From IMG/VR virus record IMGVR_UViG_2585427754_000004: DNA of 64,000 nucleotides, one strand, 5' to 3'. The number at the start of each line of letters is the position of its first letter. Within the stretch, counting starts at the first letter, position 1. The position numbers and the translations under genes were made by a program. Under the pieces are notes generated by a model, which saw only the letters and a program-made list of their open reading frames with translations, made no database searches and was not told where the DNA came from. Shown here piece after piece: positions 1 through 64,000 of this stretch. This DNA is from a virus (taxonomy: Duplodnaviria; Heunggongvirae; Uroviricota; Caudoviricetes).

Positions 1-568
1 TTCCATCAACAGCGGCTCTGGCGCGTGGATAGATATGCGTAACCAGAACGTCATCTTCGGGAGGAACGCTGTAAGTACAAGCTCTGCACAAGCGTTGTTG
101 AGACAAGACCACGCGGATCGCAAATTCTTCTTGGGTGGCTTGGGAAACAGTCAGTTTGGTTTTTACATGATCAACAACTCACGTACCGCAAACGGCACGG
201 ATGCGAACGCATACCTCCAGAATGATGGTACTTGGGTTTGTGGCGGTAATGGCAGCTTTAATGACGTTTATATCCGCTCTGACCGTCGTAGCAAACGCAA
301 TATTCGCAAGATTGAACGAGCGCTCGACAAGCTGGATCGGATCGAAGGTGTTCTGTACGAGATTCAGGTCTGTGACCGGTATGAGCAGTCTGGCGGCCTC
401 ATCGCTCAGGACGTCCAGAATGTTCAGCCTGAACTGGTAACGGTTGACCATAACGATCAGTCAGGAGAGCCTCGTCTGCGTCTTAACTACAACGGCGTTA
501 TCGGCATGTTGGTCGAGGCTGTCAAAGAGCTGCGCGAGGAAGTGCGCGAACTGAAGGCAAAAATGTAA
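1..568 (+). CDS. Tail fiber protein, C-terminal part with intramolecular chaperone (peptidase S74-like) domain; 5' end outside window
   Basis: Translation contains YIRSDRRSKRNIRKIE and GGLIAQDVQNVQPELV, matching the autoproteolytic chaperone domain of phage tail fibers and endosialidases. Open reading frame runs in from the window edge. Confidence 0.7.
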   Translation, partial: SINSGSGAWIDMRNQNVIFGRNAVSTSSAQALLRQDHADRKFFLGGLGNSQFGFYMINNSRTANGTDANAYLQNDGTWVCGGNGSFNDVYIRSDRRSKRNIRKIERALDKLDRIEGVLYEIQVCDRYEQSGGLIAQDVQNVQPELVTVDHNDQSGEPRLRLNYNGVIGMLVEAVKELREEVRELKAKM

Positions 569-634
569 TCAAGGTGAATGGTGAGGGGCCACCCTCACCA
601 ATTCAGGATATTCACATCAAAAAGGAGATTAGAT

Positions 635-1417
635 GTGCCAATTGTCGGTGTTCCCGGTTGGATTGGGTCTTCGGCTGTCAGTGTGACAGGCCAGAGATGG
701 ATGAGTGCAGCTCGAACGGCGGTGCAATTGTCTGCTGCTGGGAATATGTCTCAGTTAGCAGGTCGTTCTAAGGAAATTCAGTACAGCATCGGTGCGAATC
801 ATAACTACAACAAAGACACACTGATCAACTATTTAAAATCCCAGGGGGCGACGCCAGTCGTTGTTACCATTACAGGGGATCTGGTGTCGTCCAGTAGCGG
901 CGTGCCATGTTTAGATTTCCCGAGTTCACTTACCAACTCTTATATCAGCCTTGTAATCAACGCAGGTGTGACTGTCTATGGACGCGGTGGCAATGGTGGT
1001 AGTAACGCTGCCGGTGCTGCTGGTGGTAACGCAATTAATAATGGCATCGGTACACGCTTGCGTATTACGAATAATGGTGCAATCGCTGGAGGTGGCGGCG
1101 GCGGTGGCGGCGGTAACAGGGGTAAACTAATATTTGGCGGCGGCGGTGGTCGCCCATTCGGTGCTGGTGGGTCTTCCTCTCATATGAGTTCCGGTGCAAC
1201 TGCTGGTACTATTTCCGCTCCTGGTAAAGGATCTGTTGGTGAGGGGTCTCTTAGTGCATATACAGGCGGTTCGGGTGGTAATGTCGGTGCTGCTGGAGGA
1301 AGATGTAATACTCAAGGTAACGGTACAGAATATAACGGCGGAGCAGCTGGTAAAGCTGTTACTGGTAATGCTCCAACTTGGACTAAAGTTGGGGCAATTT
1401 ACGGCGCTCATGTGTAA
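635..1417 (+). CDS. Glycine-rich protein, candidate tail-fiber adhesin or host-range determinant
   Basis: Sits directly after the tail-fiber gene. Several poly-Gly tracts (GGGGGGGGGN, FGGGGGRPFGAGG) separate short variable segments, as in T2-type gp38 adhesins. Start uncertain: GTG at 635 follows AAGGAG by 7 nt; ORF track gives 578. Confidence 0.4.
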   Translation: MPIVGVPGWIGSSAVSVTGQRWMSAARTAVQLSAAGNMSQLAGRSKEIQYSIGANHNYNKDTLINYLKSQGATPVVVTITGDLVSSSSGVPCLDFPSSLTNSYISLVINAGVTVYGRGGNGGSNAAGAAGGNAINNGIGTRLRITNNGAIAGGGGGGGGGNRGKLIFGGGGGRPFGAGGSSSHMSSGATAGTISAPGKGSVGEGSLSAYTGGSGGNVGAAGGRCNTQGNGTEYNGGAAGKAVTGNAPTWTKVGAIYGAHV

Positions 1418-1479
1418 GTACTTACCTACCAAGTGTGGGCGTTTTATGATATAAAACCGCCATCCCGATTTGACGATTC

Positions 1480-1815
1480 ATGGAGGAAATAATGTCGAAC
1501 GAGATGGCAGGCGTAACGCCAGAGCAGGTAGAGCGCATTGCCGCTATCGTTGCGCGTGAAGTTGTCGGCAAATTAGGTAAGGAGTTGCGTGAGGAAATTG
1601 GCCAGGAGGTCAACGACCAGCTCAAAACCTACTTTGGCGATATGACGCCTTCGCAACACAGCATTCAGCACTCCAACCTGGACAAACTACTTAATCGGCT
1701 AGACGCCATCTCCAGCGGGTTCTTTGGCGGCATTATCTCAAAGATAACGTCGTTCCTGATTACCGCGCTGCTGCTGGGTCTGGCCGCTTATGGCGTGAAG
1801 AATGGACTGCAATAA
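1480..1815 (+). CDS. Small protein with C-terminal transmembrane helix (holin candidate)
   Basis: 111 aa with C-terminal hydrophobic segment ITSFLITALLLGLAAYGV; lies at the head of the lysis cassette. Confidence 0.3.
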   Translation: MEEIMSNEMAGVTPEQVERIAAIVAREVVGKLGKELREEIGQEVNDQLKTYFGDMTPSQHSIQHSNLDKLLNRLDAISSGFFGGIISKITSFLITALLLGLAAYGVKNGLQ

Positions 1816-1828
1816 CAGGAGATCAAGG

Positions 1829-2521
1829 ATGAAAACTCCGAGAGGCATTCGTAATAACAACCCTGGCAACCTCGACAAAGGTTCGCCGTGGCAGGGGCTA
1901 ATCGACAACCCTGCCGAACCGCGCTTTTGCACGTTTAAAGACCCTGTTTGGGGGATTCGTGCGCTGGCGGTGACTCTAATTACCTACCACGATAAACGTC
2001 GCGCAAAAGACGGCACAAGTATCGATACCATTCGTGAAGTTATTGAACGCTGGGCACCGCCGAATGAAAACAATACTGACGCCTACATTAATGAGGTGTC
2101 TAAAGCCGTTGGTGTAACCGCAGACATGATCATCGATCTGCATGATTACGACATCCTTCGACCTTTGGTTGAGGCAATCATTCGCCACGAGAATGGCCGA
2201 GGCCCGCTAAAAACGCTGAACACCTGGTATGCGGCAGAAGTTATTGAGGAAGGTCTGCGTCGAGCTGGCGTTGTTAAGCCGGTGAAAACCGTGAAGGCTG
2301 TTCCTGTAACTAAAGAAACCGCAGGCGCAACTGTTACAGCAGGTATTGGTCTGGCGCAGCTGGCCGATGTTATGCCGCAGGTTTCCGCTGCTATGGATAA
2401 AGCACAAGGTCATATCTCTAGCGGGGATACAGTACGCATCATCTTCGGTATTGCCACTATTGTTGTGGCAGGATTCATTGCCTGGTCGCAGGTAAGAAAA
2501 CACCAGAAAGGGATGGTCTAA
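1829..2521 (+). CDS. Conserved phage protein with N-terminal RGIRNNNPGN motif and C-terminal membrane anchor; lysis-associated candidate
   Basis: ATG at 1829 preceded by AGGAG. C-terminal hydrophobic helix IIFGIATIVVAGFIAWSQV. Sits between the holin candidate and the spanins. Enzymatic class not established. Confidence 0.3.
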   Translation: MKTPRGIRNNNPGNLDKGSPWQGLIDNPAEPRFCTFKDPVWGIRALAVTLITYHDKRRAKDGTSIDTIREVIERWAPPNENNTDAYINEVSKAVGVTADMIIDLHDYDILRPLVEAIIRHENGRGPLKTLNTWYAAEVIEEGLRRAGVVKPVKTVKAVPVTKETAGATVTAGIGLAQLADVMPQVSAAMDKAQGHISSGDTVRIIFGIATIVVAGFIAWSQVRKHQKGMV

Positions 2522-2522
2522 T

Positions 2523-2774
2523 ATGCTAGGCAGCCTGATGACAAAGCTAAAAGTTGCTTTGATTACGCTGGCTGCCGTTCTTTTCGTTCTTGTCGGCGCT
2601 TACACGATGGGCGGGAATGCGGCGCGACGAGCAATGGAAGAGAAGGCAAAACAGGAAGACAGAAAACGACTTCAAAACACAGTGAAAGTGGTGAATGAGA
2701 CGAGCAGTAAAATACGTCAGAAAGATGCTTCTGCCGTTCATCGTGAGTTGTATGATAAGTGGGTGCGTCATTAA
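2523..2774 (+). CDS. Inner-membrane spanin (Rz-like)
   Basis: N-terminal transmembrane segment followed by a charged coiled-coil region; overlaps the next gene in the classic Rz/Rz1 arrangement. Confidence 0.5.
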   Translation: MLGSLMTKLKVALITLAAVLFVLVGAYTMGGNAARRAMEEKAKQEDRKRLQNTVKVVNETSSKIRQKDASAVHRELYDKWVRH

Positions 2775-2910
2775 ACCACAAACAGCCAGCGTGTTGTTCT
2801 GCGATGGGGCTGAGCCTATCTATATCAGCAATAATGATGTAATGACTGAAGAAACCGAACGCCAAATCCTTTTTCACAATACGATGGGAGAGAGGGTTTG
2901 TGGTTGGTGA
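2695..2910 (+). CDS. Outer-membrane lipoprotein spanin (Rz1-like), start embedded in the Rz-like gene
   Basis: Signal peptide with lipobox (MISGC), short mature region with Cys residues, +1-frame overlap with 2523..2774. Confidence 0.5.
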   Translation: MRRAVKYVRKMLLPFIVSCMISGCVIKPQTASVLFCDGAEPIYISNNDVMTEETERQILFHNTMGERVCGW

Positions 2911-2942
2911 TGTCGAAGTTCCCCTCAAATGAGGGGAACACA

Positions 2943-3464
2943 TTATTCGTCGAACAATTTTTCGATAGATTTTGTAGGATAGAACAAAGAACGCTCGTTG
3001 TTACCAACCAGCTGGATAAAGCCTAAACTTTTATAAAACGCCTTGGCTTTGTCATTTAACGCCTCAACGAAAAGTCCATGAATGCCTACAGCAAGAGATG
3101 CATTGTACACAACGCGCATTGCATGTGTTACAAGCATTGAGCCAAATCCTTGACCTTGAAGGGACTTGTCCAAAGCCAGCCTACCCAAAGTAACACTTGG
3201 AACATTCCGATAAGGAACCTTCTTTTGTTTGCTTCTTGAAGGTAAGGACTCCTTTTCAAAACAACTACCTGACAAAGTGTAATATCCTAACACTTTTGGC
3301 CTTTCTTCTTGAGTGCAAAGCACATAAGCACGAAGAATTTTTCCCTCATGCTGCCTTTTTAAGTGGTTGGCTAAAAAGGCGTTTAGTGACTCTTCGCCGC
3401 AATCAAAACCGTTTAGATCATAATCTTTCTCTCCAGAGAAAATCTCTATCGTTGTATTGCTCAC
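2943..3464 (-). CDS. GNAT-family acetyltransferase toxin (TacT/KacT-like) of a type II toxin-antitoxin pair
   Basis: 173 aa with acetyl-CoA-binding signature QGQGFGSMLV; 7 bp downstream of a DUF1778-type antitoxin gene on the same strand. Confidence 0.75.
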   Translation of the reverse strand: MSNTTIEIFSGEKDYDLNGFDCGEESLNAFLANHLKRQHEGKILRAYVLCTQEERPKVLGYYTLSGSCFEKESLPSRSKQKKVPYRNVPSVTLGRLALDKSLQGQGFGSMLVTHAMRVVYNASLAVGIHGLFVEALNDKAKAFYKSLGFIQLVGNNERSLFYPTKSIEKLFDE

Positions 3465-3471
3465 GAGTAAA

Positions 3472-3741
3472 CTACTCCATGCTTTTCAGACGATCAGCAG
3501 CTCGTTTCAGCTTGTCGTTCGGTGCCGGAGGATTGCTTATAGCGTCCATAACCAGATTCCAGGATTCTTCATTCAGAACTAGTCTACGGTGTTGCTCTAT
3601 AACTTTCACGGCACGTTCAGATGCACTGCTAACCATAAACTGAGTAATGCTCTGGTTAGACATTGCGGCAGCTTCCTCGATGATGCTTTTATCGTCATCG
3701 GTTAATCTCAAATCGATGCGCTGCTTTTTTAGTGCTGACAT
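3472..3741 (-). CDS. DUF1778 ribbon-helix-helix antitoxin (TacA/KacA-like)
   Basis: Translation MSALKKQRIDLRLTDDDKSIIEEAA ... NPPAPNDKL is typical of DUF1778 antitoxins. ATG at 3741 (minus strand) preceded by AGGAGG; ORF track extends to 3780. Confidence 0.7.
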   Translation of the reverse strand: MSALKKQRIDLRLTDDDKSIIEEAAAMSNQSITQFMVSSASERAVKVIEQHRRLVLNEESWNLVMDAISNPPAPNDKLKRAADRLKSME

Positions 3742-3752
3742 GTATTCCTCCT

Positions 3753-3779
3753 GATGGCCGTGATGTAGGAAGGCCATCA
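3753..3779. promoter_or_regulatory. Inverted repeat TGATGGCC-N11-GGCCATCA upstream of the antitoxin gene (candidate autoregulatory operator)
   Basis: Perfect 8-bp arms immediately 5' of the antitoxin ribosome-binding site. Confidence 0.35.
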
Positions 3780-4059
3780 ATCTCCTCTGTTCAAACTGAG
3801 TTTTCGACTCAAAAATTACTTTAAAAGGCTATAGCCCATTACGTGTGCATTATCAAATTGTGTACGGCATATCACCGTACTTGTAATATAGATGTCATTG
3901 TTACTTTTTTCAACAGACAAATACAAGCTATGTTTGCCAATTGTTAATCACAACCTACCATTTAACCTTTACACCGCAGCCGTAGGCATTTAGGCTATAT
4001 CACATATAAGAAAACAAGTTGTTTCAGACGATAATTATATACGCAAAGGGAACTCTCCA

Positions 4060-4728
4060 ATGACCAAGATCTTTGTGGTTGGCGGCACAAAGGGCGGGCC
4101 TGGCAAATCCACCGTTGCCCAGCAAATTGCCGTTTGCCTGAAAGTCAAAAAGAAGAAGAAGGTTTATATTACCGATATAGATATTCAGCGCACGACAACG
4201 AGCTGGTGTGAAGACCGTCGACAGAACGAAGACCTTGAGCTGATTCCTTTTGCATACGTTCAGGATGACATCATTAAGCACCTAAAATCGCTTCAGGGTA
4301 GAGCTGAGTTTGTAGTGGTAGATGCTGGTGGCTTCGACTCCGAAATTCAGCGACAAGCGATGCTGATGGCTGACGTTATCATTATCCCGCTGCGTCCTAA
4401 GCGTCGTGATTTGAAATCTTTACGTGACATCGATCCTATTATCGACAATGTTCGCAATGTAAACGATAAAGTGAAGGTCCGCGCGGTCATGAACCAGTGC
4501 CCGGCTTTGCCATCACAAGTGTCTCGCATTCTGGCGGCTAAAGAGATTGTTGAGACGTTTGGAATCGAGTCTGCGCCAGTCAATCTATATAACCGCAACG
4601 TCTATGATGATGCGGAAGAGTCTGGTCGCTCTATCTTTGAAATGACCGGTAGCGAGCGCGACAAAAAGGCGGAAGCCGAGTTTGAAGAATTTGTAGATTA
4701 TCTGTTGAGTCTGGAGGAAGAAGAATAA
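4060..4728 (+). CDS. parA: ParA-family partition ATPase (small type Ib)
   Basis: Deviant Walker A GGTKGGPGKST at the N-terminus; 222 aa; followed by a small RHH protein. Confidence 0.75.
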   Translation: MTKIFVVGGTKGGPGKSTVAQQIAVCLKVKKKKKVYITDIDIQRTTTSWCEDRRQNEDLELIPFAYVQDDIIKHLKSLQGRAEFVVVDAGGFDSEIQRQAMLMADVIIIPLRPKRRDLKSLRDIDPIIDNVRNVNDKVKVRAVMNQCPALPSQVSRILAAKEIVETFGIESAPVNLYNRNVYDDAEESGRSIFEMTGSERDKKAEAEFEEFVDYLLSLEEEE

Positions 4729-5087
4729 TGTCCATGAAAATGGGTGACCTAGCAAAGCGCAAAGAGCCTGATGCACCGGCTAAGAACACAACTCCTTTGC
4801 GCCAACCAGTCAGACCACAGGGACGCCCGACTCGTGGCAAAGAGAAAATTAAAAGCCGCACAATGTCACTGGAGGACGAATACTTCGAACTGCTGGAGAT
4901 GATGAAGTTCATCCCTCGCTTCGAGAAATTCACCCGTTCAGACGTGATTCGCGCAGCCATTTTCCATCTGGCAGAGAAGTCACCGCAGGAAATCGAGGAC
5001 ATCGTGAAACTTAACGAGGCGATCACAGCTGCCGATGTCACGATGCGTACCGATGAAATCAAACGAGAGTTGATGAAAAAAGGTTAA
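4728..5087 (+). CDS. Ribbon-helix-helix partition protein (ParG/ParB-like centromere-binding candidate)
   Basis: 119 aa with basic N-terminal tail and C-terminal RHH-like segment (TRSDVIRAAIFHLAE); start overlaps the parA stop. Confidence 0.45.
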   Translation: MSMKMGDLAKRKEPDAPAKNTTPLRQPVRPQGRPTRGKEKIKSRTMSLEDEYFELLEMMKFIPRFEKFTRSDVIRAAIFHLAEKSPQEIEDIVKLNEAITAADVTMRTDEIKRELMKKG

Positions 5088-5092
5088 AAATC

Positions 5093-5123
5093 ATGCATTG
5101 GCGCGTACATTGCGCCAATGCAT
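5093..5123. terminator. Perfect 12-bp inverted repeat between the convergent partition and GIY-YIG genes
   Basis: ATGCATTGGCGC-gtacatt-GCGCCAATGCAT. Confidence 0.5.
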
Positions 5124-5139
5124 AACTACAGTGTCAGCT

Positions 5140-5907
5140 TTATGCCGCGCTAACACTATGTTCAGTCCTAACCACCCCAACCTTCACAAAAGGGCTACCG
5201 TAGCTTGGTGGTTTCTTGATTAATTTGCCTACATACAGTTTTCTAATATGCTCATCGGCTATTCTGCCAACAAATTCATAACGTTTTGTGTCGGGGCCAA
5301 GAGCTATATCCCTTGTAAAGTACTGCTGAGAACCGGCTTTGACCCAGCATTCAATCCGATAAACTTCCATTATCAGCCCACCATATGTAGCGTAGGCATA
5401 TTTGAGATTCTCGTCTCTTGGAACCTTTGCCCATACGCCACGCGTAGCTTCATATAATGCCAGAGCGGACATTCCTGACTTGTAGGTGCTGTTTAGCAGG
5501 AAGGCAAGACCGGCGTGCTCAGGAGCAATTTCAGTTTCCTCTTGCAGCACTAAGTGATGGTAGGCGTCCAGTGATATTCTGCCCATCATGGAACCACTTC
5601 CTCGTACCTTATTCGTAAGCTCTCCGACCCCCATAAGGTCGATGCATGTCGCCTCAACAAGTTTGGCTGTGGTTTCATCCATACCATGACGAAGTATATC
5701 TATGCCTAATTTTTTATTAGCCAAAAGTTCTTTGATCCGCATGGATTTGGGAGAGTCATCGGGATACTTGATGTGATCGAGACAACGAGTCGATTTGCCT
5801 TTTCCTATGTAAAACGGTCTTTTCATCTTGTCTTCTGTATCATAGAGACAGTAAACATAGTATTTAGCCTTATCCAATGATCTCGCGTATACCGATAAAT
5901 CGTCCAT
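5140..5907 (-). CDS. GIY-YIG domain protein (homing-endonuclease-like or other nuclease)
   Basis: N-terminus YYVYCLYD ... PFYIGKGK ... R ... H matches the GIY-YIG fold. Opposite orientation to its neighbours. Confidence 0.45.
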   Translation of the reverse strand: MDDLSVYARSLDKAKYYVYCLYDTEDKMKRPFYIGKGKSTRCLDHIKYPDDSPKSMRIKELLANKKLGIDILRHGMDETTAKLVEATCIDLMGVGELTNKVRGSGSMMGRISLDAYHHLVLQEETEIAPEHAGLAFLLNSTYKSGMSALALYEATRGVWAKVPRDENLKYAYATYGGLIMEVYRIECWVKAGSQQYFTRDIALGPDTKRYEFVGRIADEHIRKLYVGKLIKKPPSYGSPFVKVGVVRTEHSVSAA

Positions 5908-6017
5908 TATTGCATCTCTTAGCTACTGACTAATGCGTTCTATTTTACACATAAGTTTTTAATCAATTTAACAGGCTCAAAGTGTAGAGCTTCTGGGCGT
6001 CTAAGACGACAAGTTAT

Positions 6018-6075
6018 GCCTGCTTCTGTATATATATAAATAATAAGTAACTTATTAAATATATACGGAAGCAGG
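6018..6075. repeat. AT-rich palindromic element of about 58 bp, copy 1
   Basis: GCCTGCTTCTGTATATAT ... ATATACGGAAGCAGG with AATAAGTAACTTATT at the centre; a near-identical element occurs at 51287..51345. Confidence 0.6.
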
Positions 6076-6182
6076 TCTTTTAAAAGACACCACCAGAACA
6101 AGTCCCTTCCGTTTCCACTTCCAAAAACTGCCACCAGTCGCTATCATCCGCTCATTGTGATAAGTAAGTAACTACCTACCAG

Positions 6183-6932
6183 GTGAGCCACATGAGCCAA
6201 ATCTTTTTCGATACCATCGACAACGACCAGTACGACTTCATGACAGAGTGGAATACCGCTGTTATGGACAAGTGGGTCGCTGAAAACATTGGTTTGTCGC
6301 GCTGTAAAGATGAGGCTGAACTCTTCGAGACGAAGTGGTTTGATTACCGCGACATGCATCCTCTGATGGCCACCTGTCTATTTACGGAGGCATACAAACG
6401 TCAGTACTCAAATATCATGCTGACGCACGGTCGCGAACACTTTGAAACAGCTCCGTTCACCACCGGGTTAAAACGCCTGCCTTATCAGGAGTTGTCGACT
6501 GCCAATAAAACGTCGCTATGGAAAGCACGCCAGTTTGCGGATCGCTATTGCTGCTCATACGACTACTTTATCTCCACCGTTCTTTCCGCAGCTGCACGAC
6601 GGCTGTGGGACAAGCTGCCGCGTCCGCAGCATTTGTGGCAGCCAGAACTGATTGAGATATTTGAAGATAAATTAGCCAGACGCGCAACAACCCGTCTGGA
6701 TGACTCTCTGGTTAGCTTTAAGCATATGGGAGACATGCAGTTCAACCCGATTCAGGAAAGCTATTTTGAGTGGATTCTGGAGCGTTTGCGCACCATCCCC
6801 CGCAGCAAGCGCATACGCGCAATTTTCTCCGCTATCTGGCTAATGGAAATCGTTCCAGAGCGCCTTATTTCCGCCCACTTTCCAGAAGAACTGGAAGAAG
6901 CACGGCGGTTTATTGATCCCCTATCTAATTAA
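6183..6932 (+). CDS. Hypothetical protein (immediately upstream of the helicase)
   Basis: 249-aa ORF with upstream TAAGTA palindrome motif; no recognisable motif. Confidence 0.35.
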   Translation: MSHMSQIFFDTIDNDQYDFMTEWNTAVMDKWVAENIGLSRCKDEAELFETKWFDYRDMHPLMATCLFTEAYKRQYSNIMLTHGREHFETAPFTTGLKRLPYQELSTANKTSLWKARQFADRYCCSYDYFISTVLSAAARRLWDKLPRPQHLWQPELIEIFEDKLARRATTRLDDSLVSFKHMGDMQFNPIQESYFEWILERLRTIPRSKRIRAIFSAIWLMEIVPERLISAHFPEELEEARRFIDPLSN

Positions 6933-6975
6933 CTAATACTAGAAAACAATTTGTTTAAAAAACAAAGGAAAGCAC

Positions 6976-8316
6976 ATGACCGAACTTTGCCATACAGGAC
7001 GCGGGCTGTCCGAAGAGTTTGATGAAGATTTTCAGAACAGATTGACGGCCTATTTTTGTCGTGATCACGAGTTTCTTACTCGTGCTGGAGATCTGGTTGT
7101 ACCTAGCCAATTTGCCAATGCGGCCAATGCCATATTGGTTAATATGGTTTCGGGCTATTACCGTATGTACAAGAGCGCGCCCTCTTCATCTGCGATTCTG
7201 GATATGCTTAAGCGTGCGAAACGCGATAAGACTATCCGTGAGGAACTATTCGCCGATGTTGTTGCTGCGTTTAAGCGCATCCTTGCAGAAAAATTGTCTG
7301 ATACCTCGTACATGGTTGACCAGGTATCAACCTTCGCAAAAAGTGTAGCGTTTGATGATGCTCTGATTAAGGCTGCTGAACTGAAAGAGAAAGGCGACTT
7401 TCAGGGGGCGATGGCAATCATGGCCAAGGTTCAGCAGATTGGATCGAACGAAGCGACCGGAATCTATGACTACTACACCTCCGCAAGTGAGCGATTGAAG
7501 GCGCGTGAATATGAGGCTTCAGAGGAGTATGTGCCAAACAGCATTACAACTGGACTCCCTCTGCTCGATAGGTTGCTGTACCAAAAAGGCTGGGCGAAGC
7601 GTGAAATGGTGCTCTTCATGGGGTTCGCTAAATCCGGTAAATCGACCGCAATGGGTGAGTTTTCCATAAACGCAACACTTGCTGGCTACAATGTTCTGTA
7701 TCTCTCGCTGGAGGTTCACACCACCATTTTATCCGACCGTTTTGATGCAAGATTGTCGGAGACAGAAATGTCCAAGCTGGTGGAACGGCGCGATGAGGTT
7801 CATCGTAAGTTGGCAGAGTTGGGAGCCACGAAGGGGATTGGTAGTTTGTGGGTGGTTGAGCGTCCGTCAGGAAGTATGTCACCGGCAGATCTGGACCGTA
7901 TGCTTAACAGCATGAAAGCCAACGGCATGGTACCTGACATGGTTGTTGTCGACTACGCAGATTTGATGCGTGCCAGTTATGACCTTCGTGATGATCGCGC
8001 CAACATTCGTAGTATCTACACCGATTTACGTGCTCTTTATGACAAGCATAACGTTGCTGGGATCACGGCATCGCAGACAAACCGTGAAGGTGGCGCGTCA
8101 GAAGTTGCCACAATGATGCACGCTGCCGACAACATCGAAAAAGTACGTATTGCTGACCTGGTAATAACGATCAACAAAACCGAAGAAGAAGAAGCGAAAG
8201 GAGAGGCTCGTCTCTACTTTGCTGGTTCACGTAACCAGCAGGGAGGGATCAGCATTCGCGTTAAACAAAACCTCGAACAAATGCGCTTCATTGAGCGAAT
8301 CTTAGACGTTACCTAA
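6976..8316 (+). CDS. DnaB-family replicative DNA helicase
   Basis: Walker A GFAKSGKST, Walker B VVVDYADLM, RecA-like C-terminal domain; conserved upstream AAACAAnTTGTTT motif and shared translation-initiation sequence. Confidence 0.7.
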   Translation: MTELCHTGRGLSEEFDEDFQNRLTAYFCRDHEFLTRAGDLVVPSQFANAANAILVNMVSGYYRMYKSAPSSSAILDMLKRAKRDKTIREELFADVVAAFKRILAEKLSDTSYMVDQVSTFAKSVAFDDALIKAAELKEKGDFQGAMAIMAKVQQIGSNEATGIYDYYTSASERLKAREYEASEEYVPNSITTGLPLLDRLLYQKGWAKREMVLFMGFAKSGKSTAMGEFSINATLAGYNVLYLSLEVHTTILSDRFDARLSETEMSKLVERRDEVHRKLAELGATKGIGSLWVVERPSGSMSPADLDRMLNSMKANGMVPDMVVVDYADLMRASYDLRDDRANIRSIYTDLRALYDKHNVAGITASQTNREGGASEVATMMHAADNIEKVRIADLVITINKTEEEEAKGEARLYFAGSRNQQGGISIRVKQNLEQMRFIERILDVT

Positions 8317-8325
8317 AAAATAAGC

Positions 8326-9579
8326 GTGGAGAACACCTCCACGCTTGATTCATTGGTGAAACAACTTTTCTTTTGCCAAACCACAAAAGAAAAACACATG
8401 AGCCTTTATGTTATATCAACATTTAGGTTGGTCACAATATTGCCTGTTAAAAGTGGAATTATCGTGAGCGAGCTGAAAGAGCTAATTACCGAATTAGATT
8501 TTGAACAATGGTTGGATACTGAAGGTATCGTTTATCGACGTGGAGGCGTGAGTACTCGCGGTCGTGAAGTGAATATCAAGGAGTGTCCGGTATGTGGCAG
8601 CTCCAACTGGAAGGTATATTTCAATCTGACCAGTGGCGTCGGTAAATGCTTCGCTGGTGATCATCCCGAAGAGATTCAGTTCAATAAGCTGGTCTTCCTC
8701 AAGCACTACAGCGGCAAATCACGACGACAGTTCGAGGAATATGTGCAGAACGCCCTTCTTTCCCAGGGGTGGGCACCAAAGAAAGAAGAGATAGTGCTTG
8801 CAAGCACAGTCGAGTTAGAGGGACCACTTGCACTCCCTCGTCATTACGAACTTCCTATAGATGGCCGTCTTCCAGACTATCTGGTTGAACGAAACATATC
8901 GCCTGAAATGGCAAAGTATTTTGACCTACGATACTGCGTCGAAGGCAAGCACGCTTATGTAGATCCGTATACAGATCAGGTTAAAGGACAGATATTCGAT
9001 ATGCGAATACTGATACCGGTTTACGATCTGGATGGGGTAATGAAGACATTTCAGGGGCGAGACATTACCGGTACAGCTGAACGTCGCTACCTCTTTCCTA
9101 TGCAGCTTCCAGCTTCAGGTAAGTTTCTCTACAACGGCCATAATGCGGTCGGCAAACAGACTGTAGTTGTCTGTGAGGGGGCGTTCGATGTTATGGGAGT
9201 TAAACGAGCTATTTTTGATGAAGAAACATTACGTGATTACGTGGAACCGATAGGAACGTTCGGGATGCATCTATCTGGTAACACCACTCAGGATGCAGAA
9301 GATCAGTTGGGCGCGTTCCTGACGCTCAAGGCGCGTGGATTACGTAATGTGATCATGATGTGGGATAGTGAAAAGCAAGCTATACGCAACACTATGGCCG
9401 CAGCCAGGCGACTGACCAGTATTGGTCTTAATGTCAAAGTAGCATGTTTGGGCGAGGAAGGACTCGACCCAGGCGATGCAACGCCAGAACAAATTATCAA
9501 AGCCTATTATCGGGCAAAACCGTATACCAAACAGTTGGAGTTGCAAAGCAAGGTTTTGGGCATTAAGGCGCTATCGTAA
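8326..9579 (+). CDS. DNA primase (zinc-binding plus TOPRIM)
   Basis: CPVCGSS ... KCFAGDH zinc-binding element, TOPRIM-like VVVCEGAFDVMGV; adjacent to the helicase. Start may be an internal Met. Confidence 0.6.
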   Translation: MENTSTLDSLVKQLFFCQTTKEKHMSLYVISTFRLVTILPVKSGIIVSELKELITELDFEQWLDTEGIVYRRGGVSTRGREVNIKECPVCGSSNWKVYFNLTSGVGKCFAGDHPEEIQFNKLVFLKHYSGKSRRQFEEYVQNALLSQGWAPKKEEIVLASTVELEGPLALPRHYELPIDGRLPDYLVERNISPEMAKYFDLRYCVEGKHAYVDPYTDQVKGQIFDMRILIPVYDLDGVMKTFQGRDITGTAERRYLFPMQLPASGKFLYNGHNAVGKQTVVVCEGAFDVMGVKRAIFDEETLRDYVEPIGTFGMHLSGNTTQDAEDQLGAFLTLKARGLRNVIMMWDSEKQAIRNTMAAARRLTSIGLNVKVACLGEEGLDPGDATPEQIIKAYYRAKPYTKQLELQSKVLGIKALS

Positions 9580-9654
9580 CAAGTGCCGCTAAAATAAGTA
9601 GATGATTACTTATCTTTCTGTAAGAATACTTTCATCTGTTAGCTAGGAGTTGGT

Positions 9655-10431
9655 ATGAAAGACGAAATTCAGAAATTAGCCTGCGACATCATTGATAAAA
9701 CTGGTTTAGAAATCAGCGAGAGCAATCGACTAGACATCATTGAAAAAGCGGTAAAAACAGCAATGGATCATATCGCCACTCGTTTGGTCGAGATCCCGCT
9801 ACCGGGGCTACCTTATCTGAAGGTTAAGTTACACGTATGGGGTGAACCTTCTTGTGCACGGCGTTCTGCATTAGTTGTTTTTATTAGCAAAGAAAACCCG
9901 CTCAGTCTTAAAGTGCAGGTTGGTGCATGGATGGATGGCAAAGTGATCTACACAAATACCGTTTTTTGTCTTTCAAACGACGAAACTATTGAAGCGGCCA
10001 TTCAAGAAGCAGTTCTAGCAATGCGCAGCAGCGGTTTGATGAAGAATAACTACGAAGAGTACTTGCGTTCGATAAGTGGTGAAAAGACATTATCTCTGAA
10101 AGCAGATTTCGTTACCCCGAAAAACCTGTTGGAAGTCTTGCTTAATAAAGGGGCTAATGATGCCGTAAATGTAATCAGAGAGAGTGAGTATGCGTCTCTT
10201 TGCGACATGTGCAAAAGCCAGTTGGATCTGGTGCATATCGTTATTGATGCTGGGAAGGCATGTGATGGCGTAATGGCGGAATTTGCTTGGAAGGTGGTCA
10301 GGATTGCTAACGAATTACCGATGATAGAGCAAGAGGCCAAATCATACGCCACCAATCATGTCACAGAGCTTCTTGTCCCCTATCGCTTAGAAAGCAATCA
10401 GCGCAAGATGGTTAGCTGGGGAAGTTGGTAA
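9655..10431 (+). CDS. Hypothetical protein
   Basis: 258-aa ORF in the replication block. Confidence 0.3.
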   Translation: MKDEIQKLACDIIDKTGLEISESNRLDIIEKAVKTAMDHIATRLVEIPLPGLPYLKVKLHVWGEPSCARRSALVVFISKENPLSLKVQVGAWMDGKVIYTNTVFCLSNDETIEAAIQEAVLAMRSSGLMKNNYEEYLRSISGEKTLSLKADFVTPKNLLEVLLNKGANDAVNVIRESEYASLCDMCKSQLDLVHIVIDAGKACDGVMAEFAWKVVRIANELPMIEQEAKSYATNHVTELLVPYRLESNQRKMVSWGSW

Positions 10432-10486
10432 TCTCTCCGCGCGTCGTTTTTTACGCAAATAATGATAGGTAAGTACAAGATTATTT

Positions 10487-10969
10487 ATGGCGGTAGTTGT
10501 GAAAGCTGATTTGTCAAAAATCCCTTCTATTTCAGGAAATAACGGTTATTCACTTCGTTGTGAGGAAGTAAAGATAAACGGTGAGTCGGCATATTGCAGC
10601 TATTCCGTTTGCCAGCACACCATTCTTGCCTTCAAAGAAAACCGTCTTCCTCGAACTTCTTTCCAGTCGTGCGCAACCGCTATTAAAGCAGGCAAATGCA
10701 AGGCGTTAAAAATGATGGTTGAAGAGATTCGTAAAGGAGAATCTCTGTATTTCGAAGATATGACCGCGCTCATTAAGGAGGTTGAAGAACGGAATAAACA
10801 AGCCAGAACTATAAAACGAAAACGTGACAGTGTAACGATTAATAGCATGGTTAAGAAGAGCACCACATCACAAACAGCGATCACTGACGTGTATGCGGCG
10901 TTGCTTGAAGAAACAACAAAAGAAACACATGAGCAAATCGATCAACATATGGAGGCAAAACAACAATGA
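10487..10969 (+). CDS. Hypothetical protein
   Basis: 160-aa ORF; stop overlaps the ligase start. Confidence 0.3.
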   Translation: MAVVVKADLSKIPSISGNNGYSLRCEEVKINGESAYCSYSVCQHTILAFKENRLPRTSFQSCATAIKAGKCKALKMMVEEIRKGESLYFEDMTALIKEVEERNKQARTIKRKRDSVTINSMVKKSTTSQTAITDVYAALLEETTKETHEQIDQHMEAKQQ

Positions 10970-12288
10970 AAAAGTTGATCGCACTTAAGCATAAGCTGGA
11001 CGAAATGAAAGCTATGGGAACCAATGCAAAAAAAGAGGCATTGGCCAACATGGATGACTTCGAGCAAAGCATGGTTTCATTGATGCTCAACCCTTTCATC
11101 CGTTTTGGGGTAAAGAAATACAAAGTGGCAGAGCCGCTTAGTGAGTCCGTCCCAAGTGACGAAAAAGCCATTGATATACTGAATAAGCTGGCCTCTCGCG
11201 AGCTGACGGGGAACGCAGCAATAGCTGCTGTTGAGTCTATCGTGGCGTCAATGTGCGCCGATGGGCAGGACGTGTTCCGTCGTTTCCTCTTAAAAGATCC
11301 GAAAGCTGGCGTTGGGATTAGCCTATGCAACAAGGTTTTTGAAAATCCCATTCCGAAATTTGAGGTGCAGCTGGCGTCACCGTATAAAGAAAAAGGCGAC
11401 AAATACCCCTTCAAGCCAAATCCTAAAGCCAAATGGCCGATGATTGGCAGCCTTAAGCTCGATGGTTTGCGAGTAATTTGTGAGGTTATTGTTGACGAGG
11501 AAGAGGTGAACTTCCTTTCTCGTACTGGTAATCCAATCACGTCTCTCGATCACCTAAAGCCAGCCATGCTCGAATTAGGCAAACTTTCAGGCCACAAACA
11601 CATCTTCTTCGATGGTGAAGGAACAGCCGGTTCATTTAACCAGTCCGTATCTGCATTGCGCAAAAAGAACGTGCAGGCAATTGGCGCTATTTATCATGTT
11701 TTCGACTTCTTCCTACCGGAATGGCGGGCACAGGCTAAATCCAAAGAGTATGCAAAGACAGGTATGAAGCTGAAAGAGCGCCTGGCTATGCTCGTGGCGT
11801 TGTTCAAAAACGATCGCAGTGAAGGCTACGCACAAGACATTCACCTGCATCCGTTCTATATCATCCATAGCCACGAAGACTTCATCGAACGCTTCATGAA
11901 ACGCCTGGACGATAACGAAGAAGGGGAGATGGGCAAAGATCCGAACTCTGTTTACGAGTTTAAACGTACCCGCAGCTGGTGGAAGTTAAAAGACGAAGAT
12001 TCAGAAGATGGTGAAATTATCGATTTTGAGCCGGGCGATCCGGACTCTGGTTTTGCCAACACGCTTGGAAAAATTGTTATTCGCCTTGAAAACGGTGTGA
12101 TTGTTCGTGCGAGCGGCATTAAGCATAAATATCTGGACGAGATCTGGAACAACAAAGAGAAGTACCGTGGTCGTATTGTCGAGGTTCATTGTCACGAGAA
12201 AACGCAGGATGGCAGCTTACGCCACCCACGACTGAAATGGCCGCGTTGCTTACGCGATACAGAAGATCGAATCGGAGATAAAGAATGA
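10966..12288 (+). CDS. ATP-dependent DNA ligase
   Basis: Adenylation motif I KLDGLR (KxDGxR) and C-terminal lysine-rich motif; 440 aa. Confidence 0.7.
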   Translation: MKKLIALKHKLDEMKAMGTNAKKEALANMDDFEQSMVSLMLNPFIRFGVKKYKVAEPLSESVPSDEKAIDILNKLASRELTGNAAIAAVESIVASMCADGQDVFRRFLLKDPKAGVGISLCNKVFENPIPKFEVQLASPYKEKGDKYPFKPNPKAKWPMIGSLKLDGLRVICEVIVDEEEVNFLSRTGNPITSLDHLKPAMLELGKLSGHKHIFFDGEGTAGSFNQSVSALRKKNVQAIGAIYHVFDFFLPEWRAQAKSKEYAKTGMKLKERLAMLVALFKNDRSEGYAQDIHLHPFYIIHSHEDFIERFMKRLDDNEEGEMGKDPNSVYEFKRTRSWWKLKDEDSEDGEIIDFEPGDPDSGFANTLGKIVIRLENGVIVRASGIKHKYLDEIWNNKEKYRGRIVEVHCHEKTQDGSLRHPRLKWPRCLRDTEDRIGDKE

Positions 12289-12446
12289 TGCTCGGCTGGA
12301 TGATTGCATTTTTAGCAGTTGGTTTTTCATCGGTATTGTGGTGATGTCCAGTTGCATTAATGACTACATTAAAAACGGTGTTATAGAAAGACGAGGTCGC
12401 ATTTATCGCATTGTAGAAATAACCAACACCGTGAAGGAGATTAAGG

Positions 12447-12662
12447 ATGATCGTATTAAGTAAACGGGAGAAGGAAACGCTTCATGAAATCAGTAAGTGG
12501 CCGGAGTTCCCTGAGTACTGGAAGCCTAAAACGCGAGCTAAGTTAGAGCGGTTAGGGTTGGTTGCAAACGTTTCTGAAACGAAGTGTTCGGCCAACTACC
12601 AGTTAACTGATAAAGGGAAAGTATTGCTACAGCAATTAGTAGAATCAGGAGTGTTAAAATGA
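12447..12662 (+). CDS. Hypothetical small protein
   Basis: 71-aa ORF preceded by AAGGAG. Confidence 0.25.
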   Translation: MIVLSKREKETLHEISKWPEFPEYWKPKTRAKLERLGLVANVSETKCSANYQLTDKGKVLLQQLVESGVLK

Positions 12663-12916
12663 TTCCATACATCTCATTAGCTTTTATGGGTGGCTTCCTT
12701 ATCGGCTTCGGCATCTGTCGTGATTTAATTAAGCAGGAACTTAAAACCAAAACACTGTGCATCGGAAAGCGTGTGTATCGGGTAGTTCATGAAACAAAGG
12801 TGAAAAATGAGCAATTTAACTTCTTGGGAATGGTGGTTGGCCACCTATTTCTTAGCGGCCGGAGTCGCATTCGCCTTTTACGTAGGTCAGTTAGTCGTAA
12901 AACTGTTGCTGATTAA
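12659..12916 (+). CDS. Small membrane protein
   Basis: N-terminal hydrophobic helix; start overlaps previous stop; 3' end overlaps the next ORF by about 110 nt in another frame. Confidence 0.25.
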   Translation: MIPYISLAFMGGFLIGFGICRDLIKQELKTKTLCIGKRVYRVVHETKVKNEQFNFLGMVVGHLFLSGRSRIRLLRRSVSRKTVAD

Positions 12917-13097
12917 ATTTGCTAGTCATAAACGTATCGATGATGGTCTGTGGCGTCTTGGCACCCTGGTGGAAACTCGCTACGGGCAACTTAAGGAGAA
13001 CGAAACCATTACTATCCAGGCGAAACGATTCACTGCCACCATCACAAGAACACCTAGTCGTAGAGTGGCCTTGATCAAAAAAGTCACAACCGAATAA
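12807..13097 (+). CDS. Small membrane protein
   Basis: AAGGTG ribosome-binding site; N-terminal transmembrane helix WWLATYFLAAGVAFAFYV. Confidence 0.3.
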   Translation: MSNLTSWEWWLATYFLAAGVAFAFYVGQLVVKLLLIKFASHKRIDDGLWRLGTLVETRYGQLKENETITIQAKRFTATITRTPSRRVALIKKVTTE

Positions 13098-13875
13098 AAA
13101 CATCATGATAAGTATTTACTTACTTATCTTTTATGTATAAGATGACTTTGTTTTCGTTGAGACGCGACTGTTTGAACTTAAATACAAGTGCAAACGAAGA
13201 AGTCTATCTGGCAGTAGCCTAATAAGCCAAACACCAGCGAGGTCAGTTTCCAGCCTCGTTACCGAAATGGGACACACTGAGCGAGTGTGATTGCATAACG
13301 CAGGAGGGAACATTCATGTTCCCTCCGATGAAGTAACAGAATGGGCGGTTGGTATATTTTCAACTCCATATGACTCCCGGATTCTTAGCCACTGACCGCC
13401 CATCCTGTTACGTCATTTTGTTCAATTATGTCGTTTATACTGGGTTAAAAAGCGGCGACGTAGCCCGGCTGGTATGGTTAGCCAGCACACAACGTTGAGG
13501 CCATTACATTTTTATCAATTCTAAGGTTCTATTCACAGAGATACCGGCGAGCGTTGATATGTAACATGTTGGGCAAACATTCAATCGGAGTAGTGGCCTC
13601 AACGTTGTGAAGACAGGATTGTTGTGTAGGTTTAACCACTGTTGCCATTGGTGCCTGTTTTCACAACAAATGATTCCATACATCACATTGTATAAATTAC
13701 AAAGTAGGTGCTGTCCTCAGAAACATCATCTACTTAAAGATTTTGCCTTCTACTATTGAGCGAAGTCGAAAGCGTCTGGCACTAACGAAAAGTGCAAGTA
13801 GCGGTGCGTTTCCTGGCAGAAACTAAACCGTCGCGATTGGCACTGTTGAGTAATAAATACTGGCAGTGCTGAATT

Positions 13876-13950
13876 GATGGTGTAGCTCAGCGGTAGAGCA
13901 GTTGGCTGTTAACCAACTGGTCGGTGGTTCGAATCCACCCACCATCGCCA
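13876..13950 (+). tRNA. tRNA-Asn (anticodon GTT)
   Basis: Cloverleaf folded by hand: acceptor GATGGTG/CACCATC, anticodon loop CTGTTAA, T-arm GGTGGTTCGAATCCACC, discriminator G then CCA. Confidence 0.85.
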
Positions 13951-13955
13951 ATTTA

Positions 13956-14042
13956 GGGGAGTTAGTCCGTAGGGGCAGCGGGGTAGACTGTAAATCTACT
14001 GTCATTGCGACTCGGGTGGTTCGACTCCATCACTCCCCACCA
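13956..14042 (+). tRNA. tRNA-Tyr (anticodon GTA), type II with long variable arm
   Basis: Acceptor GGGGAGT/ACTCCCC, anticodon stem-loop GTAGA-CTGTAAA-TCTAC, T-arm GGTGGTTCGACTCCAT, CCA encoded. Confidence 0.8.
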
Positions 14043-14046
14043 AATT

Positions 14047-14122
14047 GCCGGTTTAGCTCAGTTGGTAGAGCGTCTGCCTTGTAAGCAGGATGTCAGCGGT
14101 TCGATCCCGTTAACCGGCACCA
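14047..14122 (+). tRNA. tRNA-Thr (anticodon TGT)
   Basis: Acceptor GCCGGTT/AACCGGC, D-arm GCTC ... GAGC, anticodon loop CTTGTAA, T-loop TTCGATC, CCA encoded. Confidence 0.75.
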
Positions 14123-14442
14123 ACACAACAGGTAAGAGCATTGGGCGAATCGGCGATACTGACCCACAAGCCCGTAAATCGATAGAGTCAGACCAGTGCT
14201 CTTACCGTTGTGAGGAAGTGCAGCTCTTTGAAGCAACCAGAAGATAAGCATCTGGCTTCACAACACAACGATAAGATCATTACGGTTAATCGTCGTTCAT
14301 GTGCACAATGACTGGTCGAAAGGTAGTGATCTTACCGTTGTGATGAATGCACAGGCTGATGTGCCGCAACTACAGTAGTGCGCGCTTTGCGGGGCTTGCT
14401 ACAACCCTGTGTCGGAGTTCAGCACCGACCATCACAATAGCT

Positions 14443-14529
14443 GGAGAGTAGGGAGCATGGTGCTCAAGCGGTCTTGAAAACCGTCCCATTGCGCAAGCGA
14501 TGATGGTTCGATTCCATTACTCTCCGCCA
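14443..14529 (+). tRNA. tRNA-Ser (anticodon TGA), type II
   Basis: Acceptor GGAGAGT/ACTCTCC, anticodon loop CTTGAAA, long variable arm, T-loop TTCGATT, CCA encoded. D-arm is atypical. Confidence 0.7.
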
Positions 14530-14684
14530 GACACAGCGTTGAGCGGTTTGGCCTTTTAATCACCCAGATTAAGACTCCGCTAACATAAACCAGACCGCTC
14601 AACGCTGTGATAGACAATTACGGCAGACGTTCTTAACCATAGCTTGCTAACATCCTAGCAACACTTTTTTTCAGCGCAAAATTC

Positions 14685-14708
14685 AAAGGGGCTTCGGCCC
14701 CTTTTTTG
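14685..14708 (+). terminator. Rho-independent terminator after the tRNA cluster
   Basis: GGGGCTTCGGCCCC followed by TTTTTT. Confidence 0.7.
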
Positions 14709-14750
14709 CAACTGAAAGAGTCAAGTCTACGAACTTTGTAGGAAGAAATA

Positions 14751-15101
14751 ATGACCAGCAAAGATAACACACCACTAAAAGTCACCCCTGAACACATTGA
14801 ACAACTCATTCAAAGTGAACATTATTTCACTGCATATGATGCCAGCCACGGGGATAACTTCATCTCTGTTTACAATTCAAAAACAGATATCGACAAAGGT
14901 CATGAGTCGTTAAAACTCTTAACGTTCTGCGTTATGGTTCTCAAAAATGGATATACCGTAACGGGAAAATCTGCGTGCGTAAGACCAGAAATCTTCAACT
15001 TTGATGTTGGTCGCGAGTACGCTCGAAAAGATGCTATCGATCAAATCTGGCCCCTGGAAGGCTATCTCCTGAAGCAAAAGTGGCATGAGGCAAAGCAATG
15101 A
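14751..15101 (+). CDS. Hypothetical protein
   Basis: 116-aa ORF preceded by GGAAG; stop overlaps the glutaredoxin start. Confidence 0.3.
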   Translation: MTSKDNTPLKVTPEHIEQLIQSEHYFTAYDASHGDNFISVYNSKTDIDKGHESLKLLTFCVMVLKNGYTVTGKSACVRPEIFNFDVGREYARKDAIDQIWPLEGYLLKQKWHEAKQ

Positions 15102-15343
15102 CGATCACTATCTACGGACGAGATAACTGCTCATACTGCAAACGTGCGGTCGAGCTGGCGAAGCAACTAAAGGGACATGGCTACGGTGATTATGAGTACA
15201 TCGACATCACCACTGCCGATATCGACAAGGAAAAACTTAGTGAAATTGTTGGTAAACCGGTAGAGACTATCCCCCAGGTGCTGATCGATGGCCAGCCGAT
15301 TGGCGGATACACAGAACTGGCTGCATACGTCAGCACCCTCTGA
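15098..15343 (+). CDS. Glutaredoxin (T4 NrdC-like)
   Basis: Active-site CSYC near the N-terminus and C-terminal IPQVLIDGQPIGGY, matching the glutaredoxin fold. Confidence 0.7.
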   Translation: MTITIYGRDNCSYCKRAVELAKQLKGHGYGDYEYIDITTADIDKEKLSEIVGKPVETIPQVLIDGQPIGGYTELAAYVSTL

Positions 15344-15348
15344 TTTTA

Positions 15349-15371
15349 ACGGCTCACAGGAGCCGTTTTTA
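15349..15371 (+). terminator. Rho-independent terminator
   Basis: ACGGCTC-acag-GAGCCGT followed by TTTTT. Confidence 0.6.
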
Positions 15372-15553
15372 TTCCCACCAAACTCACTCCCATTTCCCTT
15401 AAAATTCAAAAAACAACGTCAAAATGATTCCATACCTACTATGTATGGAATCATTAGTAAAAATGAGTTACTTTTACTCTTGATCCTATAAGAATCTATG
15501 CCTAATATACTGTTTACTTATACAGTACATCGGCGTAACTCGGTGATTGTCAT

Positions 15554-16657
15554 ATGAAAAATAGCTTTGACAGAGCACGCGCTGCGGAGAACACCTCAAA
15601 AGAGGCGATTGAGTATCTCGAAAGAGCATCTCAAATGCAGGCCGTTATGATCTCCCAGGTTAGCAATGACATGAGATTCTCGGACGCATTCATGTTATTC
15701 ACTCGCTTATCTCTGCTGATAACCAGACGTCGGCCAGAGATCGCTGTTCATTGTATTTTGATACATGTTTTGCCGCACATTGCCGATGTAAAAGTAAGTG
15801 ATATTAATAGGTTCATGGTGAACCAACTGGTCAACCCACTAATACTGGATGGCAAAATTGTTATGGGCCGCCGCGTTTTCTCTCTGATGAAGCAGTTCCT
15901 TAGCTGGTGCGCCTTCCAGGGGATGATAGACGTGTCACCGTTAAACGATATGTCACTTAACAAAGTTGCCGGTGGCGCAAAGCCCACGCCCCGCGAGCGG
16001 AAGCTGACTGACGCAGAGGTATGGGTGTTCTGGAATATATGGGACTACTTCAATGTGTGCGCTGGTACAAAATGGGCGGCCAGACTGTGTCTTGTATCAG
16101 CAAGACGACCTGACGAAGTACTGCGGGCTAAAAAAAGTGAGTTCAATCTTAAGCGTGGGGTTTGGAATCAAGGCAAGAGGAACAAATCTGCCCGTGAGCA
16201 TTCTCTGCCTTTAAGCTCATTAATGCGCACTTGTATTGAAGAGTTGTTCGAATATGGTAAAGACAGCCAGTGGCTCGTGCCTTCGAATAAAAAAATCGGG
16301 AAAGACCTTCCTATGTCTAAAGTGGCAATAGCCCAGGCATTACGTCGTATTCTGGAACGACCAGAACTGATGGAGCTTGAGCCATTTACACCCCGAGATT
16401 TGCGCCGTACTGCGCGTAGTTACTTCCCAGCATTAGGCATAAGCCAGGAGGTATCACGTAAAATCATGAACCACAGTCTTGAGGGGATAGATCGGGTCTA
16501 CGACCGTCACGATTATATGGACGAGATGCGAGACGCCTTAGAAAGTTTCTCGACGTACATCGCATCAATCGTAGAGCAACCGGATTTAGACGAAATTGAC
16601 CACAAATTTAAGGGAGATCGTCTATCAACAGAGCTTATTCGTGTAAATTTTTCATAG
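15554..16657 (+). CDS. int: Tyrosine recombinase / integrase
   Basis: C-terminal catalytic-domain pattern with Arg (RRPDEV), His and RDLRRTARS, then HS ... VYDRHDY carrying the putative Tyr. N-terminal start uncertain. Confidence 0.7.
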   Translation: MKNSFDRARAAENTSKEAIEYLERASQMQAVMISQVSNDMRFSDAFMLFTRLSLLITRRRPEIAVHCILIHVLPHIADVKVSDINRFMVNQLVNPLILDGKIVMGRRVFSLMKQFLSWCAFQGMIDVSPLNDMSLNKVAGGAKPTPRERKLTDAEVWVFWNIWDYFNVCAGTKWAARLCLVSARRPDEVLRAKKSEFNLKRGVWNQGKRNKSAREHSLPLSSLMRTCIEELFEYGKDSQWLVPSNKKIGKDLPMSKVAIAQALRRILERPELMELEPFTPRDLRRTARSYFPALGISQEVSRKIMNHSLEGIDRVYDRHDYMDEMRDALESFSTYIASIVEQPDLDEIDHKFKGDRLSTELIRVNFS

Positions 16658-17038
16658 AGACTTTATGGCCTCAACAACCTTTTGTGATGCGCCTTTCTCT
16701 TTACCGAATCGCTCGTTATATGCAGCAAGAACCTGTTTTTCGTCCTCGTTAAGAGGAGCAGTGCCTTCTTTGTATAAAAATGCTGCGAGTTCGGGTTGGC
16801 GTTCTTCCAGCACCATCATCATAAGACGACTTGGCTCAATGCCCAGCGCCAGCGCCAACGGACGAACCTTATCGATAGGCAAAGGAATTTTGCCACTTTT
16901 AATTAAAGAAAGGTTGTTGGCATTTTTGTAACCAATAAGTCTGGCTATTTGGGCCTGACTCATAGGTGAGGATTCAATCAACCCTGCGATAAAAGCAGCG
17001 TAGCGACTTTCTATAAATTCAATCTTGTTATCAGACAT
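16652..17038 (-). CDS. HTH (XRE-family) DNA-binding regulator
   Basis: Helix-turn-helix MSQAQIARLIGYKNANNLSLIKSGK; convergent with the integrase; palindromes in its upstream region. Confidence 0.5.
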   Translation of the reverse strand: MSDNKIEFIESRYAAFIAGLIESSPMSQAQIARLIGYKNANNLSLIKSGKIPLPIDKVRPLALALGIEPSRLMMMVLEERQPELAAFLYKEGTAPLNEDEKQVLAAYNERFGKEKGASQKVVEAIKSL

Positions 17039-17289
17039 GGTTACAACCTTTGCGCGTTCAATTCTCTCTGGTAAGTGCTTACCGATATTACATCAAAGGT
17101 TAGGGTTGTAAAGCTATTATCATTTTTTTCGATAGGCACTTAAAAGACCGGTTAAAGGCCATTGCACGGAGAAAAATTAGCCCAAAATAGGTAAGAAAAT
17201 CAACTTGCATATGATATGAATGTATTCAGTATTGATACAAATTTTAGTAGTATTCCTTACCATAGTATAAGTTAGAATGGATTGATTGA

Positions 17290-17502
17290 ATGAAAACCAC
17301 TATTTCCAGCCTAATCGCTCTTGAGATCGGACACGTACAGAAATTAGCTGATGAGTGTGTAGCTGACATCCTCACCGATCTACCGAATGAGCAGATTCAG
17401 GTTGGTGTGAATGACACAACTGGATTTATATTCGAACTTAACAACAAACGCTTCACGCTTCTCAATACCGGCTCCGGGTCTTTAGCCGTCAGAATCTGTT
17501 AA
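17290..17502 (+). CDS. Hypothetical small protein
   Basis: 70-aa ORF followed by a hairpin. Confidence 0.25.
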   Translation: MKTTISSLIALEIGHVQKLADECVADILTDLPNEQIQVGVNDTTGFIFELNNKRFTLLNTGSGSLAVRIC

Positions 17503-17600
17503 CCCCTCTTCTCCCTGCGCGAATGGCTTAGTTCCCTGTTCGCGCAGTGCTACATTAAACACACTAGTAAATAATTTGTTTTCATAACAAAGGATTAGCC

Positions 17601-19709
17601 ATGTCTAAAAAACGTTCCATCAAAGAGGTTCAGGACTTCCGTGACAGTGTAAAACGAGTAGTCGCTCTCCTTTCAGGTAAAAACATCCCTGTTGCAGAAC
17701 GAGGGGACGACGCTTATGTACGCTATAACGATGATGGAGAGCCAATTCTCGTAAACATCCCATCAATCCCGGATAACGCAACACCGGCATTGATGAATGC
17801 TGTGCGCGGATTTCTCGATCATGAGGTTGCTCACATTTTGTTTACCGATATTCGTGTGTCCAACAAAATGAGAGAAAAAGGACGCGTTCCTTCCTGGTCG
17901 CTATGGAATGCCTTAGAAGACGTGTTCATCGAGCGAAAAATGGGTCAGGTCTTTAACGGAACAAGACGTAATCTGATGGCAACTCAGCGCCTTATAATCG
18001 AAAAAGTCTTTAAACCAAAGGCTTCAGAGGCTATTGCTTATTGTGGCAAAGATCAGCGCGCGCTTTTTCTAAACTTCTTTCTCTGTCCGGTTGTAAGAGC
18101 CTGGGATGGCCAAGCACCGTTCGTAGATTTCATGGATGAATATTGGCCTGTCATTGAGAAACCAATTTCATTATTAAAAGAACATGGTATCGATGTGGCC
18201 GTGCGTAACATGTCTTGCACCGAGGATTGTGTAAAGGTGGCTGCGACCATAGCTAAGATCCTCAAAGACACTGAAAGTGAAAGCAAAGGTAAGGAGTCAG
18301 CTCCGGGAAAAACTTCCGATCCTTCAGACGCTGACCAGACGGATGCCTCTGGAGAAAACAATGAAGACAACGAAGATCATGAGACACCCTCATCGTTAGA
18401 TAATCACAAATCTATTAAATCAGAGTCACATAGTAAGCACAAACATGATAATAACGACAGTGATGATTCAGATAATCCTGAATCATCAGAAACAATATTC
18501 GATGATACAGAAAATGATAAAGCGGTATCAGATTCTGATGCTTCTGATAACGCGGCGTCAGAATCATTAACCGCTGACCACGAAAAAAGAAAAACGACAG
18601 AAGACGGCTCTTCAGACATTCCAACTCCGTCAAAAATGAGTCTGGAAGAGGCTTTAGAGGAGTTGGATAGCATGGAAGATGAAGTCGGAGGCATGACAGA
18701 AGATGCGCTATCCGAAACGATTAAAAGCGAGTTAACAGAAAGCTCGAAAAGCGAATACAGGCCATACAATCGCTCATACGACTTCATCGGCTCGATTGAT
18801 CAGGCAGAAGCCCATATCAAACGGCTTATTAAAACATTCTCCGATATTGATTTAGGTGGATATCCAATCAGCCGTTATCGCATCGTTCCTGAAGGCAACC
18901 AACTCTTCGACAAATATATTGAAAAGCACCTTTCGTCAGGTGTTTCGTCGACGCTGGCAAAAGACCTGGAACGTGCAATAGCAAGCAGAAACAGAGTTCA
19001 GTTTATACCTGGCCAGCGTCGGGGGCGCATTCATGGTTCAAGTATCTACAGATTAACAATGAATGATGATCGCGTGTTTCGTAAAAAAGAAGAATCTAAA
19101 GCCGTTAACGCCTGTGTTCAACAAGTGATTGATTTATCGGGTTCAATGAGTGGCGAAACGATAAAACTAGCTCTTGCAAGTGCATATACCATCGCCGATG
19201 CACTTGATCGAATAAATGTTCCCAACATTATCACCGGCTTCACTACATTTGGCAGTCATATGGCAGCAGGAGAACTTAAGGCTATCAAATATGAGTTCTC
19301 TCGCTTTGAATCTTTAATGCTACCTATCATCAAAAATTGGAATGAAAAAGCAAATTCTCGCGAAGTTCGCTCACGTATGGGGTGCGTAGGCTACACATTC
19401 CCACTTCTTAATAACGTGGATGGTGAAAGCATAGCCAGCCTTGCATCGTTATTTTCCGGTCGCTTGGAGGACAGGAAGATCATGCTTGTTCTGAGTGATG
19501 GCGCGCCGTGGGCTGTTGGGAGAGGTTTTGACGCTCATTTGCGTTCAGTTGCGAAGCAAATTGAAACGCAGACTGACATTGATTTGATGGCAATTGGCAT
19601 CATGACTGATGCACCGGAGAGATTTTACTCAAATCATGCCCTGGTAACGAGCGTTGATAGTCTTGGTTCATCTGTAGTTACTGAACTATCTCGTATCATT
19701 TTAAAGTGA
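17601..19709 (+). CDS. von Willebrand factor A (vWA) domain protein with long acidic Ser/Asp-rich insertion (CobT-like)
   Basis: MIDAS motif DLSGSMSGET in the C-terminal half; roughly 150-aa low-complexity acidic region in the middle; conserved upstream motif. Confidence 0.55.
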   Translation: MSKKRSIKEVQDFRDSVKRVVALLSGKNIPVAERGDDAYVRYNDDGEPILVNIPSIPDNATPALMNAVRGFLDHEVAHILFTDIRVSNKMREKGRVPSWSLWNALEDVFIERKMGQVFNGTRRNLMATQRLIIEKVFKPKASEAIAYCGKDQRALFLNFFLCPVVRAWDGQAPFVDFMDEYWPVIEKPISLLKEHGIDVAVRNMSCTEDCVKVAATIAKILKDTESESKGKESAPGKTSDPSDADQTDASGENNEDNEDHETPSSLDNHKSIKSESHSKHKHDNNDSDDSDNPESSETIFDDTENDKAVSDSDASDNAASESLTADHEKRKTTEDGSSDIPTPSKMSLEEALEELDSMEDEVGGMTEDALSETIKSELTESSKSEYRPYNRSYDFIGSIDQAEAHIKRLIKTFSDIDLGGYPISRYRIVPEGNQLFDKYIEKHLSSGVSSTLAKDLERAIASRNRVQFIPGQRRGRIHGSSIYRLTMNDDRVFRKKEESKAVNACVQQVIDLSGSMSGETIKLALASAYTIADALDRINVPNIITGFTTFGSHMAAGELKAIKYEFSRFESLMLPIIKNWNEKANSREVRSRMGCVGYTFPLLNNVDGESIASLASLFSGRLEDRKIMLVLSDGAPWAVGRGFDAHLRSVAKQIETQTDIDLMAIGIMTDAPERFYSNHALVTSVDSLGSSVVTELSRIILK

Positions 19710-19804
19710 ACAAAACAGCCTTAACGATAAGTAACCACTTACGATAGATAATGATATATTTATATAAGAAGTTGAACGCTCATTAGAAAACAAAGGAAAA
19801 ACGC

Positions 19805-21040
19805 ATGACTACTACTGCACTGCAAAATGAAAAAAATCCTTCTGATTACCTTGTTTGCAAGTGGTGCGGAAAATCATTTCACTATTTTAAGTCCCATGTA
19901 GCCAATGGTAATTGCGAGGGCATTCCTGAGTCAGTAAAAGATGCCGATCCTGACACCGTACTGAAAATGTACACAACACAGTTTCCAGATGAGCCAACGC
20001 TATCGAAAAAGGCACTTGATGCAATTCAAGCTAAACGTGCCGAGCAAAAAAGCGAAATGGCCAAATCATCTGGCGTGACCAGTAGCCCAGGCTACACAGG
20101 CACAGTTGAGTACAAGACAGATCTGGTCGCAGCTCACGAACTGCTAAATGTAACGGTGAAAGAACTCGGAACAAAACGTGGGACGCCGCTCATGGTTAGC
20201 GTCAACGTCAATACGCCGTATCCAGAGTTCGTTCCAGAAGTGAAGAAGGGCTACGTATATGGCGACTTCGAACTGATCAAAGATATTTTCATGATGCTTG
20301 AACTTGGCATACCTGGCTATTTGTGGGGTCATGCAGGAACAGGCAAATCGTCATTGCCTACACAGCTATGTGCTTTGCTCAATCGTCCGTTGATCCGTGC
20401 CCAACATACAGCATCAATGGAAGAGGCACATGTTACGGGGCAAATTCTGGCGCGTGATGGCTCTACGTATTTCGAGCCTGGCTTGCTTGCGCTCGCAATG
20501 AAGCATGGCTGGGTTTACCTCGCGGATGAATACGACTTTGCGTTTCCACAAATTCTTGGCGTGTATCAGCCAGTGCTGGAAGGTGAGGCGTTGGTCATCA
20601 AAGAGGCAACTCCAGAATGGCGTCGCATTACTCCGCATGAACGGTTTGCTTTCATTGGCACTGGCAACACAAACGGTTCTGGTGATGAAACCGGCTTGTA
20701 CCAGGGTACAAACATCCAGAACGCCGCGAACTTTTCGCGTTTTGGCATCGTTTCGAATGTGAAATACATGAGCAAAGAGGCAGAGATCAACATGTTGATA
20801 AATGCCGGTATCGTGGATGAATACGCAGAAAAGATGGTTAAGTTTGCCGGTATCGTTCGCGATGGATACGAAGAACACCTTATCAGTCAGCCAATTGGCC
20901 CTCGTGAACTTTTGTTGTCGGCCAAGATTGGAATGATGCGAGGCGACTTTGTGACAGGTATTGAGCGTTCTTTCATTAACAAACTCCCTTCAGCTTCTGC
21001 ACAAGCGGCTCGTGAAGTTGTTCAAAAAATATTTGGTTAA
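19805..21040 (+). CDS. AAA+ ATPase (MoxR/CobS-like)
   Basis: Walker A GHAGTGKSS, Walker B VYLADEYD; N-terminal Cys/His cluster; directly follows the vWA gene. Confidence 0.6.
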   Translation: MTTTALQNEKNPSDYLVCKWCGKSFHYFKSHVANGNCEGIPESVKDADPDTVLKMYTTQFPDEPTLSKKALDAIQAKRAEQKSEMAKSSGVTSSPGYTGTVEYKTDLVAAHELLNVTVKELGTKRGTPLMVSVNVNTPYPEFVPEVKKGYVYGDFELIKDIFMMLELGIPGYLWGHAGTGKSSLPTQLCALLNRPLIRAQHTASMEEAHVTGQILARDGSTYFEPGLLALAMKHGWVYLADEYDFAFPQILGVYQPVLEGEALVIKEATPEWRRITPHERFAFIGTGNTNGSGDETGLYQGTNIQNAANFSRFGIVSNVKYMSKEAEINMLINAGIVDEYAEKMVKFAGIVRDGYEEHLISQPIGPRELLLSAKIGMMRGDFVTGIERSFINKLPSASAQAAREVVQKIFG

Positions 21041-21220
21041 TCGTGCGTAAAGGATGTTTCGGCTCTCTTATCGCTGCTTCTGAAACTGGTAAGGCTTGTC
21101 TGGTGTGTCCAGACAAGCCCGATTGTCACCAATCAGCAAAAGAAGTTGCGATTTCGATGCATGGGAAGTTCGTAGGCTTCCCCAATGACAAAATCAAAAA
21201 AACCAGAAAGGTAAAAACAC

Positions 21221-24200
21221 ATGAAGGCACTGATGGTTCGAACTGACTTCTCACTTGGGGAGTCGGCTCTAAAAGCAGAAAACGCGGTGAAGATTGCCAG
21301 AGAAGCTGGCTACACCGCTGTAATTTCAGCAGATAGCATGAATATTGCGAGCGTTATTCCACTACAACGTGCCGCTGGTGACGACATGGCGGTTATTTGT
21401 GGTGTGAAACTAAACATTGTTGATGATCCCACATACGAACACCGGGCTAAACTTGCTAAAGAATCTATGAGATGTATGGAATCATTAGAGCGGGGACGTA
21501 ACTACTCGTTTACCGCTCTAATTAAAAATGAGCAAGGATATCGCGACATCTGCGAACTAATGACGGCGGCCAACACACGAGAACAGTTCTACTTTGTACC
21601 GCGTCTCTCGCTCGAACAGTTGGTTTCTACATATGCCAAAGGCAACATCATCCTGCTTACTTCCGACATCGGTAGCGTGTTCCAACGCAACGATTTTGCA
21701 AAAATCATAAGCACACTGATTACAGCGGGTGGAAAAGACAACTTCTATAGTGTGGTTTATCCGCACCCTACCCCATTCTACGACCAGATTAACGTCCGGG
21801 CGATGAAAGTCGCCAGCGCATTGAAAATAGAGCCAGTGGCGTTCTATCCCGCTTATTACGAATCGATCGACGATGCAGACATTAAAGACATCGCGCACAT
21901 GGTTACGAACAACATCAAAATCGACCAGCCGCATCGTCTGCGTATCCCCCACCAGCGAGATAACGCCGTCAATGGTCGCCGCCATCTCCTTGAGGCGCTT
22001 AAAGCCTTCTCCGTTCGCATGGATGTGCCTGTAACAGCTGCAATGGCCTCAACAACGCAGGATACCATTATCGATTCCTGCACATGGCGCTGGCATGAAT
22101 TGCCACCAGCACTGCCAAAGATGGCAGACGACGAGCCTGCAACGCTTATGAAACTGGCTGTTGCAGGGCTGCGTAAACGTCTTACCACAAAAGAGTTTGG
22201 CTACACACCACCTGCTTCTGAGAACAGGGTTTATGTTGAGCGGCTAAAGTACGAAATGGACACGCTGACTCGCCTGGGATTTTGTGGTTACTTCCTGATG
22301 GTACGCGATCTGATGAATCATAGTCGTGAAACTGGCATTCCCGTTGGGCCTGGTCGTGGTTCCTCTGCCGGTTCTCTGGTGGCGTGGTGCATAGGCATAA
22401 CCAACGTCGACCCAATCCGTCACGGTCTTCTGTTTGAGCGTTTCATCAACCCTGAGCGTCTCGACTTGCCGGATGCGGACTTGGACTTCAGCCAGGCACG
22501 TCGCCATGAGGTGATCGAGTATCTGAATGAACGCTACGGCGAAGATTACGTTGCGGGTATTCCGAACTTCACCTACCTGGGCGCAGCCTCTGCACTACGT
22601 GATACCGCTCGTATTTATGGTGTGGAGTCCGCAGATATGGCGGTATCAAAAGAACTGAAGAACGCTGAGGATGATAGCCTTCCATTGGAAGAACTGCGCG
22701 AACAACTGGCAAGTCTCGACAAATACGCAACAAAATATCCTGATGCATTCAATGCAGCCTGCAAGTTACAAAGCCTTATGCGTGGCTTTGGTAGACATGC
22801 GGCAGGGATGATCGTAGCAGGTGTTCCTCTGACAGAACGTACACCGGTTGAGCGCCGTGGTGACGCGCGTTGTATCGCATTTGACAAGCGTTACTGCGAG
22901 GCTATGGGCCTAATTAAGCTGGACGTGCTTGGCCTGGCAACTCTCGATTTGCTCGATAGTGCAAAACGCTACATAAAAGAGAACACAGGTGAAGATATCA
23001 ATCTTGATGCCATTTCTCTTGAAGATCGCAAGGTGCTGGATGGTTTTGCTGCTGGGTACACTCAAGGTGTTTTCCAGCTTGAATCAGGCCCAATGCGCAA
23101 GCTGCTTAAAGATTTAGGTGGTGGAATTGAGCCAATGAGCTTTAAAACGGTCGTCGCTACAACTGCGCTCTTCCGGCCGGGGCCAATTCAATCAGGCATG
23201 TTGGATGACTATGTTTCTGTCGCCAAAGGCTTTATGACGCCGGAATCATTACACCCCGTTCTTGATGAACTTACCGCGGAAACAAATGGCGTGATTCTCT
23301 ATCAGGAACAGACGATGAACGCGACTCGATTGCTTGCCGGCTTCACAATGGCTGAAGCTGACGCTGTGCGTTCCGCAATCGGTAAGAAGAACATGGAAAA
23401 AATGAAGAGCATGGGCGAGAAGTTCATCGTTCAGGCTCAAGCTGGCTGGATAGACGTTGAGCTGGAAGATGGCACTACACAGCGCATTCACCGTGCGGAA
23501 CATTTTAAATGCGAAGACGGAACTCTGAAAACTGTCGAAGAGGCACTTGAGCACGGCGCAAAACTACCTATAAACGCAGTACGCGTTACAGCGTCACATC
23601 CAGGGCTATCAGAGATGAAAGCGAAGGAGATCTGGACCGCATTTGAGAAAAACGGAGCCTATCAGTTCAATAAATCACACTCCGTTGCTTATTCTTTAAT
23701 CAGTTATCAGTCTATGTGGCTAAAGACGCACTACCCTGCTGAGTTCTTCGCAGCTGCGCTCACCATTCTGGGCGAGGATAAGCATCAGGGGCTGGTGAAG
23801 GATGCGCTGACCTATGGCATTCGCGTATTGCCACCAGACGTTAATGTGTCATCTAACCGAATTGAGATCCGCACACTCGAAGACGGCAGTCAGGCACTGT
23901 ATGCGCCATTCTCTGCTGTGAAAGGCTGTTCTGAAAATGGTTGTCAGGCAATTATGCGTGCGCGTGAGAAAGTTGGTGGCAAATTCGAGTCAGTGGCACA
24001 ATTCGATGAAGCGGTCGAGAAGCGTGCATGTAACAGTCGTGTACGCGAGTCGCTTCATAAAGTAGGGGCTTTTGCGTCAATTGAGCCAGGCAGTCTGCCA
24101 GCAACTGATCCTGAACGACTGCGCGACCAGGCTGAGCTGATGGGCAATCTCATCATTGACGCTGTTAAAGCATCACGTCCGTTCGAAATGAATCCTAAGC

Positions 24201-24739
24201 GTTCTGCCGAAATCAACGTACTCATGACACGTATGGCGGCTGAAATGGGCTTGGGTGAGGAGTTGATACGCCCGACTATTGGTATTAAACCCAAAATCAT
24301 GATCATTCTGGACAATGCGAACGGCAATGACGCTCGTACCGGCTACTTCATGGAGAACGGATACGACGACTTTAAGGCAAAACTACTGACAGTTGGAGAT
24401 CTGCGCATGGGCGATCTTTATGTCACGGGTGTTTGTAAGAAGGTTAAGGACAAAGAGAAAGACTATACCAAAGACGAGATAGGCCAGTTCACAGACTTTA
24501 TGCGGGAAGAAATTAATCTTGTACGACCAACCTACATTTTGACGTGTGGTAGTCGTTCAACCGCACTATTTAACAATAAGAGTAAACCATCAGATCTGAT
24601 TGGTCGTAAGGAGTACTTCCCAGAGCTTGATGCAACCGTCTTCTACGGATTTAACCCGAATATCCTGTACTTCCGACCGGAAGAAGGAGAGCGACTGGAG
24701 GCCATTCTGGCTGATATCGCGGAGACAATAAATAAGTAA
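21221..24739 (+). CDS. dnaE: DNA polymerase III alpha subunit (DnaE-type replicative polymerase)
   Basis: 1172 aa; GPGRGSSAGSLVAW, FERFINPER, PDADLDF catalytic triad region and FNKSHSVAYSL ... HYPAEFFAA align with bacterial DnaE signatures. N-terminal PHP-like region lacks the usual His residues. Confidence 0.85.
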   Translation: MKALMVRTDFSLGESALKAENAVKIAREAGYTAVISADSMNIASVIPLQRAAGDDMAVICGVKLNIVDDPTYEHRAKLAKESMRCMESLERGRNYSFTALIKNEQGYRDICELMTAANTREQFYFVPRLSLEQLVSTYAKGNIILLTSDIGSVFQRNDFAKIISTLITAGGKDNFYSVVYPHPTPFYDQINVRAMKVASALKIEPVAFYPAYYESIDDADIKDIAHMVTNNIKIDQPHRLRIPHQRDNAVNGRRHLLEALKAFSVRMDVPVTAAMASTTQDTIIDSCTWRWHELPPALPKMADDEPATLMKLAVAGLRKRLTTKEFGYTPPASENRVYVERLKYEMDTLTRLGFCGYFLMVRDLMNHSRETGIPVGPGRGSSAGSLVAWCIGITNVDPIRHGLLFERFINPERLDLPDADLDFSQARRHEVIEYLNERYGEDYVAGIPNFTYLGAASALRDTARIYGVESADMAVSKELKNAEDDSLPLEELREQLASLDKYATKYPDAFNAACKLQSLMRGFGRHAAGMIVAGVPLTERTPVERRGDARCIAFDKRYCEAMGLIKLDVLGLATLDLLDSAKRYIKENTGEDINLDAISLEDRKVLDGFAAGYTQGVFQLESGPMRKLLKDLGGGIEPMSFKTVVATTALFRPGPIQSGMLDDYVSVAKGFMTPESLHPVLDELTAETNGVILYQEQTMNATRLLAGFTMAEADAVRSAIGKKNMEKMKSMGEKFIVQAQAGWIDVELEDGTTQRIHRAEHFKCEDGTLKTVEEALEHGAKLPINAVRVTASHPGLSEMKAKEIWTAFEKNGAYQFNKSHSVAYSLISYQSMWLKTHYPAEFFAAALTILGEDKHQGLVKDALTYGIRVLPPDVNVSSNRIEIRTLEDGSQALYAPFSAVKGCSENGCQAIMRAREKVGGKFESVAQFDEAVEKRACNSRVRESLHKVGAFASIEPGSLPATDPERLRDQAELMGNLIIDAVKASRPFEMNPKRSAEINVLMTRMAAEMGLGEELIRPTIGIKPKIMIILDNANGNDARTGYFMENGYDDFKAKLLTVGDLRMGDLYVTGVCKKVKDKEKDYTKDEIGQFTDFMREEINLVRPTYILTCGSRSTALFNNKSKPSDLIGRKEYFPELDATVFYGFNPNILYFRPEEGERLEAILADIAETINK

Positions 24740-24744
24740 TAAAG

Positions 24745-24772
24745 AAAACCCGCCTGTTGGCGGGTTTATAAA
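24745..24772 (+). terminator. Terminator hairpin after dnaE
   Basis: AACCCGCC-tgtt-GGCGGGTT followed by TATAAAG. Confidence 0.5.
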
Positions 24773-25042
24773 GAATTATGGCGCTTGTTGAGGAAGTCAC
24801 TCCTCTTACGCACTTTGTTTTGCCATGCCGGCAGTTAGCTTCTGCCTTTGACTATTCATGCGGCAACCCCGCATTTCGCCACAATGGGCAATTCACTTTT
24901 ATGGAATAAACTGGCCGTTGTGTCGATTTAATTAGCATGGCCTTACCATGCTAATTTATTCAACTTGTACAATCCTGCAAATCTATCCACTCAGGCTTAC
25001 ACCGTCTTCGTTATTGTAGAAATGAGGATCATCAGCGTTGAA

Positions 25043-25258
25043 TCAGCTTAGAGCAACGACATTTGCTGCTGCTGGGCCTTTAGCCCCATTCTCGATAGAG
25101 AATTCGACCTGCTGGCCTTCTTCCAAAGTGCGGAAATTATTACTCTGAATTGCCGAAAAATGTACAAAAACATCTTTACTGCCATCAGCAGGAGAAATAA
25201 AGCCAAAGCCTTTATCAGAGTTAAACCATTTTACTAAACCAGTCATTTTATTAGACAT
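25043..25258 (-). CDS. Cold-shock protein (CspA family)
   Basis: [23 protein letters not shown] ... VFVHFSAIQ is near-canonical for a cold-shock domain with RNP1/RNP2 motifs. ATG at 25258 with SD; ORF track start at 25354 is probably too far upstream. Confidence 0.85.
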
Positions 25259-25587
25259 AGATATTACCTTCTTAATTTTGTGAGCCACATAGTGCGGCGA
25301 GAATTTGATCTGTATAGATTGGGACTTACTTAGGCACTTAAGGAGGAGACTCACGAAGAAGGGAAATCAGAAGATAACACTGAACTGAGACTGCTTTACT
25401 AAAACTGCTTACATAAGGTCTGTCTTGCAAACCAACGATGCTATTAACGCATACCCCTTCTTTTCATGCAACCTTTATTTTTCAAAGATAACTAATTTTT
25501 GTCACCATTGGTTTAGTAAACGTTAACGAACCAGACGATGCCAGACACCTTTACAGAGAACAGATGCCCGCCAATTGGCGGGCATCA

Positions 25588-26151
25588 TTATGCGCATTTC
25601 GCAATATCTTTGCGGCGTTTAATCAGTTTCTCCGCAATTTGCTCTATTTCGTTGAAATCTTTCGAGACGCTGTTTCGAAGCGCCAGATTCCATTTACTCA
25701 AAGTTCGGGCATTTTGGACAATTTGATCGCCCTCTTTAAGTCGTCCGTTATTCATGAGCCATTCAGCCACATCAGCCCAATCCCAGAGAGGAGACTGGCC
25801 TTTTATGCGTTGTACAGGGCAAGGGAAGTCGCCGCTTCCGCGCTTACCGTCTTTGAGCAACGCCACTGCCTGGCGAGACAGGTCTGTCAGTTCCGCGATA
25901 TCGCTTAAGCCCACAAGAGCCGAGTCGACGGATTCAACAATTGCACCGATACCGGCTGATTCAATATTGTCGACCGCAGATGCGATAGCTGCATCAAGTG
26001 ATTGTGCTTCGCGGTCAAATTCTACATAGACGGAGTTTCCATATGCGCAAATTAGCGCATCGTCACAGCCGTTTTGGTACAGCGCGTCTTCCAGTCCTTC
26101 CGTCTCATACGATACGCCTGAGAGCGTCAGAGTGAAGTTATAAAGCGCCAT
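25588..26151 (-). CDS. HTH-containing protein, candidate antitoxin or regulator
   Basis: Helix-turn-helix LSDIAELTDLSRQAVALL in the middle; start MALYNF with AAGGA ribosome-binding site; 60 bp downstream of a small ORF on the same strand. Confidence 0.4.
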   Translation of the reverse strand: MALYNFTLTLSGVSYETEGLEDALYQNGCDDALICAYGNSVYVEFDREAQSLDAAIASAVDNIESAGIGAIVESVDSALVGLSDIAELTDLSRQAVALLKDGKRGSGDFPCPVQRIKGQSPLWDWADVAEWLMNNGRLKEGDQIVQNARTLSKWNLALRNSVSKDFNEIEQIAEKLIKRRKDIAKCA

Positions 26152-26211
26152 AGTTTTCCTTTGAAGATAGTTGGACAGTTTCTGCAAAAGGCGGCTAATG
26201 CCGCCTTGAAA

Positions 26212-26436
26212 TCATTTACAACGATCAACCATTCGTTTGATCTGTTTGGCATGGTTTTCGGGATTACCCGGAGTCGACCATACGCTCATTTGGTGAGTTT
26301 TGTGTTCACCTTCTGGATTACCGCATCGCAGTCTGCAAAAACAATGTGCAGCACCACCAGCTGCTACCCAGATCCAGCCTTTACTTAATGCATAGTCAAT
26401 GGCTGCTTGAATATGCTTATTCGGATGTTGCTTCAT
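26212..26436 (-). CDS. Small protein, weak HicA-like toxin candidate
   Basis: 74 aa; LSKGW ... GGAAHCF loosely resembles the HicA fold; GGAGG ribosome-binding site; palindromic operator upstream. Confidence 0.3.
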   Translation of the reverse strand: MKQHPNKHIQAAIDYALSKGWIWVAAGGAAHCFCRLRCGNPEGEHKTHQMSVWSTPGNPENHAKQIKRMVDRCK

Positions 26437-26467
26437 TCGCCTCCGATAATAGTATTCTATTCACAGT

Positions 26468-26483
26468 GTTGACATCTGTCAAC
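26468..26483. promoter_or_regulatory. Palindrome GTTGACA-tc-TGTCAAC overlapping a -35-like hexamer for the small minus-strand gene
   Basis: Perfect 7-bp arms containing TTGACA; TATTAT-like hexamer about 17 bp downstream on the minus strand. Confidence 0.4.
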
Positions 26484-26690
26484 GGCGACTGAATTTCATC
26501 CGTTCATGCCACACCCCCATCCATCTCATGTATGTGACCTAAAGATGGTCAGCACAGCTTACCAAAATAAGACAACTAATTATCTTCGGTGATCTCAATA
26601 TTTTCCCCTGAACAAAGTTGACATGACGCCATAAACCCGTTCTCTGTTTGATATAATTGATACAGATTTTATAAGTAGGAACCTATTAGA

Positions 26691-27122
26691 GTGAACACTG
26701 ATATTTTTTCTAAAATCATGGCCGATCTGGAGTTCGACCGCGACAACCTTGAGGAAGTATGGCGTAAACAGCCACGGCTTTTAATGGAGTATGGGTCAAA
26801 ACTAGCGCAGGCAGATCGAGATGTCGCAGAGGCAAAACTTAACCTTGAAGCTGTTGAAGCAAAGCTATACGACACAGAGCGTAAGAACTTGAGTATGAAC
26901 GGCATTAAGTTCAACGAGTCTGTACTGGACGCTAAGGTTAAAACAAACCCACAGTATCTGTCTAAACGGCAGAAGTTGGATGAAGCACGGCACATCGCAG
27001 ACATATACAAACATGCTGTCGCCGCCTTTTCGCATCGCCGAGACATGATCGTTCAGGCGTCAAAGATGGCCATCGTTGAATTAGAGCGATTAGGCTCTGA
27101 ACGCTTTATTACTCCCCGTTGA
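26691..27122 (+). CDS. Hypothetical protein, possible UvsY-like recombination mediator
   Basis: 143 aa, predicted helical; position next to the SSB gene and loose similarity to T4 UvsY. GTG start. Confidence 0.3.
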   Translation: MNTDIFSKIMADLEFDRDNLEEVWRKQPRLLMEYGSKLAQADRDVAEAKLNLEAVEAKLYDTERKNLSMNGIKFNESVLDAKVKTNPQYLSKRQKLDEARHIADIYKHAVAAFSHRRDMIVQASKMAIVELERLGSERFITPR

Positions 27123-27239
27123 TTTTTGATAGATAATAAGTAAGTACTGATCTATCATTTAACAGCTCGAAAGAGCCACGAATGAACGAAAGCCCAACGC
27201 GCATAGCGCCATCGGCCAAATCACAACAAGGAGAAACAC

Positions 27240-28268
27240 ATGTCTAAGACATTACTTGATTTGCTTAACAAAACTCGTGAAGACATTGCCGCCAAACGTG
27301 GCAACAACGTTGATCTGACTCGCTTAAAAGACGGCGTCAACTATATCCGCATCTTCCCGAATAAAGACGACCCAAACGGTAAGTTCTTCCAGACTTTCGG
27401 TATGCACTACGTTAAGTATCAGAACGAGGAAGGTAAAGAAGCAACCAACGCTTATATTTGTGAGCAACATACTCACGGTCGCGCTTGTCAGCTATGCGAA
27501 ATGGTTATGGAAGGTCGCGCTCGTCACAAGGGCAACAAAGCAATGGAAGAACGCATCGGTCAAATGCGTGCCACTCCTCGCTACCTGGTCAACGGCATTC
27601 TTTCTGCTCGTGAGGATTTCGCAGATGCTGAGAAATGCCAGTTAATCGAGCTGCCGTCTACTGTATTCGATGATATCTGCAAAGCAATCACCGAAGACAT
27701 CGCTGATGATATCGGCAATCCACTGAGCAAAGAGGAAGGCTACGCATTCCTGATTAAACGTACTGGCTCTGGTCGCGATACCAAATATGACGTCTCGCCT
27801 AAGCGTAAAGTCTACAAAGGCGATATCGAAGATAAATTCTGGAACACCCAGCATGATCTGATCGCATACGCAAATCAGGCTGATGAAACTCGTCTTCTGT
27901 CGACAGTTCGCACTATGGGTCGTCTGATTGGCATCGCTGCACCAACTGCCGCAGCATCTGCACCAGCAATTTCCTCAACCGCGAAAACATCGGCTGCGGC
28001 ACTACCTGGATTTGGCTCTGTCACTGGTCATACGGAGGGTGCGACTGCTGTAGCAACCGCTCACACCCCAGCTTCTGAACCAACCAGTCTGGTTGATGAA
28101 GAAATCCTCCGTGCCGTTGAAACTGAATTTAAACCAGAAGCAAGTTCCGCTGCCGTTGCCGTATCAGTCAAAGAGTCTGAAGCAGTCGCAGCGACATCTG
28201 TAGCAGCCGCATCTGCGACGGAAGATGAAGGTCTGGATGACCTACTGAGAGAGCTGGACTCTCTGTAA
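27240..28268 (+). CDS. Single-stranded DNA-binding protein (T4 gp32-like)
   Basis: N-terminal YIRIFPNKDDPNG (compare gp32 RFLPSKNDEQ), Zn-binding HTHGRACQLCE, Ala/Ser-rich linker and acidic C-terminal tail DDLLRELDSL. Confidence 0.6.
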   Translation: MSKTLLDLLNKTREDIAAKRGNNVDLTRLKDGVNYIRIFPNKDDPNGKFFQTFGMHYVKYQNEEGKEATNAYICEQHTHGRACQLCEMVMEGRARHKGNKAMEERIGQMRATPRYLVNGILSAREDFADAEKCQLIELPSTVFDDICKAITEDIADDIGNPLSKEEGYAFLIKRTGSGRDTKYDVSPKRKVYKGDIEDKFWNTQHDLIAYANQADETRLLSTVRTMGRLIGIAAPTAAASAPAISSTAKTSAAALPGFGSVTGHTEGATAVATAHTPASEPTSLVDEEILRAVETEFKPEASSAAVAVSVKESEAVAATSVAAASATEDEGLDDLLRELDSL

Positions 28269-28285
28269 TCCCATTACGTGACCAG

Positions 28286-28313
28286 TAAGGCGTCTACGGA
28301 CGCCTTACTTTTT
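28286..28313 (+). terminator. Terminator hairpin (AGGCGTC family)
   Basis: GTAAGGCGTC-tacg-GACGCCTTAC followed by TTTTT. Confidence 0.6.
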
Positions 28314-28328
28314 GGAAGGAATGTACCG

Positions 28329-29273
28329 GTGAATTATCTCTTCGTAGATGGCAATAGCCTTGGTTATTACCACCAACAATCTGACAAATTGCACAACGGC
28401 GAAATGGAAGTACAGGCTGCTTTCGGCTTTGTTAAGAACGTCCGTCGTTATGCCTCCATCCTCCATGCCCGACCTATGATTCTTTGGGATGGATTTAGTG
28501 ACAAGCGTCGCGACTTTTACCCGGACTACAAAGCAAATCGCGACGACGATCCTGATATGAAAAAGATGAAGGAAGGCTTTGCTATCCAGAAGCCATACAT
28601 CCTAAAAATGATGACCGCGCTTGGAGTTACCCAACTCATTGCAAAAGATGCAGAAGCGGATGATCTGGCCGGGCTGCTGGTATCCCGCATGGCACCGCAG
28701 CCAACCGTTGAACACATCTATCTGTTAACAGGCGATAGCGACTGGCTTCAGTTAGTTCGTGAAAACGTAAGCTGGGTAAGCCTGCGTGAAGACGCCAAAA
28801 ACAAGCAGGTTAATTTTGAGCAATTTGCGGAGCTGACAGGATTCGCCACGCCTCGCGCATTTTTGGAAGCAAAAGCATTACAAGGCGATAACTCGGACAA
28901 CATTAGCGGTGTTGGTGGCATTGGTGCTGGCGGTGCGAAAGAGCTGCTGCATGAATGGGGAAGTGTCGCAACGATGGTACGCGGCATCAACGACGGCTCA
29001 ATCGTGGTTAATAAAGGGCGTCATAAGACCGCCTTCAACAAACTAGCGAAGAATGCCTTCAACGAGAAAACAGGCTGTCGAATGCTCGAAGCGTTCAAGA
29101 GAAACATCACGCTAATGAACCTGATTGAGACGAAGTTTCCGCCTACCGAAATCGAAACAATCAAAGGCAATCGTGACGTGAAAGCATTCGAGCAACTGTG
29201 CTACGAGCTGAATTTCCGTTCGTTCCTTGAAGACCTTGAAGTGTTTGTTCTTCCATTCGAAAGGTATTGCTAA
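28329..29273 (+). CDS. 5'-3' exonuclease / flap endonuclease (FEN family)
   Basis: DAEADDLAG, GDSDWLQL and H3TH motif LQGDNSDNISGVGGIGAGGAKEL. Start set at in-frame GTG after the upstream terminator; ORF track 28278. Confidence 0.75.
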   Translation: MNYLFVDGNSLGYYHQQSDKLHNGEMEVQAAFGFVKNVRRYASILHARPMILWDGFSDKRRDFYPDYKANRDDDPDMKKMKEGFAIQKPYILKMMTALGVTQLIAKDAEADDLAGLLVSRMAPQPTVEHIYLLTGDSDWLQLVRENVSWVSLREDAKNKQVNFEQFAELTGFATPRAFLEAKALQGDNSDNISGVGGIGAGGAKELLHEWGSVATMVRGINDGSIVVNKGRHKTAFNKLAKNAFNEKTGCRMLEAFKRNITLMNLIETKFPPTEIETIKGNRDVKAFEQLCYELNFRSFLEDLEVFVLPFERYC

Positions 29274-29539
29274 TGCTTAAATCGATTATCAATGGCGCTA
29301 CAACCACCCCTGCCCAACTGGCAAAAGAGATTGTCTTTTATCACGGTGAGTACGCTGTCATCGCACTGCCGTCAATTCTAGGCGCTGCCGGAATGAAAGC
29401 GACAGATCGCGAGTTTGGATTAGTCAGCGAGCAGGTCGTAAAAATCCTCGCTCGTGTATCCAGACTCCTTAACCACGATGCGATTGTATTCGATGAATCC
29501 GCCGCTTTAAAACGAATCAACGAAACAAAAGGAGCCTGA
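29267..29539 (+). CDS. Hypothetical protein
   Basis: 90-aa ORF overlapping neighbouring stop and start codons. Confidence 0.3.
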   Translation: MLMLKSIINGATTTPAQLAKEIVFYHGEYAVIALPSILGAAGMKATDREFGLVSEQVVKILARVSRLLNHDAIVFDESAALKRINETKGA

Positions 29540-29541
29540 TC

Positions 29542-30615
29542 ATGGCAAAAGGAAAATCCGCACTGGCACTTGCTCTGAAAAAGAAAATCGGTAGCAACGA
29601 CGAAATTCAGAAAGTAACTCATTGGATTGATACAGGCTTTCCACCGTTAAACAAAGCTATTTCTGGTCGTTACGATGGCGGCTTCCCATGTGGTCGTATC
29701 GTCGAAGTATTCGGTCCTCCAAGTGCAGGGAAAACGTTCCTTGCAACAGCAGCGATGATCTCCGCTCAAAAACAAGATGGTCTGGCGGTATTCCTCGATC
29801 ATGAAAACAGTTTTGACGTTGGCCTGGCTGTAGCCAATGGCCTGAACGCAGATGAGGATGACGGTCAGTGGGTATACAAGCAGCCAGATACCTTCGAAGA
29901 CTCTGTAGAGTTGATCGGCACAATACTTAAATTGGTTCGTGATGAAGAGCTTATCCCCGAATCAGCACCTATCTGTATCGTGGCTGACTCTCTTGCGTCT
30001 ATGGTTCCGAACTCCAAAGCCGAGAAGTTCGAAAAGATGGCTGAAGGCACTGCCAAAGACAAAGATCAGCTAAACATGAACGACAATACGGCACTGGCTC
30101 GTGCGACGAGTGCGAACTTCCCTACTCTGGCTTTGTGGGCACGCAAATACAACGCCTGCATCATCTTCTTGAATCAGGTTCGCACAAAAATCGGTGTAAT
30201 GTTTGGCGACCCTACTACGTCGCCAGGTGGAGATTCACCGAAGTTCTACGCTTCTGTACGTATCCGTCTTGGTGCATCGGTGATGAAGGATGGTAAAGAG
30301 AAGATCGGCCAGGACGTAGGCGCAGAATGCATCAAAAACAAAGTTGCACCACCGTATGGCAAATGCACCTGGAAATTCTACTTCGATCCTACTCGTGGCC
30401 TCGACGTTATCGAATCGCTCGTCGAGTACATGCTGGAAGAAGGATACCTGCCAAAGAACGCCAGCGGGCGAGTTGAAATTGGTGACAAGAAATACACAAA
30501 ATCGCAGATCGTCGAGATGTATCGGGAGAAGCCATTAGCAGAAATCATTGCTGCGTTACAGACGATAGATGACCGACGAGAGAAGACATCACCAACAGAA
30601 GAACTAGAAGATTAA
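29542..30615 (+). CDS. recA: RecA-family recombinase
   Basis: GRIVEVFGPPSAGKTFLA Walker A and IFLNQVRTKIGVMFGDPTTSPGGDSPKFYASVR closely match bacterial RecA core motifs. Confidence 0.85.
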   Translation: MAKGKSALALALKKKIGSNDEIQKVTHWIDTGFPPLNKAISGRYDGGFPCGRIVEVFGPPSAGKTFLATAAMISAQKQDGLAVFLDHENSFDVGLAVANGLNADEDDGQWVYKQPDTFEDSVELIGTILKLVRDEELIPESAPICIVADSLASMVPNSKAEKFEKMAEGTAKDKDQLNMNDNTALARATSANFPTLALWARKYNACIIFLNQVRTKIGVMFGDPTTSPGGDSPKFYASVRIRLGASVMKDGKEKIGQDVGAECIKNKVAPPYGKCTWKFYFDPTRGLDVIESLVEYMLEEGYLPKNASGRVEIGDKKYTKSQIVEMYREKPLAEIIAALQTIDDRREKTSPTEELED

Positions 30616-30620
30616 TTATC

Positions 30621-30646
30621 AGGCGTCCAAACGGACGCCTTTTTTG
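30621..30646 (+). terminator. Rho-independent terminator (AGGCGTCC family)
   Basis: AGGCGTCC-aaac-GGACGCCT followed by TTTTTTG. Confidence 0.7.
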
Positions 30647-30708
30647 TATATTGAAAATGTATAAGCACTTACTTATCATTAGCACACAATAACCACATAG
30701 GAAAACAC

Positions 30709-30909
30709 ATGATCAAACTCTATCTTATGGCAGTAGTTACAGGTCTATCTGTAGTTTTCATCTACTGTTTGCTGGTTCCGTCGCTGATCTCTACTAAAAG
30801 CGACATTGCCGTAATGCTTGGAATCATCGTTGCTTTTGGCGCTCCTGTGATCGGGTTTATTGCAGGTCGTAAGTTTCTAAAGTCACTCATCAATTCGAAG
30901 GAGAAGTAA
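30709..30909 (+). CDS. Small two-helix membrane protein (possible partner of the SPFH protein)
   Basis: 66 aa, two hydrophobic segments; stop 3 nt before the next start. Confidence 0.35.
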   Translation: MIKLYLMAVVTGLSVVFIYCLLVPSLISTKSDIAVMLGIIVAFGAPVIGFIAGRKFLKSLINSKEK

Positions 30910-30912
30910 GTA

Positions 30913-31743
30913 ATGAAGAAAGGTTTACTGGCAGTGATCGTGGCCGCTGTTTGCACAATGGGTCTTACTGGCTGCGATCGCGTGGAGCCTGGATACGTTG
31001 GCATCAAAGTAAACAAATTAGGTGAAGACAAAGGGATTGGTGAAGTGGTTGGCGTTGGTCGCCAATGGACAGGTCTTAACACCGAACTTTACGTATTCCC
31101 GACCTTCAAACAAATGAAGACCTACGACGAGCCGTTCACATTCCAGATGAGTGACGGTACTGCTATTGGTCACAAAATTGGCGTTGCGTATCTGGTTAAT
31201 CGTGACAAGGTAACGACGGTGTTCCAGACCTATCGCAAAGGCGTAGACGATATCACCGAATCAGATCTGCGTCAGAAAATTGCCGACTCTCTAAACCGTT
31301 TGGCCAGCCGTATGACCACTGACTCATTTATCGACGGTGGTAAGGCACAATTGCTGGACAACGCACTGAAAGATATTCAGAAAGAGATGTCTCCGGTTGG
31401 TATTGAGGTACTGAGCCTGTCATGGGTTGGAAAGCCTGATTACCCAAAAACCGTCATAGAATCTATCAACGCCAAAGTAACGGCTAACCAGCGTACTCTG
31501 CAACGTCAGCAGGAAGTAGAACAACGTAAAGCTGAGGCGAATATGCTGCGTGAACAGGCTAATGGTGAAGCTGATGCTATCCGTGCTCGTGCGCAGGCAG
31601 AAGCAGATGCCATTCGTCTGCGCGGTGAAGCTCTGCGTCAAAACCCGAACGTTATGGAACTGGAAGCCATCAATAAATGGAATGGCCAGTTACCGCAGTA
31701 CATGACTCAAGGGGCTAACACTCCTTTCATTACAGTGAAATAA
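30913..31743 (+). CDS. SPFH/Band-7 domain lipoprotein
   Basis: Signal peptide with lipobox LTGC; C-terminal Ala/Glu/Arg-rich helix (EQRKAEANMLREQANGEADAIRARAQAEADAIRLRGEA) typical of the prohibitin/HflK fold. Confidence 0.55.
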   Translation: MKKGLLAVIVAAVCTMGLTGCDRVEPGYVGIKVNKLGEDKGIGEVVGVGRQWTGLNTELYVFPTFKQMKTYDEPFTFQMSDGTAIGHKIGVAYLVNRDKVTTVFQTYRKGVDDITESDLRQKIADSLNRLASRMTTDSFIDGGKAQLLDNALKDIQKEMSPVGIEVLSLSWVGKPDYPKTVIESINAKVTANQRTLQRQQEVEQRKAEANMLREQANGEADAIRARAQAEADAIRLRGEALRQNPNVMELEAINKWNGQLPQYMTQGANTPFITVK

Positions 31744-31758
31744 CTCCCCTAAAAAGTT

Positions 31759-31785
31759 CAGGCGTCCAGTTGGACGCCTTTTTTA
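31759..31785 (+). terminator. Rho-independent terminator (AGGCGTCC family)
   Basis: AGGCGTCC-agtt-GGACGCCT followed by TTTTTT. Confidence 0.7.
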
Positions 31786-31834
31786 TCGCAATTATCTTAT
31801 TAAGAAAACAATTTGTTTAAAAGGATAAGAAAAC

Positions 31835-32260
31835 ATGACAGCTATTAAGAAACTCTACGATGCCGCAAACGTGGCTCTGGATGTTATTGATGATGAAGTA
31901 GCAAAAGGCTTTCCTGAACCTGATTGGGCGCATCAGCTACGAAACGCTATCGCAGAAATGACCCCACCAGATCCAACCCCCGACGAGACAGACTGGCAGC
32001 GATTCATCCGTATGTACGCTCAGGAAATAGGTCCAACGCCAACGGCAGAGCAGGCAATGCTGCTGAAATACTTCAAAGAGGCGGGAGAGGATTTACCAAT
32101 TGATGACTCAGCATATTGGTTCCACTGCGCATGGCGTAAGTATGACGTGATATTCACACAAGGCATGGGAAGCAAAGATATGGTTGTGTGGCATCTACTC
32201 CATATAGACACAGCCGTTGACAGAGTTATTGAACAGTTTTTCCCTAAACAAGAAGATTGA
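31835..32260 (+). CDS. Hypothetical protein
   Basis: 141-aa ORF with conserved upstream AAACAATTTGTTTAAAA motif. Confidence 0.35.
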   Translation: MTAIKKLYDAANVALDVIDDEVAKGFPEPDWAHQLRNAIAEMTPPDPTPDETDWQRFIRMYAQEIGPTPTAEQAMLLKYFKEAGEDLPIDDSAYWFHCAWRKYDVIFTQGMGSKDMVVWHLLHIDTAVDRVIEQFFPKQED

Positions 32261-32315
32261 TCGCCTATTCATAACTAACAAAATAAGTAAACACTAACCA
32301 CAAAAGGAAAAACAC

Positions 32316-32591
32316 ATGAGAGTTTTAGTTCGAATCGTTACCAGCACTGTCTATGACGTGTTTCCGCTTTTTATGGTCAAAGCCGATGGCCTTAACGACG
32401 AAGAAACTGACGCGCTGATCCAGCGTATTCTCGTTGAATATACAGGTCATGACGCTGATTCAGTGATGGTTGATGATGATGGTGTTTGTTGGCATAACGG
32501 CAACTGTTGGTACGTAGAAGAGACTCAACAAATCAGTGATGAAGATGCCGAACATCTTGAGCGTATTTTAAGCATCAGCACTTTTGAGTGA
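32316..32591 (+). CDS. Hypothetical acidic protein
   Basis: 91-aa ORF with the shared AAAGGAAAAACACATG initiation sequence. Confidence 0.35.
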   Translation: MRVLVRIVTSTVYDVFPLFMVKADGLNDEETDALIQRILVEYTGHDADSVMVDDDGVCWHNGNCWYVEETQQISDEDAEHLERILSISTFE

Positions 32592-32806
32592 GTTTACAGT
32601 AAAATTTATATAAGTTAGTATCTACCTATCATGAAGATTTTTATTGAATACTTGTTACTCATCGTTTCAATAGCTTTTGTCATCGACTGCATTTTCACTG
32701 GTGTCATTCGTAAAGTCTTTTCCCCGGTGCACGACGTAGTCATAAACGCTTTGGCTATCGTGCTCGTATTTAATTCAGCATTTGATGTAATCAAAGAGGT
32801 GGCAGC

Positions 32807-33142
32807 ATGAAGGCCATCCCATTCGCGCTGTTGTTCCTTTCTTCGATCGTTGTGGCCGACACCACTGTTTATCAGTGTGAAATGTCTGTAGCCGACGTTA
32901 AGAATGGCGCTCTTACCGACGTCATAAAAGCACCATATGGAGCGATGGTCGTAGACAGCGGCGACCAGTTCTATGTTGTGCGTGACGATCGAGTGTTGTC
33001 ATCCCCATATCTCACAAATCGTAATGGCAAATTAACCGGCGTCGGAGAAGACCACTTCGTATACAACAAATACAAGGGCTTCTATGGCGTTCACGCTTCT
33101 CAGCAAAGCTACCTTTTCGATGACTGCAAGGAGGTTGGATAA
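32807..33142 (+). CDS. Secreted/periplasmic hypothetical protein
   Basis: N-terminal signal peptide MKAIPFALLFLSSIVVA. Confidence 0.35.
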   Translation: MKAIPFALLFLSSIVVADTTVYQCEMSVADVKNGALTDVIKAPYGAMVVDSGDQFYVVRDDRVLSSPYLTNRNGKLTGVGEDHFVYNKYKGFYGVHASQQSYLFDDCKEVG

Positions 33143-33354
33143 TGGCATTAACACTGGCAGGTCTGGAAATCGAGAAAACAAGCGGCTACTGGCGTGCTAA
33201 GGGTTTCAAGCAGCCTGGCATTCTTGAGCGTCTGGAACGTGAAGATGGGTATATCGTCCACCAGCGGCGTGAATGGCGTATGTACGATCCAGAAACAGGA
33301 AAACTGACTACAAAAGCCGGAACACTTTGGGGTCTGTTGAAGAAAATTCACTGA
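33142..33354 (+). CDS. Hypothetical small protein
   Basis: 70-aa ORF, start overlaps previous stop. Confidence 0.25.
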   Translation: MALTLAGLEIEKTSGYWRAKGFKQPGILERLEREDGYIVHQRREWRMYDPETGKLTTKAGTLWGLLKKIH

Positions 33355-33360
33355 TAACAC

Positions 33361-33843
33361 CAACCACTGCGGTGAGTAGTCTGCTCACCGCATTCGTATC
33401 CAGCTCATTATCCACTGTAGTCAGTAACAAAACCTTCCTACATATCTGCTAACCACTGTAGCGAGTAGACAGCCTTTCATTCGCATCAAACAACCACTAT
33501 GGTGAGTATTGGAGTGAGATGTCCAGCGGGTATCCACTATGGTGAGTAAGCCTTTGCTGTTTTCAGTGGATATCCACTCGCCACAGTGGATACGCTCAAA
33601 GATGAGGGCGACAACAACCACTATAGACAGTAAATTTTCCAAGATACCCAGTGACCACTAACCTCGCAGCCCTTGTTTCATCAGTGTTAGTGATCACTAA
33701 CATTTAATTCAGTATTTGCATTCTACTGCCTACAGTGGTTATCAACAGATAACGATACTCACTATAGTGGATAGCGAATTACAGATATAAGTAAGGCTCA
33801 CTACAGTGGATAGTGAGCCTTACTACTAACTACAGTGGTTGGG
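33361..33843. repeat. Iteron array downstream of repA (about 10 copies, both orientations; incA-like copy-control candidate)
   Basis: Repeated AACCACTRTGGTGAGTA / CTAYAGTGGWT units, e.g. at 33363, 33446, 33492, 33530, 33614, 33757, 33795, 33828. Confidence 0.6.
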
Positions 33844-34899
33844 CTATTTGCGAGTCTTTGCCTTGCGCAACTCTTCGAGAAGCGCCAGTTCTTCTTTACT
33901 CAACATGACCATTTTGCCTTCTTTTTCGTCAGGCACAACGTCGATAATGTCATCTTGATTCTCATCTGGGAGGCTATATTCCGTCTCATCATTATCGATT
34001 TTTGTTGATATTTGTGCCTGGCGTAACTTTGGCCGCCTATAGTGGATGACGAAGTAGACCGAGTTTCCGCGCTTAACTTCCGTGTAATCGAGATATCCTA
34101 TCTCTCGCAGCTGTTCCATAGCCTTTCTTACCGTCGCATTCTGAGTAATAGTGCGACTTGTCAGATTAAGTCTGGCGCGTAAACGGGCTAGTGATATTGG
34201 TGCCGGATCAGGCGGCAAACTTTCAATAAAAGTATAAAGCGCCTGAGCGGATTCTTTTCTTGAGAGTTCGTTTATAGCCCGGAGTTGCAGAAGAACCTTT
34301 TTGTCGAACTGGTAGAGTTCGAAAATCTTGGGATCTGCTTTCAGTTCGACCGTATCGTGCTTGACACTATATTTTGCCGTTTGCACAAGATGCGTTACGT
34401 AAAACTCATCAGAGCCTTTGCTACGGAACGAGATGGTATTTGTGGCAATACGGCTTAGCGAACTGTCCAGGCGTTTGCGTAACTTCGCTGATGACCTGGC
34501 GGTCGGAATGCCACACAGCCTTACAAACTCAACGAACGGCAACGTGACAGTATCGCCAACGACCTTGTGTTTGGCAAACGCGTGGATTATTCCCACCCAC
34601 GTTTTAAAGTCGTTATCCATATCAAGCCGAAGGCCAGAGATCCTTATGTCTTCGTACCCTTCGGCTTTTGCCAGAGACAGCTGTTTGAGTTCAGCAGAGG
34701 CATCCATAGAGACCATTTGCCCCTTTCTTCCTCTGGATGTCGATTTCAGCGTCGGAACGAAGAGGCCCAGACGCATCAAAGCAACAGGCTGAACAGTGTT
34801 ATTAGTGTTAGGAACCAACGTAACAACTTCGCCTGTCTTTTTATCTGTTTCTGAAAATGCTTCAACGATCGCTATGTTTTTATTGCCGTTTTCGCTCAT
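33844..34899 (-). CDS. repA: Iteron-type plasmid replication initiator (RepA-like)
   Basis: 351 aa with winged-helix-like C-terminal region; flanked on both sides by iterons of the same sequence family; DnaA box and GATC cluster upstream. Confidence 0.55.
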
Positions 34900-34987
34900 T
34901 CCAAATGTCTCTTGTTATTCGACGGCTTTGGTGGCCTTTGCTGATTACAGTGGATAGTAGCACTCATCACAGCGGTTATCCTACCGT

Positions 34988-35059
34988 CTATAGTGGTTTT
35001 TCTCCTCTCTATAGTGGTTGCTTTGCTCCCTATAGTGGATTATTCGCTCTCTATAGTGG
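34988..35059. repeat. Four direct iterons (CTATAGTGG core) at exact 21-bp spacing upstream of repA
   Basis: Core starts at 34988, 35009, 35030, 35051. Confidence 0.7.
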
Positions 35060-35173
35060 ATATCGATCATGTCTGAAGGCAGATGGCACAACGGTTTGAG
35101 GTTGGCGGGGATCTTATTGGGTCTTTATGGGTCTCTTTGGTTCTCTTTGTGATCTGAATTACTGGATCGGGCC

Positions 35174-35182
35174 TGTGGATAA
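35174..35182 (-). promoter_or_regulatory. DnaA box (TTATCCACA on minus strand)
   Basis: TGTGGATAA on the plus strand is a perfect 9-mer consensus; two 8/9 matches nearby (35221..35229, 35548..35556). Confidence 0.5.
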
Positions 35183-35345
35183 AAATCAGAGGATTTCAAG
35201 AACAGGTAACTCTACTCTTCTGTGGATATTTAAGGACATAAGAATCATGACTAAGAGTAGAGTTTAAAATATATCTATTTATATCAGTATGTTAATGAAG
35301 AATTAAGTCATTAAGTTATCCATAAAAGACAATGTGCTCTACTCT

Positions 35346-35440
35346 CTACAGTGGATATATACAGCTCTCCAGAGTGGTTGTTTTACTCTTCATAGCGGTT
35401 ATTCAGCTCTCTACAGAGGTTTCTTTGCTCTCCATAGTGG
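35346..35440. repeat. Second array of five iterons at about 21-bp spacing
   Basis: CTACAGTGG, CAGAGTGG, CATAGCGG, CTACAGAGG, CATAGTGG cores at about 35346, 35369, 35390, 35411, 35432. Confidence 0.6.
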
Positions 35441-35483
35441 ATGGCAACACCCTTTCAGACCAGTAACCGCAACGGCTAGAGGC

Positions 35484-35541
35484 GATCGGGGATCTCTTTG
35501 GATCTTCTATTTGATCTTACTTGGGATCTCTTATTTGGATC
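35484..35541. promoter_or_regulatory. Cluster of six GATC sites in 58 bp (candidate Dam/SeqA-regulated origin region)
   Basis: GATC at 35484, 35491, 35501, 35513, 35525, 35538; a smaller cluster at 35065..35168. Confidence 0.5.
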
Positions 35542-35642
35542 TATCCAGTGGATAACTGGGATAAGTAAAACAGGCAAATGCAGATTAAGGTATGCCTAAT
35601 GAGTTATCGTAGCATCGGCCAATAACTACTGAAAAAACGATT

Positions 35643-36287
35643 ATGGATCTAAAACGCACGCGCTGGGTTCGTCGTCTTGATGACGGCTCCTACACTATCG
35701 AATCAAATTCCAACCTGAATAAGCAGAAGTTACTTTGTGATATCTGCGGTATAGCGGCGAAGTGCCCGATCTACGAAACCAGAATTAAACTTGATAAGGC
35801 TGGTGTGAACTTTCATTTGAATAGTTGTATCAGGTACGTTCCATTGCTCGCATTTCGTAAACCGATCATCGGATTGGATGCGCCCTACTTCAACACACTC
35901 CGTTCAGGAGTAACGTGGCGAGATCGTTTATCACCAGACAAACTGATTTGCCTTGTATCCGCAGATACAGGAAAAATCATTCGTTTTGGGAAAGTAGACA
36001 AGGTTTACTCAGGCCCAGTTGACGAGATGTTGCGGAAACACAGCCGGTTTAATCACCTCTGCATGGGTGGTGAGAAAATCGAGAAGGTTGAAGAAGTGAT
36101 CCGCAAATCCTACGGACACTTCCTGACCAAAGATAGCCTGCTCACTGCAATCTACATCAGACATGTAAAACGTGAGTTCGACCTTGAATACCATAGCGAA
36201 GAAGAACTGAACCTTGTCGATCCACGTCCTAAAGCTGGCGTCATAAGCATAAATGCAGCGCGTAAAAAGCCCACTGACGCGCTGTAA
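35643..36287 (+). CDS. Hypothetical protein adjacent to the origin
   Basis: 214-aa ORF preceded by a GATC-rich region. Confidence 0.3.
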   Translation: MDLKRTRWVRRLDDGSYTIESNSNLNKQKLLCDICGIAAKCPIYETRIKLDKAGVNFHLNSCIRYVPLLAFRKPIIGLDAPYFNTLRSGVTWRDRLSPDKLICLVSADTGKIIRFGKVDKVYSGPVDEMLRKHSRFNHLCMGGEKIEKVEEVIRKSYGHFLTKDSLLTAIYIRHVKREFDLEYHSEEELNLVDPRPKAGVISINAARKKPTDAL

Positions 36288-36541
36288 CCCTCCAGATCGT
36301 ATATTGGCGTAGATAGAATCTACGCCCCCTCAAAATAGCTCTCATAGCGTTCTACAGTGATCCTGTCTTATTTTTAGTCATACAGACAAGCAAAGTTGCG
36401 CCACGATAAATAGGTATATACTTACTTATAAATTTTGTATATTAAGGCGCTCGTTTCATTCCTAACATACCGTTATGCATAGTTGTTTACCTCCTCATTG
36501 CTCTTAGAATTTGTATCAAAATAACCACAAAGGAAAAACAC

Positions 36542-37627
36542 ATGACTTTGCCATACGGCGTCATTTCTGACTGCCACTACCACAAATGGGATGCGTTCTC
36601 CACGACGAACGCTGAGGGGCTTAACTCCAGACTTGAAATACAGTTGGAAGCAACGAAAGAAGCAGCCATCGCCATGAAGAAGGCCGGTTGTAAGTACATG
36701 TTGGTTGCCGGTGATACATTTCACGTCCGAGGAACTGTGTCCCCTTCTGTTTTGCATTACGTAACTGAAACGTACAAGTGGATTATCAACGAGCTTGATC
36801 TGACAGTAGTAATGCTGGCCGGTAATCACGATCTTGAAACCAACGATTCAGTATATAGCGCCAACGCAGCAGCATCGCTGAGTTCTATCGGCGTGGTAAT
36901 CGTATGTGGCAAGCGCCCACACTCAATAAAAATTGGCGATGTGACTGTCCACCTGATTAGCTGGCGTAACAATCATGCGGAGCTTATCAGCGATCTGAAA
37001 GCATTACGTAAGAGCGTAGAAGGTGATAATCATGACGTTGTTATCCATACATCCATTAACAAAGCCATTCCAACAATGCCTGACGTCGGTATCGATGCGC
37101 AGGAGTTAAAGGATATCGGCTTTCGTCTCGTGCTTAGTGGGCATTACCACAACCACAAAGAGGTCATTCCTGGAGTTATCAGTGTCGGTGCACTGACTCA
37201 TCAAAATTGGGGAGATGTTGGATCTCTGGCTGGCTACATGATCGTAAACCCGGACGGCAGTTTCAGTCACTACGAAACCAGTGCGCCTAAATTCATTAAC
37301 CTGGAAGATGATGTTGCTGATGACCAAATTCGCGGCAACTACGTGCGTTTCCGCGCCGTAATTGAGAACGATGAAGAAGGCATTAAGTACCAGAACATCC
37401 TCAAAACAATGGGTGCAAAAGGTGTCGTGTGCAACTTCATCCGTAAGTCATCAATGATGGAAGGTACAGCCAGCACAACTGAAACCAGCAAAATCGATAG
37501 CCTGGGAGAGTCGGTATCTGCTTATTGCAAGATTGTCCACGATACTGACGGCGGATTTGATCTGAGCAAATTGGATATTTTGTGTCAGGAAATCCTCACC
37601 GAAGCGGAGAGTTCGGAGGCTGTGTGA
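36542..37627 (+). CDS. Mre11/SbcD-family nuclease (T4 gp47-like)
   Basis: Calcineurin-like phosphoesterase motifs DCHYH, AGDTFH, LAGNHD, SGHYHNH; shared initiation sequence. Confidence 0.8.
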   Translation: MTLPYGVISDCHYHKWDAFSTTNAEGLNSRLEIQLEATKEAAIAMKKAGCKYMLVAGDTFHVRGTVSPSVLHYVTETYKWIINELDLTVVMLAGNHDLETNDSVYSANAAASLSSIGVVIVCGKRPHSIKIGDVTVHLISWRNNHAELISDLKALRKSVEGDNHDVVIHTSINKAIPTMPDVGIDAQELKDIGFRLVLSGHYHNHKEVIPGVISVGALTHQNWGDVGSLAGYMIVNPDGSFSHYETSAPKFINLEDDVADDQIRGNYVRFRAVIENDEEGIKYQNILKTMGAKGVVCNFIRKSSMMEGTASTTETSKIDSLGESVSAYCKIVHDTDGGFDLSKLDILCQEILTEAESSEAV

Positions 37628-37856
37628 AGCAAAGTCGTTATGGGAGCTTTCGAGACTTTGCCATCACGATGAAAAGACTTGAACGAGGCCAGACGGTGAT
37701 GTTTCACAAGCCCTACCCGCCACAAGGAAATCCCGTAGCGTTTTATCTTGGAAGGTTAACAAGAAAAGGCGTATTGAGGCGCAGATCCTTCCCGGCGCAT
37801 ACGGAGTTCAGATTGAAAGAAGGCCAAAAGCTAACACGCGGTATCAGAGGTGTTAT

Positions 37857-39773
37857 ATGAAGTTTTTAAAGCTCCAGGTTGAGAATTTTATGGCTATCGC
37901 CAGCGCGGAGGTCGAGTTAGATCAGCGTGGTTTAGTGCTTATTCAGGGTGTTAATAGTGATGATAGTTCCGCATCAAGTAATGGCTCTGGAAAGTCAACT
38001 CTAATGAATAGCCTGATGTGGTGTCTTTATGGCGAAACAGCTCATGGTGTGAAGGGTGACGATGTGTTGTCTACCGACCATGAAAAGAACTGTCGTGTTG
38101 CAGTAACCATCGAGGATGAAGGCAAGAGATACGCAATCATTCGTCACCGTAAACACAAAGAGTTCAAAAATCGTCTTATCGTTCGTGGTGAAGATGGCGA
38201 TATGACGAAAGGCAAAGATGCGCTGACGCAGGAGTTCGTCGAGCGTCTGATCGGTGCATCTAAAGAGGTTTTCATGGCTTCCATCTATGCGAGCCAAGAA
38301 GCTATGCCAGATTTACCTGGAATGTCCGACAAAAACCTCAAAACCATCGTAGAAGAAGCCGCTGGCGTTGACAGACTGACACGCGCCTACGCTATTGCTC
38401 GTGAGCGAGCTAATGCAGCTGCCGCACGTATGGATGTGGTTAAAACCAAATTGGAGTCGACAATCTCGACCATTGAGGCAACACAGTCAGAAATTGAGTC
38501 AGCGAAAGCCTCCTCTGAATCATGGGAGCAAGAGCGTTCTAAACGTTATGACGATGCCCTGGCTGGGCTGGCCAGTGCCGAAGTTGAGTTAACGGAAGTT
38601 GAACTTGAGATCCGCACTCTTCCCGAACAGATACGTGATACCGAGAAGGCAATCGAAAGTGAGCGCAAAAAGTTAGCCTCAAAAGAAGAACATGACGCCA
38701 AGTTGCTCAAAGTTCGTGGTGCGATAACTGATATTCGGGCAAGCATCAAAGCTACAGAAAATAGTCAGGCTGATGCAATGAACCGCGCGCGTAATTTTAA
38801 GACCAAAGCAGAAGAGGTTGGTACTAAAGTGGGATCACCATGCCCTACTTGTGGCAAAGCCTACTGCGAAGAAGATCTATCAACGGTGAAGGAGAGTTTC
38901 ATTGAACAAGCACGTCAGGAAATTGGTCAGGCGAAGACACTTGCAGAGGCAATGGCTAAACACAAAACGAATCTTGAGAAAGCGTTAAGCATTGAGTCTG
39001 CCCTTGTTAAAACGACACCTGATGTAACGGCTATCATTGCCCGGATTGAAGAGCTTACGAAACAACTCTCATCTTTGCGTCATCGTGAGAAGGAGGTTGT
39101 TGCTATTGAGTCTCTTGTGACTCGTGCTCGTACTGAGGTCGATCGTATATCAAAAGAGATTAATCCGTTTATTGCTCTTATCGCCAGACACGAAGATAAC
39201 TTGGTATCCAGTAAGTCTACCTTCAAGTCCTTAAAAGATGAGTTGAAGGCTATTCAGGAACAAACGTTGCTATTGGAAAAAGCTCGTCAGGTCTACTCTC
39301 CTGCCGGGGTGCGTTCTCATATTTTGACGTCTGTTACGCCTTTCCTGAATACACGCACTGCCGAGTATCTCAATACGTTGTCTGACGGGAATATTACTGC
39401 TGAGTGGTCGACGATGGATGTCACTAAAAAAGGTGAGTATCGCGACAAATTCAACATTAGTGTGCAGAAGAAAGGTTCAAGTAAGTCGTTCCAGACCCTC
39501 TCTGGTGGTGAGAAGCGGAAGGTTCGCATTGCGTGTTCTTTGGCATTGCAGGATCTGGTTAGTAACCGGGCGAGTAAAAACATCGATTTGTTTATCGGCG
39601 ACGAAATTGACGATGCACTCGATACAGCCGGTCTTGAACGCCTCATGGGTATTCTGGAGTCCAAAGCTCGCGAGCGAGGTACTGTGCTGATTATCTCCCA
39701 TAAAGAGATGAAGTCATGGTTCCGGGAAACTATTACGCTGGAAGTTAAAGAGGGGCGCAGCTATGTCGTTTAA
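37857..39773 (+). CDS. Rad50/SbcC-family ATPase (T4 gp46-like)
   Basis: Walker A GSGKST, long coiled coil with CPTCGKAYC zinc-hook-like motif, C-terminal signature LSGGEKRKVRIA and Walker B FIGDEIDDALD. Confidence 0.8.
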   Translation: MKFLKLQVENFMAIASAEVELDQRGLVLIQGVNSDDSSASSNGSGKSTLMNSLMWCLYGETAHGVKGDDVLSTDHEKNCRVAVTIEDEGKRYAIIRHRKHKEFKNRLIVRGEDGDMTKGKDALTQEFVERLIGASKEVFMASIYASQEAMPDLPGMSDKNLKTIVEEAAGVDRLTRAYAIARERANAAAARMDVVKTKLESTISTIEATQSEIESAKASSESWEQERSKRYDDALAGLASAEVELTEVELEIRTLPEQIRDTEKAIESERKKLASKEEHDAKLLKVRGAITDIRASIKATENSQADAMNRARNFKTKAEEVGTKVGSPCPTCGKAYCEEDLSTVKESFIEQARQEIGQAKTLAEAMAKHKTNLEKALSIESALVKTTPDVTAIIARIEELTKQLSSLRHREKEVVAIESLVTRARTEVDRISKEINPFIALIARHEDNLVSSKSTFKSLKDELKAIQEQTLLLEKARQVYSPAGVRSHILTSVTPFLNTRTAEYLNTLSDGNITAEWSTMDVTKKGEYRDKFNISVQKKGSSKSFQTLSGGEKRKVRIACSLALQDLVSNRASKNIDLFIGDEIDDALDTAGLERLMGILESKARERGTVLIISHKEMKSWFRETITLEVKEGRSYVV

Positions 39774-40506
39774 ATTAAGCCGCTCGCAGTTTTTGCAGGT
39801 ATTTGCAGTGATGCAGTCGATAAAACTGATCAATGGGCATACTTCCAATGGTGCGGCTCCACGTATTCTGTGGGGCAGCAACAATATTGACGGAGTACAA
39901 TTCGCCGCGTTGCTTGGTCTAATATCCGAGACGCCATTGATGCAAAGTTTGAAATCACTACCACCTGGATGTATTGCGCCGATCCTGATTAATCCTTTTG
40001 TTGAGGGGGGATATCTTCCCAACGTCGGGCCTGGGTTTATTGCATCCCATGAAACTGAAGATCTTAACATTAATAGCGAAGGGTTCTTTGGGGGAATGGG
40101 TGCGCATCACTGTATGGCTTTCACGAACCTTATTCGACTTGCCAATAAGCGGGTGGATAGTTTGGCATCGCCAGGTGATGCTTTTACTGGTTTCCTTATC
40201 CAAAGGAGGGATAAAAAGTACAGTGCGGACAAACTACAGTTTGTTGGTAAGTATGGAGAAATGGTAGAAATCGAACTTCAGCTCCCTCATGTTTTAGCAA
40301 ACGATAGTGCAGACAGTCGGAGGCTATTGGGCATCATGCGTCATTTCATAGCAAGTGGTGTTAAACATGCCGCAGATAAACGTGTCACGCAGGAAAATGA
40401 GTATTCAGACTTTGCAAACTATCCCCAACCAACGTTGCAAACGGCAATAGTAGCCAATTCGTTGGAGGCGAGATTATTGGAAAACCCTATATGGGGAACA
40501 TGGTAA
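39763..40506 (+). CDS. Hypothetical protein
   Basis: 247-aa ORF overlapping the SbcC-like stop. Confidence 0.3.
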   Translation: MSFKLSRSQFLQVFAVMQSIKLINGHTSNGAAPRILWGSNNIDGVQFAALLGLISETPLMQSLKSLPPGCIAPILINPFVEGGYLPNVGPGFIASHETEDLNINSEGFFGGMGAHHCMAFTNLIRLANKRVDSLASPGDAFTGFLIQRRDKKYSADKLQFVGKYGEMVEIELQLPHVLANDSADSRRLLGIMRHFIASGVKHAADKRVTQENEYSDFANYPQPTLQTAIVANSLEARLLENPIWGTW

Positions 40507-40515
40507 GGAGACTAT

Positions 40516-41085
40516 ATGAGTAAAAAAATCAGCGTAGTTGGTGTTGATCCCTCAATGAGCAACTTTGGGCTTGCTGTGGGCACTTTAGACCTTGAGACGG
40601 ACGAACTTGAGATTCACGGCCTTACTCTTGTTGAGACTAAAGCGGGGAGTAACAAAAAGACCGTTCGTGTGAACAGTGACGATCTGCGCCGCGCCAGTGA
40701 AATATGGCGTGTTGCGAAGCCAATCATTGATAAGGCAAATATGGTTTTTTGTGAGCTACCGGTTGGGAGCCAAAACTCTCGTTCGCAGACGTCTTACGGT
40801 ATTTGTATCGGTGTACTTGCGTGTGTGGATAAGCCATTGATCCAGGTTACTCCAAACGAAATCAAGCATTTTGTCGGCAATAAACTTACTACATCGAAAG
40901 AAGAGATTATCCAGTGGGCTACGAAAAAACACCCTAAAGCACCGTGGCTGCGTCGTAAGCAATCTGGACAGGATGTTCTCGTGAACAAAAACGAACATTT
41001 GGCTGATGCGGTGGCTGCCATCCATACCGGTATGCAAACAGATCAGTTCCGCCAGGTGCGCGATGTTCTTAAGTCTCTCATTTGA
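40516..41085 (+). CDS. RuvC-like Holliday junction resolvase candidate
   Basis: N-terminal ISVVGVDPSMSNFGLAVG (compare RuvC ILGIDPGSRVTGYGV) and C-terminal EHLADAVAAIH (compare RuvC DAADALA). Confidence 0.45.
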   Translation: MSKKISVVGVDPSMSNFGLAVGTLDLETDELEIHGLTLVETKAGSNKKTVRVNSDDLRRASEIWRVAKPIIDKANMVFCELPVGSQNSRSQTSYGICIGVLACVDKPLIQVTPNEIKHFVGNKLTTSKEEIIQWATKKHPKAPWLRRKQSGQDVLVNKNEHLADAVAAIHTGMQTDQFRQVRDVLKSLI

Positions 41086-41118
41086 TTTCATTGATAGGTA
41101 AGTGCTTATCTATTAACA

Positions 41119-41149
41119 TGGGCCACTATATTTAGTGGCCCTCTTTATT
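41119..41149 (+). terminator. Rho-independent terminator
   Basis: GGGCCACTA-tattt-AGTGGCCC followed by TCTTTATTT. Confidence 0.6.
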
Positions 41150-41158
41150 TGGTGATAC

Positions 41159-43474
41159 ATGATAAGCATCGTAAAACGTAACGGCCAAACAGAGCCGTTA
41201 TCCGAAGAAAAATACAACCGCGTCGTAATGTATGGCGTAGAAGGCATTCGTGGTGTAAGCGCATCCGCTGTAGCAATGGGAGCTGCGGCCAGCATTTTTG
41301 ATGGGATTACCACCAGCCAGTTGCATGAGGCTTTGGTTAAATCTGCCGCTGATTTGATCTCACCAGAAGCACCAAATTACTCACAGGTGGCTGCCCGCCT
41401 GAACATTTTTAAAATCCGCAAAGATGCCTTCGGTCGTTACGACTATCCGAACTTCTACCAACACATTGTCAAGAACGTTAACAAGGGCGTTTATGACAAG
41501 GATTTGCTGACACATTATTCGTTTGAAGAGATCGAAGAACTCGGCAATTACATTAAGCCGAAACGTGACGATCTTTTTGGCTATGCAGCTACGGTGCAGT
41601 TGCAAAGCAAATACCTCGTTCAAAACCGTGTTACTGGTGAGATTCATGAGGGGCCGCAACATATCTATATGCTGGTAGGCATGTGTCTGTTCCAGAATTG
41701 GGAAGACGACTGCGCTGGCAAAACACGTATGGAGATGGTCAAAGGTTTCTATGACGTTACAAGTACGTTCAAACTGTCTCTGCCCACACCAATCATGGCC
41801 GGCGTCCGTACTCCAACCCGTCAGTTCTCCAGTTGTGTGCTGATTGAGTCTGGCGATAGTCTGAAAGGGATTAGTGCAGCTTCAGCCGCAATTATCGACT
41901 ACGTTTCACGTCGTGCTGGAATTGGTATTGGTTTTGGCCGTATCCGTGCGCTGGGCAGCGAGATCCGCAATGGTGAAGCCACCCATACTGGAGTTATTCC
42001 ATTCCTGAAGCATTTCCAGACGGCTGTTAAATCTTGTTCGCAAGGTGGTGTTCGTGGTGGCGCAGCAACAGCGTTTTACCCGATCTGGCATCTTGAAGTT
42101 GAAAGTCTGCTGGTGGTGAAAAATAACCGTGGTATTGATGAAAACCGCGTTCGCCATCTTGATTACGGCGTCATGAGTAACCGTCTAATGTACCGTCGAC
42201 TCGTCAGAAGCGAGAACATCACTCTGTTCAGCCCGCATGATGTGCCTGATATGTACGAAGCCTTCTTCACAGACCAGGAGCTGTTTGAAAAGCTGTACCA
42301 TAAATACGAAGCCGATGATTCAATTCGCAAGAAGTCAGTACCTGCCATTGAGCTGTTCTCATCTCTGATGCAGGAACGAGCGTCCACGGGCCGAATTTAT
42401 ATTGCGAACGTCGATCATATTAACGAGCATGGCGCTTTCATTCCTGCTCTTGCACCTGTTCGCCAGTCAAACCTGTGCATGGAGATCACTCTACCCACTC
42501 GTCCACTGGCATTTACCGACGACCCGAACGGTGAGATCGCGCTATGCACTTTATCCGCTTTTAACCTCGGAGCCATCCGTTCACTGGAGTCTCTTAAAGA
42601 GGTGGCGTTCTATGCCGTTGCTGCACTGGATTCGTTACTGGATTATCAAGACTATCCGATGGAGGCAGCCGAAGTGCCTGCCAAAGCTCGTCGTAGCTTG
42701 GGAATTGGTGTAACCAACTTTGCTTATTACCTGGCAAAGAATGGCGTTCGTTATTCTGATACCGCTGGCAATAAACTGGTGCATGAAACGTTCGAAGCTA
42801 TCCAGTATTACCTTCTTGATGCCAGCTGCCGACTTGCTGAAGCAAAAGGTGAGTGTGACTGGTTTGAGCAGACCAAGTACGCAATTGGTCAGTTGCCGAT
42901 CGACCATTACCGTTCTTCATTAGACGAAAGTGGCGAAACCAACTTTGAGTTAAAGATGCCGTGGGAAGAACTGCGTGAACGTATTGCAAAATACGGCCTT
43001 CGCAACTCCACACTGACGGCACAAATGCCATGCGAGACTTCCAGCCAGATCACTAATTCCACCAACGGCATCGAACCGCCTCGTGGACCGGTGTCGGTGA
43101 AATCTTCTAAGGACGGCATCGTTAAGATGGTCGTGCCTGAGTTTGAAAAACTGAAGGAACAGTATGAATACCTGTGGGATATGCCGGACAACCGCGGCTA
43201 TCTGACAAAGGTGGCGATCATCCAGAAGTTCTTTGACCAGGCTATTTCAGCCAATACCAACTATGACCCTTCTCGCTTTGAAGGCGATAAAGTCCCAATG
43301 ATGACGCTACTGTCAGATTTGCTTCTCGCCTACAAGATGGGAGTTAAAACGCTTTACTACCACAACACCAGAGATGGTGCAGGAAAGCGTGATGACGACG
43401 AAGCGCAGAATCCACTTACGCAAGCTGTAGCCGTCGAGCCAGAAGATGAGTGCGACGGAGCCTGCAAAATCTGA
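41159..43474 (+). CDS. nrdA: Ribonucleotide reductase class Ia alpha subunit
   Basis: N-terminal ATP-cone, active-site region NLCMEI and C-terminal CDGACKI redox tail; 771 aa. Confidence 0.9.
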   Translation: MISIVKRNGQTEPLSEEKYNRVVMYGVEGIRGVSASAVAMGAAASIFDGITTSQLHEALVKSAADLISPEAPNYSQVAARLNIFKIRKDAFGRYDYPNFYQHIVKNVNKGVYDKDLLTHYSFEEIEELGNYIKPKRDDLFGYAATVQLQSKYLVQNRVTGEIHEGPQHIYMLVGMCLFQNWEDDCAGKTRMEMVKGFYDVTSTFKLSLPTPIMAGVRTPTRQFSSCVLIESGDSLKGISAASAAIIDYVSRRAGIGIGFGRIRALGSEIRNGEATHTGVIPFLKHFQTAVKSCSQGGVRGGAATAFYPIWHLEVESLLVVKNNRGIDENRVRHLDYGVMSNRLMYRRLVRSENITLFSPHDVPDMYEAFFTDQELFEKLYHKYEADDSIRKKSVPAIELFSSLMQERASTGRIYIANVDHINEHGAFIPALAPVRQSNLCMEITLPTRPLAFTDDPNGEIALCTLSAFNLGAIRSLESLKEVAFYAVAALDSLLDYQDYPMEAAEVPAKARRSLGIGVTNFAYYLAKNGVRYSDTAGNKLVHETFEAIQYYLLDASCRLAEAKGECDWFEQTKYAIGQLPIDHYRSSLDESGETNFELKMPWEELRERIAKYGLRNSTLTAQMPCETSSQITNSTNGIEPPRGPVSVKSSKDGIVKMVVPEFEKLKEQYEYLWDMPDNRGYLTKVAIIQKFFDQAISANTNYDPSRFEGDKVPMMTLLSDLLLAYKMGVKTLYYHNTRDGAGKRDDDEAQNPLTQAVAVEPEDECDGACKI

Positions 43475-43479
43475 CATAT

Positions 43480-43510
43480 GGTGGGGTATATCCCCACCTT
43501 ATCTTTGATT
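43480..43510 (+). terminator. Terminator hairpin after nrdA
   Basis: GGTGGGG-tatat-CCCCACC followed by a T-rich run. Confidence 0.6.
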
Positions 43511-43574
43511 TGTAAGCCTTGTTTAAACACATAAGATAACAACTTGTTTAAACACATCAAAAAAGGAAAAACAC

Positions 43575-44717
43575 ATGTCATATTCAACGTTCCGTTTGGG
43601 TGCTAATGATGCAACCAAAGAGCCTATGTTCCTCGGACAATCTGTCAACGTGGCACGTTACGATCAGCAAAAATACCGTGATTTTGAAAAGTTGATTGAA
43701 CGTCAATTGTCTTTCTTCTGGCGGCCGGAAGAAGTTGATATTTCGAGTGATCGTATCGACTTCAACACGAAGCTGCGGGACCACGAACGTCACATTTTTC
43801 TGAGCAATCTCCGTTATCAAACGTTACTCGATTCAGTTCAGGGACGTAGCCCAAATGCAACGCTTCTGCCGCTTATCTCTATTCCTGAACTGGAAACGTG
43901 GGTTGAAACATGGTCTTTCTCTGAGACTATCCATAGCCGCAGCTACACCCACATTATTCGTGGCATGGTGGACGATCCGAGTATTGTTTTTGACGGTATT
44001 GTTACGGATGAAGAAATCATCAACCGAGCGATCAGTATCTCTGCTGAATATGACAGGCTTTATGGGATGACCTGCGAGCGCCAGTCGTTAGGTGAGAAAG
44101 AGTTTGAACGTCTGTACGTAAATGAATATGGCTGGGAGCCATACCCTTTGCACCGTCAGCTTTTCCGCACGTTGGTGTCCATTAATGCGCTTGAGGCGAT
44201 CCGTTTCTATGTAAGTTTTGCATGTACGTTTGCCTTTGGCGAACGGAAGTTGCTTGAGGGTAACACCAAAATTATGCGCTTTATTGCCCGTGATGAAGCT
44301 CTGCATTGCGAAGGAACTGAACGCATGATCCGCTTCATGCGTACCGGTCGCGAAGGCTTATTGTGGAAAGAGATTGCTGCTGATGAAGAAAACGTCATTT
44401 ACGACACCATGAAATCAGTCGCCGAACAAGAAATGAACTGGGCAGACTATCTCTTCAAAGACGGTTCGATGATTGGTTTAAACGCGGATATTCTGAAGAC
44501 CTATGTAAAATACCGCACCAATCTGGCTATGAATCGTCTTGGCCTGAAGGCTTTATTTCCAGAAGTTACCACAGATCCGCTGGTCTGGATGAACAAGTGG
44601 TTGTTAACCGACACACTGCAAATTGCACCACAAGAGGCAGAGCAAAGCACATATCTGGTAGGTCAGATCGATTCTACCGTGGATAAGGCTTCTCTAAGCC
44701 AGTTTGCAGACCTGTAA
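43575..44717 (+). CDS. nrdB: Ribonucleotide reductase class Ia beta subunit
   Basis: Di-iron/tyrosyl radical motifs ([23 protein letters not shown]); 380 aa; no intron interruption seen. Confidence 0.9.
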
Positions 44718-44794
44718 ACCGATACAAAGCATTATGTGGCCTGGCAACGCTGGGCCACAATGGATCACAAGAATTAAGAAGGAACAAAACTAGC

Positions 44795-45664
44795 ATGAAC
44801 TTTACCAAACTGACTGACCACCTGAAACTTGCCACCGATCGTCTCATTGGATTTAAGCCAGAACCATATGAGTTGCATGAAGGTCATGGTGTAGCTACTG
44901 AAAGTATTTACAAGATGGTCGATCAGTTTCATGAACTCTTCCTGCATCCGAGACGCGTTATGCCGACACCAGAGCTGCTTCGTCTCCGTGCAAGCCTGAT
45001 TCATGAAGAAGCTGTAGTGGAAGGTATTCCAGCCGCAATGAATGGGGATATTGAGCAACTGCTGGATGCAATGGCCGACTTTTTATACGTTGGTGTTGGT
45101 ACGATGGTCGCCATCAAAGGTGGTATTTCTACCGGCATGACCTATTACACGCAGGAACAGAGCATTGATCGCTTTATGCAGACAATTTTTGTGCCCGGTA
45201 ACACTGTTTTCGATGATATGGCAATGCCATTTCAGGAAGCTCGTGAGGCGTCATGTATGCTCGAAGAGCTGGCAGATAAACTTGAGAACAAGACTGTTAA
45301 GGATTCTGAGCTGATTCAGGAACTGCGCCGTGTCATGAACAAAATCTATGTGGCGTGCATGATGACCTATCGACTGGCTGATTTCCTCGGTATCAATGTA
45401 GTCGAGCTGGTTGGAGAAATTCATCGGTCTAACATGACAAAATTATGGCCTGCTGATGTAGAGGAACGTCGCCAGGCTGTGGCCAACTGCAAATACGACT
45501 CTTCAGACCTGGGATTTCGCCATGCTGATGGTACCGATAAGATGATCGGTTTTCGAATTTCCGATGGAAAGATTCTGAAGTCTCCAACCTATAGTGATGT
45601 CGATTTATCCTCCTTTGTTGAGCAAGCTAAAGCCTCAGCAATGTACGGAATGATCAAAAAATAA
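44795..45664 (+). CDS. Hypothetical protein, possible all-alpha NTP pyrophosphohydrolase (MazG-like)
   Basis: Segment EEAVVEGIPAAMNGDIEQLLDAMADFLYVGVG resembles the MazG/HisE metal-binding helix pair; weak. Confidence 0.3.
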   Translation: MNFTKLTDHLKLATDRLIGFKPEPYELHEGHGVATESIYKMVDQFHELFLHPRRVMPTPELLRLRASLIHEEAVVEGIPAAMNGDIEQLLDAMADFLYVGVGTMVAIKGGISTGMTYYTQEQSIDRFMQTIFVPGNTVFDDMAMPFQEAREASCMLEELADKLENKTVKDSELIQELRRVMNKIYVACMMTYRLADFLGINVVELVGEIHRSNMTKLWPADVEERRQAVANCKYDSSDLGFRHADGTDKMIGFRISDGKILKSPTYSDVDLSSFVEQAKASAMYGMIKK

Positions 45665-45732
45665 TTGTAGGTAGTTATCTATCTGTGTATATTTAACATG
45701 CGTAATAAAACTCTGGAATGACTATTCGTTTT

Positions 45733-45758
45733 GGTGGCCTATGGCCACCATTTTTTTA
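45733..45758 (+). terminator. Rho-independent terminator
   Basis: TGGTGGCC-tat-GGCCACCA followed by TTTTTTT. Confidence 0.7.
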
Positions 45759-45834
45759 TCTGTCTGGTCTTGTTCTCTCAATGAATGTAAACTCACACGA
45801 TGAATAAGTAATTACTTATCTTTGTGAGGTTTTT

Positions 45835-46938
45835 GTGTCACTCCTTTTGAATCGAGAGCATACGAACGGTCAGGTAACAAACGCATCGTATGCAAAAGTT
45901 ATTGAGACGGTGCTTAAAAGCGGCGTGCAGGCTGATGATCGCACAGGCACTGGTACTTTAAGCACCTGCTACGTTCCCTCTTACTACATGCTTACTGGTG
46001 GGACTGTGCCGCTTATTTCTGGAAAGGCGGTAAATCTTAAGCCACTACTTGTCGAACTTGAGTGGTATCTGAAAGGCACGGGCAACATCCAATTTCTCAA
46101 GGATAACGGCGTTAAGATTTGGGATGCATGGGCCGATGAGAATGGCGATTTGGGGCCGGTTTACGGTAAGCAGTGGCGTCGATGGGAAGATACCCGCATC
46201 GTGAGCCATAGTGAATATCTGAGCAAGATCGCTACTTTCCGTGAACGCGGGTACAAAGTCGAGGGATACCTGGGTATCAGTGAAGATCGCGTAGTGCTGT
46301 CCCGTGAAATCGATCAGCTACAGCGTATTGTCGATACACTGCGCACGAACCATACCGATCGTCGCATCATGCTTAACGCATGGAACGTAGGCGAGCTTGA
46401 GGATATGAAACTGCCACCTTGCCACTTTGTCTTCTCTTTGTGGAGTCGTGAGCTGGATTTTGAAACCCGTTTAACGATGGCAACTGACATTGGTCTTCAA
46501 CACAGTCGCCTCGGTTACGAGTCTATCTACACCAAGATGCTATACGATCTGGAGATGGACGGCAGTGTTACTGAAGCTGAACTGGATGAACTTGGAATCC
46601 CCAAACGCATCCTCAACTCCTGCCTCGTACAGCGTAGCGTAGACACTTTTGTTGGTATGCCATTCAATATTGCTGGCTATGGCATTCTCACTCATTTTCT
46701 CGCGAAGATTACGGGTCACATGGCCGGTGCATTTGTGCATTTTGGCTTTGACGTGCATTTGTACAACAACCACATGGAAGGTGTGTGTGAGCTAATGAAA
46801 CGACAGGCTCCAGAGCATTCAGATCCGGTCGTTATTTTCCCTCATGAATGGTCAGAGTTGGATGATTTCAAATGGGACGAGGTTTTAATTCTTGGCTATG
46901 ACCCTCTACCGTGGATCAAGGTTCCAGTGGCGGTGTGA
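45835..46938 (+). CDS. thyA: Thymidylate synthase (ThyA family) with two internal insertions
   Basis: DRTGTGT, catalytic PPCH, QRSVD ... PFNIAGY (Asn indicates dUMP specificity), DVHLYNNHMEG and C-terminal GYDPLPWIKVPVAV. GTG start. Confidence 0.8.
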   Translation: MSLLLNREHTNGQVTNASYAKVIETVLKSGVQADDRTGTGTLSTCYVPSYYMLTGGTVPLISGKAVNLKPLLVELEWYLKGTGNIQFLKDNGVKIWDAWADENGDLGPVYGKQWRRWEDTRIVSHSEYLSKIATFRERGYKVEGYLGISEDRVVLSREIDQLQRIVDTLRTNHTDRRIMLNAWNVGELEDMKLPPCHFVFSLWSRELDFETRLTMATDIGLQHSRLGYESIYTKMLYDLEMDGSVTEAELDELGIPKRILNSCLVQRSVDTFVGMPFNIAGYGILTHFLAKITGHMAGAFVHFGFDVHLYNNHMEGVCELMKRQAPEHSDPVVIFPHEWSELDDFKWDEVLILGYDPLPWIKVPVAV

Positions 46939-46939
46939 T

Positions 46940-47353
46940 ATGGCAAGAGGTATGTATGTCTTATGCGAAATTGAAGGTGTGCTGGCAAATGCCAGCCATC
47001 GTAAATCAGTATCTGACGCGGATGCAGGCCAGCTCATTGCCGGTGATGAACTCATTTTCCCCACCAGCCGTATGTTGCGTGGTTTTGCTCGCTCAGGGGC
47101 TGAAGTGGTGCTTATCAGTAGCCGCTCTGAAACTCTTGAAGCGCCAACTAAACGATGGCTGAAAGATTTTGGCGTTGATTATGACTGGCTTCATCTTGTA
47201 CCGAATGGCACCAGTTATGAGAAGCATATTAAGCGCACATTAGCGGAGCATAAAGGCGATCTGCTTATCGCTGCGCTGGTGCACGATCCTCGACTCCGTG
47301 CCGCTTTAGCCGACTCTCACCATCGACCGGTCATCTATGAGGTGAGCAAATGA
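46940..47353 (+). CDS. Hypothetical protein
   Basis: ORF between thyA and the DHFR gene; start set at first ATG after the thyA stop. Confidence 0.3.
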   Translation: MARGMYVLCEIEGVLANASHRKSVSDADAGQLIAGDELIFPTSRMLRGFARSGAEVVLISSRSETLEAPTKRWLKDFGVDYDWLHLVPNGTSYEKHIKRTLAEHKGDLLIAALVHDPRLRAALADSHHRPVIYEVSK

Positions 47354-47826
47354 AGATGATCGCTGCTGTTGGCCGTAACTATGAGATCGGCATAGCGAAT
47401 GAACTCCCCTGGCGTTGTTCTACCGATCTGAAGCTATTTAAGAGACTCACCAAAAACGCCACTGTCGTTATGGGGCGTAAAACGATGGAAAGTCTCAAAC
47501 GCCCTCTTCCAGAGCGTCATAACCTCGTTTTGACGCGCTCTCATGGCTTTGTACCAAATGGATTCTACCCTGCTGGTGTGGATGATGTGTTGCGATTACC
47601 AGAGCCTGTGTGGGTGATTGGCGGGGAACAAATTTACTCGCTATTCATGCCGCATGTTGAAGAGATTTGGCTCTCCCACATCGGCGTTGATGTACCAAAC
47701 GCCGATGCATTCTTCCCGGCAAGCATGATGCGTAACTTAGGCTTTGTGCCTGTTGAAACAGCTTATACCCAACGAGCCAGCGAGGAAGAGCCTGGCTTTT
47801 CGCAGATCGTATACAGAAGGTCGTAA
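47350..47826 (+). CDS. Dihydrofolate reductase
   Basis: MIAAVGRNYEIGIANELPW ... VMGRKT ... VWVIGGEQIY matches the DHFR fold signature; 158 aa. Confidence 0.8.
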   Translation: MKMIAAVGRNYEIGIANELPWRCSTDLKLFKRLTKNATVVMGRKTMESLKRPLPERHNLVLTRSHGFVPNGFYPAGVDDVLRLPEPVWVIGGEQIYSLFMPHVEEIWLSHIGVDVPNADAFFPASMMRNLGFVPVETAYTQRASEEEPGFSQIVYRRS

Positions 47827-48470
47827 TGGATTACCGGATTGGGATCACTGGTGCTCAGGGCAGTGGGAAAACAACCCTGGCAAAATATATCGACAAACAT
47901 TACGGAATCCCTTACGTGGATGCTGGTGTCGGAAGTTTGATGAGCCGCCTCGGTGTTCGAGTAGGTGAGTCTATGCCTCTATATGAGCGGCTTCAGATTC
48001 AAATGGAAATAGCAAAGCATATAGAGCTACTTACGCGTGGTGTTGAAGGCTTTGTTATCGATCGCACACCTGCTGATGTTATGGCCTACACGTTGGATTT
48101 GGTCGGCCATACCAATGAAGATCGATGTATTGAGTTAGCCCTCGATATCGAAAAGTTTTGCCACAAAACTGCTATTTCAAACTTTAACGCCATTGCTGGC
48201 TTACGCCCGGGAGTCGCTCTCTCAGAGCGAGATTACTTGCGATCACAACGAGCATCATTAGACCGTCTGTATGTCGCTCGTATTGATGCGTTGATGTGCG
48301 GGGAACTGACAAAAATTCACCTGCATCCGCAAAGGGGGGATCTGCAAACCTTCGTCGTTTCCAACCGATATCGCACGGTTGAAGCAAGAGCCAGATCAGT
48401 GATGAGAATGCTAGATAACGCTGTAGAAAAGATAGAAAACCGGTTCTGTGGCCGAGTGACCGTTCATTAG
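47826..48470 (+). CDS. P-loop nucleotide kinase-like protein (dNMP kinase candidate)
   Basis: N-terminal Walker A GITGAQGSGKTT; sits in the nucleotide-metabolism block. Confidence 0.45.
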   Translation: MDYRIGITGAQGSGKTTLAKYIDKHYGIPYVDAGVGSLMSRLGVRVGESMPLYERLQIQMEIAKHIELLTRGVEGFVIDRTPADVMAYTLDLVGHTNEDRCIELALDIEKFCHKTAISNFNAIAGLRPGVALSERDYLRSQRASLDRLYVARIDALMCGELTKIHLHPQRGDLQTFVVSNRYRTVEARARSVMRMLDNAVEKIENRFCGRVTVH

Positions 48471-48531
48471 AAATTGTTCGCCTCTTCGACATTGCGACAA
48501 TAAAACTCTCAAAATGGGTTAAGGATAAAAA

Positions 48532-48951
48532 ATGTTTAGTGAAATGTTGCTTGAAGATGAACTGGATCGGAAAACAACAGAGGCTTTGATTCGTGTAGCG
48601 GACGAACATTCCCGGTCGCTTATGAGCGATCGAGAGGCTCGTCTGGCTATTCGTGCCATATTCGAAACTGCGCAGGGGCTTGTTGGCGCACAAGTAGGTG
48701 AAGCCATTAACATCGCCATGTCTCAGTTCAGTGAAGACAGTAAAAAGCCTCTGTTTCCTATGCATTTGATGCTGGCTGGTGGCACGGTGCTTTATATCTC
48801 TGTTTGTCTGGATAGCAACCAAATCAATATTCTCAACACTGCGTCAGGTAAGTGGAAAGATCCGATTGTCTGTGAAACCAGTGAAGAAACTTTGAAAAAA
48901 GCGGCTCAATTTGTACGTAGCGCACTACTTAAGGGCGCTAAGAAGTTGTAA
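48532..48951 (+). CDS. Hypothetical protein
   Basis: 139-aa ORF. Confidence 0.3.
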   Translation: MFSEMLLEDELDRKTTEALIRVADEHSRSLMSDREARLAIRAIFETAQGLVGAQVGEAINIAMSQFSEDSKKPLFPMHLMLAGGTVLYISVCLDSNQINILNTASGKWKDPIVCETSEETLKKAAQFVRSALLKGAKKL

Positions 48952-48960
48952 GGAGTTCTG

Positions 48961-49518
48961 ATGACAACGATTGTTGCAGGCATCGATATCGAGTCTACGG
49001 GACTGGATTTCCTTGCTGGTCATAAAATTATTGAAATCGCAATTACCCGCTATGAACTGGAGACACAGAGACATATTGATAGTCTGGAGATGCGTTTTAA
49101 CCCTCGCAGAAACATAGATCCGAAAGCTCAAGCCGTTCATGGCATTTCATTAGAACAGCTCGCAGCTGAACCTTTGTTGTCAAATCATGCCAGCGAAATT
49201 GGCGCTTATATGGGGGCATGTAGTGCGTGGATTGCTCATAACGGCGAAGCGTTTGATATACCATTTATTCGACACGAGTTTTCAGGGTATGGAGTAAGAC
49301 TGCCAGACGTTCCCGTTATAGATACTATGTTATCGGGATTGTGGGCCACAGAAGACGGTAAACGTCCTCGCCTTGAAGAGTTGGCCTTCTCTCTTGGCTT
49401 TATATACGATCATGCCAAAGCACATAGTGCCTTATATGACACAAACTTAATGATGCAATGCTTCTTTAAGGCACGTAATAAGTACGGATTTTTTAAATTA
49501 CCCTCTGAAATTGTGTAA
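48961..49518 (+). CDS. DnaQ-like 3'-5' exonuclease (DEDDh family), likely proofreading partner of DnaE
   Basis: Exo I GIDIESTGL, Exo II AHNGEAFDIPF, Exo III HSALYDT. Confidence 0.75.
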   Translation: MTTIVAGIDIESTGLDFLAGHKIIEIAITRYELETQRHIDSLEMRFNPRRNIDPKAQAVHGISLEQLAAEPLLSNHASEIGAYMGACSAWIAHNGEAFDIPFIRHEFSGYGVRLPDVPVIDTMLSGLWATEDGKRPRLEELAFSLGFIYDHAKAHSALYDTNLMMQCFFKARNKYGFFKLPSEIV

Positions 49519-49678
49519 AACAAAAGCCTACTTTAAAGAGAGTTTAAAGTAGGCTTTCTTTTAAAGAACAGCCGCCTTTCAATCATTTCCTGCCTGTATT
49601 TAATACTTTTCCGCCTGATAGGTTTAGTCAAAATGTAGCTATCGAAACGCAAATGTAACCAAGCAGAAGGAGACTTAC

Positions 49679-50488
49679 ATGAGTTCGGTTGAAAATGTAA
49701 TGACAAATGATGATCTGGACGAGCTGACAGCCATGTTGCAATCACTTGATGAACCAGTAAAAAAAGCCGCACAGGTTGAAAATACTGATGATATTGACGA
49801 TCTGCTGCTCGGCCTCGATGCTGGCGTAGCCATGAGTTCTGATGATGTTGCCGAAGAACTGTTCAATGAAGAAAAAGCAGGTGATTTCAGCTCTGCTTTA
49901 AATGAGTTGGAGTTAGCGCATGAGCCTATAAACGTAATTAACGCTGAAAGTGTTGAATCTGCCGAAAACGAGCCAGAACAATTGGGATTGATTGAGGTTG
50001 AAGAGTGTGTTGATGTTAATGATGAATTAAAAGTTCAACAGTCAAATGATAGCAACACAAATAAAAAAGCGCGTACTGCAAGAGGTCCTCGTTTTACTTT
50101 AAGTGATAAAGATGATTCGTTTTTCAATAAAGCAGGCTTAGAAACAGATATTTTCTTAGACGCTTACGAAAACGCGCCTGTCAAAGCAAAGGATAAGATA
50201 TTAAACCTTCTTAATTGGTTTAGCGGAGGTCCAGATATTAGTGTTTACACGGTAATTTCCATGAGACACCTTCTCACAGAAAAGAAGGCTACAAGTAATA
50301 GTATTAAGATTGCTTTAATGAGCAATCCAGAAAAACCGTATCCGCTTAACACTGCGTCAACTCAGGCTGGGCAAATGATGGCTGTATTTCCAGCGACAGG
50401 AATTGCCGTTAGAGACGGTGGAAATCTAACATTGAACGAAGAATCACCGATCGTTAAGAAGTTTGTAGCGGAGTACACTATTGGATGA
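49679..50488 (+). CDS. Highly acidic hypothetical protein
   Basis: N-terminal 120 aa dominated by Asp/Glu; 269 aa. Confidence 0.3.
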   Translation: MSSVENVMTNDDLDELTAMLQSLDEPVKKAAQVENTDDIDDLLLGLDAGVAMSSDDVAEELFNEEKAGDFSSALNELELAHEPINVINAESVESAENEPEQLGLIEVEECVDVNDELKVQQSNDSNTNKKARTARGPRFTLSDKDDSFFNKAGLETDIFLDAYENAPVKAKDKILNLLNWFSGGPDISVYTVISMRHLLTEKKATSNSIKIALMSNPEKPYPLNTASTQAGQMMAVFPATGIAVRDGGNLTLNEESPIVKKFVAEYTIG

Positions 50489-50671
50489 CGTCCCCCTACT
50501 GAAAATAAAGCCCATAGAGAGCTTTATAGTGCTGGGTAAGCCAATCACATATCCAGCACCACAAAAACGCGCCAGAGAGCTTCTCGTTTGCATTTCTGGC
50601 GCGTTTTATTTGATTGCCAGACATAAAATCAAATGCAAAAATAGGTAATCACTTACCTATCGAGAAAGACG

Positions 50672-51265
50672 ATGATTGCAGCCGAAAAAATCAAACAGCG
50701 AAAGCGCGACAACTCTCTTCGTGACCTCTGGAGAACACCTGACTGGCTGTTTTCTGCCATTCAACGTTATCTTGGAGTGACATTTGATGTTGACGTTGCC
50801 TGCAACAAGGACAATGCGAAGCTGCCTAATTTCATAGGCGTTGAGCGTGATGCTTTGAAATCTGAATGGGGACAGCCAGGTACAATTGCCTTCCTCAATC
50901 CACCCTACTCCAAAATCTCCCCCTGGATTGATGCGGCTATACGTGAGCAGGCTCGCGGAGTTACAACAGTGATGCTAATTCCTCAATCCCTCGATACAAA
51001 GTGGTATGAGCGTGCAACAGAGTGTGCGAATGAGACGATTATTCTGTCTGGTGGCCGCGTAGCGTTTGTCGAGCCTGACGTCAATTTGGGTCAGGTAGAA
51101 GTAAACATCAACCCCGGTGGCAGTATGCTCGTTGTTTTTCGAGGATTTTGTCAGGACGCTGGGCACTCTATAAGCAAGATCCCTTTGGATGTCATGAAAA
51201 GTCTGGGAGGGTATGATCCTGCGAATGTGATCAGGAAAAAAAGACCATCAAAGAAGGCTGCTTAG
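50672..51265 (+). CDS. Small phage-type DNA N6-adenine methyltransferase
   Basis: Motif IV NPPYS in a roughly 190-aa protein. Confidence 0.55.
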   Translation: MIAAEKIKQRKRDNSLRDLWRTPDWLFSAIQRYLGVTFDVDVACNKDNAKLPNFIGVERDALKSEWGQPGTIAFLNPPYSKISPWIDAAIREQARGVTTVMLIPQSLDTKWYERATECANETIILSGGRVAFVEPDVNLGQVEVNINPGGSMLVVFRGFCQDAGHSISKIPLDVMKSLGGYDPANVIRKKRPSKKAA

Positions 51266-51286
51266 TTTGTTCTGGCGTCTGTAATT

Positions 51287-51345
51287 AGCCTGCTTCTGTA
51301 TATATAAATAACTACATATTAATTATTAATATACGGAAGCAGGCT
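51287..51345. repeat. AT-rich palindromic element, copy 2 (also a likely terminator)
   Basis: AGCCTGCTTCTGTATATA ... TATACGGAAGCAGGCT followed by TGTTTTA; near-identical arms to the element at 6018..6075. Confidence 0.6.
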
Positions 51346-51427
51346 GTTTTATATCAGAGACTCCCAGACCTGAACACCACTACAGAATCCACTAGAACCC
51401 CTTCCCAGACGCTTTAAAATCGATTTT

Positions 51428-51682
51428 ATGAACCACTTTAAGGAAACCAACATGTCATACCCGACTAATGTCGTTGCGCTCGTAGAGAGCGATTTTCTGG
51501 CCCAGGCTCGTGAAATGATGAAAGATCGTGAGCAGGCTTTCAACTTGTACGAGTGGGCAATTAAGTGCTTACATCTTGGCGAGCATCGCGAACTTGTTGA
51601 ACAGCTTTTAGGTGAGTTGATCAATGAGGTGTTTGCCTTGAATGTTCAACTACATGGTCGAGAAAATAATCAATCACAATGA
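51428..51682 (+). CDS. Hypothetical protein
   Basis: 84-aa ORF preceded by GGAAACC. Confidence 0.3.
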   Translation: MNHFKETNMSYPTNVVALVESDFLAQAREMMKDREQAFNLYEWAIKCLHLGEHRELVEQLLGELINEVFALNVQLHGRENNQSQ

Positions 51683-52263
51683 TAGATAAGTACAAACTAT
51701 TCATAAAGTGAATTGTAAGTGCTAAGATCTGATAGTTTCCAGTCGTAGACTGGAGGCTCGACCTGATGGGTGGGGGTAAGCGTCACTGGCGTCAGGTTTA
51801 AAAAAGCTCACTACCAGCGTAGAACCGGTGCCGTATAGGTGTCGGGGAAGGGGGAACCAAAGTGAGCAGAGACAAGGGTCACTTTATGATTGTCGAGTCT
51901 GGGGTGTTTCGAGAGGTTGAATCCAGTACTCCCCTTCATAAAGTGTGGGAAGATCTCGGTTCTGGGGTGCTGTCATCCATAACTTCCCAAGTCTAAGCTG
52001 GCAGTAGACTTAGACCATAGCTTTTCAGGTTATGAAACGACCAGGTTGGTGAGGAATTTTATACTCACCTCCCTGGGAGAGTATTACCTGAAAAGACAAC
52101 CTCTCACTTCGTTCGAGGTGAACTTCACTCACTTCGTTCGTTCAGTTCAGGTTTATAAAAACCTGTTCTGGGAAGTAATTTGTTTATTTTAATAATTATT
52201 AACACGCACGCGTGTGCGCACGCGCGAGGAAAAATCGGCGCGGCGCTTGATTCAGGAGTTTAT
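51683..52263. other. 580-bp non-coding region with G-rich blocks, a 13-bp direct repeat and an alternating GC palindrome
   Basis: No convincing ORF. CTCACTTCGTTCG at 52103 and 52128; ACACGCACGCGTGTGCGCACGCGCG at 52201..52229; GTCTGGGG repeats. Confidence 0.4.
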
Positions 52264-52854
52264 ATGACGACGAAGACACCAGCCCGATCGCAAGCAAAAA
52301 CTCGCAAAAAAGACAAAAACAAAAATTCTCCCCGCACCAATCCCACAACGCCTGTCGTAGAGTTCAATCCCCAGCTCAAAACCGTGAAAATCTTTAGTGA
52401 TGGCTCTTGCCTTAAAAATCCGGGTGGCCCGGGCGGTTACGGTATCGTTCTCCAGTATCGTGGTGAGGAACGCGAGTTCTCAGATGGTTTTCATAGCACC
52501 ACCAATAACCGCATGGAGATGATGGGGGCACTTATCGGGCTGGAGCGTTTGAAATATCCATGCAACGTTATTTTGCACTCTGATAGCCAGTATCTGAAAA
52601 ACGGCATGACACAGTGGATGAAATGGTGGAAACGCAATGGATGGATGACTTCTGACAAAAAACCGGTAAAGAATGTTGATCTGTGGAAGCGTCTGGATGA
52701 GGCCGCAAGTCGACATAATGTTCGCTGGAAGTGGGTTAAAGGTCACGCCGGGCATCGTGAAAATGAAATATGTGATCGACTCGCGAAGATCGCAGCTTTT
52801 TCAGCAGCAGATATGCCTCACAAGAAAGATATTGGTTTTGTTTATAACAAATAG
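52264..52854 (+). CDS. rnhA: Ribonuclease HI
   Basis: FSDGSC ... GGPGGYG ... HSDSQY ... [18 protein letters not shown] matches RNase H catalytic motifs. Start at MTTKT; ORF track begins at 52180. Confidence 0.8.
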
Positions 52855-53002
52855 TAAGTAAGTGTTTACCTATCATTTTAAATCATGTATCTTATCGGCG
52901 TCAGGATGACAATGTGTCGGTAAGACACAGTTCCAGGATGGAACGAGAAAGGCGGCTGGCAATCGCCAGCCGCAACTCTTTCTGACACTGGATGGAGTCC
53001 AC

Positions 53003-53497
53003 ATGGCACGTCAAACCTATTTCACTTCTGCAACTAAACGTCCTCGTTCACTACGTCAAATTTTGGCCGAATTATTTAGCGGTCGTGTTCTGTCACGTCT
53101 TGATGAACTGGAGACTACCGTTCGGTTGCTGAATGAACGTTTAGATAAGCAAGCGTCAGTTGTTGCGAACGTGGGGGCGATTGTTACCTCTGGTTCTTCA
53201 CACCAAGCGAAAAATGCACGGCCTTTAGTGAAGGAGAAAAACAACAAGGACAGTTCGAATGGAAAATTTTCAAAGAAAGAGGCTGAAACCAATGGCCTAC
53301 GTTCTCATTATAGTTTCACTGGCGACGGTAGCTGTTCCAGCCGGCCAGAGCCTTTTGATGCCGGATTCATCCATCACCACACCTCCGTCGACGACAATTA
53401 CCACCACTCCAGTAGAGCGTCCTGTCACTCTGGATGGGATGACGGTGGATGCGATACCTCAATTTCATCCAGTTACTCAGGATCATGTTGTGACTAA
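53003..53497 (+). CDS. Hypothetical protein (frame conflict with 53292..53510)
   Basis: N-terminal 90 aa look coiled-coil; C-terminal part is Ser/Cys/His-rich and overlaps a second frame that encodes a signal-peptide protein. Confidence 0.25.
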   Translation: MARQTYFTSATKRPRSLRQILAELFSGRVLSRLDELETTVRLLNERLDKQASVVANVGAIVTSGSSHQAKNARPLVKEKNNKDSSNGKFSKKEAETNGLRSHYSFTGDGSCSSRPEPFDAGFIHHHTSVDDNYHHSSRASCHSGWDDGGCDTSISSSYSGSCCD

Positions 53498-53506
53498 GGC
53501 GGTTGT

Positions 53507-53695
53507 ATGAACTTGTTTTCAAATCACTTTGGAAAAATTTGGCTGGCAATTCTGGCCCTCATGGCCGCCGGTTGGGTATCGAACATTATAAAACTTGTTT
53601 GCTCTGGCGATCTCCAGTTTCAGGCTGGCATGACCTTGGCTCGTGTAGTTGGGGTTTTTGTTTTTCCAGTCGGTTCGGTACTTGGTTATTTCTGA
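53507..53695 (+). CDS. Small membrane protein
   Basis: 62 aa, two hydrophobic segments. Confidence 0.3.
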   Translation: MNLFSNHFGKIWLAILALMAAGWVSNIIKLVCSGDLQFQAGMTLARVVGVFVFPVGSVLGYF

Positions 53696-53788
53696 CGGCT
53701 GTTAGTGCATATGCATTGACCATCTTTGCGTAAGCAATTTATGAAACTATAAAACAACTTGTTTTGACAAATAACAAAAGGAAAACAC

Positions 53789-54214
53789 ATGTTAGGTTTC
53801 TTCAAAAAGAAAACTCGTAAAGCTGTTATCGAAGTCAAAAAAATGGAGAACCGTGATGCGGTTGAGGCCACCGTGTGGGGCGCGTACATGATCTCCTATG
53901 CCGACGGCACATGTGACGCAAAAGAAATTGCCATTCTTGAGAAGACAATTGCAGCTCTGCCTGCGTTTTCTCCGTTTGCTGGTGAAATTGCCCAAATGAG
54001 CGCCAATATCCGTGCTCGTTACGAAGCGTCCCCTCGTTCTGCTAATGCACAGGCTATTCGTGAGCTGTCTGATATTGCGGGTACTCCAGAGGCGGTCGAT
54101 GTTCTGTGTCTGTGCCTTGATATTGCCGATCAGGACGGCATTGGCGAACAAGAAGAGCAGGCACTTAAAAAGATCGCCCAGGCGCTTCAGTTGTCACTGG
54201 ATGCTTATCTCTAA
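53789..54214 (+). CDS. TerB-like domain protein
   Basis: MLGFFKKK ... ISYADGTCDAKEIAILEK ... CLCLDIADQDGIGEQEEQALKKIA follows the TerB two-repeat pattern; conserved upstream motif. Confidence 0.45.
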   Translation: MLGFFKKKTRKAVIEVKKMENRDAVEATVWGAYMISYADGTCDAKEIAILEKTIAALPAFSPFAGEIAQMSANIRARYEASPRSANAQAIRELSDIAGTPEAVDVLCLCLDIADQDGIGEQEEQALKKIAQALQLSLDAYL

Positions 54215-54374
54215 TGCTTGAGAGATTCCGGCTTGTGATCGTCATTGCTCTTCTGGTGATGGCGGTGTTGGTGGATTTTACGGGAAAGATGATGTCTGTC
54301 ATTTCTGATGGCGTCCTCATTGGTCTGGCGATCTACTTCGCTTATCCGCTAGTCCGTAAAGCAACGTGTTAATG

Positions 54375-54403
54375 ACAAGGGCCAAATGGCCCTTGTGTTT
54401 CGT
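54375..54403 (+). terminator. Rho-independent terminator
   Basis: ACAAGGGCC-aaat-GGCCCTTGT followed by GTTTCGTT. Confidence 0.6.
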
Positions 54404-54511
54404 TGACCGAAATAGAGAGTTTGCACCTTTACGTTTAGCTTGCTCCCCTTTTATGCCACATCACAATAAAGCCAATAAGAAAACAACTTGTTTAAGCATT
54501 AGGAAAAACAC

Positions 54512-55081
54512 ATGTGCAAGAAATGCAAAGCGATAGCTGATGAACAAAACGCCTTATTCGAAGAAATGGATGCTAATGAACTGGTCAAAATGTTAGCCAT
54601 TCTTCGAGGAATAGAAGACGTTTCCATATTTGAGAGAGTGGTTACAGCACTTAATTTTGAGTCCACCTTTGAAGAGCCAACTCAGGTTGTAGCTTTAGCA
54701 CATCATTTCGGTGTTCATTATCTTGCTGAAAAAGAGCGCGCTGATAAGTTGCAGGCGACTTTGGATATGGTGAGCGAGACTCAACGAACTGATGACACTA
54801 ACAAGAGTGAGGCGATTATTGCCAGCAAAGATCGTGAAATTGCTGGGCTTAAATCCTCTCTAACGATGTTGATGTCTGCGTTCAATCTTATGTCTTCTCA
54901 GGCGGGTTATAAAATGCCATCACTAAACAGCGATGATCCGATGGCCGTTCGTCAGCTTTTGGGAGCAATGGCCGACCAACTCGACGACACAAAGAGTCGG
55001 CTTGAAGACATGATGCGTGAGTTAAGCCATCGACATAACCTCGCAACACAGCCACACAAAGCCTTTCAAAGCTCTAATTGA
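54512..55081 (+). CDS. Hypothetical protein
   Basis: 189-aa ORF with conserved upstream motif. Confidence 0.35.
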   Translation: MCKKCKAIADEQNALFEEMDANELVKMLAILRGIEDVSIFERVVTALNFESTFEEPTQVVALAHHFGVHYLAEKERADKLQATLDMVSETQRTDDTNKSEAIIASKDREIAGLKSSLTMLMSAFNLMSSQAGYKMPSLNSDDPMAVRQLLGAMADQLDDTKSRLEDMMRELSHRHNLATQPHKAFQSSN

Positions 55082-55136
55082 TCTGATATGGCCGCATGAT
55101 CGGCCATATTGTGTTGATAAAAAACAAGGATGAAAA

Positions 55137-55418
55137 ATGGCATACGGTACAGGGATTTACAACAATAAAGGAATTAACGTTACTGGCTTCCTTACTCCTA
55201 TTTTTTTTCTTGATCGATTTACTGCGTCATCAGGCTCTAAGACGTACTCCAATCCGCCACCGGGTAAATCGCTACATGCCGTGTGGTCATTGATGCCTCT
55301 TAACAACGACAACTACATTAATTTACCTGTTCCAACAGTTACTATTAATGGAAATACGGTTAGTTGGTCAAATTTATATACGGGGCTTGGTTCTTACATA
55401 TACACATACTGGGGATAA
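55137..55418 (+). CDS. Hypothetical protein in low-GC segment (contains T8 tract)
   Basis: 93-aa ORF; T8 at 55201..55208; 3' end overlaps the next ORF by 55 nt. Confidence 0.3.
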   Translation: MAYGTGIYNNKGINVTGFLTPIFFLDRFTASSGSKTYSNPPPGKSLHAVWSLMPLNNDNYINLPVPTVTINGNTVSWSNLYTGLGSYIYTYWG

Positions 55419-56035
55419 TTATGTTCGGGATGTCAATTACTCAATCAGATGGAAGTTTGTGGATGAGTCCAGAATTTACTCCGCAAAATCTGATTAATAA
55501 AGGGACAATGTCTACATCTAAAGGTTCTGTTTTTCAAACATCAATCCCATCAAACAAATCATGTTTTTTTTTCATAAAAAGCAGTAATAAGGCGAACATG
55601 ATGTTTATTCATGAGCATAGTAACGGATACAATGCTCTCAGATTGCATCAGGTAAATGGTAGCCCCGGAACAATAACAGTTTATGCTTTTTCTGATATGG
55701 TGTTACCACATTCTGGCTATGGCATTGCCATGTATAACAGCGCAGGCGCAATGGTGTATCACGGTGAGATGATGCCCCTTGATGCGAAACTTATCACTAT
55801 TTCTGACCCTCAATTTACAATAGATATGGGGTATCCATGTGCGGTAATGCCTGCTATGGTTGGGGTATATAACTATAGACGAACCGATTACGACAGACCT
55901 GTCTATGTAACAATGACAGGTGCAACTGGAAACCAAGTATATAACGGTCAATGGTATTCCGGTAATGTCACATGGGATATTAAGAAGATTTATACAAACA
56001 AAATTCTGGTGATAAATACCTCCAAGTATGATTAG
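55364..56035 (+). CDS. Hypothetical aromatic-rich protein in low-GC segment (contains T9 tract)
   Basis: 223-aa ORF; T9 at 55564..55572 encodes CFFF. Confidence 0.35.
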   Translation: MVKFIYGAWFLHIHILGIIMFGMSITQSDGSLWMSPEFTPQNLINKGTMSTSKGSVFQTSIPSNKSCFFFIKSSNKANMMFIHEHSNGYNALRLHQVNGSPGTITVYAFSDMVLPHSGYGIAMYNSAGAMVYHGEMMPLDAKLITISDPQFTIDMGYPCAVMPAMVGVYNYRRTDYDRPVYVTMTGATGNQVYNGQWYSGNVTWDIKKIYTNKILVINTSKYD

Positions 56036-56138
56036 CCAATGCCTTTATTTGAACGATTGCCTGTTTATTTCTATTTAGTACCTTTTCATTTTTGAAATAA
56101 TTGCACCATTAAACAAATCACTTCTTAATGGTGCAATT

Positions 56139-57824
56139 ATGAATACAGCCCTTTCCATCATCGACGATGCCAACTCAAACACTGCTATCGACTATCGGCA
56201 GGAAATGAACGTCATCCACGAAATTGTGGCCGAGTGCGAGAAAGAGATCGCCTTCATGTATCAGGTACACGACTTCGTTTATGGCGACGAACGCCACAAC
56301 ATGATTAATCGCCTGCTGAGACTAAACCATCGACCAGATGAAGATCGCTCGCGTTTAAATCGAGGTTGGTTGGATAAAGTCGATCTGGAATGGGTGAAAC
56401 AGAATATTTGGGCCGAGTACTGGAGTAAGGTCACGGACATGACTAACGTTTTGCTGATCATGCCAGCTTCCCGTCGAGATGAGTGGCGCGAGCAGTTTAT
56501 AGAGGGCAAACAGGAAGTCATCAAAACTGACAGAACCGGCTACCAGATGAAGGTTAAAGAGTTCGTTGGTGTACCGGAGTTCAAAGCAGAAACGGTCATA
56601 CCCACGATGCTTAATTTGCTGAATGACAGGCACAAATATCTCTCTGAGCGCGTGTATGGCTTGTTTAAGGCGCTGAGTCCTGCGCACAAGACAAATAAGA
56701 CAAACGGTTTCAGCGAGCGTCTGATAATCGCTGACTGCATTTCTGATTTCTGGCGGGACAGCGTTAGCGTGAACTATCGCAAAGAGGACTACATCGACGA
56801 TCTGCGTGTCTTGCTTCATTTCTTCGCGCACAAAGAATTTATTACCATCAACCGCACTGCTGAGGTGCTATCAGCTGCGTATCGAGCAAACGACTGCCAG
56901 ACCGGTGACTGGATGAACGTCGATGGAAATCTGATGCGCGTGAAGATGTTCAAGAACGGCAACGTTCACTTTGAAATACATCCTGACGTGGCCTGGAAGT
57001 TGAATGAGGTGCTGGCTTACAGTATGCCTGCTGCAATCCCCGCGCCATGCCGAACTGCGCCAAAAACACGGGCACCAAAGCAGTTCGGGTTAATCCAGAA
57101 GACGATCTCCGTGCCGGTTCGCACTGCGCTTCGTGACGGGCGATTGAGCAAAGACAAAGGCGTATGGTACTTCTCTGATTCAGCTCTCCAGAAGTCGCAG
57201 GTGGAAGAGCTTGAGCGCACACTGAGCTTCATTGGCGGCGTGCAGGAGAAAAAGCACTGGCAGTTCCCGTATGACATCGGCCATACGCTAAATACGATTG
57301 TGGCTACCGGTTTAATACCGGATACAAAATCACACCAGTTCTACCCTACCCCACGCTTGATTGCTGAGTACGTTGCCAGAGCCACTGAATTGAAGCCTGG
57401 TGAGAAGCTGCTGGAGCCTCAAGCCGGACGTGGGGATCTTCTGGCCTATATTAACGCCGATCTGGAAGATGTTACCTGCATAGAAATCGCACCTCTCTTC
57501 GCTGATATCCTGCGTGGAAAAGGGTATACGAACACGATTTGCTGCGACTTCATAAAGTGGTCTGAGGACAACGCAGGTTATCAGTTCGACAAAATCGTTA
57601 TGAACCCGCCGTACTCGCTTGGTCGTCATAGAGAGCACACGCTGGCTGCGCTGGGGCATCTGAAAGTCGGCGGGCGTCTTGTAGCAGTATTGCCGGGCAC
57701 TGCGCCAATACTGGACTGGATGACGATGGATAATTACGTTTATGCCAGAGGGAAGTCGTTTACCAACGAGTTTGAAGACACAGGGATCACAGTCAGCGTA
57801 TACGTTTTCAAACGCGTTAAATGA
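56139..57824 (+). CDS. Large protein with C-terminal SAM-dependent N6-adenine methyltransferase domain
   Basis: Motif I LEPQAGRGDL followed by motif IV MNPPYS in the C-terminal third; about 370-aa N-terminal region of unknown function. Confidence 0.5.
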   Translation: MNTALSIIDDANSNTAIDYRQEMNVIHEIVAECEKEIAFMYQVHDFVYGDERHNMINRLLRLNHRPDEDRSRLNRGWLDKVDLEWVKQNIWAEYWSKVTDMTNVLLIMPASRRDEWREQFIEGKQEVIKTDRTGYQMKVKEFVGVPEFKAETVIPTMLNLLNDRHKYLSERVYGLFKALSPAHKTNKTNGFSERLIIADCISDFWRDSVSVNYRKEDYIDDLRVLLHFFAHKEFITINRTAEVLSAAYRANDCQTGDWMNVDGNLMRVKMFKNGNVHFEIHPDVAWKLNEVLAYSMPAAIPAPCRTAPKTRAPKQFGLIQKTISVPVRTALRDGRLSKDKGVWYFSDSALQKSQVEELERTLSFIGGVQEKKHWQFPYDIGHTLNTIVATGLIPDTKSHQFYPTPRLIAEYVARATELKPGEKLLEPQAGRGDLLAYINADLEDVTCIEIAPLFADILRGKGYTNTICCDFIKWSEDNAGYQFDKIVMNPPYSLGRHREHTLAALGHLKVGGRLVAVLPGTAPILDWMTMDNYVYARGKSFTNEFEDTGITVSVYVFKRVK

Positions 57825-57884
57825 TAGGTAAATACTTACTTAATTTGTGTAAGAATGTAATAACTAAACGATAAGAGAAAACAC

Positions 57885-58589
57885 ATGAACAACCTCCAGT
57901 TAGAGCATTTTAACGTCACAGGCCATTCTGATTTTCCTTTCAAGTTTACATTGAAAGGTTATGCAGAGGATGCGGTAGGCCAGATCATTATTGATAAAGG
58001 CATCGTTAAGTTTGAGGGGGATTTTGATGAATCCGCGAAAACATTCATAGACTTCGTTGCCAAACGTTGGAGCGAGCAATGGAAAGACCTGGAAAAGCGC
58101 GCTAGTGAGTTTGATCGGTTCATGGATGCAATGGATACAGCAAAAGAGGCTCTTGCTGCCGGGACTCCGTTAGATCTGGAGTCACTTTTCAACGGCGAAG
58201 TGGCCTCTGCGATGTTCGCCACCATGTTCGCGGGTGAGTTCGTCCGCAGCGGTGCCAAAAACTACCTTGAGCTGGATTACAACGTCCCTGCAATTGGCGA
58301 TTTCGTCGTTACCATCCAACGCAAAGAAGGTAAGACGCCAGGTGAACGCGTCGCAGAGCTTGAGGCCGTTGTGGATCAGCGTAACGGAGAGTGTGACCGT
58401 TTGATCAACGAGCTTCATGCACTTCGGGAAGAAAGAATATGCGCGGGTAGCAATACACGTAATGCAGCGGATATCTACTTCCAGTTAGTTGAGGAATGCC
58501 AGATTCCACCAGGCGGCTCTCTTGTCGATTACGTCAGACATTTAATGACGGAAGTTAACTCCAGCCATAAAGATGGTGAGGTGCGCTGA
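57885..58589 (+). CDS. Hypothetical protein
   Basis: 234-aa ORF with AAAACACATG initiation sequence. Confidence 0.35.
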   Translation: MNNLQLEHFNVTGHSDFPFKFTLKGYAEDAVGQIIIDKGIVKFEGDFDESAKTFIDFVAKRWSEQWKDLEKRASEFDRFMDAMDTAKEALAAGTPLDLESLFNGEVASAMFATMFAGEFVRSGAKNYLELDYNVPAIGDFVVTIQRKEGKTPGERVAELEAVVDQRNGECDRLINELHALREERICAGSNTRNAADIYFQLVEECQIPPGGSLVDYVRHLMTEVNSSHKDGEVR

Positions 58590-58969
58590 TGTTTGGCATT
58601 GACGCACAGCGTGTAGCCGCTTTTGCAAAAAGCCCTCTTGATAATCCCTTGTCTCGTAGTGAGCAAATGGAGCTGGCAAGGCTTTTTCTTCACATTCAAA
58701 AACAGGCAGACATTTTCAATAACATGCCTAATCAACCTATTCTGGATGGTCACATCCAGATGGTCATTAACAGTCATGAGAAAGGCTGGGCTGCAATCGT
58801 CCCCTGCACAATTACATACAAGTTGGCGAAAGAGGTTCAAGAGTTTCGAAAAGCCAGTGTCGAATCGGAGTCTACCAAAGCCGCAATAAACACTCTTATT
58901 CGCATGGGGTTCACATGGACCGGTGGAGCCTACTGGCAAGCACCTCAACCCATTTTATCCGGCAATTAG
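58589..58969 (+). CDS. Hypothetical protein
   Basis: 126-aa ORF, start overlaps previous stop. Confidence 0.3.
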   Translation: MFGIDAQRVAAFAKSPLDNPLSRSEQMELARLFLHIQKQADIFNNMPNQPILDGHIQMVINSHEKGWAAIVPCTITYKLAKEVQEFRKASVESESTKAAINTLIRMGFTWTGGAYWQAPQPILSGN

Positions 58970-59107
58970 GCGCTACAAATCCTTCTGCATGAATAAATAA
59001 AGGCCATAAGTTATGGCCTTAAATAAATTGTTTTCTACCTTTTCTTATTTGTGAAAATAAACCAGCACTTGGTAGTGCTTATGTAACAGCAAAGAAGAGA
59101 AAAACAC

Positions 59108-59659
59108 ATGAGTAACAAAATCGAAAATCCCGTAGTTCTCATTCACAAGCGCGAGAACCACGACTCCTATGCGGTGGCGATCACCAATGGGAGTCACGAT
59201 TTTTACGATGGCCTGCTAATGGCCTCAGTGTCGCCTGATGAGGCAGATAACTCTTTTGCCGTCTTCGCTATGGTTGGTTACTACATGGCTGCCGAAATTG
59301 AGAAGTTGCGGGCGCAGAGAGACGCATTAGCGGCGGAGAATGTGGCATTGCGATCTAAGGCTGCGGAACTGGCACATGAAGCGTCAAAAATTTACTCGGC
59401 ATATAACGCCACTATCACAGAGCCTGACGGGGATTTTATGGACATGCAGACATTGCATGAAATGCAGTGCATAGAAACTCCAGCCACCGATGCTTTTCTG
59501 GCTGAAGTACGTGCGCAGGGCGTGGATATGGCTCGTAACGCGATGATTGATTTTGTTGATGGTGAAGTTGGGCCAAACAAGAACGTTCCGGGGCTGATTA
59601 GAGGCGCAGAGATATGCGTAAGTATTGCTGAACAGCTTCGCAAAGGAGGCAACCAGTGA
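59108..59659 (+). CDS. Hypothetical protein
   Basis: 183-aa ORF with AAAACACATG initiation sequence. Confidence 0.35.
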   Translation: MSNKIENPVVLIHKRENHDSYAVAITNGSHDFYDGLLMASVSPDEADNSFAVFAMVGYYMAAEIEKLRAQRDALAAENVALRSKAAELAHEASKIYSAYNATITEPDGDFMDMQTLHEMQCIETPATDAFLAEVRAQGVDMARNAMIDFVDGEVGPNKNVPGLIRGAEICVSIAEQLRKGGNQ

Positions 59660-60732
59660 GCAAGATTGACTATCAGGCACTGCGTGAAAAGGCAGAGAAA
59701 GCAACGTGTGGCGAGTGGTCGCTAGAATATGGAGATGGCAGATTTGATGGTGATGATGCACTAATTCATCGCGAGGCTGCTGGATATATTCCCATTTGCA
59801 GAATTGAAGGAGCGCATCCTGAAAGCGGTTTCGATGAAGATTTCCAAATGGAGCAGCAGGCCAATGCTGAATTCATCGCCGCAGCCAACCCGGCTACTGT
59901 GCTGGTATTACTGGATGAACGGGAAAGGAACCAGCAATACATCAAACGCCGTGACCAGGAGAACGAGGATATTGCGCTAACGGTTGGGAAGCTGCGCGTT
60001 GAGCTGGAAGCCGCAGAGAAGCGCATTGCTGAACTGGAGTCACTGATGGAACCAAAGTTACCGCAGCCAGCGGTGGTTGACAACGATAAGTTCCGAGCGG
60101 ATTTTGAACGGTGGATGGTTGAGGATGAAAAGTGCATCGTAGGAAGCTCTGACCCTTATCCAGCTGGGATTGAGTCACGCAACTGGAGAGCATGGAACGC
60201 CTGCCGCGCCGCCATGCTTCAGAGTCAAGATAGTGGCATTAAGGATAGCTGGATAAGCTGTAGTGAGCGAATGCCTGTAATCGGCGAGCTAAATTGGAGA
60301 ACTGGTTTTCCTTTGCTGATTACGTGTGAGATCGGCGTTATACCAGCTTATTACGGCTTTGTGAGCGTTAATGGGGGTAAGCATTATGGTTTTATGGAAA
60401 GTTTTAAATACGGAGACGATAACGGCAACCATCCTCAAACTAATGAATATGGTCTGATTAGCAATGTCACACACTGGATGCCACTACCAGAACGCCGCAG
60501 GAGTCGAACAGTGAATAATGCAGAGTTATTTCAGAAAATATCGGCTCTCGCGACTGAATGCCACGCTATAGCATCTGAGCTTGATGTTGGCGATGAACGA
60601 ACCGAGATGTTCGAAATATACAGTGTGCTGCGCAATCTCTGTCGGCGTGGCTACGCCACTCAAGTAGGGCGAATGACTAACCCACTACTCTCATCCTGTG
60701 ATGAGGATGACTCGGATGAGGATGACGAATGA
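59656..60732 (+). CDS. Hypothetical protein with central coiled coil (possibly Ead/Ea22-like)
   Basis: 358-aa ORF overlapping neighbours; coiled-coil segment LTVGKLRVELEAAEKRIAELESL. Confidence 0.3.
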   Translation: MSKIDYQALREKAEKATCGEWSLEYGDGRFDGDDALIHREAAGYIPICRIEGAHPESGFDEDFQMEQQANAEFIAAANPATVLVLLDERERNQQYIKRRDQENEDIALTVGKLRVELEAAEKRIAELESLMEPKLPQPAVVDNDKFRADFERWMVEDEKCIVGSSDPYPAGIESRNWRAWNACRAAMLQSQDSGIKDSWISCSERMPVIGELNWRTGFPLLITCEIGVIPAYYGFVSVNGGKHYGFMESFKYGDDNGNHPQTNEYGLISNVTHWMPLPERRRSRTVNNAELFQKISALATECHAIASELDVGDERTEMFEIYSVLRNLCRRGYATQVGRMTNPLLSSCDEDDSDEDDE

Positions 60733-61112
60733 TGCATAAATCAGTAGCCGGTGAGTTTCAGAAGGAAGTCGATAATACCACTGATCTATTGGACGATATT
60801 TTAAGCATTCTCGCGCTGCTTGAGGCTGGCGATTGGTCAGAACATTGCACTAAAACAGAGCTAGGCGGTCGGCTTGAAAGAGAGATTACACGACTGATTA
60901 GCGATGCCCAAAATGATTTGTCACCTGAGCATCTCCCCTGCGATGTAGTTCTTGTGCCAGGGATGAGGATACACGAAGGCGTCAGAACGAAAACATTATT
61001 AACCGCATTACAGAGAAGAGCCGAACTAAGCTCGCGGATAAAGTTGATGCCATCCAAAATATTTGATGTCGTCAAATTTACGCCATCGCAACATACCGAG
61101 AGAGATAAATGA
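60729..61112 (+). CDS. Hypothetical protein
   Basis: 127-aa ORF, translationally coupled to neighbours. Confidence 0.3.
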   Translation: MMHKSVAGEFQKEVDNTTDLLDDILSILALLEAGDWSEHCTKTELGGRLEREITRLISDAQNDLSPEHLPCDVVLVPGMRIHEGVRTKTLLTALQRRAELSSRIKLMPSKIFDVVKFTPSQHTERDK

Positions 61113-61735
61113 GCACGGTAGCGAAAGATCTCACAGAAGATATTCTCAATGAAATTATTGCTGGTGCAAATACCTCGCTTGAGCAACTTCTTGCGTTAGC
61201 ACTGAGAGCCGAACGTCGAGACAGAAATCGTTTTTATGAGCGATTACCAGGGAAGCGACCAGATAGATCGGATGAAGAAGGTTGCGATATAGACTACATG
61301 GAGCCTTCAGAGATTTATCAACTTGGTAAAGATGACGGCTGGAACGCTTATCACGATGCTGTGATGAAGTTGGATGAAAAAGTTAAACCTCTTTCTCGAC
61401 CGGTAGATCACGGTTTCCGCGATAACTGCGAATGCTCTAGTTGCCAGACCACGGCCCGTATTTGTTCCGAATTGACAGATAAGTCCAGCCTAATCTACGA
61501 AGTTAATGTAGGCGGTAATACATGGGTCGAATGCACAAGAGCTGCATACGTAAGAGCAAAAGACAAGGGTGAATTAACCAGAGTTGTTACCAATCACCCA
61601 AATAATGAGCTTAAAGATCACCAGATTCGAGAACTGGTGAACGAGTTGAGAGATATTGCGGTTCAGTACCACGGAACGCAGCAATTGCGGGAGAAGATTG
61701 CCAGAGCAGTGAACAACTCAGTCCGTAAAAAATAA
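61109..61735 (+). CDS. Hypothetical protein (last gene of the co-directional block)
   Basis: 208-aa ORF followed by a hairpin at 61753..61777. Confidence 0.3.
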   Translation: MSTVAKDLTEDILNEIIAGANTSLEQLLALALRAERRDRNRFYERLPGKRPDRSDEEGCDIDYMEPSEIYQLGKDDGWNAYHDAVMKLDEKVKPLSRPVDHGFRDNCECSSCQTTARICSELTDKSSLIYEVNVGGNTWVECTRAAYVRAKDKGELTRVVTNHPNNELKDHQIRELVNELRDIAVQYHGTQQLREKIARAVNNSVRKK

Positions 61736-61948
61736 GCAATAGTACGATAAAGAGGCCCCATGCTCTTGATGGGGCCTGTAGCAACTAGCGTTATGGACGC
61801 TGGTTTACGTACTCAATGATCGCTTTGATAATCGCGAACATCGGCGGCACGATTTTGAACAGTAAGTTAACCATAACAGGCCTCACTTAGTTTTATCGCG
61901 CCTAGCTGCAAATACCTTTGGGATTGCCTTTGCAGTTGCAATATCTGT

Positions 61949-61968
61949 AGTCGCCAGATACTTACGGC
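61949..61968 (+). repeat. 20-bp direct repeat, copy 1 (AGTCGCCAGATACTTACGGC)
   Basis: 19/20 identical to the copy at 62122..62141, 173 bp away, in the non-coding stretch between the mobile element and the umuD-like gene. Confidence 0.6.
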
Positions 61969-62121
61969 ACGATTTCGAGTTAAGGTAAGGTTTTAGAGTC
62001 ACCAAAAACCTGGACTTAAATCTTCTTTGAGAACAACGATGTTTAGTAAATGGTCATTATTACCTGGTATGACCACTCAACGTTTCTTGATGAATCCAGT
62101 ACATTCGGTTAATCTTAATTC

Positions 62122-62141
62122 AGTCGCCAGATACTTATGGC
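62122..62141 (+). repeat. 20-bp direct repeat, copy 2 (AGTCGCCAGATACTTATGGC)
   Basis: See copy 1. Confidence 0.6.
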
Positions 62142-62174
62142 TCAGGAACAGAGCCTCAAACTCTGTTTCCCTTT

Positions 62175-62205
62175 AAAAAGCCCAGCCTAGTCAACTGGGC
62201 TTTTT
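62175..62205. terminator. Bidirectional terminator hairpin
   Basis: AAAAAGCCCAG-cctagtcaa-CTGGGCTTTTT, preceded by a second hairpin at 62145..62170. Confidence 0.6.
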
Positions 62206-62500
62206 AATGTCTATTTTTAACCCAACATACCCTCAATACTGCAACATCAGTGTCTTGCGAATTAAGATAGTGTGAATAGATTTTTCATGCAAGTGCATAA
62301 GCCTGTGGATAACTCAGGAAGGAAAAAGTGACTTCTGCGCACTTTAGACCGGACAAGGCGTTCGAAAAAGTCAATGGGAAGAAAAAATTTGTTAAAAATA
62401 ACGTTTGTTTGAATTGTATATATTTATGCCTTTCAATAGTTAGCATCTTATTAACATCTTTTTTAAGAGATAGAGTTCAAAAATATATAGCTTCAATATA

Positions 62501-62520
62501 TACTGTATGTGTATACAGTA
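62501..62520 (+). promoter_or_regulatory. LexA (SOS) box
   Basis: TACTGTATGTGTATACAGTA fits CTGT-N8-ACAG and is nearly a perfect palindrome; 16 bp upstream of the umuD-like start, with AAGAGG ribosome-binding site between. Confidence 0.75.
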
Positions 62521-62536
62521 TTAAGAGGCGAGTATT

Positions 62537-62926
62537 ATGGGCTTCCCTTCTCCTGCGGCGGATTATGCTGAGAGCCGTATTTCTCTTGATCAGCAGATAA
62601 TTAGACATCCTTCAGCGACCTACTTCATGAGGGCAGCTGATAGTCATCATCGTGAGGGAATATTACAGGGTGCATTGCTGGTGGTCGATTCCTCACTTAC
62701 CCCGGTTGATGGTTCTCTGCTTGTATGCGCTCTGGATGGGGAATATCGCGTAAAAAGATACCGGAAGTACCCACGTCAGCATCTGGAGGATTTAAGAACC
62801 GGTAAGAAGGAAGCATTGCCAAAGGATGACGATGGATGCACGGGCAGCAATGCCGTGTTTGGTGTGATCACTCACATTATCAACGACGCAAGAAGTGGCG
62901 AGTTTGATGATTGTCCCGTGATGTAG
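62537..62926 (+). CDS. umuD: UmuD'-like protein (LexA/S24 peptidase fold) encoded without the N-terminal arm
   Basis: Starts MGFPSPAADY, i.e. at the Cys-Gly cleavage site of UmuD; retains the Ser (AADSH) and Lys (RVKR) dyad and GVITHII near the C-terminus. No umuC follows. Confidence 0.65.
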   Translation: MGFPSPAADYAESRISLDQQIIRHPSATYFMRAADSHHREGILQGALLVVDSSLTPVDGSLLVCALDGEYRVKRYRKYPRQHLEDLRTGKKEALPKDDDGCTGSNAVFGVITHIINDARSGEFDDCPVM

Positions 62927-62938
62927 GAGAACTGATTA

Positions 62939-62963
62939 GGCGGTGCAATGCACCGCCTTTTTA
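62939..62963. terminator. Bidirectional terminator between the umuD-like gene and apbC
   Basis: GGCGGTGCA-a-TGCACCGCC followed by TTTTTA. Confidence 0.65.
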
Positions 62964-64000
62964 TCACACTGCGCGGAATGCGATTTCGCCAGGTATTACT
63001 TCACCTTGCCAATACATTTGGGCGGCAACGCGATCTGCGAGGTCACGATAAATAGCCGTAAATTCGCTATCTGGACGACTAATAACGGTTGGTGTTCCGT
63101 TATCCAGATCTTCACGAAGAGAGATATGAAGTGGCATTTGGCCTAACAACTGCGTGTTGTATTTCTCGGCCAGTTTCTGTGCGCCACCGGTGCCAAAAAT
63201 TGGCTCGTGATGACCGCAGTTACTGCAAATATGCACACTCATGTTTTCGACGATACCCAGTACCGGCACTTCGACTTTTTCGAACATCACAATGCCTTTC
63301 TTCGCATCGATCAGCGCGATGTCTTGCGGCGTAGTTACCACAACCGCACCAGTTACAGGAATGTTCTGCGCCAGCGTCAACTGAATATCACCAGTGCCCG
63401 GCGGCATATCGAGAACGAGATAGTCCAGATCAGGCCATAGAGTTTCCTGCAACATCTGCATCAGCGCCTTGCTGGCCATCGGTCCACGCCACACCATTGC
63501 ATTGTCGTCGGTGACCAGATAACCAATAGAGTTGGTTGCCAGGCCATGAGACATGATAGGTGCCATGTGAGTACCGTCAGGTGAGGTTGGACGTTGGTTT
63601 TCCGCGCCCAGCATGGTTGGAATTGATGGACCATAGATATCGGCATCCAAAATACCAACTTTCGCACCTTCAGCAGCCAACGCCAGTGCCAGGTTTACCG
63701 CCGTGGAGGATTTACCCACGCCGCCCTTGCCTGAGCTGACGGCGATAATGTTCTTAACGCCATTAATGCCTGGTTGGTTTTTGACGCGCTTAAGCGTGGC
63801 AATGTTGTACGACAGCTTCCAGTCAATAGCCTTTGCGCCAGTGATACGGAGCAGATCACCACTACATTGCTCTTTCAGGTCTTCAAAAGGCTTATTCCAC
63901 ACGAAAGGCATGATTAGTTCGACATGCAGTGTGTCATCCATCAACGCAACATGGTGTAACGCTTTAAGCGTAGTCAGGTTGTGTTTCAGGGTTGGGTGCT
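62964..64000 (-). CDS. apbC: Fe-S cluster carrier ATPase ApbC/Mrp, 3' portion (5' end outside window)
   Basis: Near-identical to enterobacterial ApbC over the visible length: Walker A SSGKGGVGKSSTAVNLALALA, CSNCGHHEP and C-terminal WQGEVIPGEIAFRAV. ORF runs off the window end. Confidence 0.9.
   Translation of the reverse strand, partial: HPTLKHNLTTLKALHHVALMDDTLHVELIMPFVWNKPFEDLKEQCSGDLLRITGAKAIDWKLSYNIATLKRVKNQPGINGVKNIIAVSSGKGGVGKSSTAVNLALALAAEGAKVGILDADIYGPSIPTMLGAENQRPTSPDGTHMAPIMSHGLATNSIGYLVTDDNAMVWRGPMASKALMQMLQETLWPDLDYLVLDMPPGTGDIQLTLAQNIPVTGAVVVTTPQDIALIDAKKGIVMFEKVEVPVLGIVENMSVHICSNCGHHEPIFGTGGAQKLAEKYNTQLLGQMPLHISLREDLDNGTPTVISRPDSEFTAIYRDLADRVAAQMYWQGEVIPGEIAFRAV

Follow-up and report, generated by a model that had tools for sequence, protein, structure and literature searches.

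What does a pair of 20-bp direct repeats signify when it lies between the last gene of a phage-type operon and a copy of the chromosomal gene apbC? The pair lies in positions 61736–64000 of a 64,000-nt stretch of viral DNA (the window, i.e., the whole stretch that was analysed). A sequence-only reading had offered two answers: an integration junction beside chromosomal apbC, or apbC and umuD' as cargo of a circular element. The second proved right, as the same block is present in circular plasmids and in phage Cyrano. The repeats themselves most likely mark, by analogy with known systems, a toxin gene controlled by a small RNA (sRNA), which would help to keep the plasmid in the cell.

The genomic setting of the repeats

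Positions 1447–64000 of the window align with the circular plasmid pAVS0223-B (108.6 kb) in five collinear blocks of 98.2–99.5% identity, and the collinearity spans the repA coordinate origin of that plasmid. The same positions are collinear with phage Cyrano, the circular relatives being of about 108–113 kb and of the SSU5/pECOH89 type. The window shares the backbone of this type, a circular replicon of about 100–115 kb: it is 98–99.5% collinear with members of the SSU5/pHCM2/pECOH89/p09EL50 family and resembles them in having repA, parAB-like genes, dnaE, nrdAB, thyX, dfr, tRNAs and siphovirus structural genes. The plasmid pECOH89 itself has the region 61736–64000, whereas phage SSU5, compared with 56000–64000, matches the methyltransferase part only, with no match across the toxin–antitoxin module, humD or apbC. 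The genes and signals that frame the repeats are listed here.

61109–61735, plus strand: last open reading frame (ORF) among the co-directional early genes; hypothetical protein, 208 aa (ORF list)
61753–61777, both strands: predicted bidirectional intrinsic terminator of the plus-strand operon and the minus-strand candidate toxin gene (terminator scan)
62285–62536, plus strand: P1/P7-type region upstream of humD, 79–80% identical to P7, SJ46 and some P1 records
62304–62312, plus strand: DnaA box TGTGGATAA (motif search)
62476–62504, plus strand: predicted humD promoter, TTCAAA-17-TATACT (promoter scan)
62501–62520, plus strand: LexA box TACTGTATGTGTATACAGTA, consensus (motif search; P1 LexA-site annotation)
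62537–62926, plus strand: humD, pre-processed UmuD'-like S24 protein, 129 aa (Pfam Peptidase_S24)
62938–62958, unstranded: predicted terminator between the convergent humD and apbC (terminator scan)
62964–64000, minus strand: apbC (mrp), first half of an apbC–metG cargo block, cut by the end of the window (plasmid and phage annotations)

The co-directional phage-type genes do end at 61735, with an ORF that has no Pfam match and is a "hypothetical protein" in plasmid records. The UmuD'-like gene that had been noticed about 800 bp further on is humD: the product has the S24 domain, is identical to P1 HumD at 118 of 129 residues (91%), and is named "HumD family translesion DNA polymerase" in RefSeq. 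Judging by its upstream LexA box, humD is SOS-regulated and LexA-controlled. Homology to P7 covers the box and some 250 bp upstream of it; P1, however, has hot and lxr before humD and phd-doc after it, whereas the window has the type I module before it and apbC–metG after it.

The next gene is apbC, as had been read, on the minus strand from 62964, but its description as near-identical to the chromosomal gene was overstated: compared with K-12 mrp, identity is 82.1% in DNA and 94.8% in protein, with 161 synonymous and 19 nonsynonymous codon differences. K-12 mrp–metG gives a single 3.3-kb alignment (88.4%) bounded by both stop codons. In pAVS0223-B, pEC332_01 and the phage Cyrano record, the gene order is humD, apbC, metG, and then about 15 kb more of element genes, i.e., the further element genes beyond apbC that had been named as evidence against a junction; chromosomal synteny past apbC–metG is absent in these relatives. 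Because metG and then element genes follow apbC there, apbC–metG is read as a diverged two-gene cargo block, which would have been captured from an enterobacterial chromosome and held under purifying selection. The suggestion to look for metG past 64000 thus found its gene in the relatives but was misleading as a check, because metG is cargo too: since elements carry diverged housekeeping copies, metG beside apbC is no proof of chromosomal context. The cargo site beside the module holds metG and apbC, and in E. marmotae der. Literature searches turned up nothing relevant on the peptide described below, on metG in SSU5-type elements or on methionyl-tRNA synthetase (MetRS) in phage-plasmids, and the pECOH89 announcement mentions neither the module nor the two cargo genes metG and apbC. 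Such cargo raises the question of which role an additional MetRS, ApbC or Der would play in a phage-plasmid.

The humD–apbC–metG arrangement is found in 98 E. coli genomes, the best 20 matches listed being plasmid records of 72–120 kb, and chromosomal apbC matches fall in the 80–90% identity band only. It is extremely improbable that the window ends at a prophage–chromosome junction, with the repeats as att-type duplications and apbC as the host's own gene. Such a junction would fit the divergent chromosomal gene order that apbC–metG retains and the presence of the module in ten E. coli "chromosome" records, but the single chromosomal record inspected contains a P1-like element with phd-doc, not apbC, after humD. 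Collinearity with circular plasmids continues through and past the supposed junction, metG is followed by element genes in the relatives, homology to K-12 ends exactly at two stop codons with a DNA identity of just 82–94%, and both repeat copies are internal, 173 bp apart, neither lying at one of the element's two ends. The tyrosine recombinase ORF (15554–16657, Pfam Phage_integrase) is indeed some 45 kb away (46 kb in the sequence-only reading), a distance that had been called unusual for a simple att-adjacent prophage but is normal in SSU5/pECOH89-type phage-plasmids and does not point to an odd att arrangement. Going by these alignments, 61736–64000 belongs to the interior of a known circular phage-plasmid type rather than to the margin of an integrated prophage; plasmid collinearity and the element genes after metG refute the junction.

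A candidate toxin gene and its putative antitoxin RNA

The remaining features lie between the operon and the humD region.

61874–61791, minus strand: ORF of a candidate type I toxin of 27 aa, MVNLLFKIVPPMFAIIKAIIEYVNQRP, with its stop codon (ORF scan, ten loci)
61895–61903, minus strand: element Y of the predicted mRNA, GGCGCGAU, which can pair with X1 in the untranslated region (UTR) or X2 in the ORF (61845–61858)
61906–61935, minus strand: conserved 5' UTR hairpin CUGCAAA...UUUGCAG (consensus fold, ten UTRs)
61949–61968, minus strand: repeat copy 1, predicted sRNA target in the toxin mRNA 5' UTR, 75–94 nt upstream of the AUG (repeat D2)
62051–62075, unstranded: inverted repeat TGGTCAT-N11-ATGACCA, where the toxin promoter or mRNA 5' end is expected (by eye)
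62087–62115, plus strand: predicted sRNA promoter, TTGATG-17 nt-TAATCT (ten-locus alignment)
62122–62206, plus strand: candidate antitoxin sRNA, about 84 nt (promoter, fold, covariation, terminator)

The two repeats (D2: 61949–61968 and 62122–62141) are, as first described, identical at 19 of 20 positions with a spacing of 173 bp; none of 300 dinucleotide shuffles of 61736–62536 gave a direct pair of 20-mers with that identity. Ten homologous loci were compared, on plasmids of Escherichia, Citrobacter, Kosakonia, Klebsiella and Enterobacter with otherwise unrelated backbones. Eleven columns vary in nucleotides 1–19 of the repeat, with the identical change in both copies, and where the copies within a locus differ in these nucleotides, the difference is C>T or A>G in 11 of 11 cases, which gives G·U wobbles and zero clashes. 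Gene conversion could explain the concerted change, but neither the wobble-only bias nor the structural covariation described below. A direct repeat in the DNA is expected because a divergent, non-overlapping antisense pair necessarily gives one. From its pattern of change, the repeat pair is best read as the site of antisense pairing in a type I toxin–antitoxin module and not as att.

The candidate toxin ORF has a Shine–Dalgarno sequence (SD), GAGG, at 61881–61884, 6 nt upstream of the ATG, and the terminator, which has a stem of 9 bp and, after it, a minus-strand T-run, lies 14 nt past the stop; an equivalent GC-rich hairpin is present right after the small ORF at all homologous loci. Short (<60 aa) and hydrophobic, the ORF has both an SD and a terminator of its own: 59% of its residues are AILMFVWC, although with two Lys, one Glu and a Pro-Pro the window peptide is less cleanly hydrophobic than DinQ. 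The ORF is conserved in frame at the ten loci, and L4, K7, P11, I15 and R26 are near-invariant in an alignment of 13 peptides (A1), with the consensus MxLLLLKLxxPxxxIIxxxxxYxxxR over 25–30 aa. In pECOH89 the ORF differs from that of the window by six synonymous and two nonsynonymous codon changes and has a GTG start (read from the sequence). Most non-E. coli loci have two tandem paralogous toxin ORFs; the window lineage is without the proximal ORF and about 110 bp present in the Kosakonia, Citrobacter and Klebsiella loci. The peptide has no Pfam or NCBIfam match. Promoter scan and inspection gave no convincing sigma-70 match for the toxin promoter; visual inspection suggested several weak candidates, not one of which is conserved in each of the three subgroups. 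The inverted repeat in the expected promoter region is retained in E. marmotae via changes in both arms (TGGTCGT/ACGACCA). A toxin gene under SOS control, like dinQ, was considered and rejected: the sole CTG-N10-CAG site in 61700–62560 is the humD LexA box.

Upstream of the ORF, the predicted 5' UTR allows alternative pairings. X1 and X2 form another direct repeat, D5, with identity at 13 of 14 positions. In the consensus fold, the partner of Y is X1 (with a compensatory change); in the minimum-free-energy fold calculated for the window mRNA it is the copy in the ORF, and the SD and AUG are enclosed; Y:X1 is possible in 10/10 loci and Y:ORF in 7/10. The UTR hairpin stem is preserved in the Kpse locus by a two-sided change, C-G to U-A, and the target site is partly displayed in a covarying hairpin (arms 61941–61946 and 61956–61961).

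The candidate sRNA would consist of a 5' recognition region (62122–62141, repeat copy 2), a covarying stem-loop and an intrinsic terminator (62184–62201) with T-run. In 10/10 loci the -35 element TTGA(T/A/G)G and the -10 element TAA(T/G)(C/A)T keep a 17-nt spacing and a constant distance to repeat copy 2; the sRNA unit is 84–86 nt and the target-to-sRNA spacing 152–179 nt. The window thus has, on the opposite strand, 5' of the mRNA and within about 300 nt, an sRNA gene with a predicted promoter and terminator of its own, and complementarity to the mRNA of at least 15 nt maintained in evolution. The duplex predicted for the window has 20 bp, one of them a G·U, and an energy of -38.5 kcal/mol; cognate duplexes across the ten loci range from -38 to -47 kcal/mol, and the Kpn and Kpse variants with other loci's targets give about -15 to -36 kcal/mol. 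The sRNA fold has a z-score of -5.4. In the alignment of ten sRNA sequences (A2), 93% of cells are paired (slid controls, 33–57%), and the score of the alignment is reached in 0/500 shuffles. Compensatory changes are seen at 13 pairs in A2 and at nine pairs in the UTR structure of the ten loci, counts that are not of independent events because the loci are phylogenetically related. The several hairpins of the sequence-only reading are real, being terminator-like stem-loops (61753–61777, 62184–62201 and 62938–62958) and other conserved stems.

The module is 92–99% conserved in 115 E. coli genomes, and the P1-like element of E. coli 06-00048 has the same toxin–antitoxin module and humD unit. A scan of contigs with a degenerate 18-mer gave at least 120 matches, mostly chance; among the matches listed, nhmmer recognised one true module, that of Citrobacter sp. 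NCU1 (L118).

Proposed mechanism and its alternatives

The locus is probably an internal mosaic joint of an SSU5/pECOH89-type phage-plasmid, where a dinQ/agrB-like type I module, a P1/P7-type humD region and an apbC–metG cargo block meet. A minus-strand mRNA would encode the 27-aa peptide (61874–61791) and stop at the terminator at 61753–61777, and the 5' 20 nt of the divergent sRNA of about 84 nt (62122–62206) would pair with its 5' UTR at 61949–61968. By the example of dinQ/agrB and DqlB/agrB, this binding would block toxin synthesis, through cleavage of the duplex and/or through a freed element Y that shuts the ribosome-binding site. On loss of the plasmid, the short-lived sRNA would decay and the peptide would kill or arrest the cell, thereby stabilising the phage-plasmid.

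The repeats could instead be DNA-level protein-binding sites, such as iterons, an operator pair or a partition site. Two near-identical intergenic 20-mers, and the closeness of the module to rep genes in several other plasmids, would suit that explanation, but it is quite improbable, considering that there are just two copies, one of them exactly at the start of a promoter–terminator unit with covarying stems, that repA is about 27 kb from the pair in the window, and that copy differences are confined to changes preserving RNA G·U pairing, a bias which DNA binding does not predict. A relic, once functional and now decaying in the SSU5-like lineage, would account for the loss of the proximal toxin ORF and its 110 bp; this is very improbable, as every part, from the ORF and its SD through target, promoter and sRNA to the terminators, is intact, the repeat pair still gives a 20-bp duplex, and both the conservation in the 115 E. 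coli genomes and the mainly synonymous divergence from pECOH89 speak against decay. Finally, the sRNA–mRNA pair may be real but may control a non-toxin small membrane protein, or the sRNA may act chiefly on other targets, without addiction. The peptide has no homology to curated toxin families and is moderately hydrophobic, and one of two tandem ORFs has been lost in the window lineage, all of which would be in keeping with such a role. It is nevertheless unlikely: architecture, size and terminator-flanked layout fit what T1TAdb describes for non-overlapping type I families, low-copy plasmids and phage-plasmids from several genera have the module, often near replication or other stability genes, and DqlB/agrB modules of equivalent architecture are proven toxic.

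If the preferred reading, a type I toxin–antitoxin module, is true, an addiction module would help to explain how these phage-plasmids persist without conjugation, and would be relevant to plasmid curing, as is the case for DqlB/agrB on pOXA-48. Phage-plasmids of the SSU5/pECOH89 type, with resistance genes such as blaCTX-M-15, are in circulation among E. coli of clinical and animal origin. More generally, a short direct repeat in "empty" intergenic DNA can signal a divergent antisense pair.

Comparison with known type I systems

By sequence, the module stands apart from the families it resembles. Membership in the DinQ/DqlB and AgrB families was considered and is unsupported by Rfam, NCBIfam, Pfam, hhalign, nhmmer and blastn (DinQ and DqlB compared). 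The window sRNA matches Rfam AgrB (RF02891) over the full model length at 27.1 bits (E 0.11), below the gathering threshold of 40 bits, and its homologues have no match, whereas K-12 agrA and agrB score 106–108 bits. The 13-peptide profile gives an hhalign probability of 2% against DqlB and 0.2% against DinQ; the likeness to DqlB seen on inspection is a loose A-h-h-E/D-x-h motif and an MxNLL start only. NCBIfam is silent on the window peptide, whereas RefSeq names "DinQ-like type I toxin DqlB" in pOXA-48. Neither blastn nor nhmmer found similarity of UTR or ORF to dinQ/dqlB, at settings that detect dinQ against pOXA-48 dqlB; the 5' UTR similarity to dinQ by which the dql genes were first found is thus absent here. 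The window toxin also differs from dinQ in having no LexA box, and most non-E. coli loci differ from dinQ/agrB in their two tandem paralogous toxin ORFs. The module shares with the T1TAdb non-overlapping class an antisense RNA that lies 5' of the mRNA without overlap and pairs with a long 5' UTR, but neither peptide nor sRNA gives a match by sequence or family, the match to OrzO-P in one homologue being sub-threshold (34 vs 60 bits).

We lean slightly towards a previously undescribed enterobacterial type I family, whose carriers would be SSU5-like phage-plasmids, some P1-like ones, and plasmids both conjugative and other, with toxins of 25–30 aa and an sRNA of about 84 nt that co-evolves with its target into weakly cross-pairing variants, located beside a site for housekeeping cargo. 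Its likeness to K-12 dinQ/agrB and to DqlB/agrB of pOXA-48 and pOXA-484 is one of architecture: a terminator follows the toxin ORF (PMC5066626, PMC12365149). As in dinQ/agrB, a 5' tail, a stem-loop and a terminator make up the sRNA, which has a total length of about 84 nt; the complement of its 5' end lies in the 5' UTR, about 75–95 nt upstream of the start codon, the two sites forming a direct repeat; and the UTR has mutually exclusive pairings. DinQ, at 27 aa, is of the same length as the window peptide, and the window sRNA resembles pOXA-48 agrB in its terminator only. Experiments have proved plasmid DqlB/agrB modules, which share this architecture, to be addiction systems (PMC12365149, PMC12317039).

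The circular element and its cargo genes

The end of the window had been read, from the sequence only, either as an integration junction next to chromosomal apbC or as part of a circular element that carries apbC and umuD' as cargo. The features behind that reading are present: the end of the co-directional ORF block, a UmuD'-like gene, apbC running past the 64000 edge, two direct repeats, hairpins (terminator-like stems) and an integrase gene.

Features considered (window positions)
15554-16657: tyrosine recombinase (Pfam Phage_integrase)
61109-61735, plus strand: last ORF of the co-directional block
61753-61777: terminator, just downstream of the candidate toxin ORF
61874-61791, minus strand: candidate toxin ORF, peptide MVNLLFKIVPPMFAIIKAIIEYVNQRP; SD GAGG 6 nt upstream of its ATG
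61949-61968: repeat copy 1, 75-94 nt upstream of that ATG
62087-62115: candidate sRNA promoter TTGATG-17-TAATCT, predicted start at repeat copy 2
62122-62141: repeat copy 2
62184-62201: sRNA terminator, end of the predicted ~84-nt RNA
62304-62312: perfect DnaA box
62476-62504: promoter
62501-62520: consensus LexA box
62537-62926, plus strand: humD, S24 family; product identical to P1 HumD at 118/129 aa
62938-62958: terminator-like hairpin
62964 to past the window end, minus strand: apbC (plasmid and phage annotation)

In pEC332_01, pAVS0223-B and phage Cyrano, the last early ORF is followed by about 800 bp without annotation, then humD, apbC (minus), metG (plus) and DUF5983, and after these by another 15 kb or so of element genes. 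This refutes the junction, as continuation of element genes past apbC was the very observation named beforehand as speaking against it. A search for metG beyond 64000, proposed as a check for the chromosome, would give a false positive, since metG is present in these relatives yet is itself cargo. The cargo alternative is supported: window 1447-64000 aligns with the complete circular 108,564-bp pAVS0223-B in five collinear blocks (98.2-99.5% identity), passing over the coordinate origin of that record, at repA. The terminal 3 kb of the window, most of which is contained in 98 E. coli genomes, is 99.3-99.8% identical to its best-matching E. coli records, which are plasmids of 72-120 kb, and has further matches in phages Cyrano and CMS-2020a, which are related to Salmonella phage SSU5; E. 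coli chromosomes match it via their own apbC only, in the 80-90% band. The region is part of a circular phage-plasmid, without a junction. The remoteness of the integrase gene, thought unusual, is normal for the tyrosine recombinase in the group of pECOH89, p09EL50, pHCM2 and SSU5, known as ‘phage-like plasmids’ (PMC3999498); a role in dimer resolution is proposed for it.

Window segments 1-1446 (near the tail-fibre end) and 59343-60235 (ead/Ea22-like early genes) have no match in pAVS0223-B and are variable, which is typical mosaicism. At window ~29734-29736, pAVS0223-B has 1,269 bp extra (record 5163-6431) within an annotated LAGLIDADG homing endonuclease gene; it resembles a mobile insertion, either an intein or a homing-endonuclease gene, found in some family members and absent from the window.

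The description of apbC as near-identical to the chromosomal gene was too strong, as identity to K-12 mrp is 82.1% (DNA) and 94.8% (protein). Together, apbC-metG and K-12 mrp-metG give a single 3.3-kb alignment (88.4% identity), the limits of which are the two stop codons. Judged by codon differences from K-12, which are mostly synonymous (105 synonymous and 8 nonsynonymous in metG; 161 and 19 in apbC), both element copies look to be under purifying selection. Their divergence is unequal (62964-64000 and beyond; 13965-17256 in comparison locus L001), metG having 94.2% nucleotide identity, a hint that the two genes were captured at different times or from different donors, or recombined with a host copy afterwards. 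In an E. marmotae phage-plasmid (NZ_CP072690.1, record 76739-81761), the place of humD is taken by der, which encodes an essential GTPase, ahead of apbC-metG; the site beside apbC-metG apparently gathers copies of host housekeeping genes.

Positions 62285-62536 share 79-80% identity with the region preceding humD in P7, SJ46 and some P1 records. In P1 this shared LexA site has a second target, the divergent gene lxr, which the window lacks. A promoter-like TTAATA-18-TATATT (62495-62524, minus strand) reads leftwards from beneath the LexA box, and a transcript from it into 62210-62490 would end at the bidirectional 62173-62207 hairpin. In the P1-like element of E. coli 06-00048, the same unit of ORF, candidate toxin-antitoxin module and humD is followed by phd-doc. 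That element (chromosome record 1859219-1877694; the single place inspected among ten on chromosomes) adjoins an IS21 pseudogene, and is either a real phage-plasmid integration or an assembly join. The studied coordinates thus span the joint of two parts: a mosaic module that P1-like phages also have, and a site where host housekeeping genes are carried as cargo.

The direct repeat as a probable pairing site

[quoted passage not shown] An sRNA from the plus strand pairs with a minus-strand mRNA only where the plus strand repeats, and a direct repeat is therefore geometrically necessary. The sRNA fold has a z-score of -5.4 in the window, and Rfam AgrB matches 62127-62208 (plus) at full length, with a sub-threshold 27.1 bits (gathering 40).

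Among ten loci, whose relatedness means that the counts overstate independent events, the first 19 nt of the repeat have 11 variable columns, with the identical change in both copies each time. All 11 of the differences within a locus, read from target to sRNA, are C>T or A>G; in the predicted RNA duplex each yields a wobble (G·U or U·G) and none a clash. The two copies co-evolve. Were the repeats DNA-binding sites, a bias towards wobbles only would not be predicted. That the junction is refuted, the cargo alternative supported and the repeat a type I pairing site is, as one statement, probable. Predicted cognate duplexes have energies of -38 to -47 kcal/mol; against targets of other loci, the variants from Klebsiella and K. 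pseudosacchari reach only about -15 to -36 kcal/mol, which suggests diverged pairing specificities.

Three helices find support in the sRNA alignment (93% of cells paired, 13 pairs with compensatory changes), whose score was reached by 0/500 shuffles; slid controls gave 33-57%. The 5' UTR also has a conserved architecture (31 predicted pairs, 9 with compensatory changes), in which a hairpin presents the target, its stem changing alongside the sRNA in the Klebsiella variant. A repeat, D5, occurs inside the ORF (61845-61858) and beside the target (61965-61978), and the two copies are mutually exclusive partners of the UTR element Y (61895-61903). Pairing of Y with the UTR copy is possible in 10/10 loci; pairing with codons 7-12 of the first ORF, which encloses SD and AUG, in 7/10. 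Binding of the sRNA beside the UTR copy would free Y, which would then close the ribosome-binding site, a partly supported mechanism. An inverted repeat TGGTCAT-N11-ATGACCA (62051-62075), between toxin UTR and sRNA promoter, survives two-arm changes in E. marmotae (TGGTCGT/ACGACCA); it may serve as an operator or form the stem at the 5' end of the toxin mRNA.

Distribution and relation to known type I families

By blastn, on which these distribution figures rest, the module is present in 115/5,426 complete E. coli genomes and about 100 PLSDB plasmids: 83 from Escherichia, mostly SSU5-like among the records listed, the others being Citrobacter, Enterobacter, Kosakonia and Klebsiella plasmids, some with conjugative IncF-type replicons. 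It lacks annotation in nearly all records. Thirteen peptides (25-30 aa) align in frame and almost without gaps, with near-invariant L4, K7, P11, I15 and R26; the pECOH89 candidate ORF differs from that of the window by 6 synonymous and 2 nonsynonymous codons and begins, like dinQ, with GTG. Most non-E. coli loci (L006 ~1620-1810, L007, L008, L016, L019) have two tandem paralogous small ORFs on one putative transcript, in Kosakonia MHMLLLFLKLAHPVTVIIMTLREYWQNR then MGKLLLKLLQSAIVITLAIMEFINKR. Of such a pair the window lineage retains only the distal ORF, the proximal one having been lost; two Citrobacter loci have only the proximal. Just past the sRNA terminator, a stretch of about 150 bp (L006 ~2150-2300; L007, L008, L016-L019), …AAATACTACATATAGGGG…GAGTATTCTAGTA…CAAGAGTTGATTTTGAGGTTAAATTGAGGTTG…, is kept in Kosakonia, Citrobacter, Klebsiella and Enterobacter plasmids, but the window lacks it; possibly it is a further element without annotation.

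AgrB is the antisense RNA of the E. coli type I toxin dinQ. The window matches the AgrB model below threshold, and its homologues show no match; the peptide matched nothing in NCBIfam or Pfam, nor did its profile match DqlB or DinQ. With nhmmer and blastn against dinQ/dqlB, similarity was found in the sRNA terminator only, whereas dinQ and dqlB readily detect each other. The candidate toxin gene has no LexA box. With the architecture fitting and the family membership tests negative, the candidate module is filed as a putative new member of the non-overlapping, divergent type I class described in T1TAdb.

Plasmid genes resembling dinQ (dql) were predicted in 2016 (PMC5066626), and work of 2025 showed that DqlB/agrB acts on pOXA-48 and pOXA-484 as an addiction module with a toxic product that the sRNA neutralises (PMC12365149, PMC12317039). 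By all architectural criteria the candidate module matches dinQ/agrB and DqlB/agrB, and, with its peptide compared with DqlB and DinQ, it may be distantly related to dinQ/dql. The K-12 locus is laid out like that of the window: dinQ lies on one strand with agrA/agrB divergent on the other, and the target in the dinQ 5' UTR recurs as a direct repeat in the DNA at the 5' end of agrB. The possible two-partner switch of Y is similar to the change of structure demonstrated for dinQ (PMC5066626).

Follow-up and report, generated by a model that had tools for sequence, protein, structure and literature searches.

The HumD protein of phage P1, the prototype of its family, was reportedly characterised by McLenigan et al. 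in 1999 (J Bacteriol 181:7005) and is said to have needed a high-copy plasmid to complement well, its native expression being poor; its physiological role may be one other than bulk mutagenesis. MucAB, RumAB, ImpAB and SamAB are likewise LexA-controlled UmuD-family proteins borne on mobile elements, and they combine a full-length, cleavable subunit of the MucA/RumA type with a Y-family polymerase of their own. For two further relatives, gp26 of N15 and gp23 of phiKO2, we know of no experimental characterisation. The P1 GenBank note on humD reads "DNA repair; functionally complements E. coli UmuD'".

The gene humD has been termed a LexA-regulated SOS gene (PMC9603915), and the Ref paper (PMC4713147) gives qPCR primers for it but says nothing usable about whether the SOS response induces it. 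Strain LF82 harbours Cyrano as its phage-plasmid pLF82; this SSU5-like siphovirus forms virions, and ciprofloxacin induces it (PMC9928086). The window analysed here is a stretch of 64,000 nucleotides from a Caudoviricetes record (IMGVR_UViG_2585427754_000004), near the end of which an earlier reading of the letters alone (hereafter the sequence-only reading) had proposed an SOS-regulated UmuD'-like gene encoded in already-processed form.

Family assignment of the window protein

The open reading frame at 62537..62926 on the plus strand, here called humD, encodes a HumD-family UmuD'-like protein of 129 residues with an S24 peptidase fold, as assigned from a family profile and from matches to structures. 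On the NCBIfam equivalog model NF051876 ("HumD family translesion DNA polymerase") it scores 219.8 bits, the cut-off being 120, with residues 1-129 spanning profile positions 1-129 of 129, whereas on the UmuD model NF007621 it reaches 87 bits, under the cut-off of 110. Pfam PF00717 (Peptidase_S24) is matched with 37.9 bits against a cut-off of 23.3, PHROGs assigns the protein as "UmuD-like protein", and RefSeq names it either "HumD family translesion DNA polymerase" or "S24 family peptidase" on the matching plasmids.

Searched by tblastn against phage records, the protein is 100% identical to CYRAN_98 of Escherichia phage Cyrano, 91.5-92% identical to HumD of P1 and P7, about 91% to that of D6, and 68-71% to N15 gp26 and phiKO2 gp23; these last two share its pre-processed start and sit in a different phage backbone. 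P1 HumD (AAQ14073) is also 129 residues long, is 91.5% identical to the window protein and has the same MGFPSP start and C-terminal tail. The parallel with P1 HumD that the sequence-only reading had drawn is thus borne out by both the profile score and the identity, and we assign the frame as a HumD orthologue, a copy of P1 humD.

In a search of solved structures, the best matches were E. coli UmuD' and UmuD (E = 7e-23; PDB 1UMU, 1AY9, 1I4V and 8GMT), which have the S24 fold in common with the window protein and can be aligned with it from Gly25 to the end of UmuD, although at only about 38-40% identity. Plasmid matches annotated as umuD are likewise only 38-44% identical to it. A structure prediction (AlphaFold, with a family alignment of 23 sequences) gave a poor model, with a mean pLDDT of 54.5 and a pTM of 0.46; the assignment of the fold relies on the match to the solved UmuD' structures, which is sufficient without a predicted model.

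A start at the UmuD cleavage position

Translation of humD would begin 8 nt downstream of a Shine-Dalgarno-like AAGAGG (62523..62528, plus strand), and the N-terminus of the 129-codon frame is MGFPSPAADYAESRISLDQQ, opening with MGFPSPAADY. Direct reading of the sequence and the list of open reading frames place an in-frame TAA at 62522..62524 (plus strand), 12 nt before the ATG, with no ATG, GTG or TTG in between, so that an N-terminally longer product is impossible. One alternative that the sequence-only reading had set against its own proposal, an upstream in-frame start encoding the N-terminal arm, was examined and rejected on this ground, and an in-frame stop stands 9-15 nt 5' of humD in nearly all close relatives as well.

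When aligned with solved structures, Gly2 of the window protein falls opposite residue 1 of crystallised UmuD' (1umu_A) and opposite Gly25 of full-length UmuD (8gmt_B), which sets the beginning of the frame exactly at the UmuD cleavage site, where the sequence-only reading had placed it. The window protein has neither the 24-residue N-terminal arm of UmuD nor its Cys24-Gly25 cleavage site, and hence there is no activation step. As judged from this alignment, humD encodes the post-cleavage (UmuD') form. The same MGFPSP start is found in 109 of 120 cluster representatives of the HumD family. Other differences from UmuD are a C-terminal extension of 10 residues, the change of GDSM to ADSH and the location of the gene, which lies outside any umuC operon.

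A putative LexA operator

The near-perfect LexA box that had been noted 16 bp 5' of humD is well supported. The box, TACTGTATGTGTATACAGTA (62501..62520, plus strand), differs from the 20-nt palindromic LexA consensus at two positions, both of them in the central spacer, and sites with at most three mismatches number two in the window against 0.01 expected from shuffled sequences. We compared 80 viral loci whose humD is 91% identical or more, and in all 80 the CTGT and ACAG arms are invariant, whereas the spacer takes at least 10 different sequences. CTGT-N8-ACAG lies 18-21 bp 5' of the ATG in all of them (16-19 bp when counted for the 20-mer), and the regions 5' of humD in these loci are of several unrelated types. 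In P1, the annotated LexA site stands 19 bp before the ATG, compared with 16 bp in the window, and the spacers are ATAAATGA and ATGTGTAT, respectively. From the site and its conservation in relatives we infer that this putative LexA operator controls humD and that the gene belongs to the SOS regulon.

A sigma-70-like promoter, TTCAAA-17-TATACT (62476..62504, plus strand; 9 of 12 consensus matches), has its -10 hexamer over the left end of the LexA box. The scan of this AT-rich stretch found 2 sites against 2.1 expected, which is no excess over chance, and the proposal that this promoter drives humD is suggestive only. The placement of promoter and box resembles that at K-12 umuDC, where the LexA box stands at a similar spacing, 19 bp before the ATG, and humD keeps an operator arrangement of the umuDC type. 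In unstressed LF82, the Cyrano genes expressed above background include CYRAN_99, the apbC gene, at 9-fold above the prophage background, and do not include CYRAN_98, which is humD (PMC9928086); the absence of CYRAN_98 from this list is consistent with repression.

Upstream of the box, about 770 bp (62500 back to 61736, both strands) are without annotation in relatives. This region contains a plus-strand terminator (62184-62201) and a minus-strand frame of 53 codons (62285..62446), and a promoter-like site on the minus strand, running from 62524 to 62495, overlaps the LexA box of humD. These minus-strand features could be an echo of lxr, the divergent LexA-controlled gene of P1, or could be due to chance. 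An Rfam scan of 61700-63000 returned sub-threshold matches only, around the upstream terminator, and no RNA element.

The second LexA-like site of the window, TACTGTTTACTTATACAGTA (15508-15527, three mismatches), lies 26 bp 5' of a gene of the tyrosine recombinase/integrase family (15554..16657, plus strand; Pfam Phage_integrase) and is found at the same place in the related plasmid pMTY12368_pLF82. A promoter-like TTGATC-17-TAATAT adjoins it by eye, at 8 of 12 matches and under the threshold of the scan. This recombinase, on a plasmid prophage, may be SOS-controlled too.

A single-gene cassette on phage-plasmids

The DNA around humD matches E. coli plasmids of 72-115 kb at over 99%, and on the strength of these matches we assign the window to a phage-plasmid of E. 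coli of the pLF82/Cyrano type, which is SSU5-like. A chromosomal origin, as a prophage beside apbC, was considered and rejected: all full-length matches are plasmids or phages of 72-115 kb, and apbC, like metG beyond it, is borne by the element. This apbC (mrp) gene, at 62964..64000 on the minus strand, converges on humD and runs off the end of the window. In relatives a full-length metG adjoins it, and most E. coli genomes match the apbC stretch at only 80-90% identity, matches that presumably stem from chromosomal apbC.

Between humD and the convergent apbC, a terminator scan found an intrinsic terminator (62938..62963, plus strand), with a 9-bp stem containing 7 G-C pairs and a following run of T. 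The gene lies with Ead/Ea22-like moron genes in a region of variable cargo, and the locus reads as a single-gene SOS cassette in which humD is cargo of the phage-plasmid. The same unit, made up of the box, the gene and a terminator, is met again in P1, P7, D6, N15 and phiKO2. P1 is a different carrier from the SSU5/pLF82-like siphovirus phage-plasmid of the window, and DNA homology between the two extends only from the LexA box to the stop codon: the flanks are unrelated, with the divergent lxr and a downstream phd-doc in P1, and with neither of these in the window, where the terminator and convergent apbC stand instead. In N15, gene 26 is again a single gene, with the LexA box TACTGTATAAAAAAACAGTT 13 bp before the ATG and an annotated terminator, and its cassette adjoins plasmid-maintenance genes. 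LexA box and humD move together between temperate phage-plasmids that are otherwise unrelated (P1-like, N15-like and SSU5-like).

Five viral contigs (L007, L008, L011, L012 and L021) carry a humD coding sequence identical to that of the window, with apbC downstream, behind a different, P1-like leader, in which the box is TACTGTATGGATAAACAGTA and lies 18 bp from the ATG. An identical coding sequence behind a different leader indicates recombination joints at the start of the gene, with the LexA box retained. Related humD DNA is present in 765 of 5,426 complete E. coli genomes (about 14%), mostly on plasmids, and humD at 90% protein identity or more occurs in over 600 plasmid records.

A short gene that has neither an N-terminal arm nor umuC, and that lies in a variable cargo region among moron genes, might also be read as the functionless remnant of a umuDC operon, both ends of which were lost by recombination. 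The dN/dS ratio of window to P1 humD, 0.042/0.80 or about 0.05, rules out a decaying remnant: the gene is under strong purifying selection. The remnant reading is likewise at odds with the precise, identical start in the 109 of 120 representatives, with a Shine-Dalgarno sequence, LexA box and terminator belonging to humD itself, and with the retention of the cassette in the unrelated backbones of P1, N15, phiKO2 and pLF82-like elements. It is effectively refuted by selection and conservation, and we attach almost no probability to it.

A proposed cofactor for the host polymerase

As had been read from the window alone, no umuC-like gene follows humD; what follows is the terminator and the convergent apbC. 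A tblastn search of the window with E. coli UmuC gave no match (best E = 0.26), no umuC lies within 3 kb of humD in any of the 80 viral loci, and no Y-family polymerase is found among the 126 annotated features of pMTY12368_pLF82, a complete relative of 106 kb. That a Y-family polymerase might be encoded farther away on the element was considered and dropped, as there is none in the window or in this complete relative. P1, like the window element, has no umuC partner for its humD. The host, in turn, carries umuC in 5,423 of 5,426 complete E. coli genomes, so that the presumed partner of HumD is essentially always available.

We consider it very likely that humD is an SOS cassette supplying a pre-cleaved UmuD' cofactor for host UmuC. 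In an undamaged lysogen, host LexA would repress the gene by occupying the box, which overlaps the humD promoter at its -10 region and start. On DNA damage, activated RecA would promote self-cleavage of LexA, and humD would be transcribed along with host umuDC. Removal of Met1 would leave HumD with the N-terminus that UmuD' newly acquires, making RecA-mediated cleavage unnecessary, and a HumD dimer would then take the place of UmuD'2 on host UmuC to form a Pol V-like translesion polymerase. Error-prone bypass of lesions could in this way begin earlier than the slow conversion of UmuD to UmuD' permits, from which the damaged replicon, whether of the phage-plasmid or of the host, would benefit.

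LexA binding at the box, the complex of HumD with UmuC and the benefit to the phage are steps that we infer from the 91.5% identity to P1 HumD, the complementation note in the P1 record and the title of the paper by McLenigan et al. (1999). By the same analogy, the window protein would replace UmuD' functionally and bind UmuC and RecA filaments, as is recorded for P1 HumD only. The phage-plasmid has a DnaE replicase of its own, which counts against the cofactor model; pMTY12368_pLF82 encodes DnaE together with a primase, a helicase and a ligase.

The catalytic dyad and a HumD-specific tail

The Ser/Lys dyad that the sequence-only reading had pointed out is indeed kept: Ser36 and Lys73 of the window protein align with Ser60 and Lys97 of UmuD. 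UmuD' is reported to cleave UmuD intermolecularly, and with both residues in place, and the lysine conserved in 98% of 105 HumD cluster representatives of 120-135 residues, HumD might act as an active S24 protease in trans, on host UmuD, on LexA or on a phage repressor. Among the same representatives, however, only 57% have Ser at the position of the nucleophile, against 41% with Thr and 2% with Ala, and across the family GDSM has degenerated (the Gly position holds Gly, Ala or Ser, Asp is variable and Met becomes His), as expected where there is no selection on catalysis. Because the serine varies in this way, the dyad of the window protein is weak evidence for protease activity, and a role as a protease in trans seems very improbable to us. 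The proteolytic activity of HumD is probably vestigial; the apparent lack of family-wide constraint on the nucleophile fits a protein that would never need to cleave itself.

The C-terminal decapeptide x-G-E-F-D-D-C-P-V-M (GEFDDCPVM) is nearly invariant in the HumD family and has no counterpart in UmuD, which hints at an interaction beyond simple mimicry of UmuD'. With its catalytic serine relaxed (Thr or Ala in 43% of representatives) and this tail gained, HumD could conceivably be a non-proteolytic adaptor with a partner specific to it, be it the alpha subunit of Pol III, the clamp or the DnaE replicase of the phage-plasmid, a proposal that we put forward tentatively and regard as unlikely. 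If it were true, HumD expressed in time with the SOS response would govern the switching of polymerases or the restart of replication on the phage replicon, instead of just adding to mutagenesis by host Pol V.

The same near-invariant tail, in suggesting a partner beyond UmuC, also agrees with the view that HumD mainly modulates activated RecA and the SOS response, by competing for the groove of the RecA filament or by damping recombination or repressor cleavage, so as to time prophage induction. The UmuD'2C complex inhibits RecA-mediated recombination. HumD retains the S24 core, the part docking on RecA filaments, and is homologous to UmuD' and to the C-terminal domain of LexA; the gene would be co-induced with the SOS response through its predicted LexA box, and genotoxic stress induces the elements on which it resides. 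Against this view, the P1 record gives functional complementation of UmuD', and the residues in common with UmuD' span the whole core and not the RecA-facing surface alone, and we judge it distinctly unlikely that modulation of RecA is the main function. This modulating role, activity as a protease in trans and the operon remnant are all less likely than a pre-cleaved cofactor for host UmuC.

Other possible UmuD'-like lineages

Our comparisons also brought up several related arrangements outside the window. In 23 mostly enterobacterial genome loci, a conserved 79-aa frame (MPRR.DIE..F...NPNGG) stands directly 5' of a humD-like gene, at about 2760-2996 in each locus (L088, L090, L093, L097, L098, L110-L117, L120, L124-L129, L152, L160, L163 and L164). 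The frame matches phrog_3893 (unknown function) and no Pfam family, and the window lacks it; the humD-like gene appears to be translationally coupled to it. Elsewhere, in loci of Citrobacter, Kluyvera, Klebsiella and Pseudocitrobacter (L089, L091, L092, L094, L095, L108 and L109), a tandem pair of adjacent LexA-like boxes stands 5' of either the humD-like gene or the partner frame that precedes it, upstream of position 3001 or of the start of the match.

Three loci, L128, L130 (a Proteobacteria MAG) and L131 (a Chitinophagaceae MAG), contain UmuD'-sized genes of 115-117 codons that begin with MGFPSPA and have a umuC homologue immediately downstream, a biased sample given that the search pattern demanded M before GFPSPA; the gene of L131 is preceded, 12 nt before its start, by an in-frame stop. 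Possibly these are pre-processed forms of UmuD' that have kept their cognate polymerase. Finally, plasmids of about 34-60 kb from several Enterobacteriaceae (H52-H58) carry S24 genes, annotated solely as "S24 family peptidase", whose products are 48% identical to the window protein over its residues 1 to 115 and which may represent another stand-alone UmuD'-like lineage, on small plasmids.

Discussion

As a discovery, the gene is of little weight: humD is already known, with a named family, a curated model and RefSeq annotation, and with a P1 prototype whose characterisation reportedly dates from 1999. What is mildly new is the Ser/Thr variability at the position of the nucleophile, the near-invariant tail and the exchange of the cassette between phage-plasmid lineages. 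The value of the check lies in placing the window on a phage-plasmid, in documenting the transfer of the cassette and in finding that the reasoning from raw sequence was sound. Beyond this locus, the prevalence of humD in E. coli bears on mobile elements that may raise stress-induced mutagenesis in their hosts, for example under quinolones.
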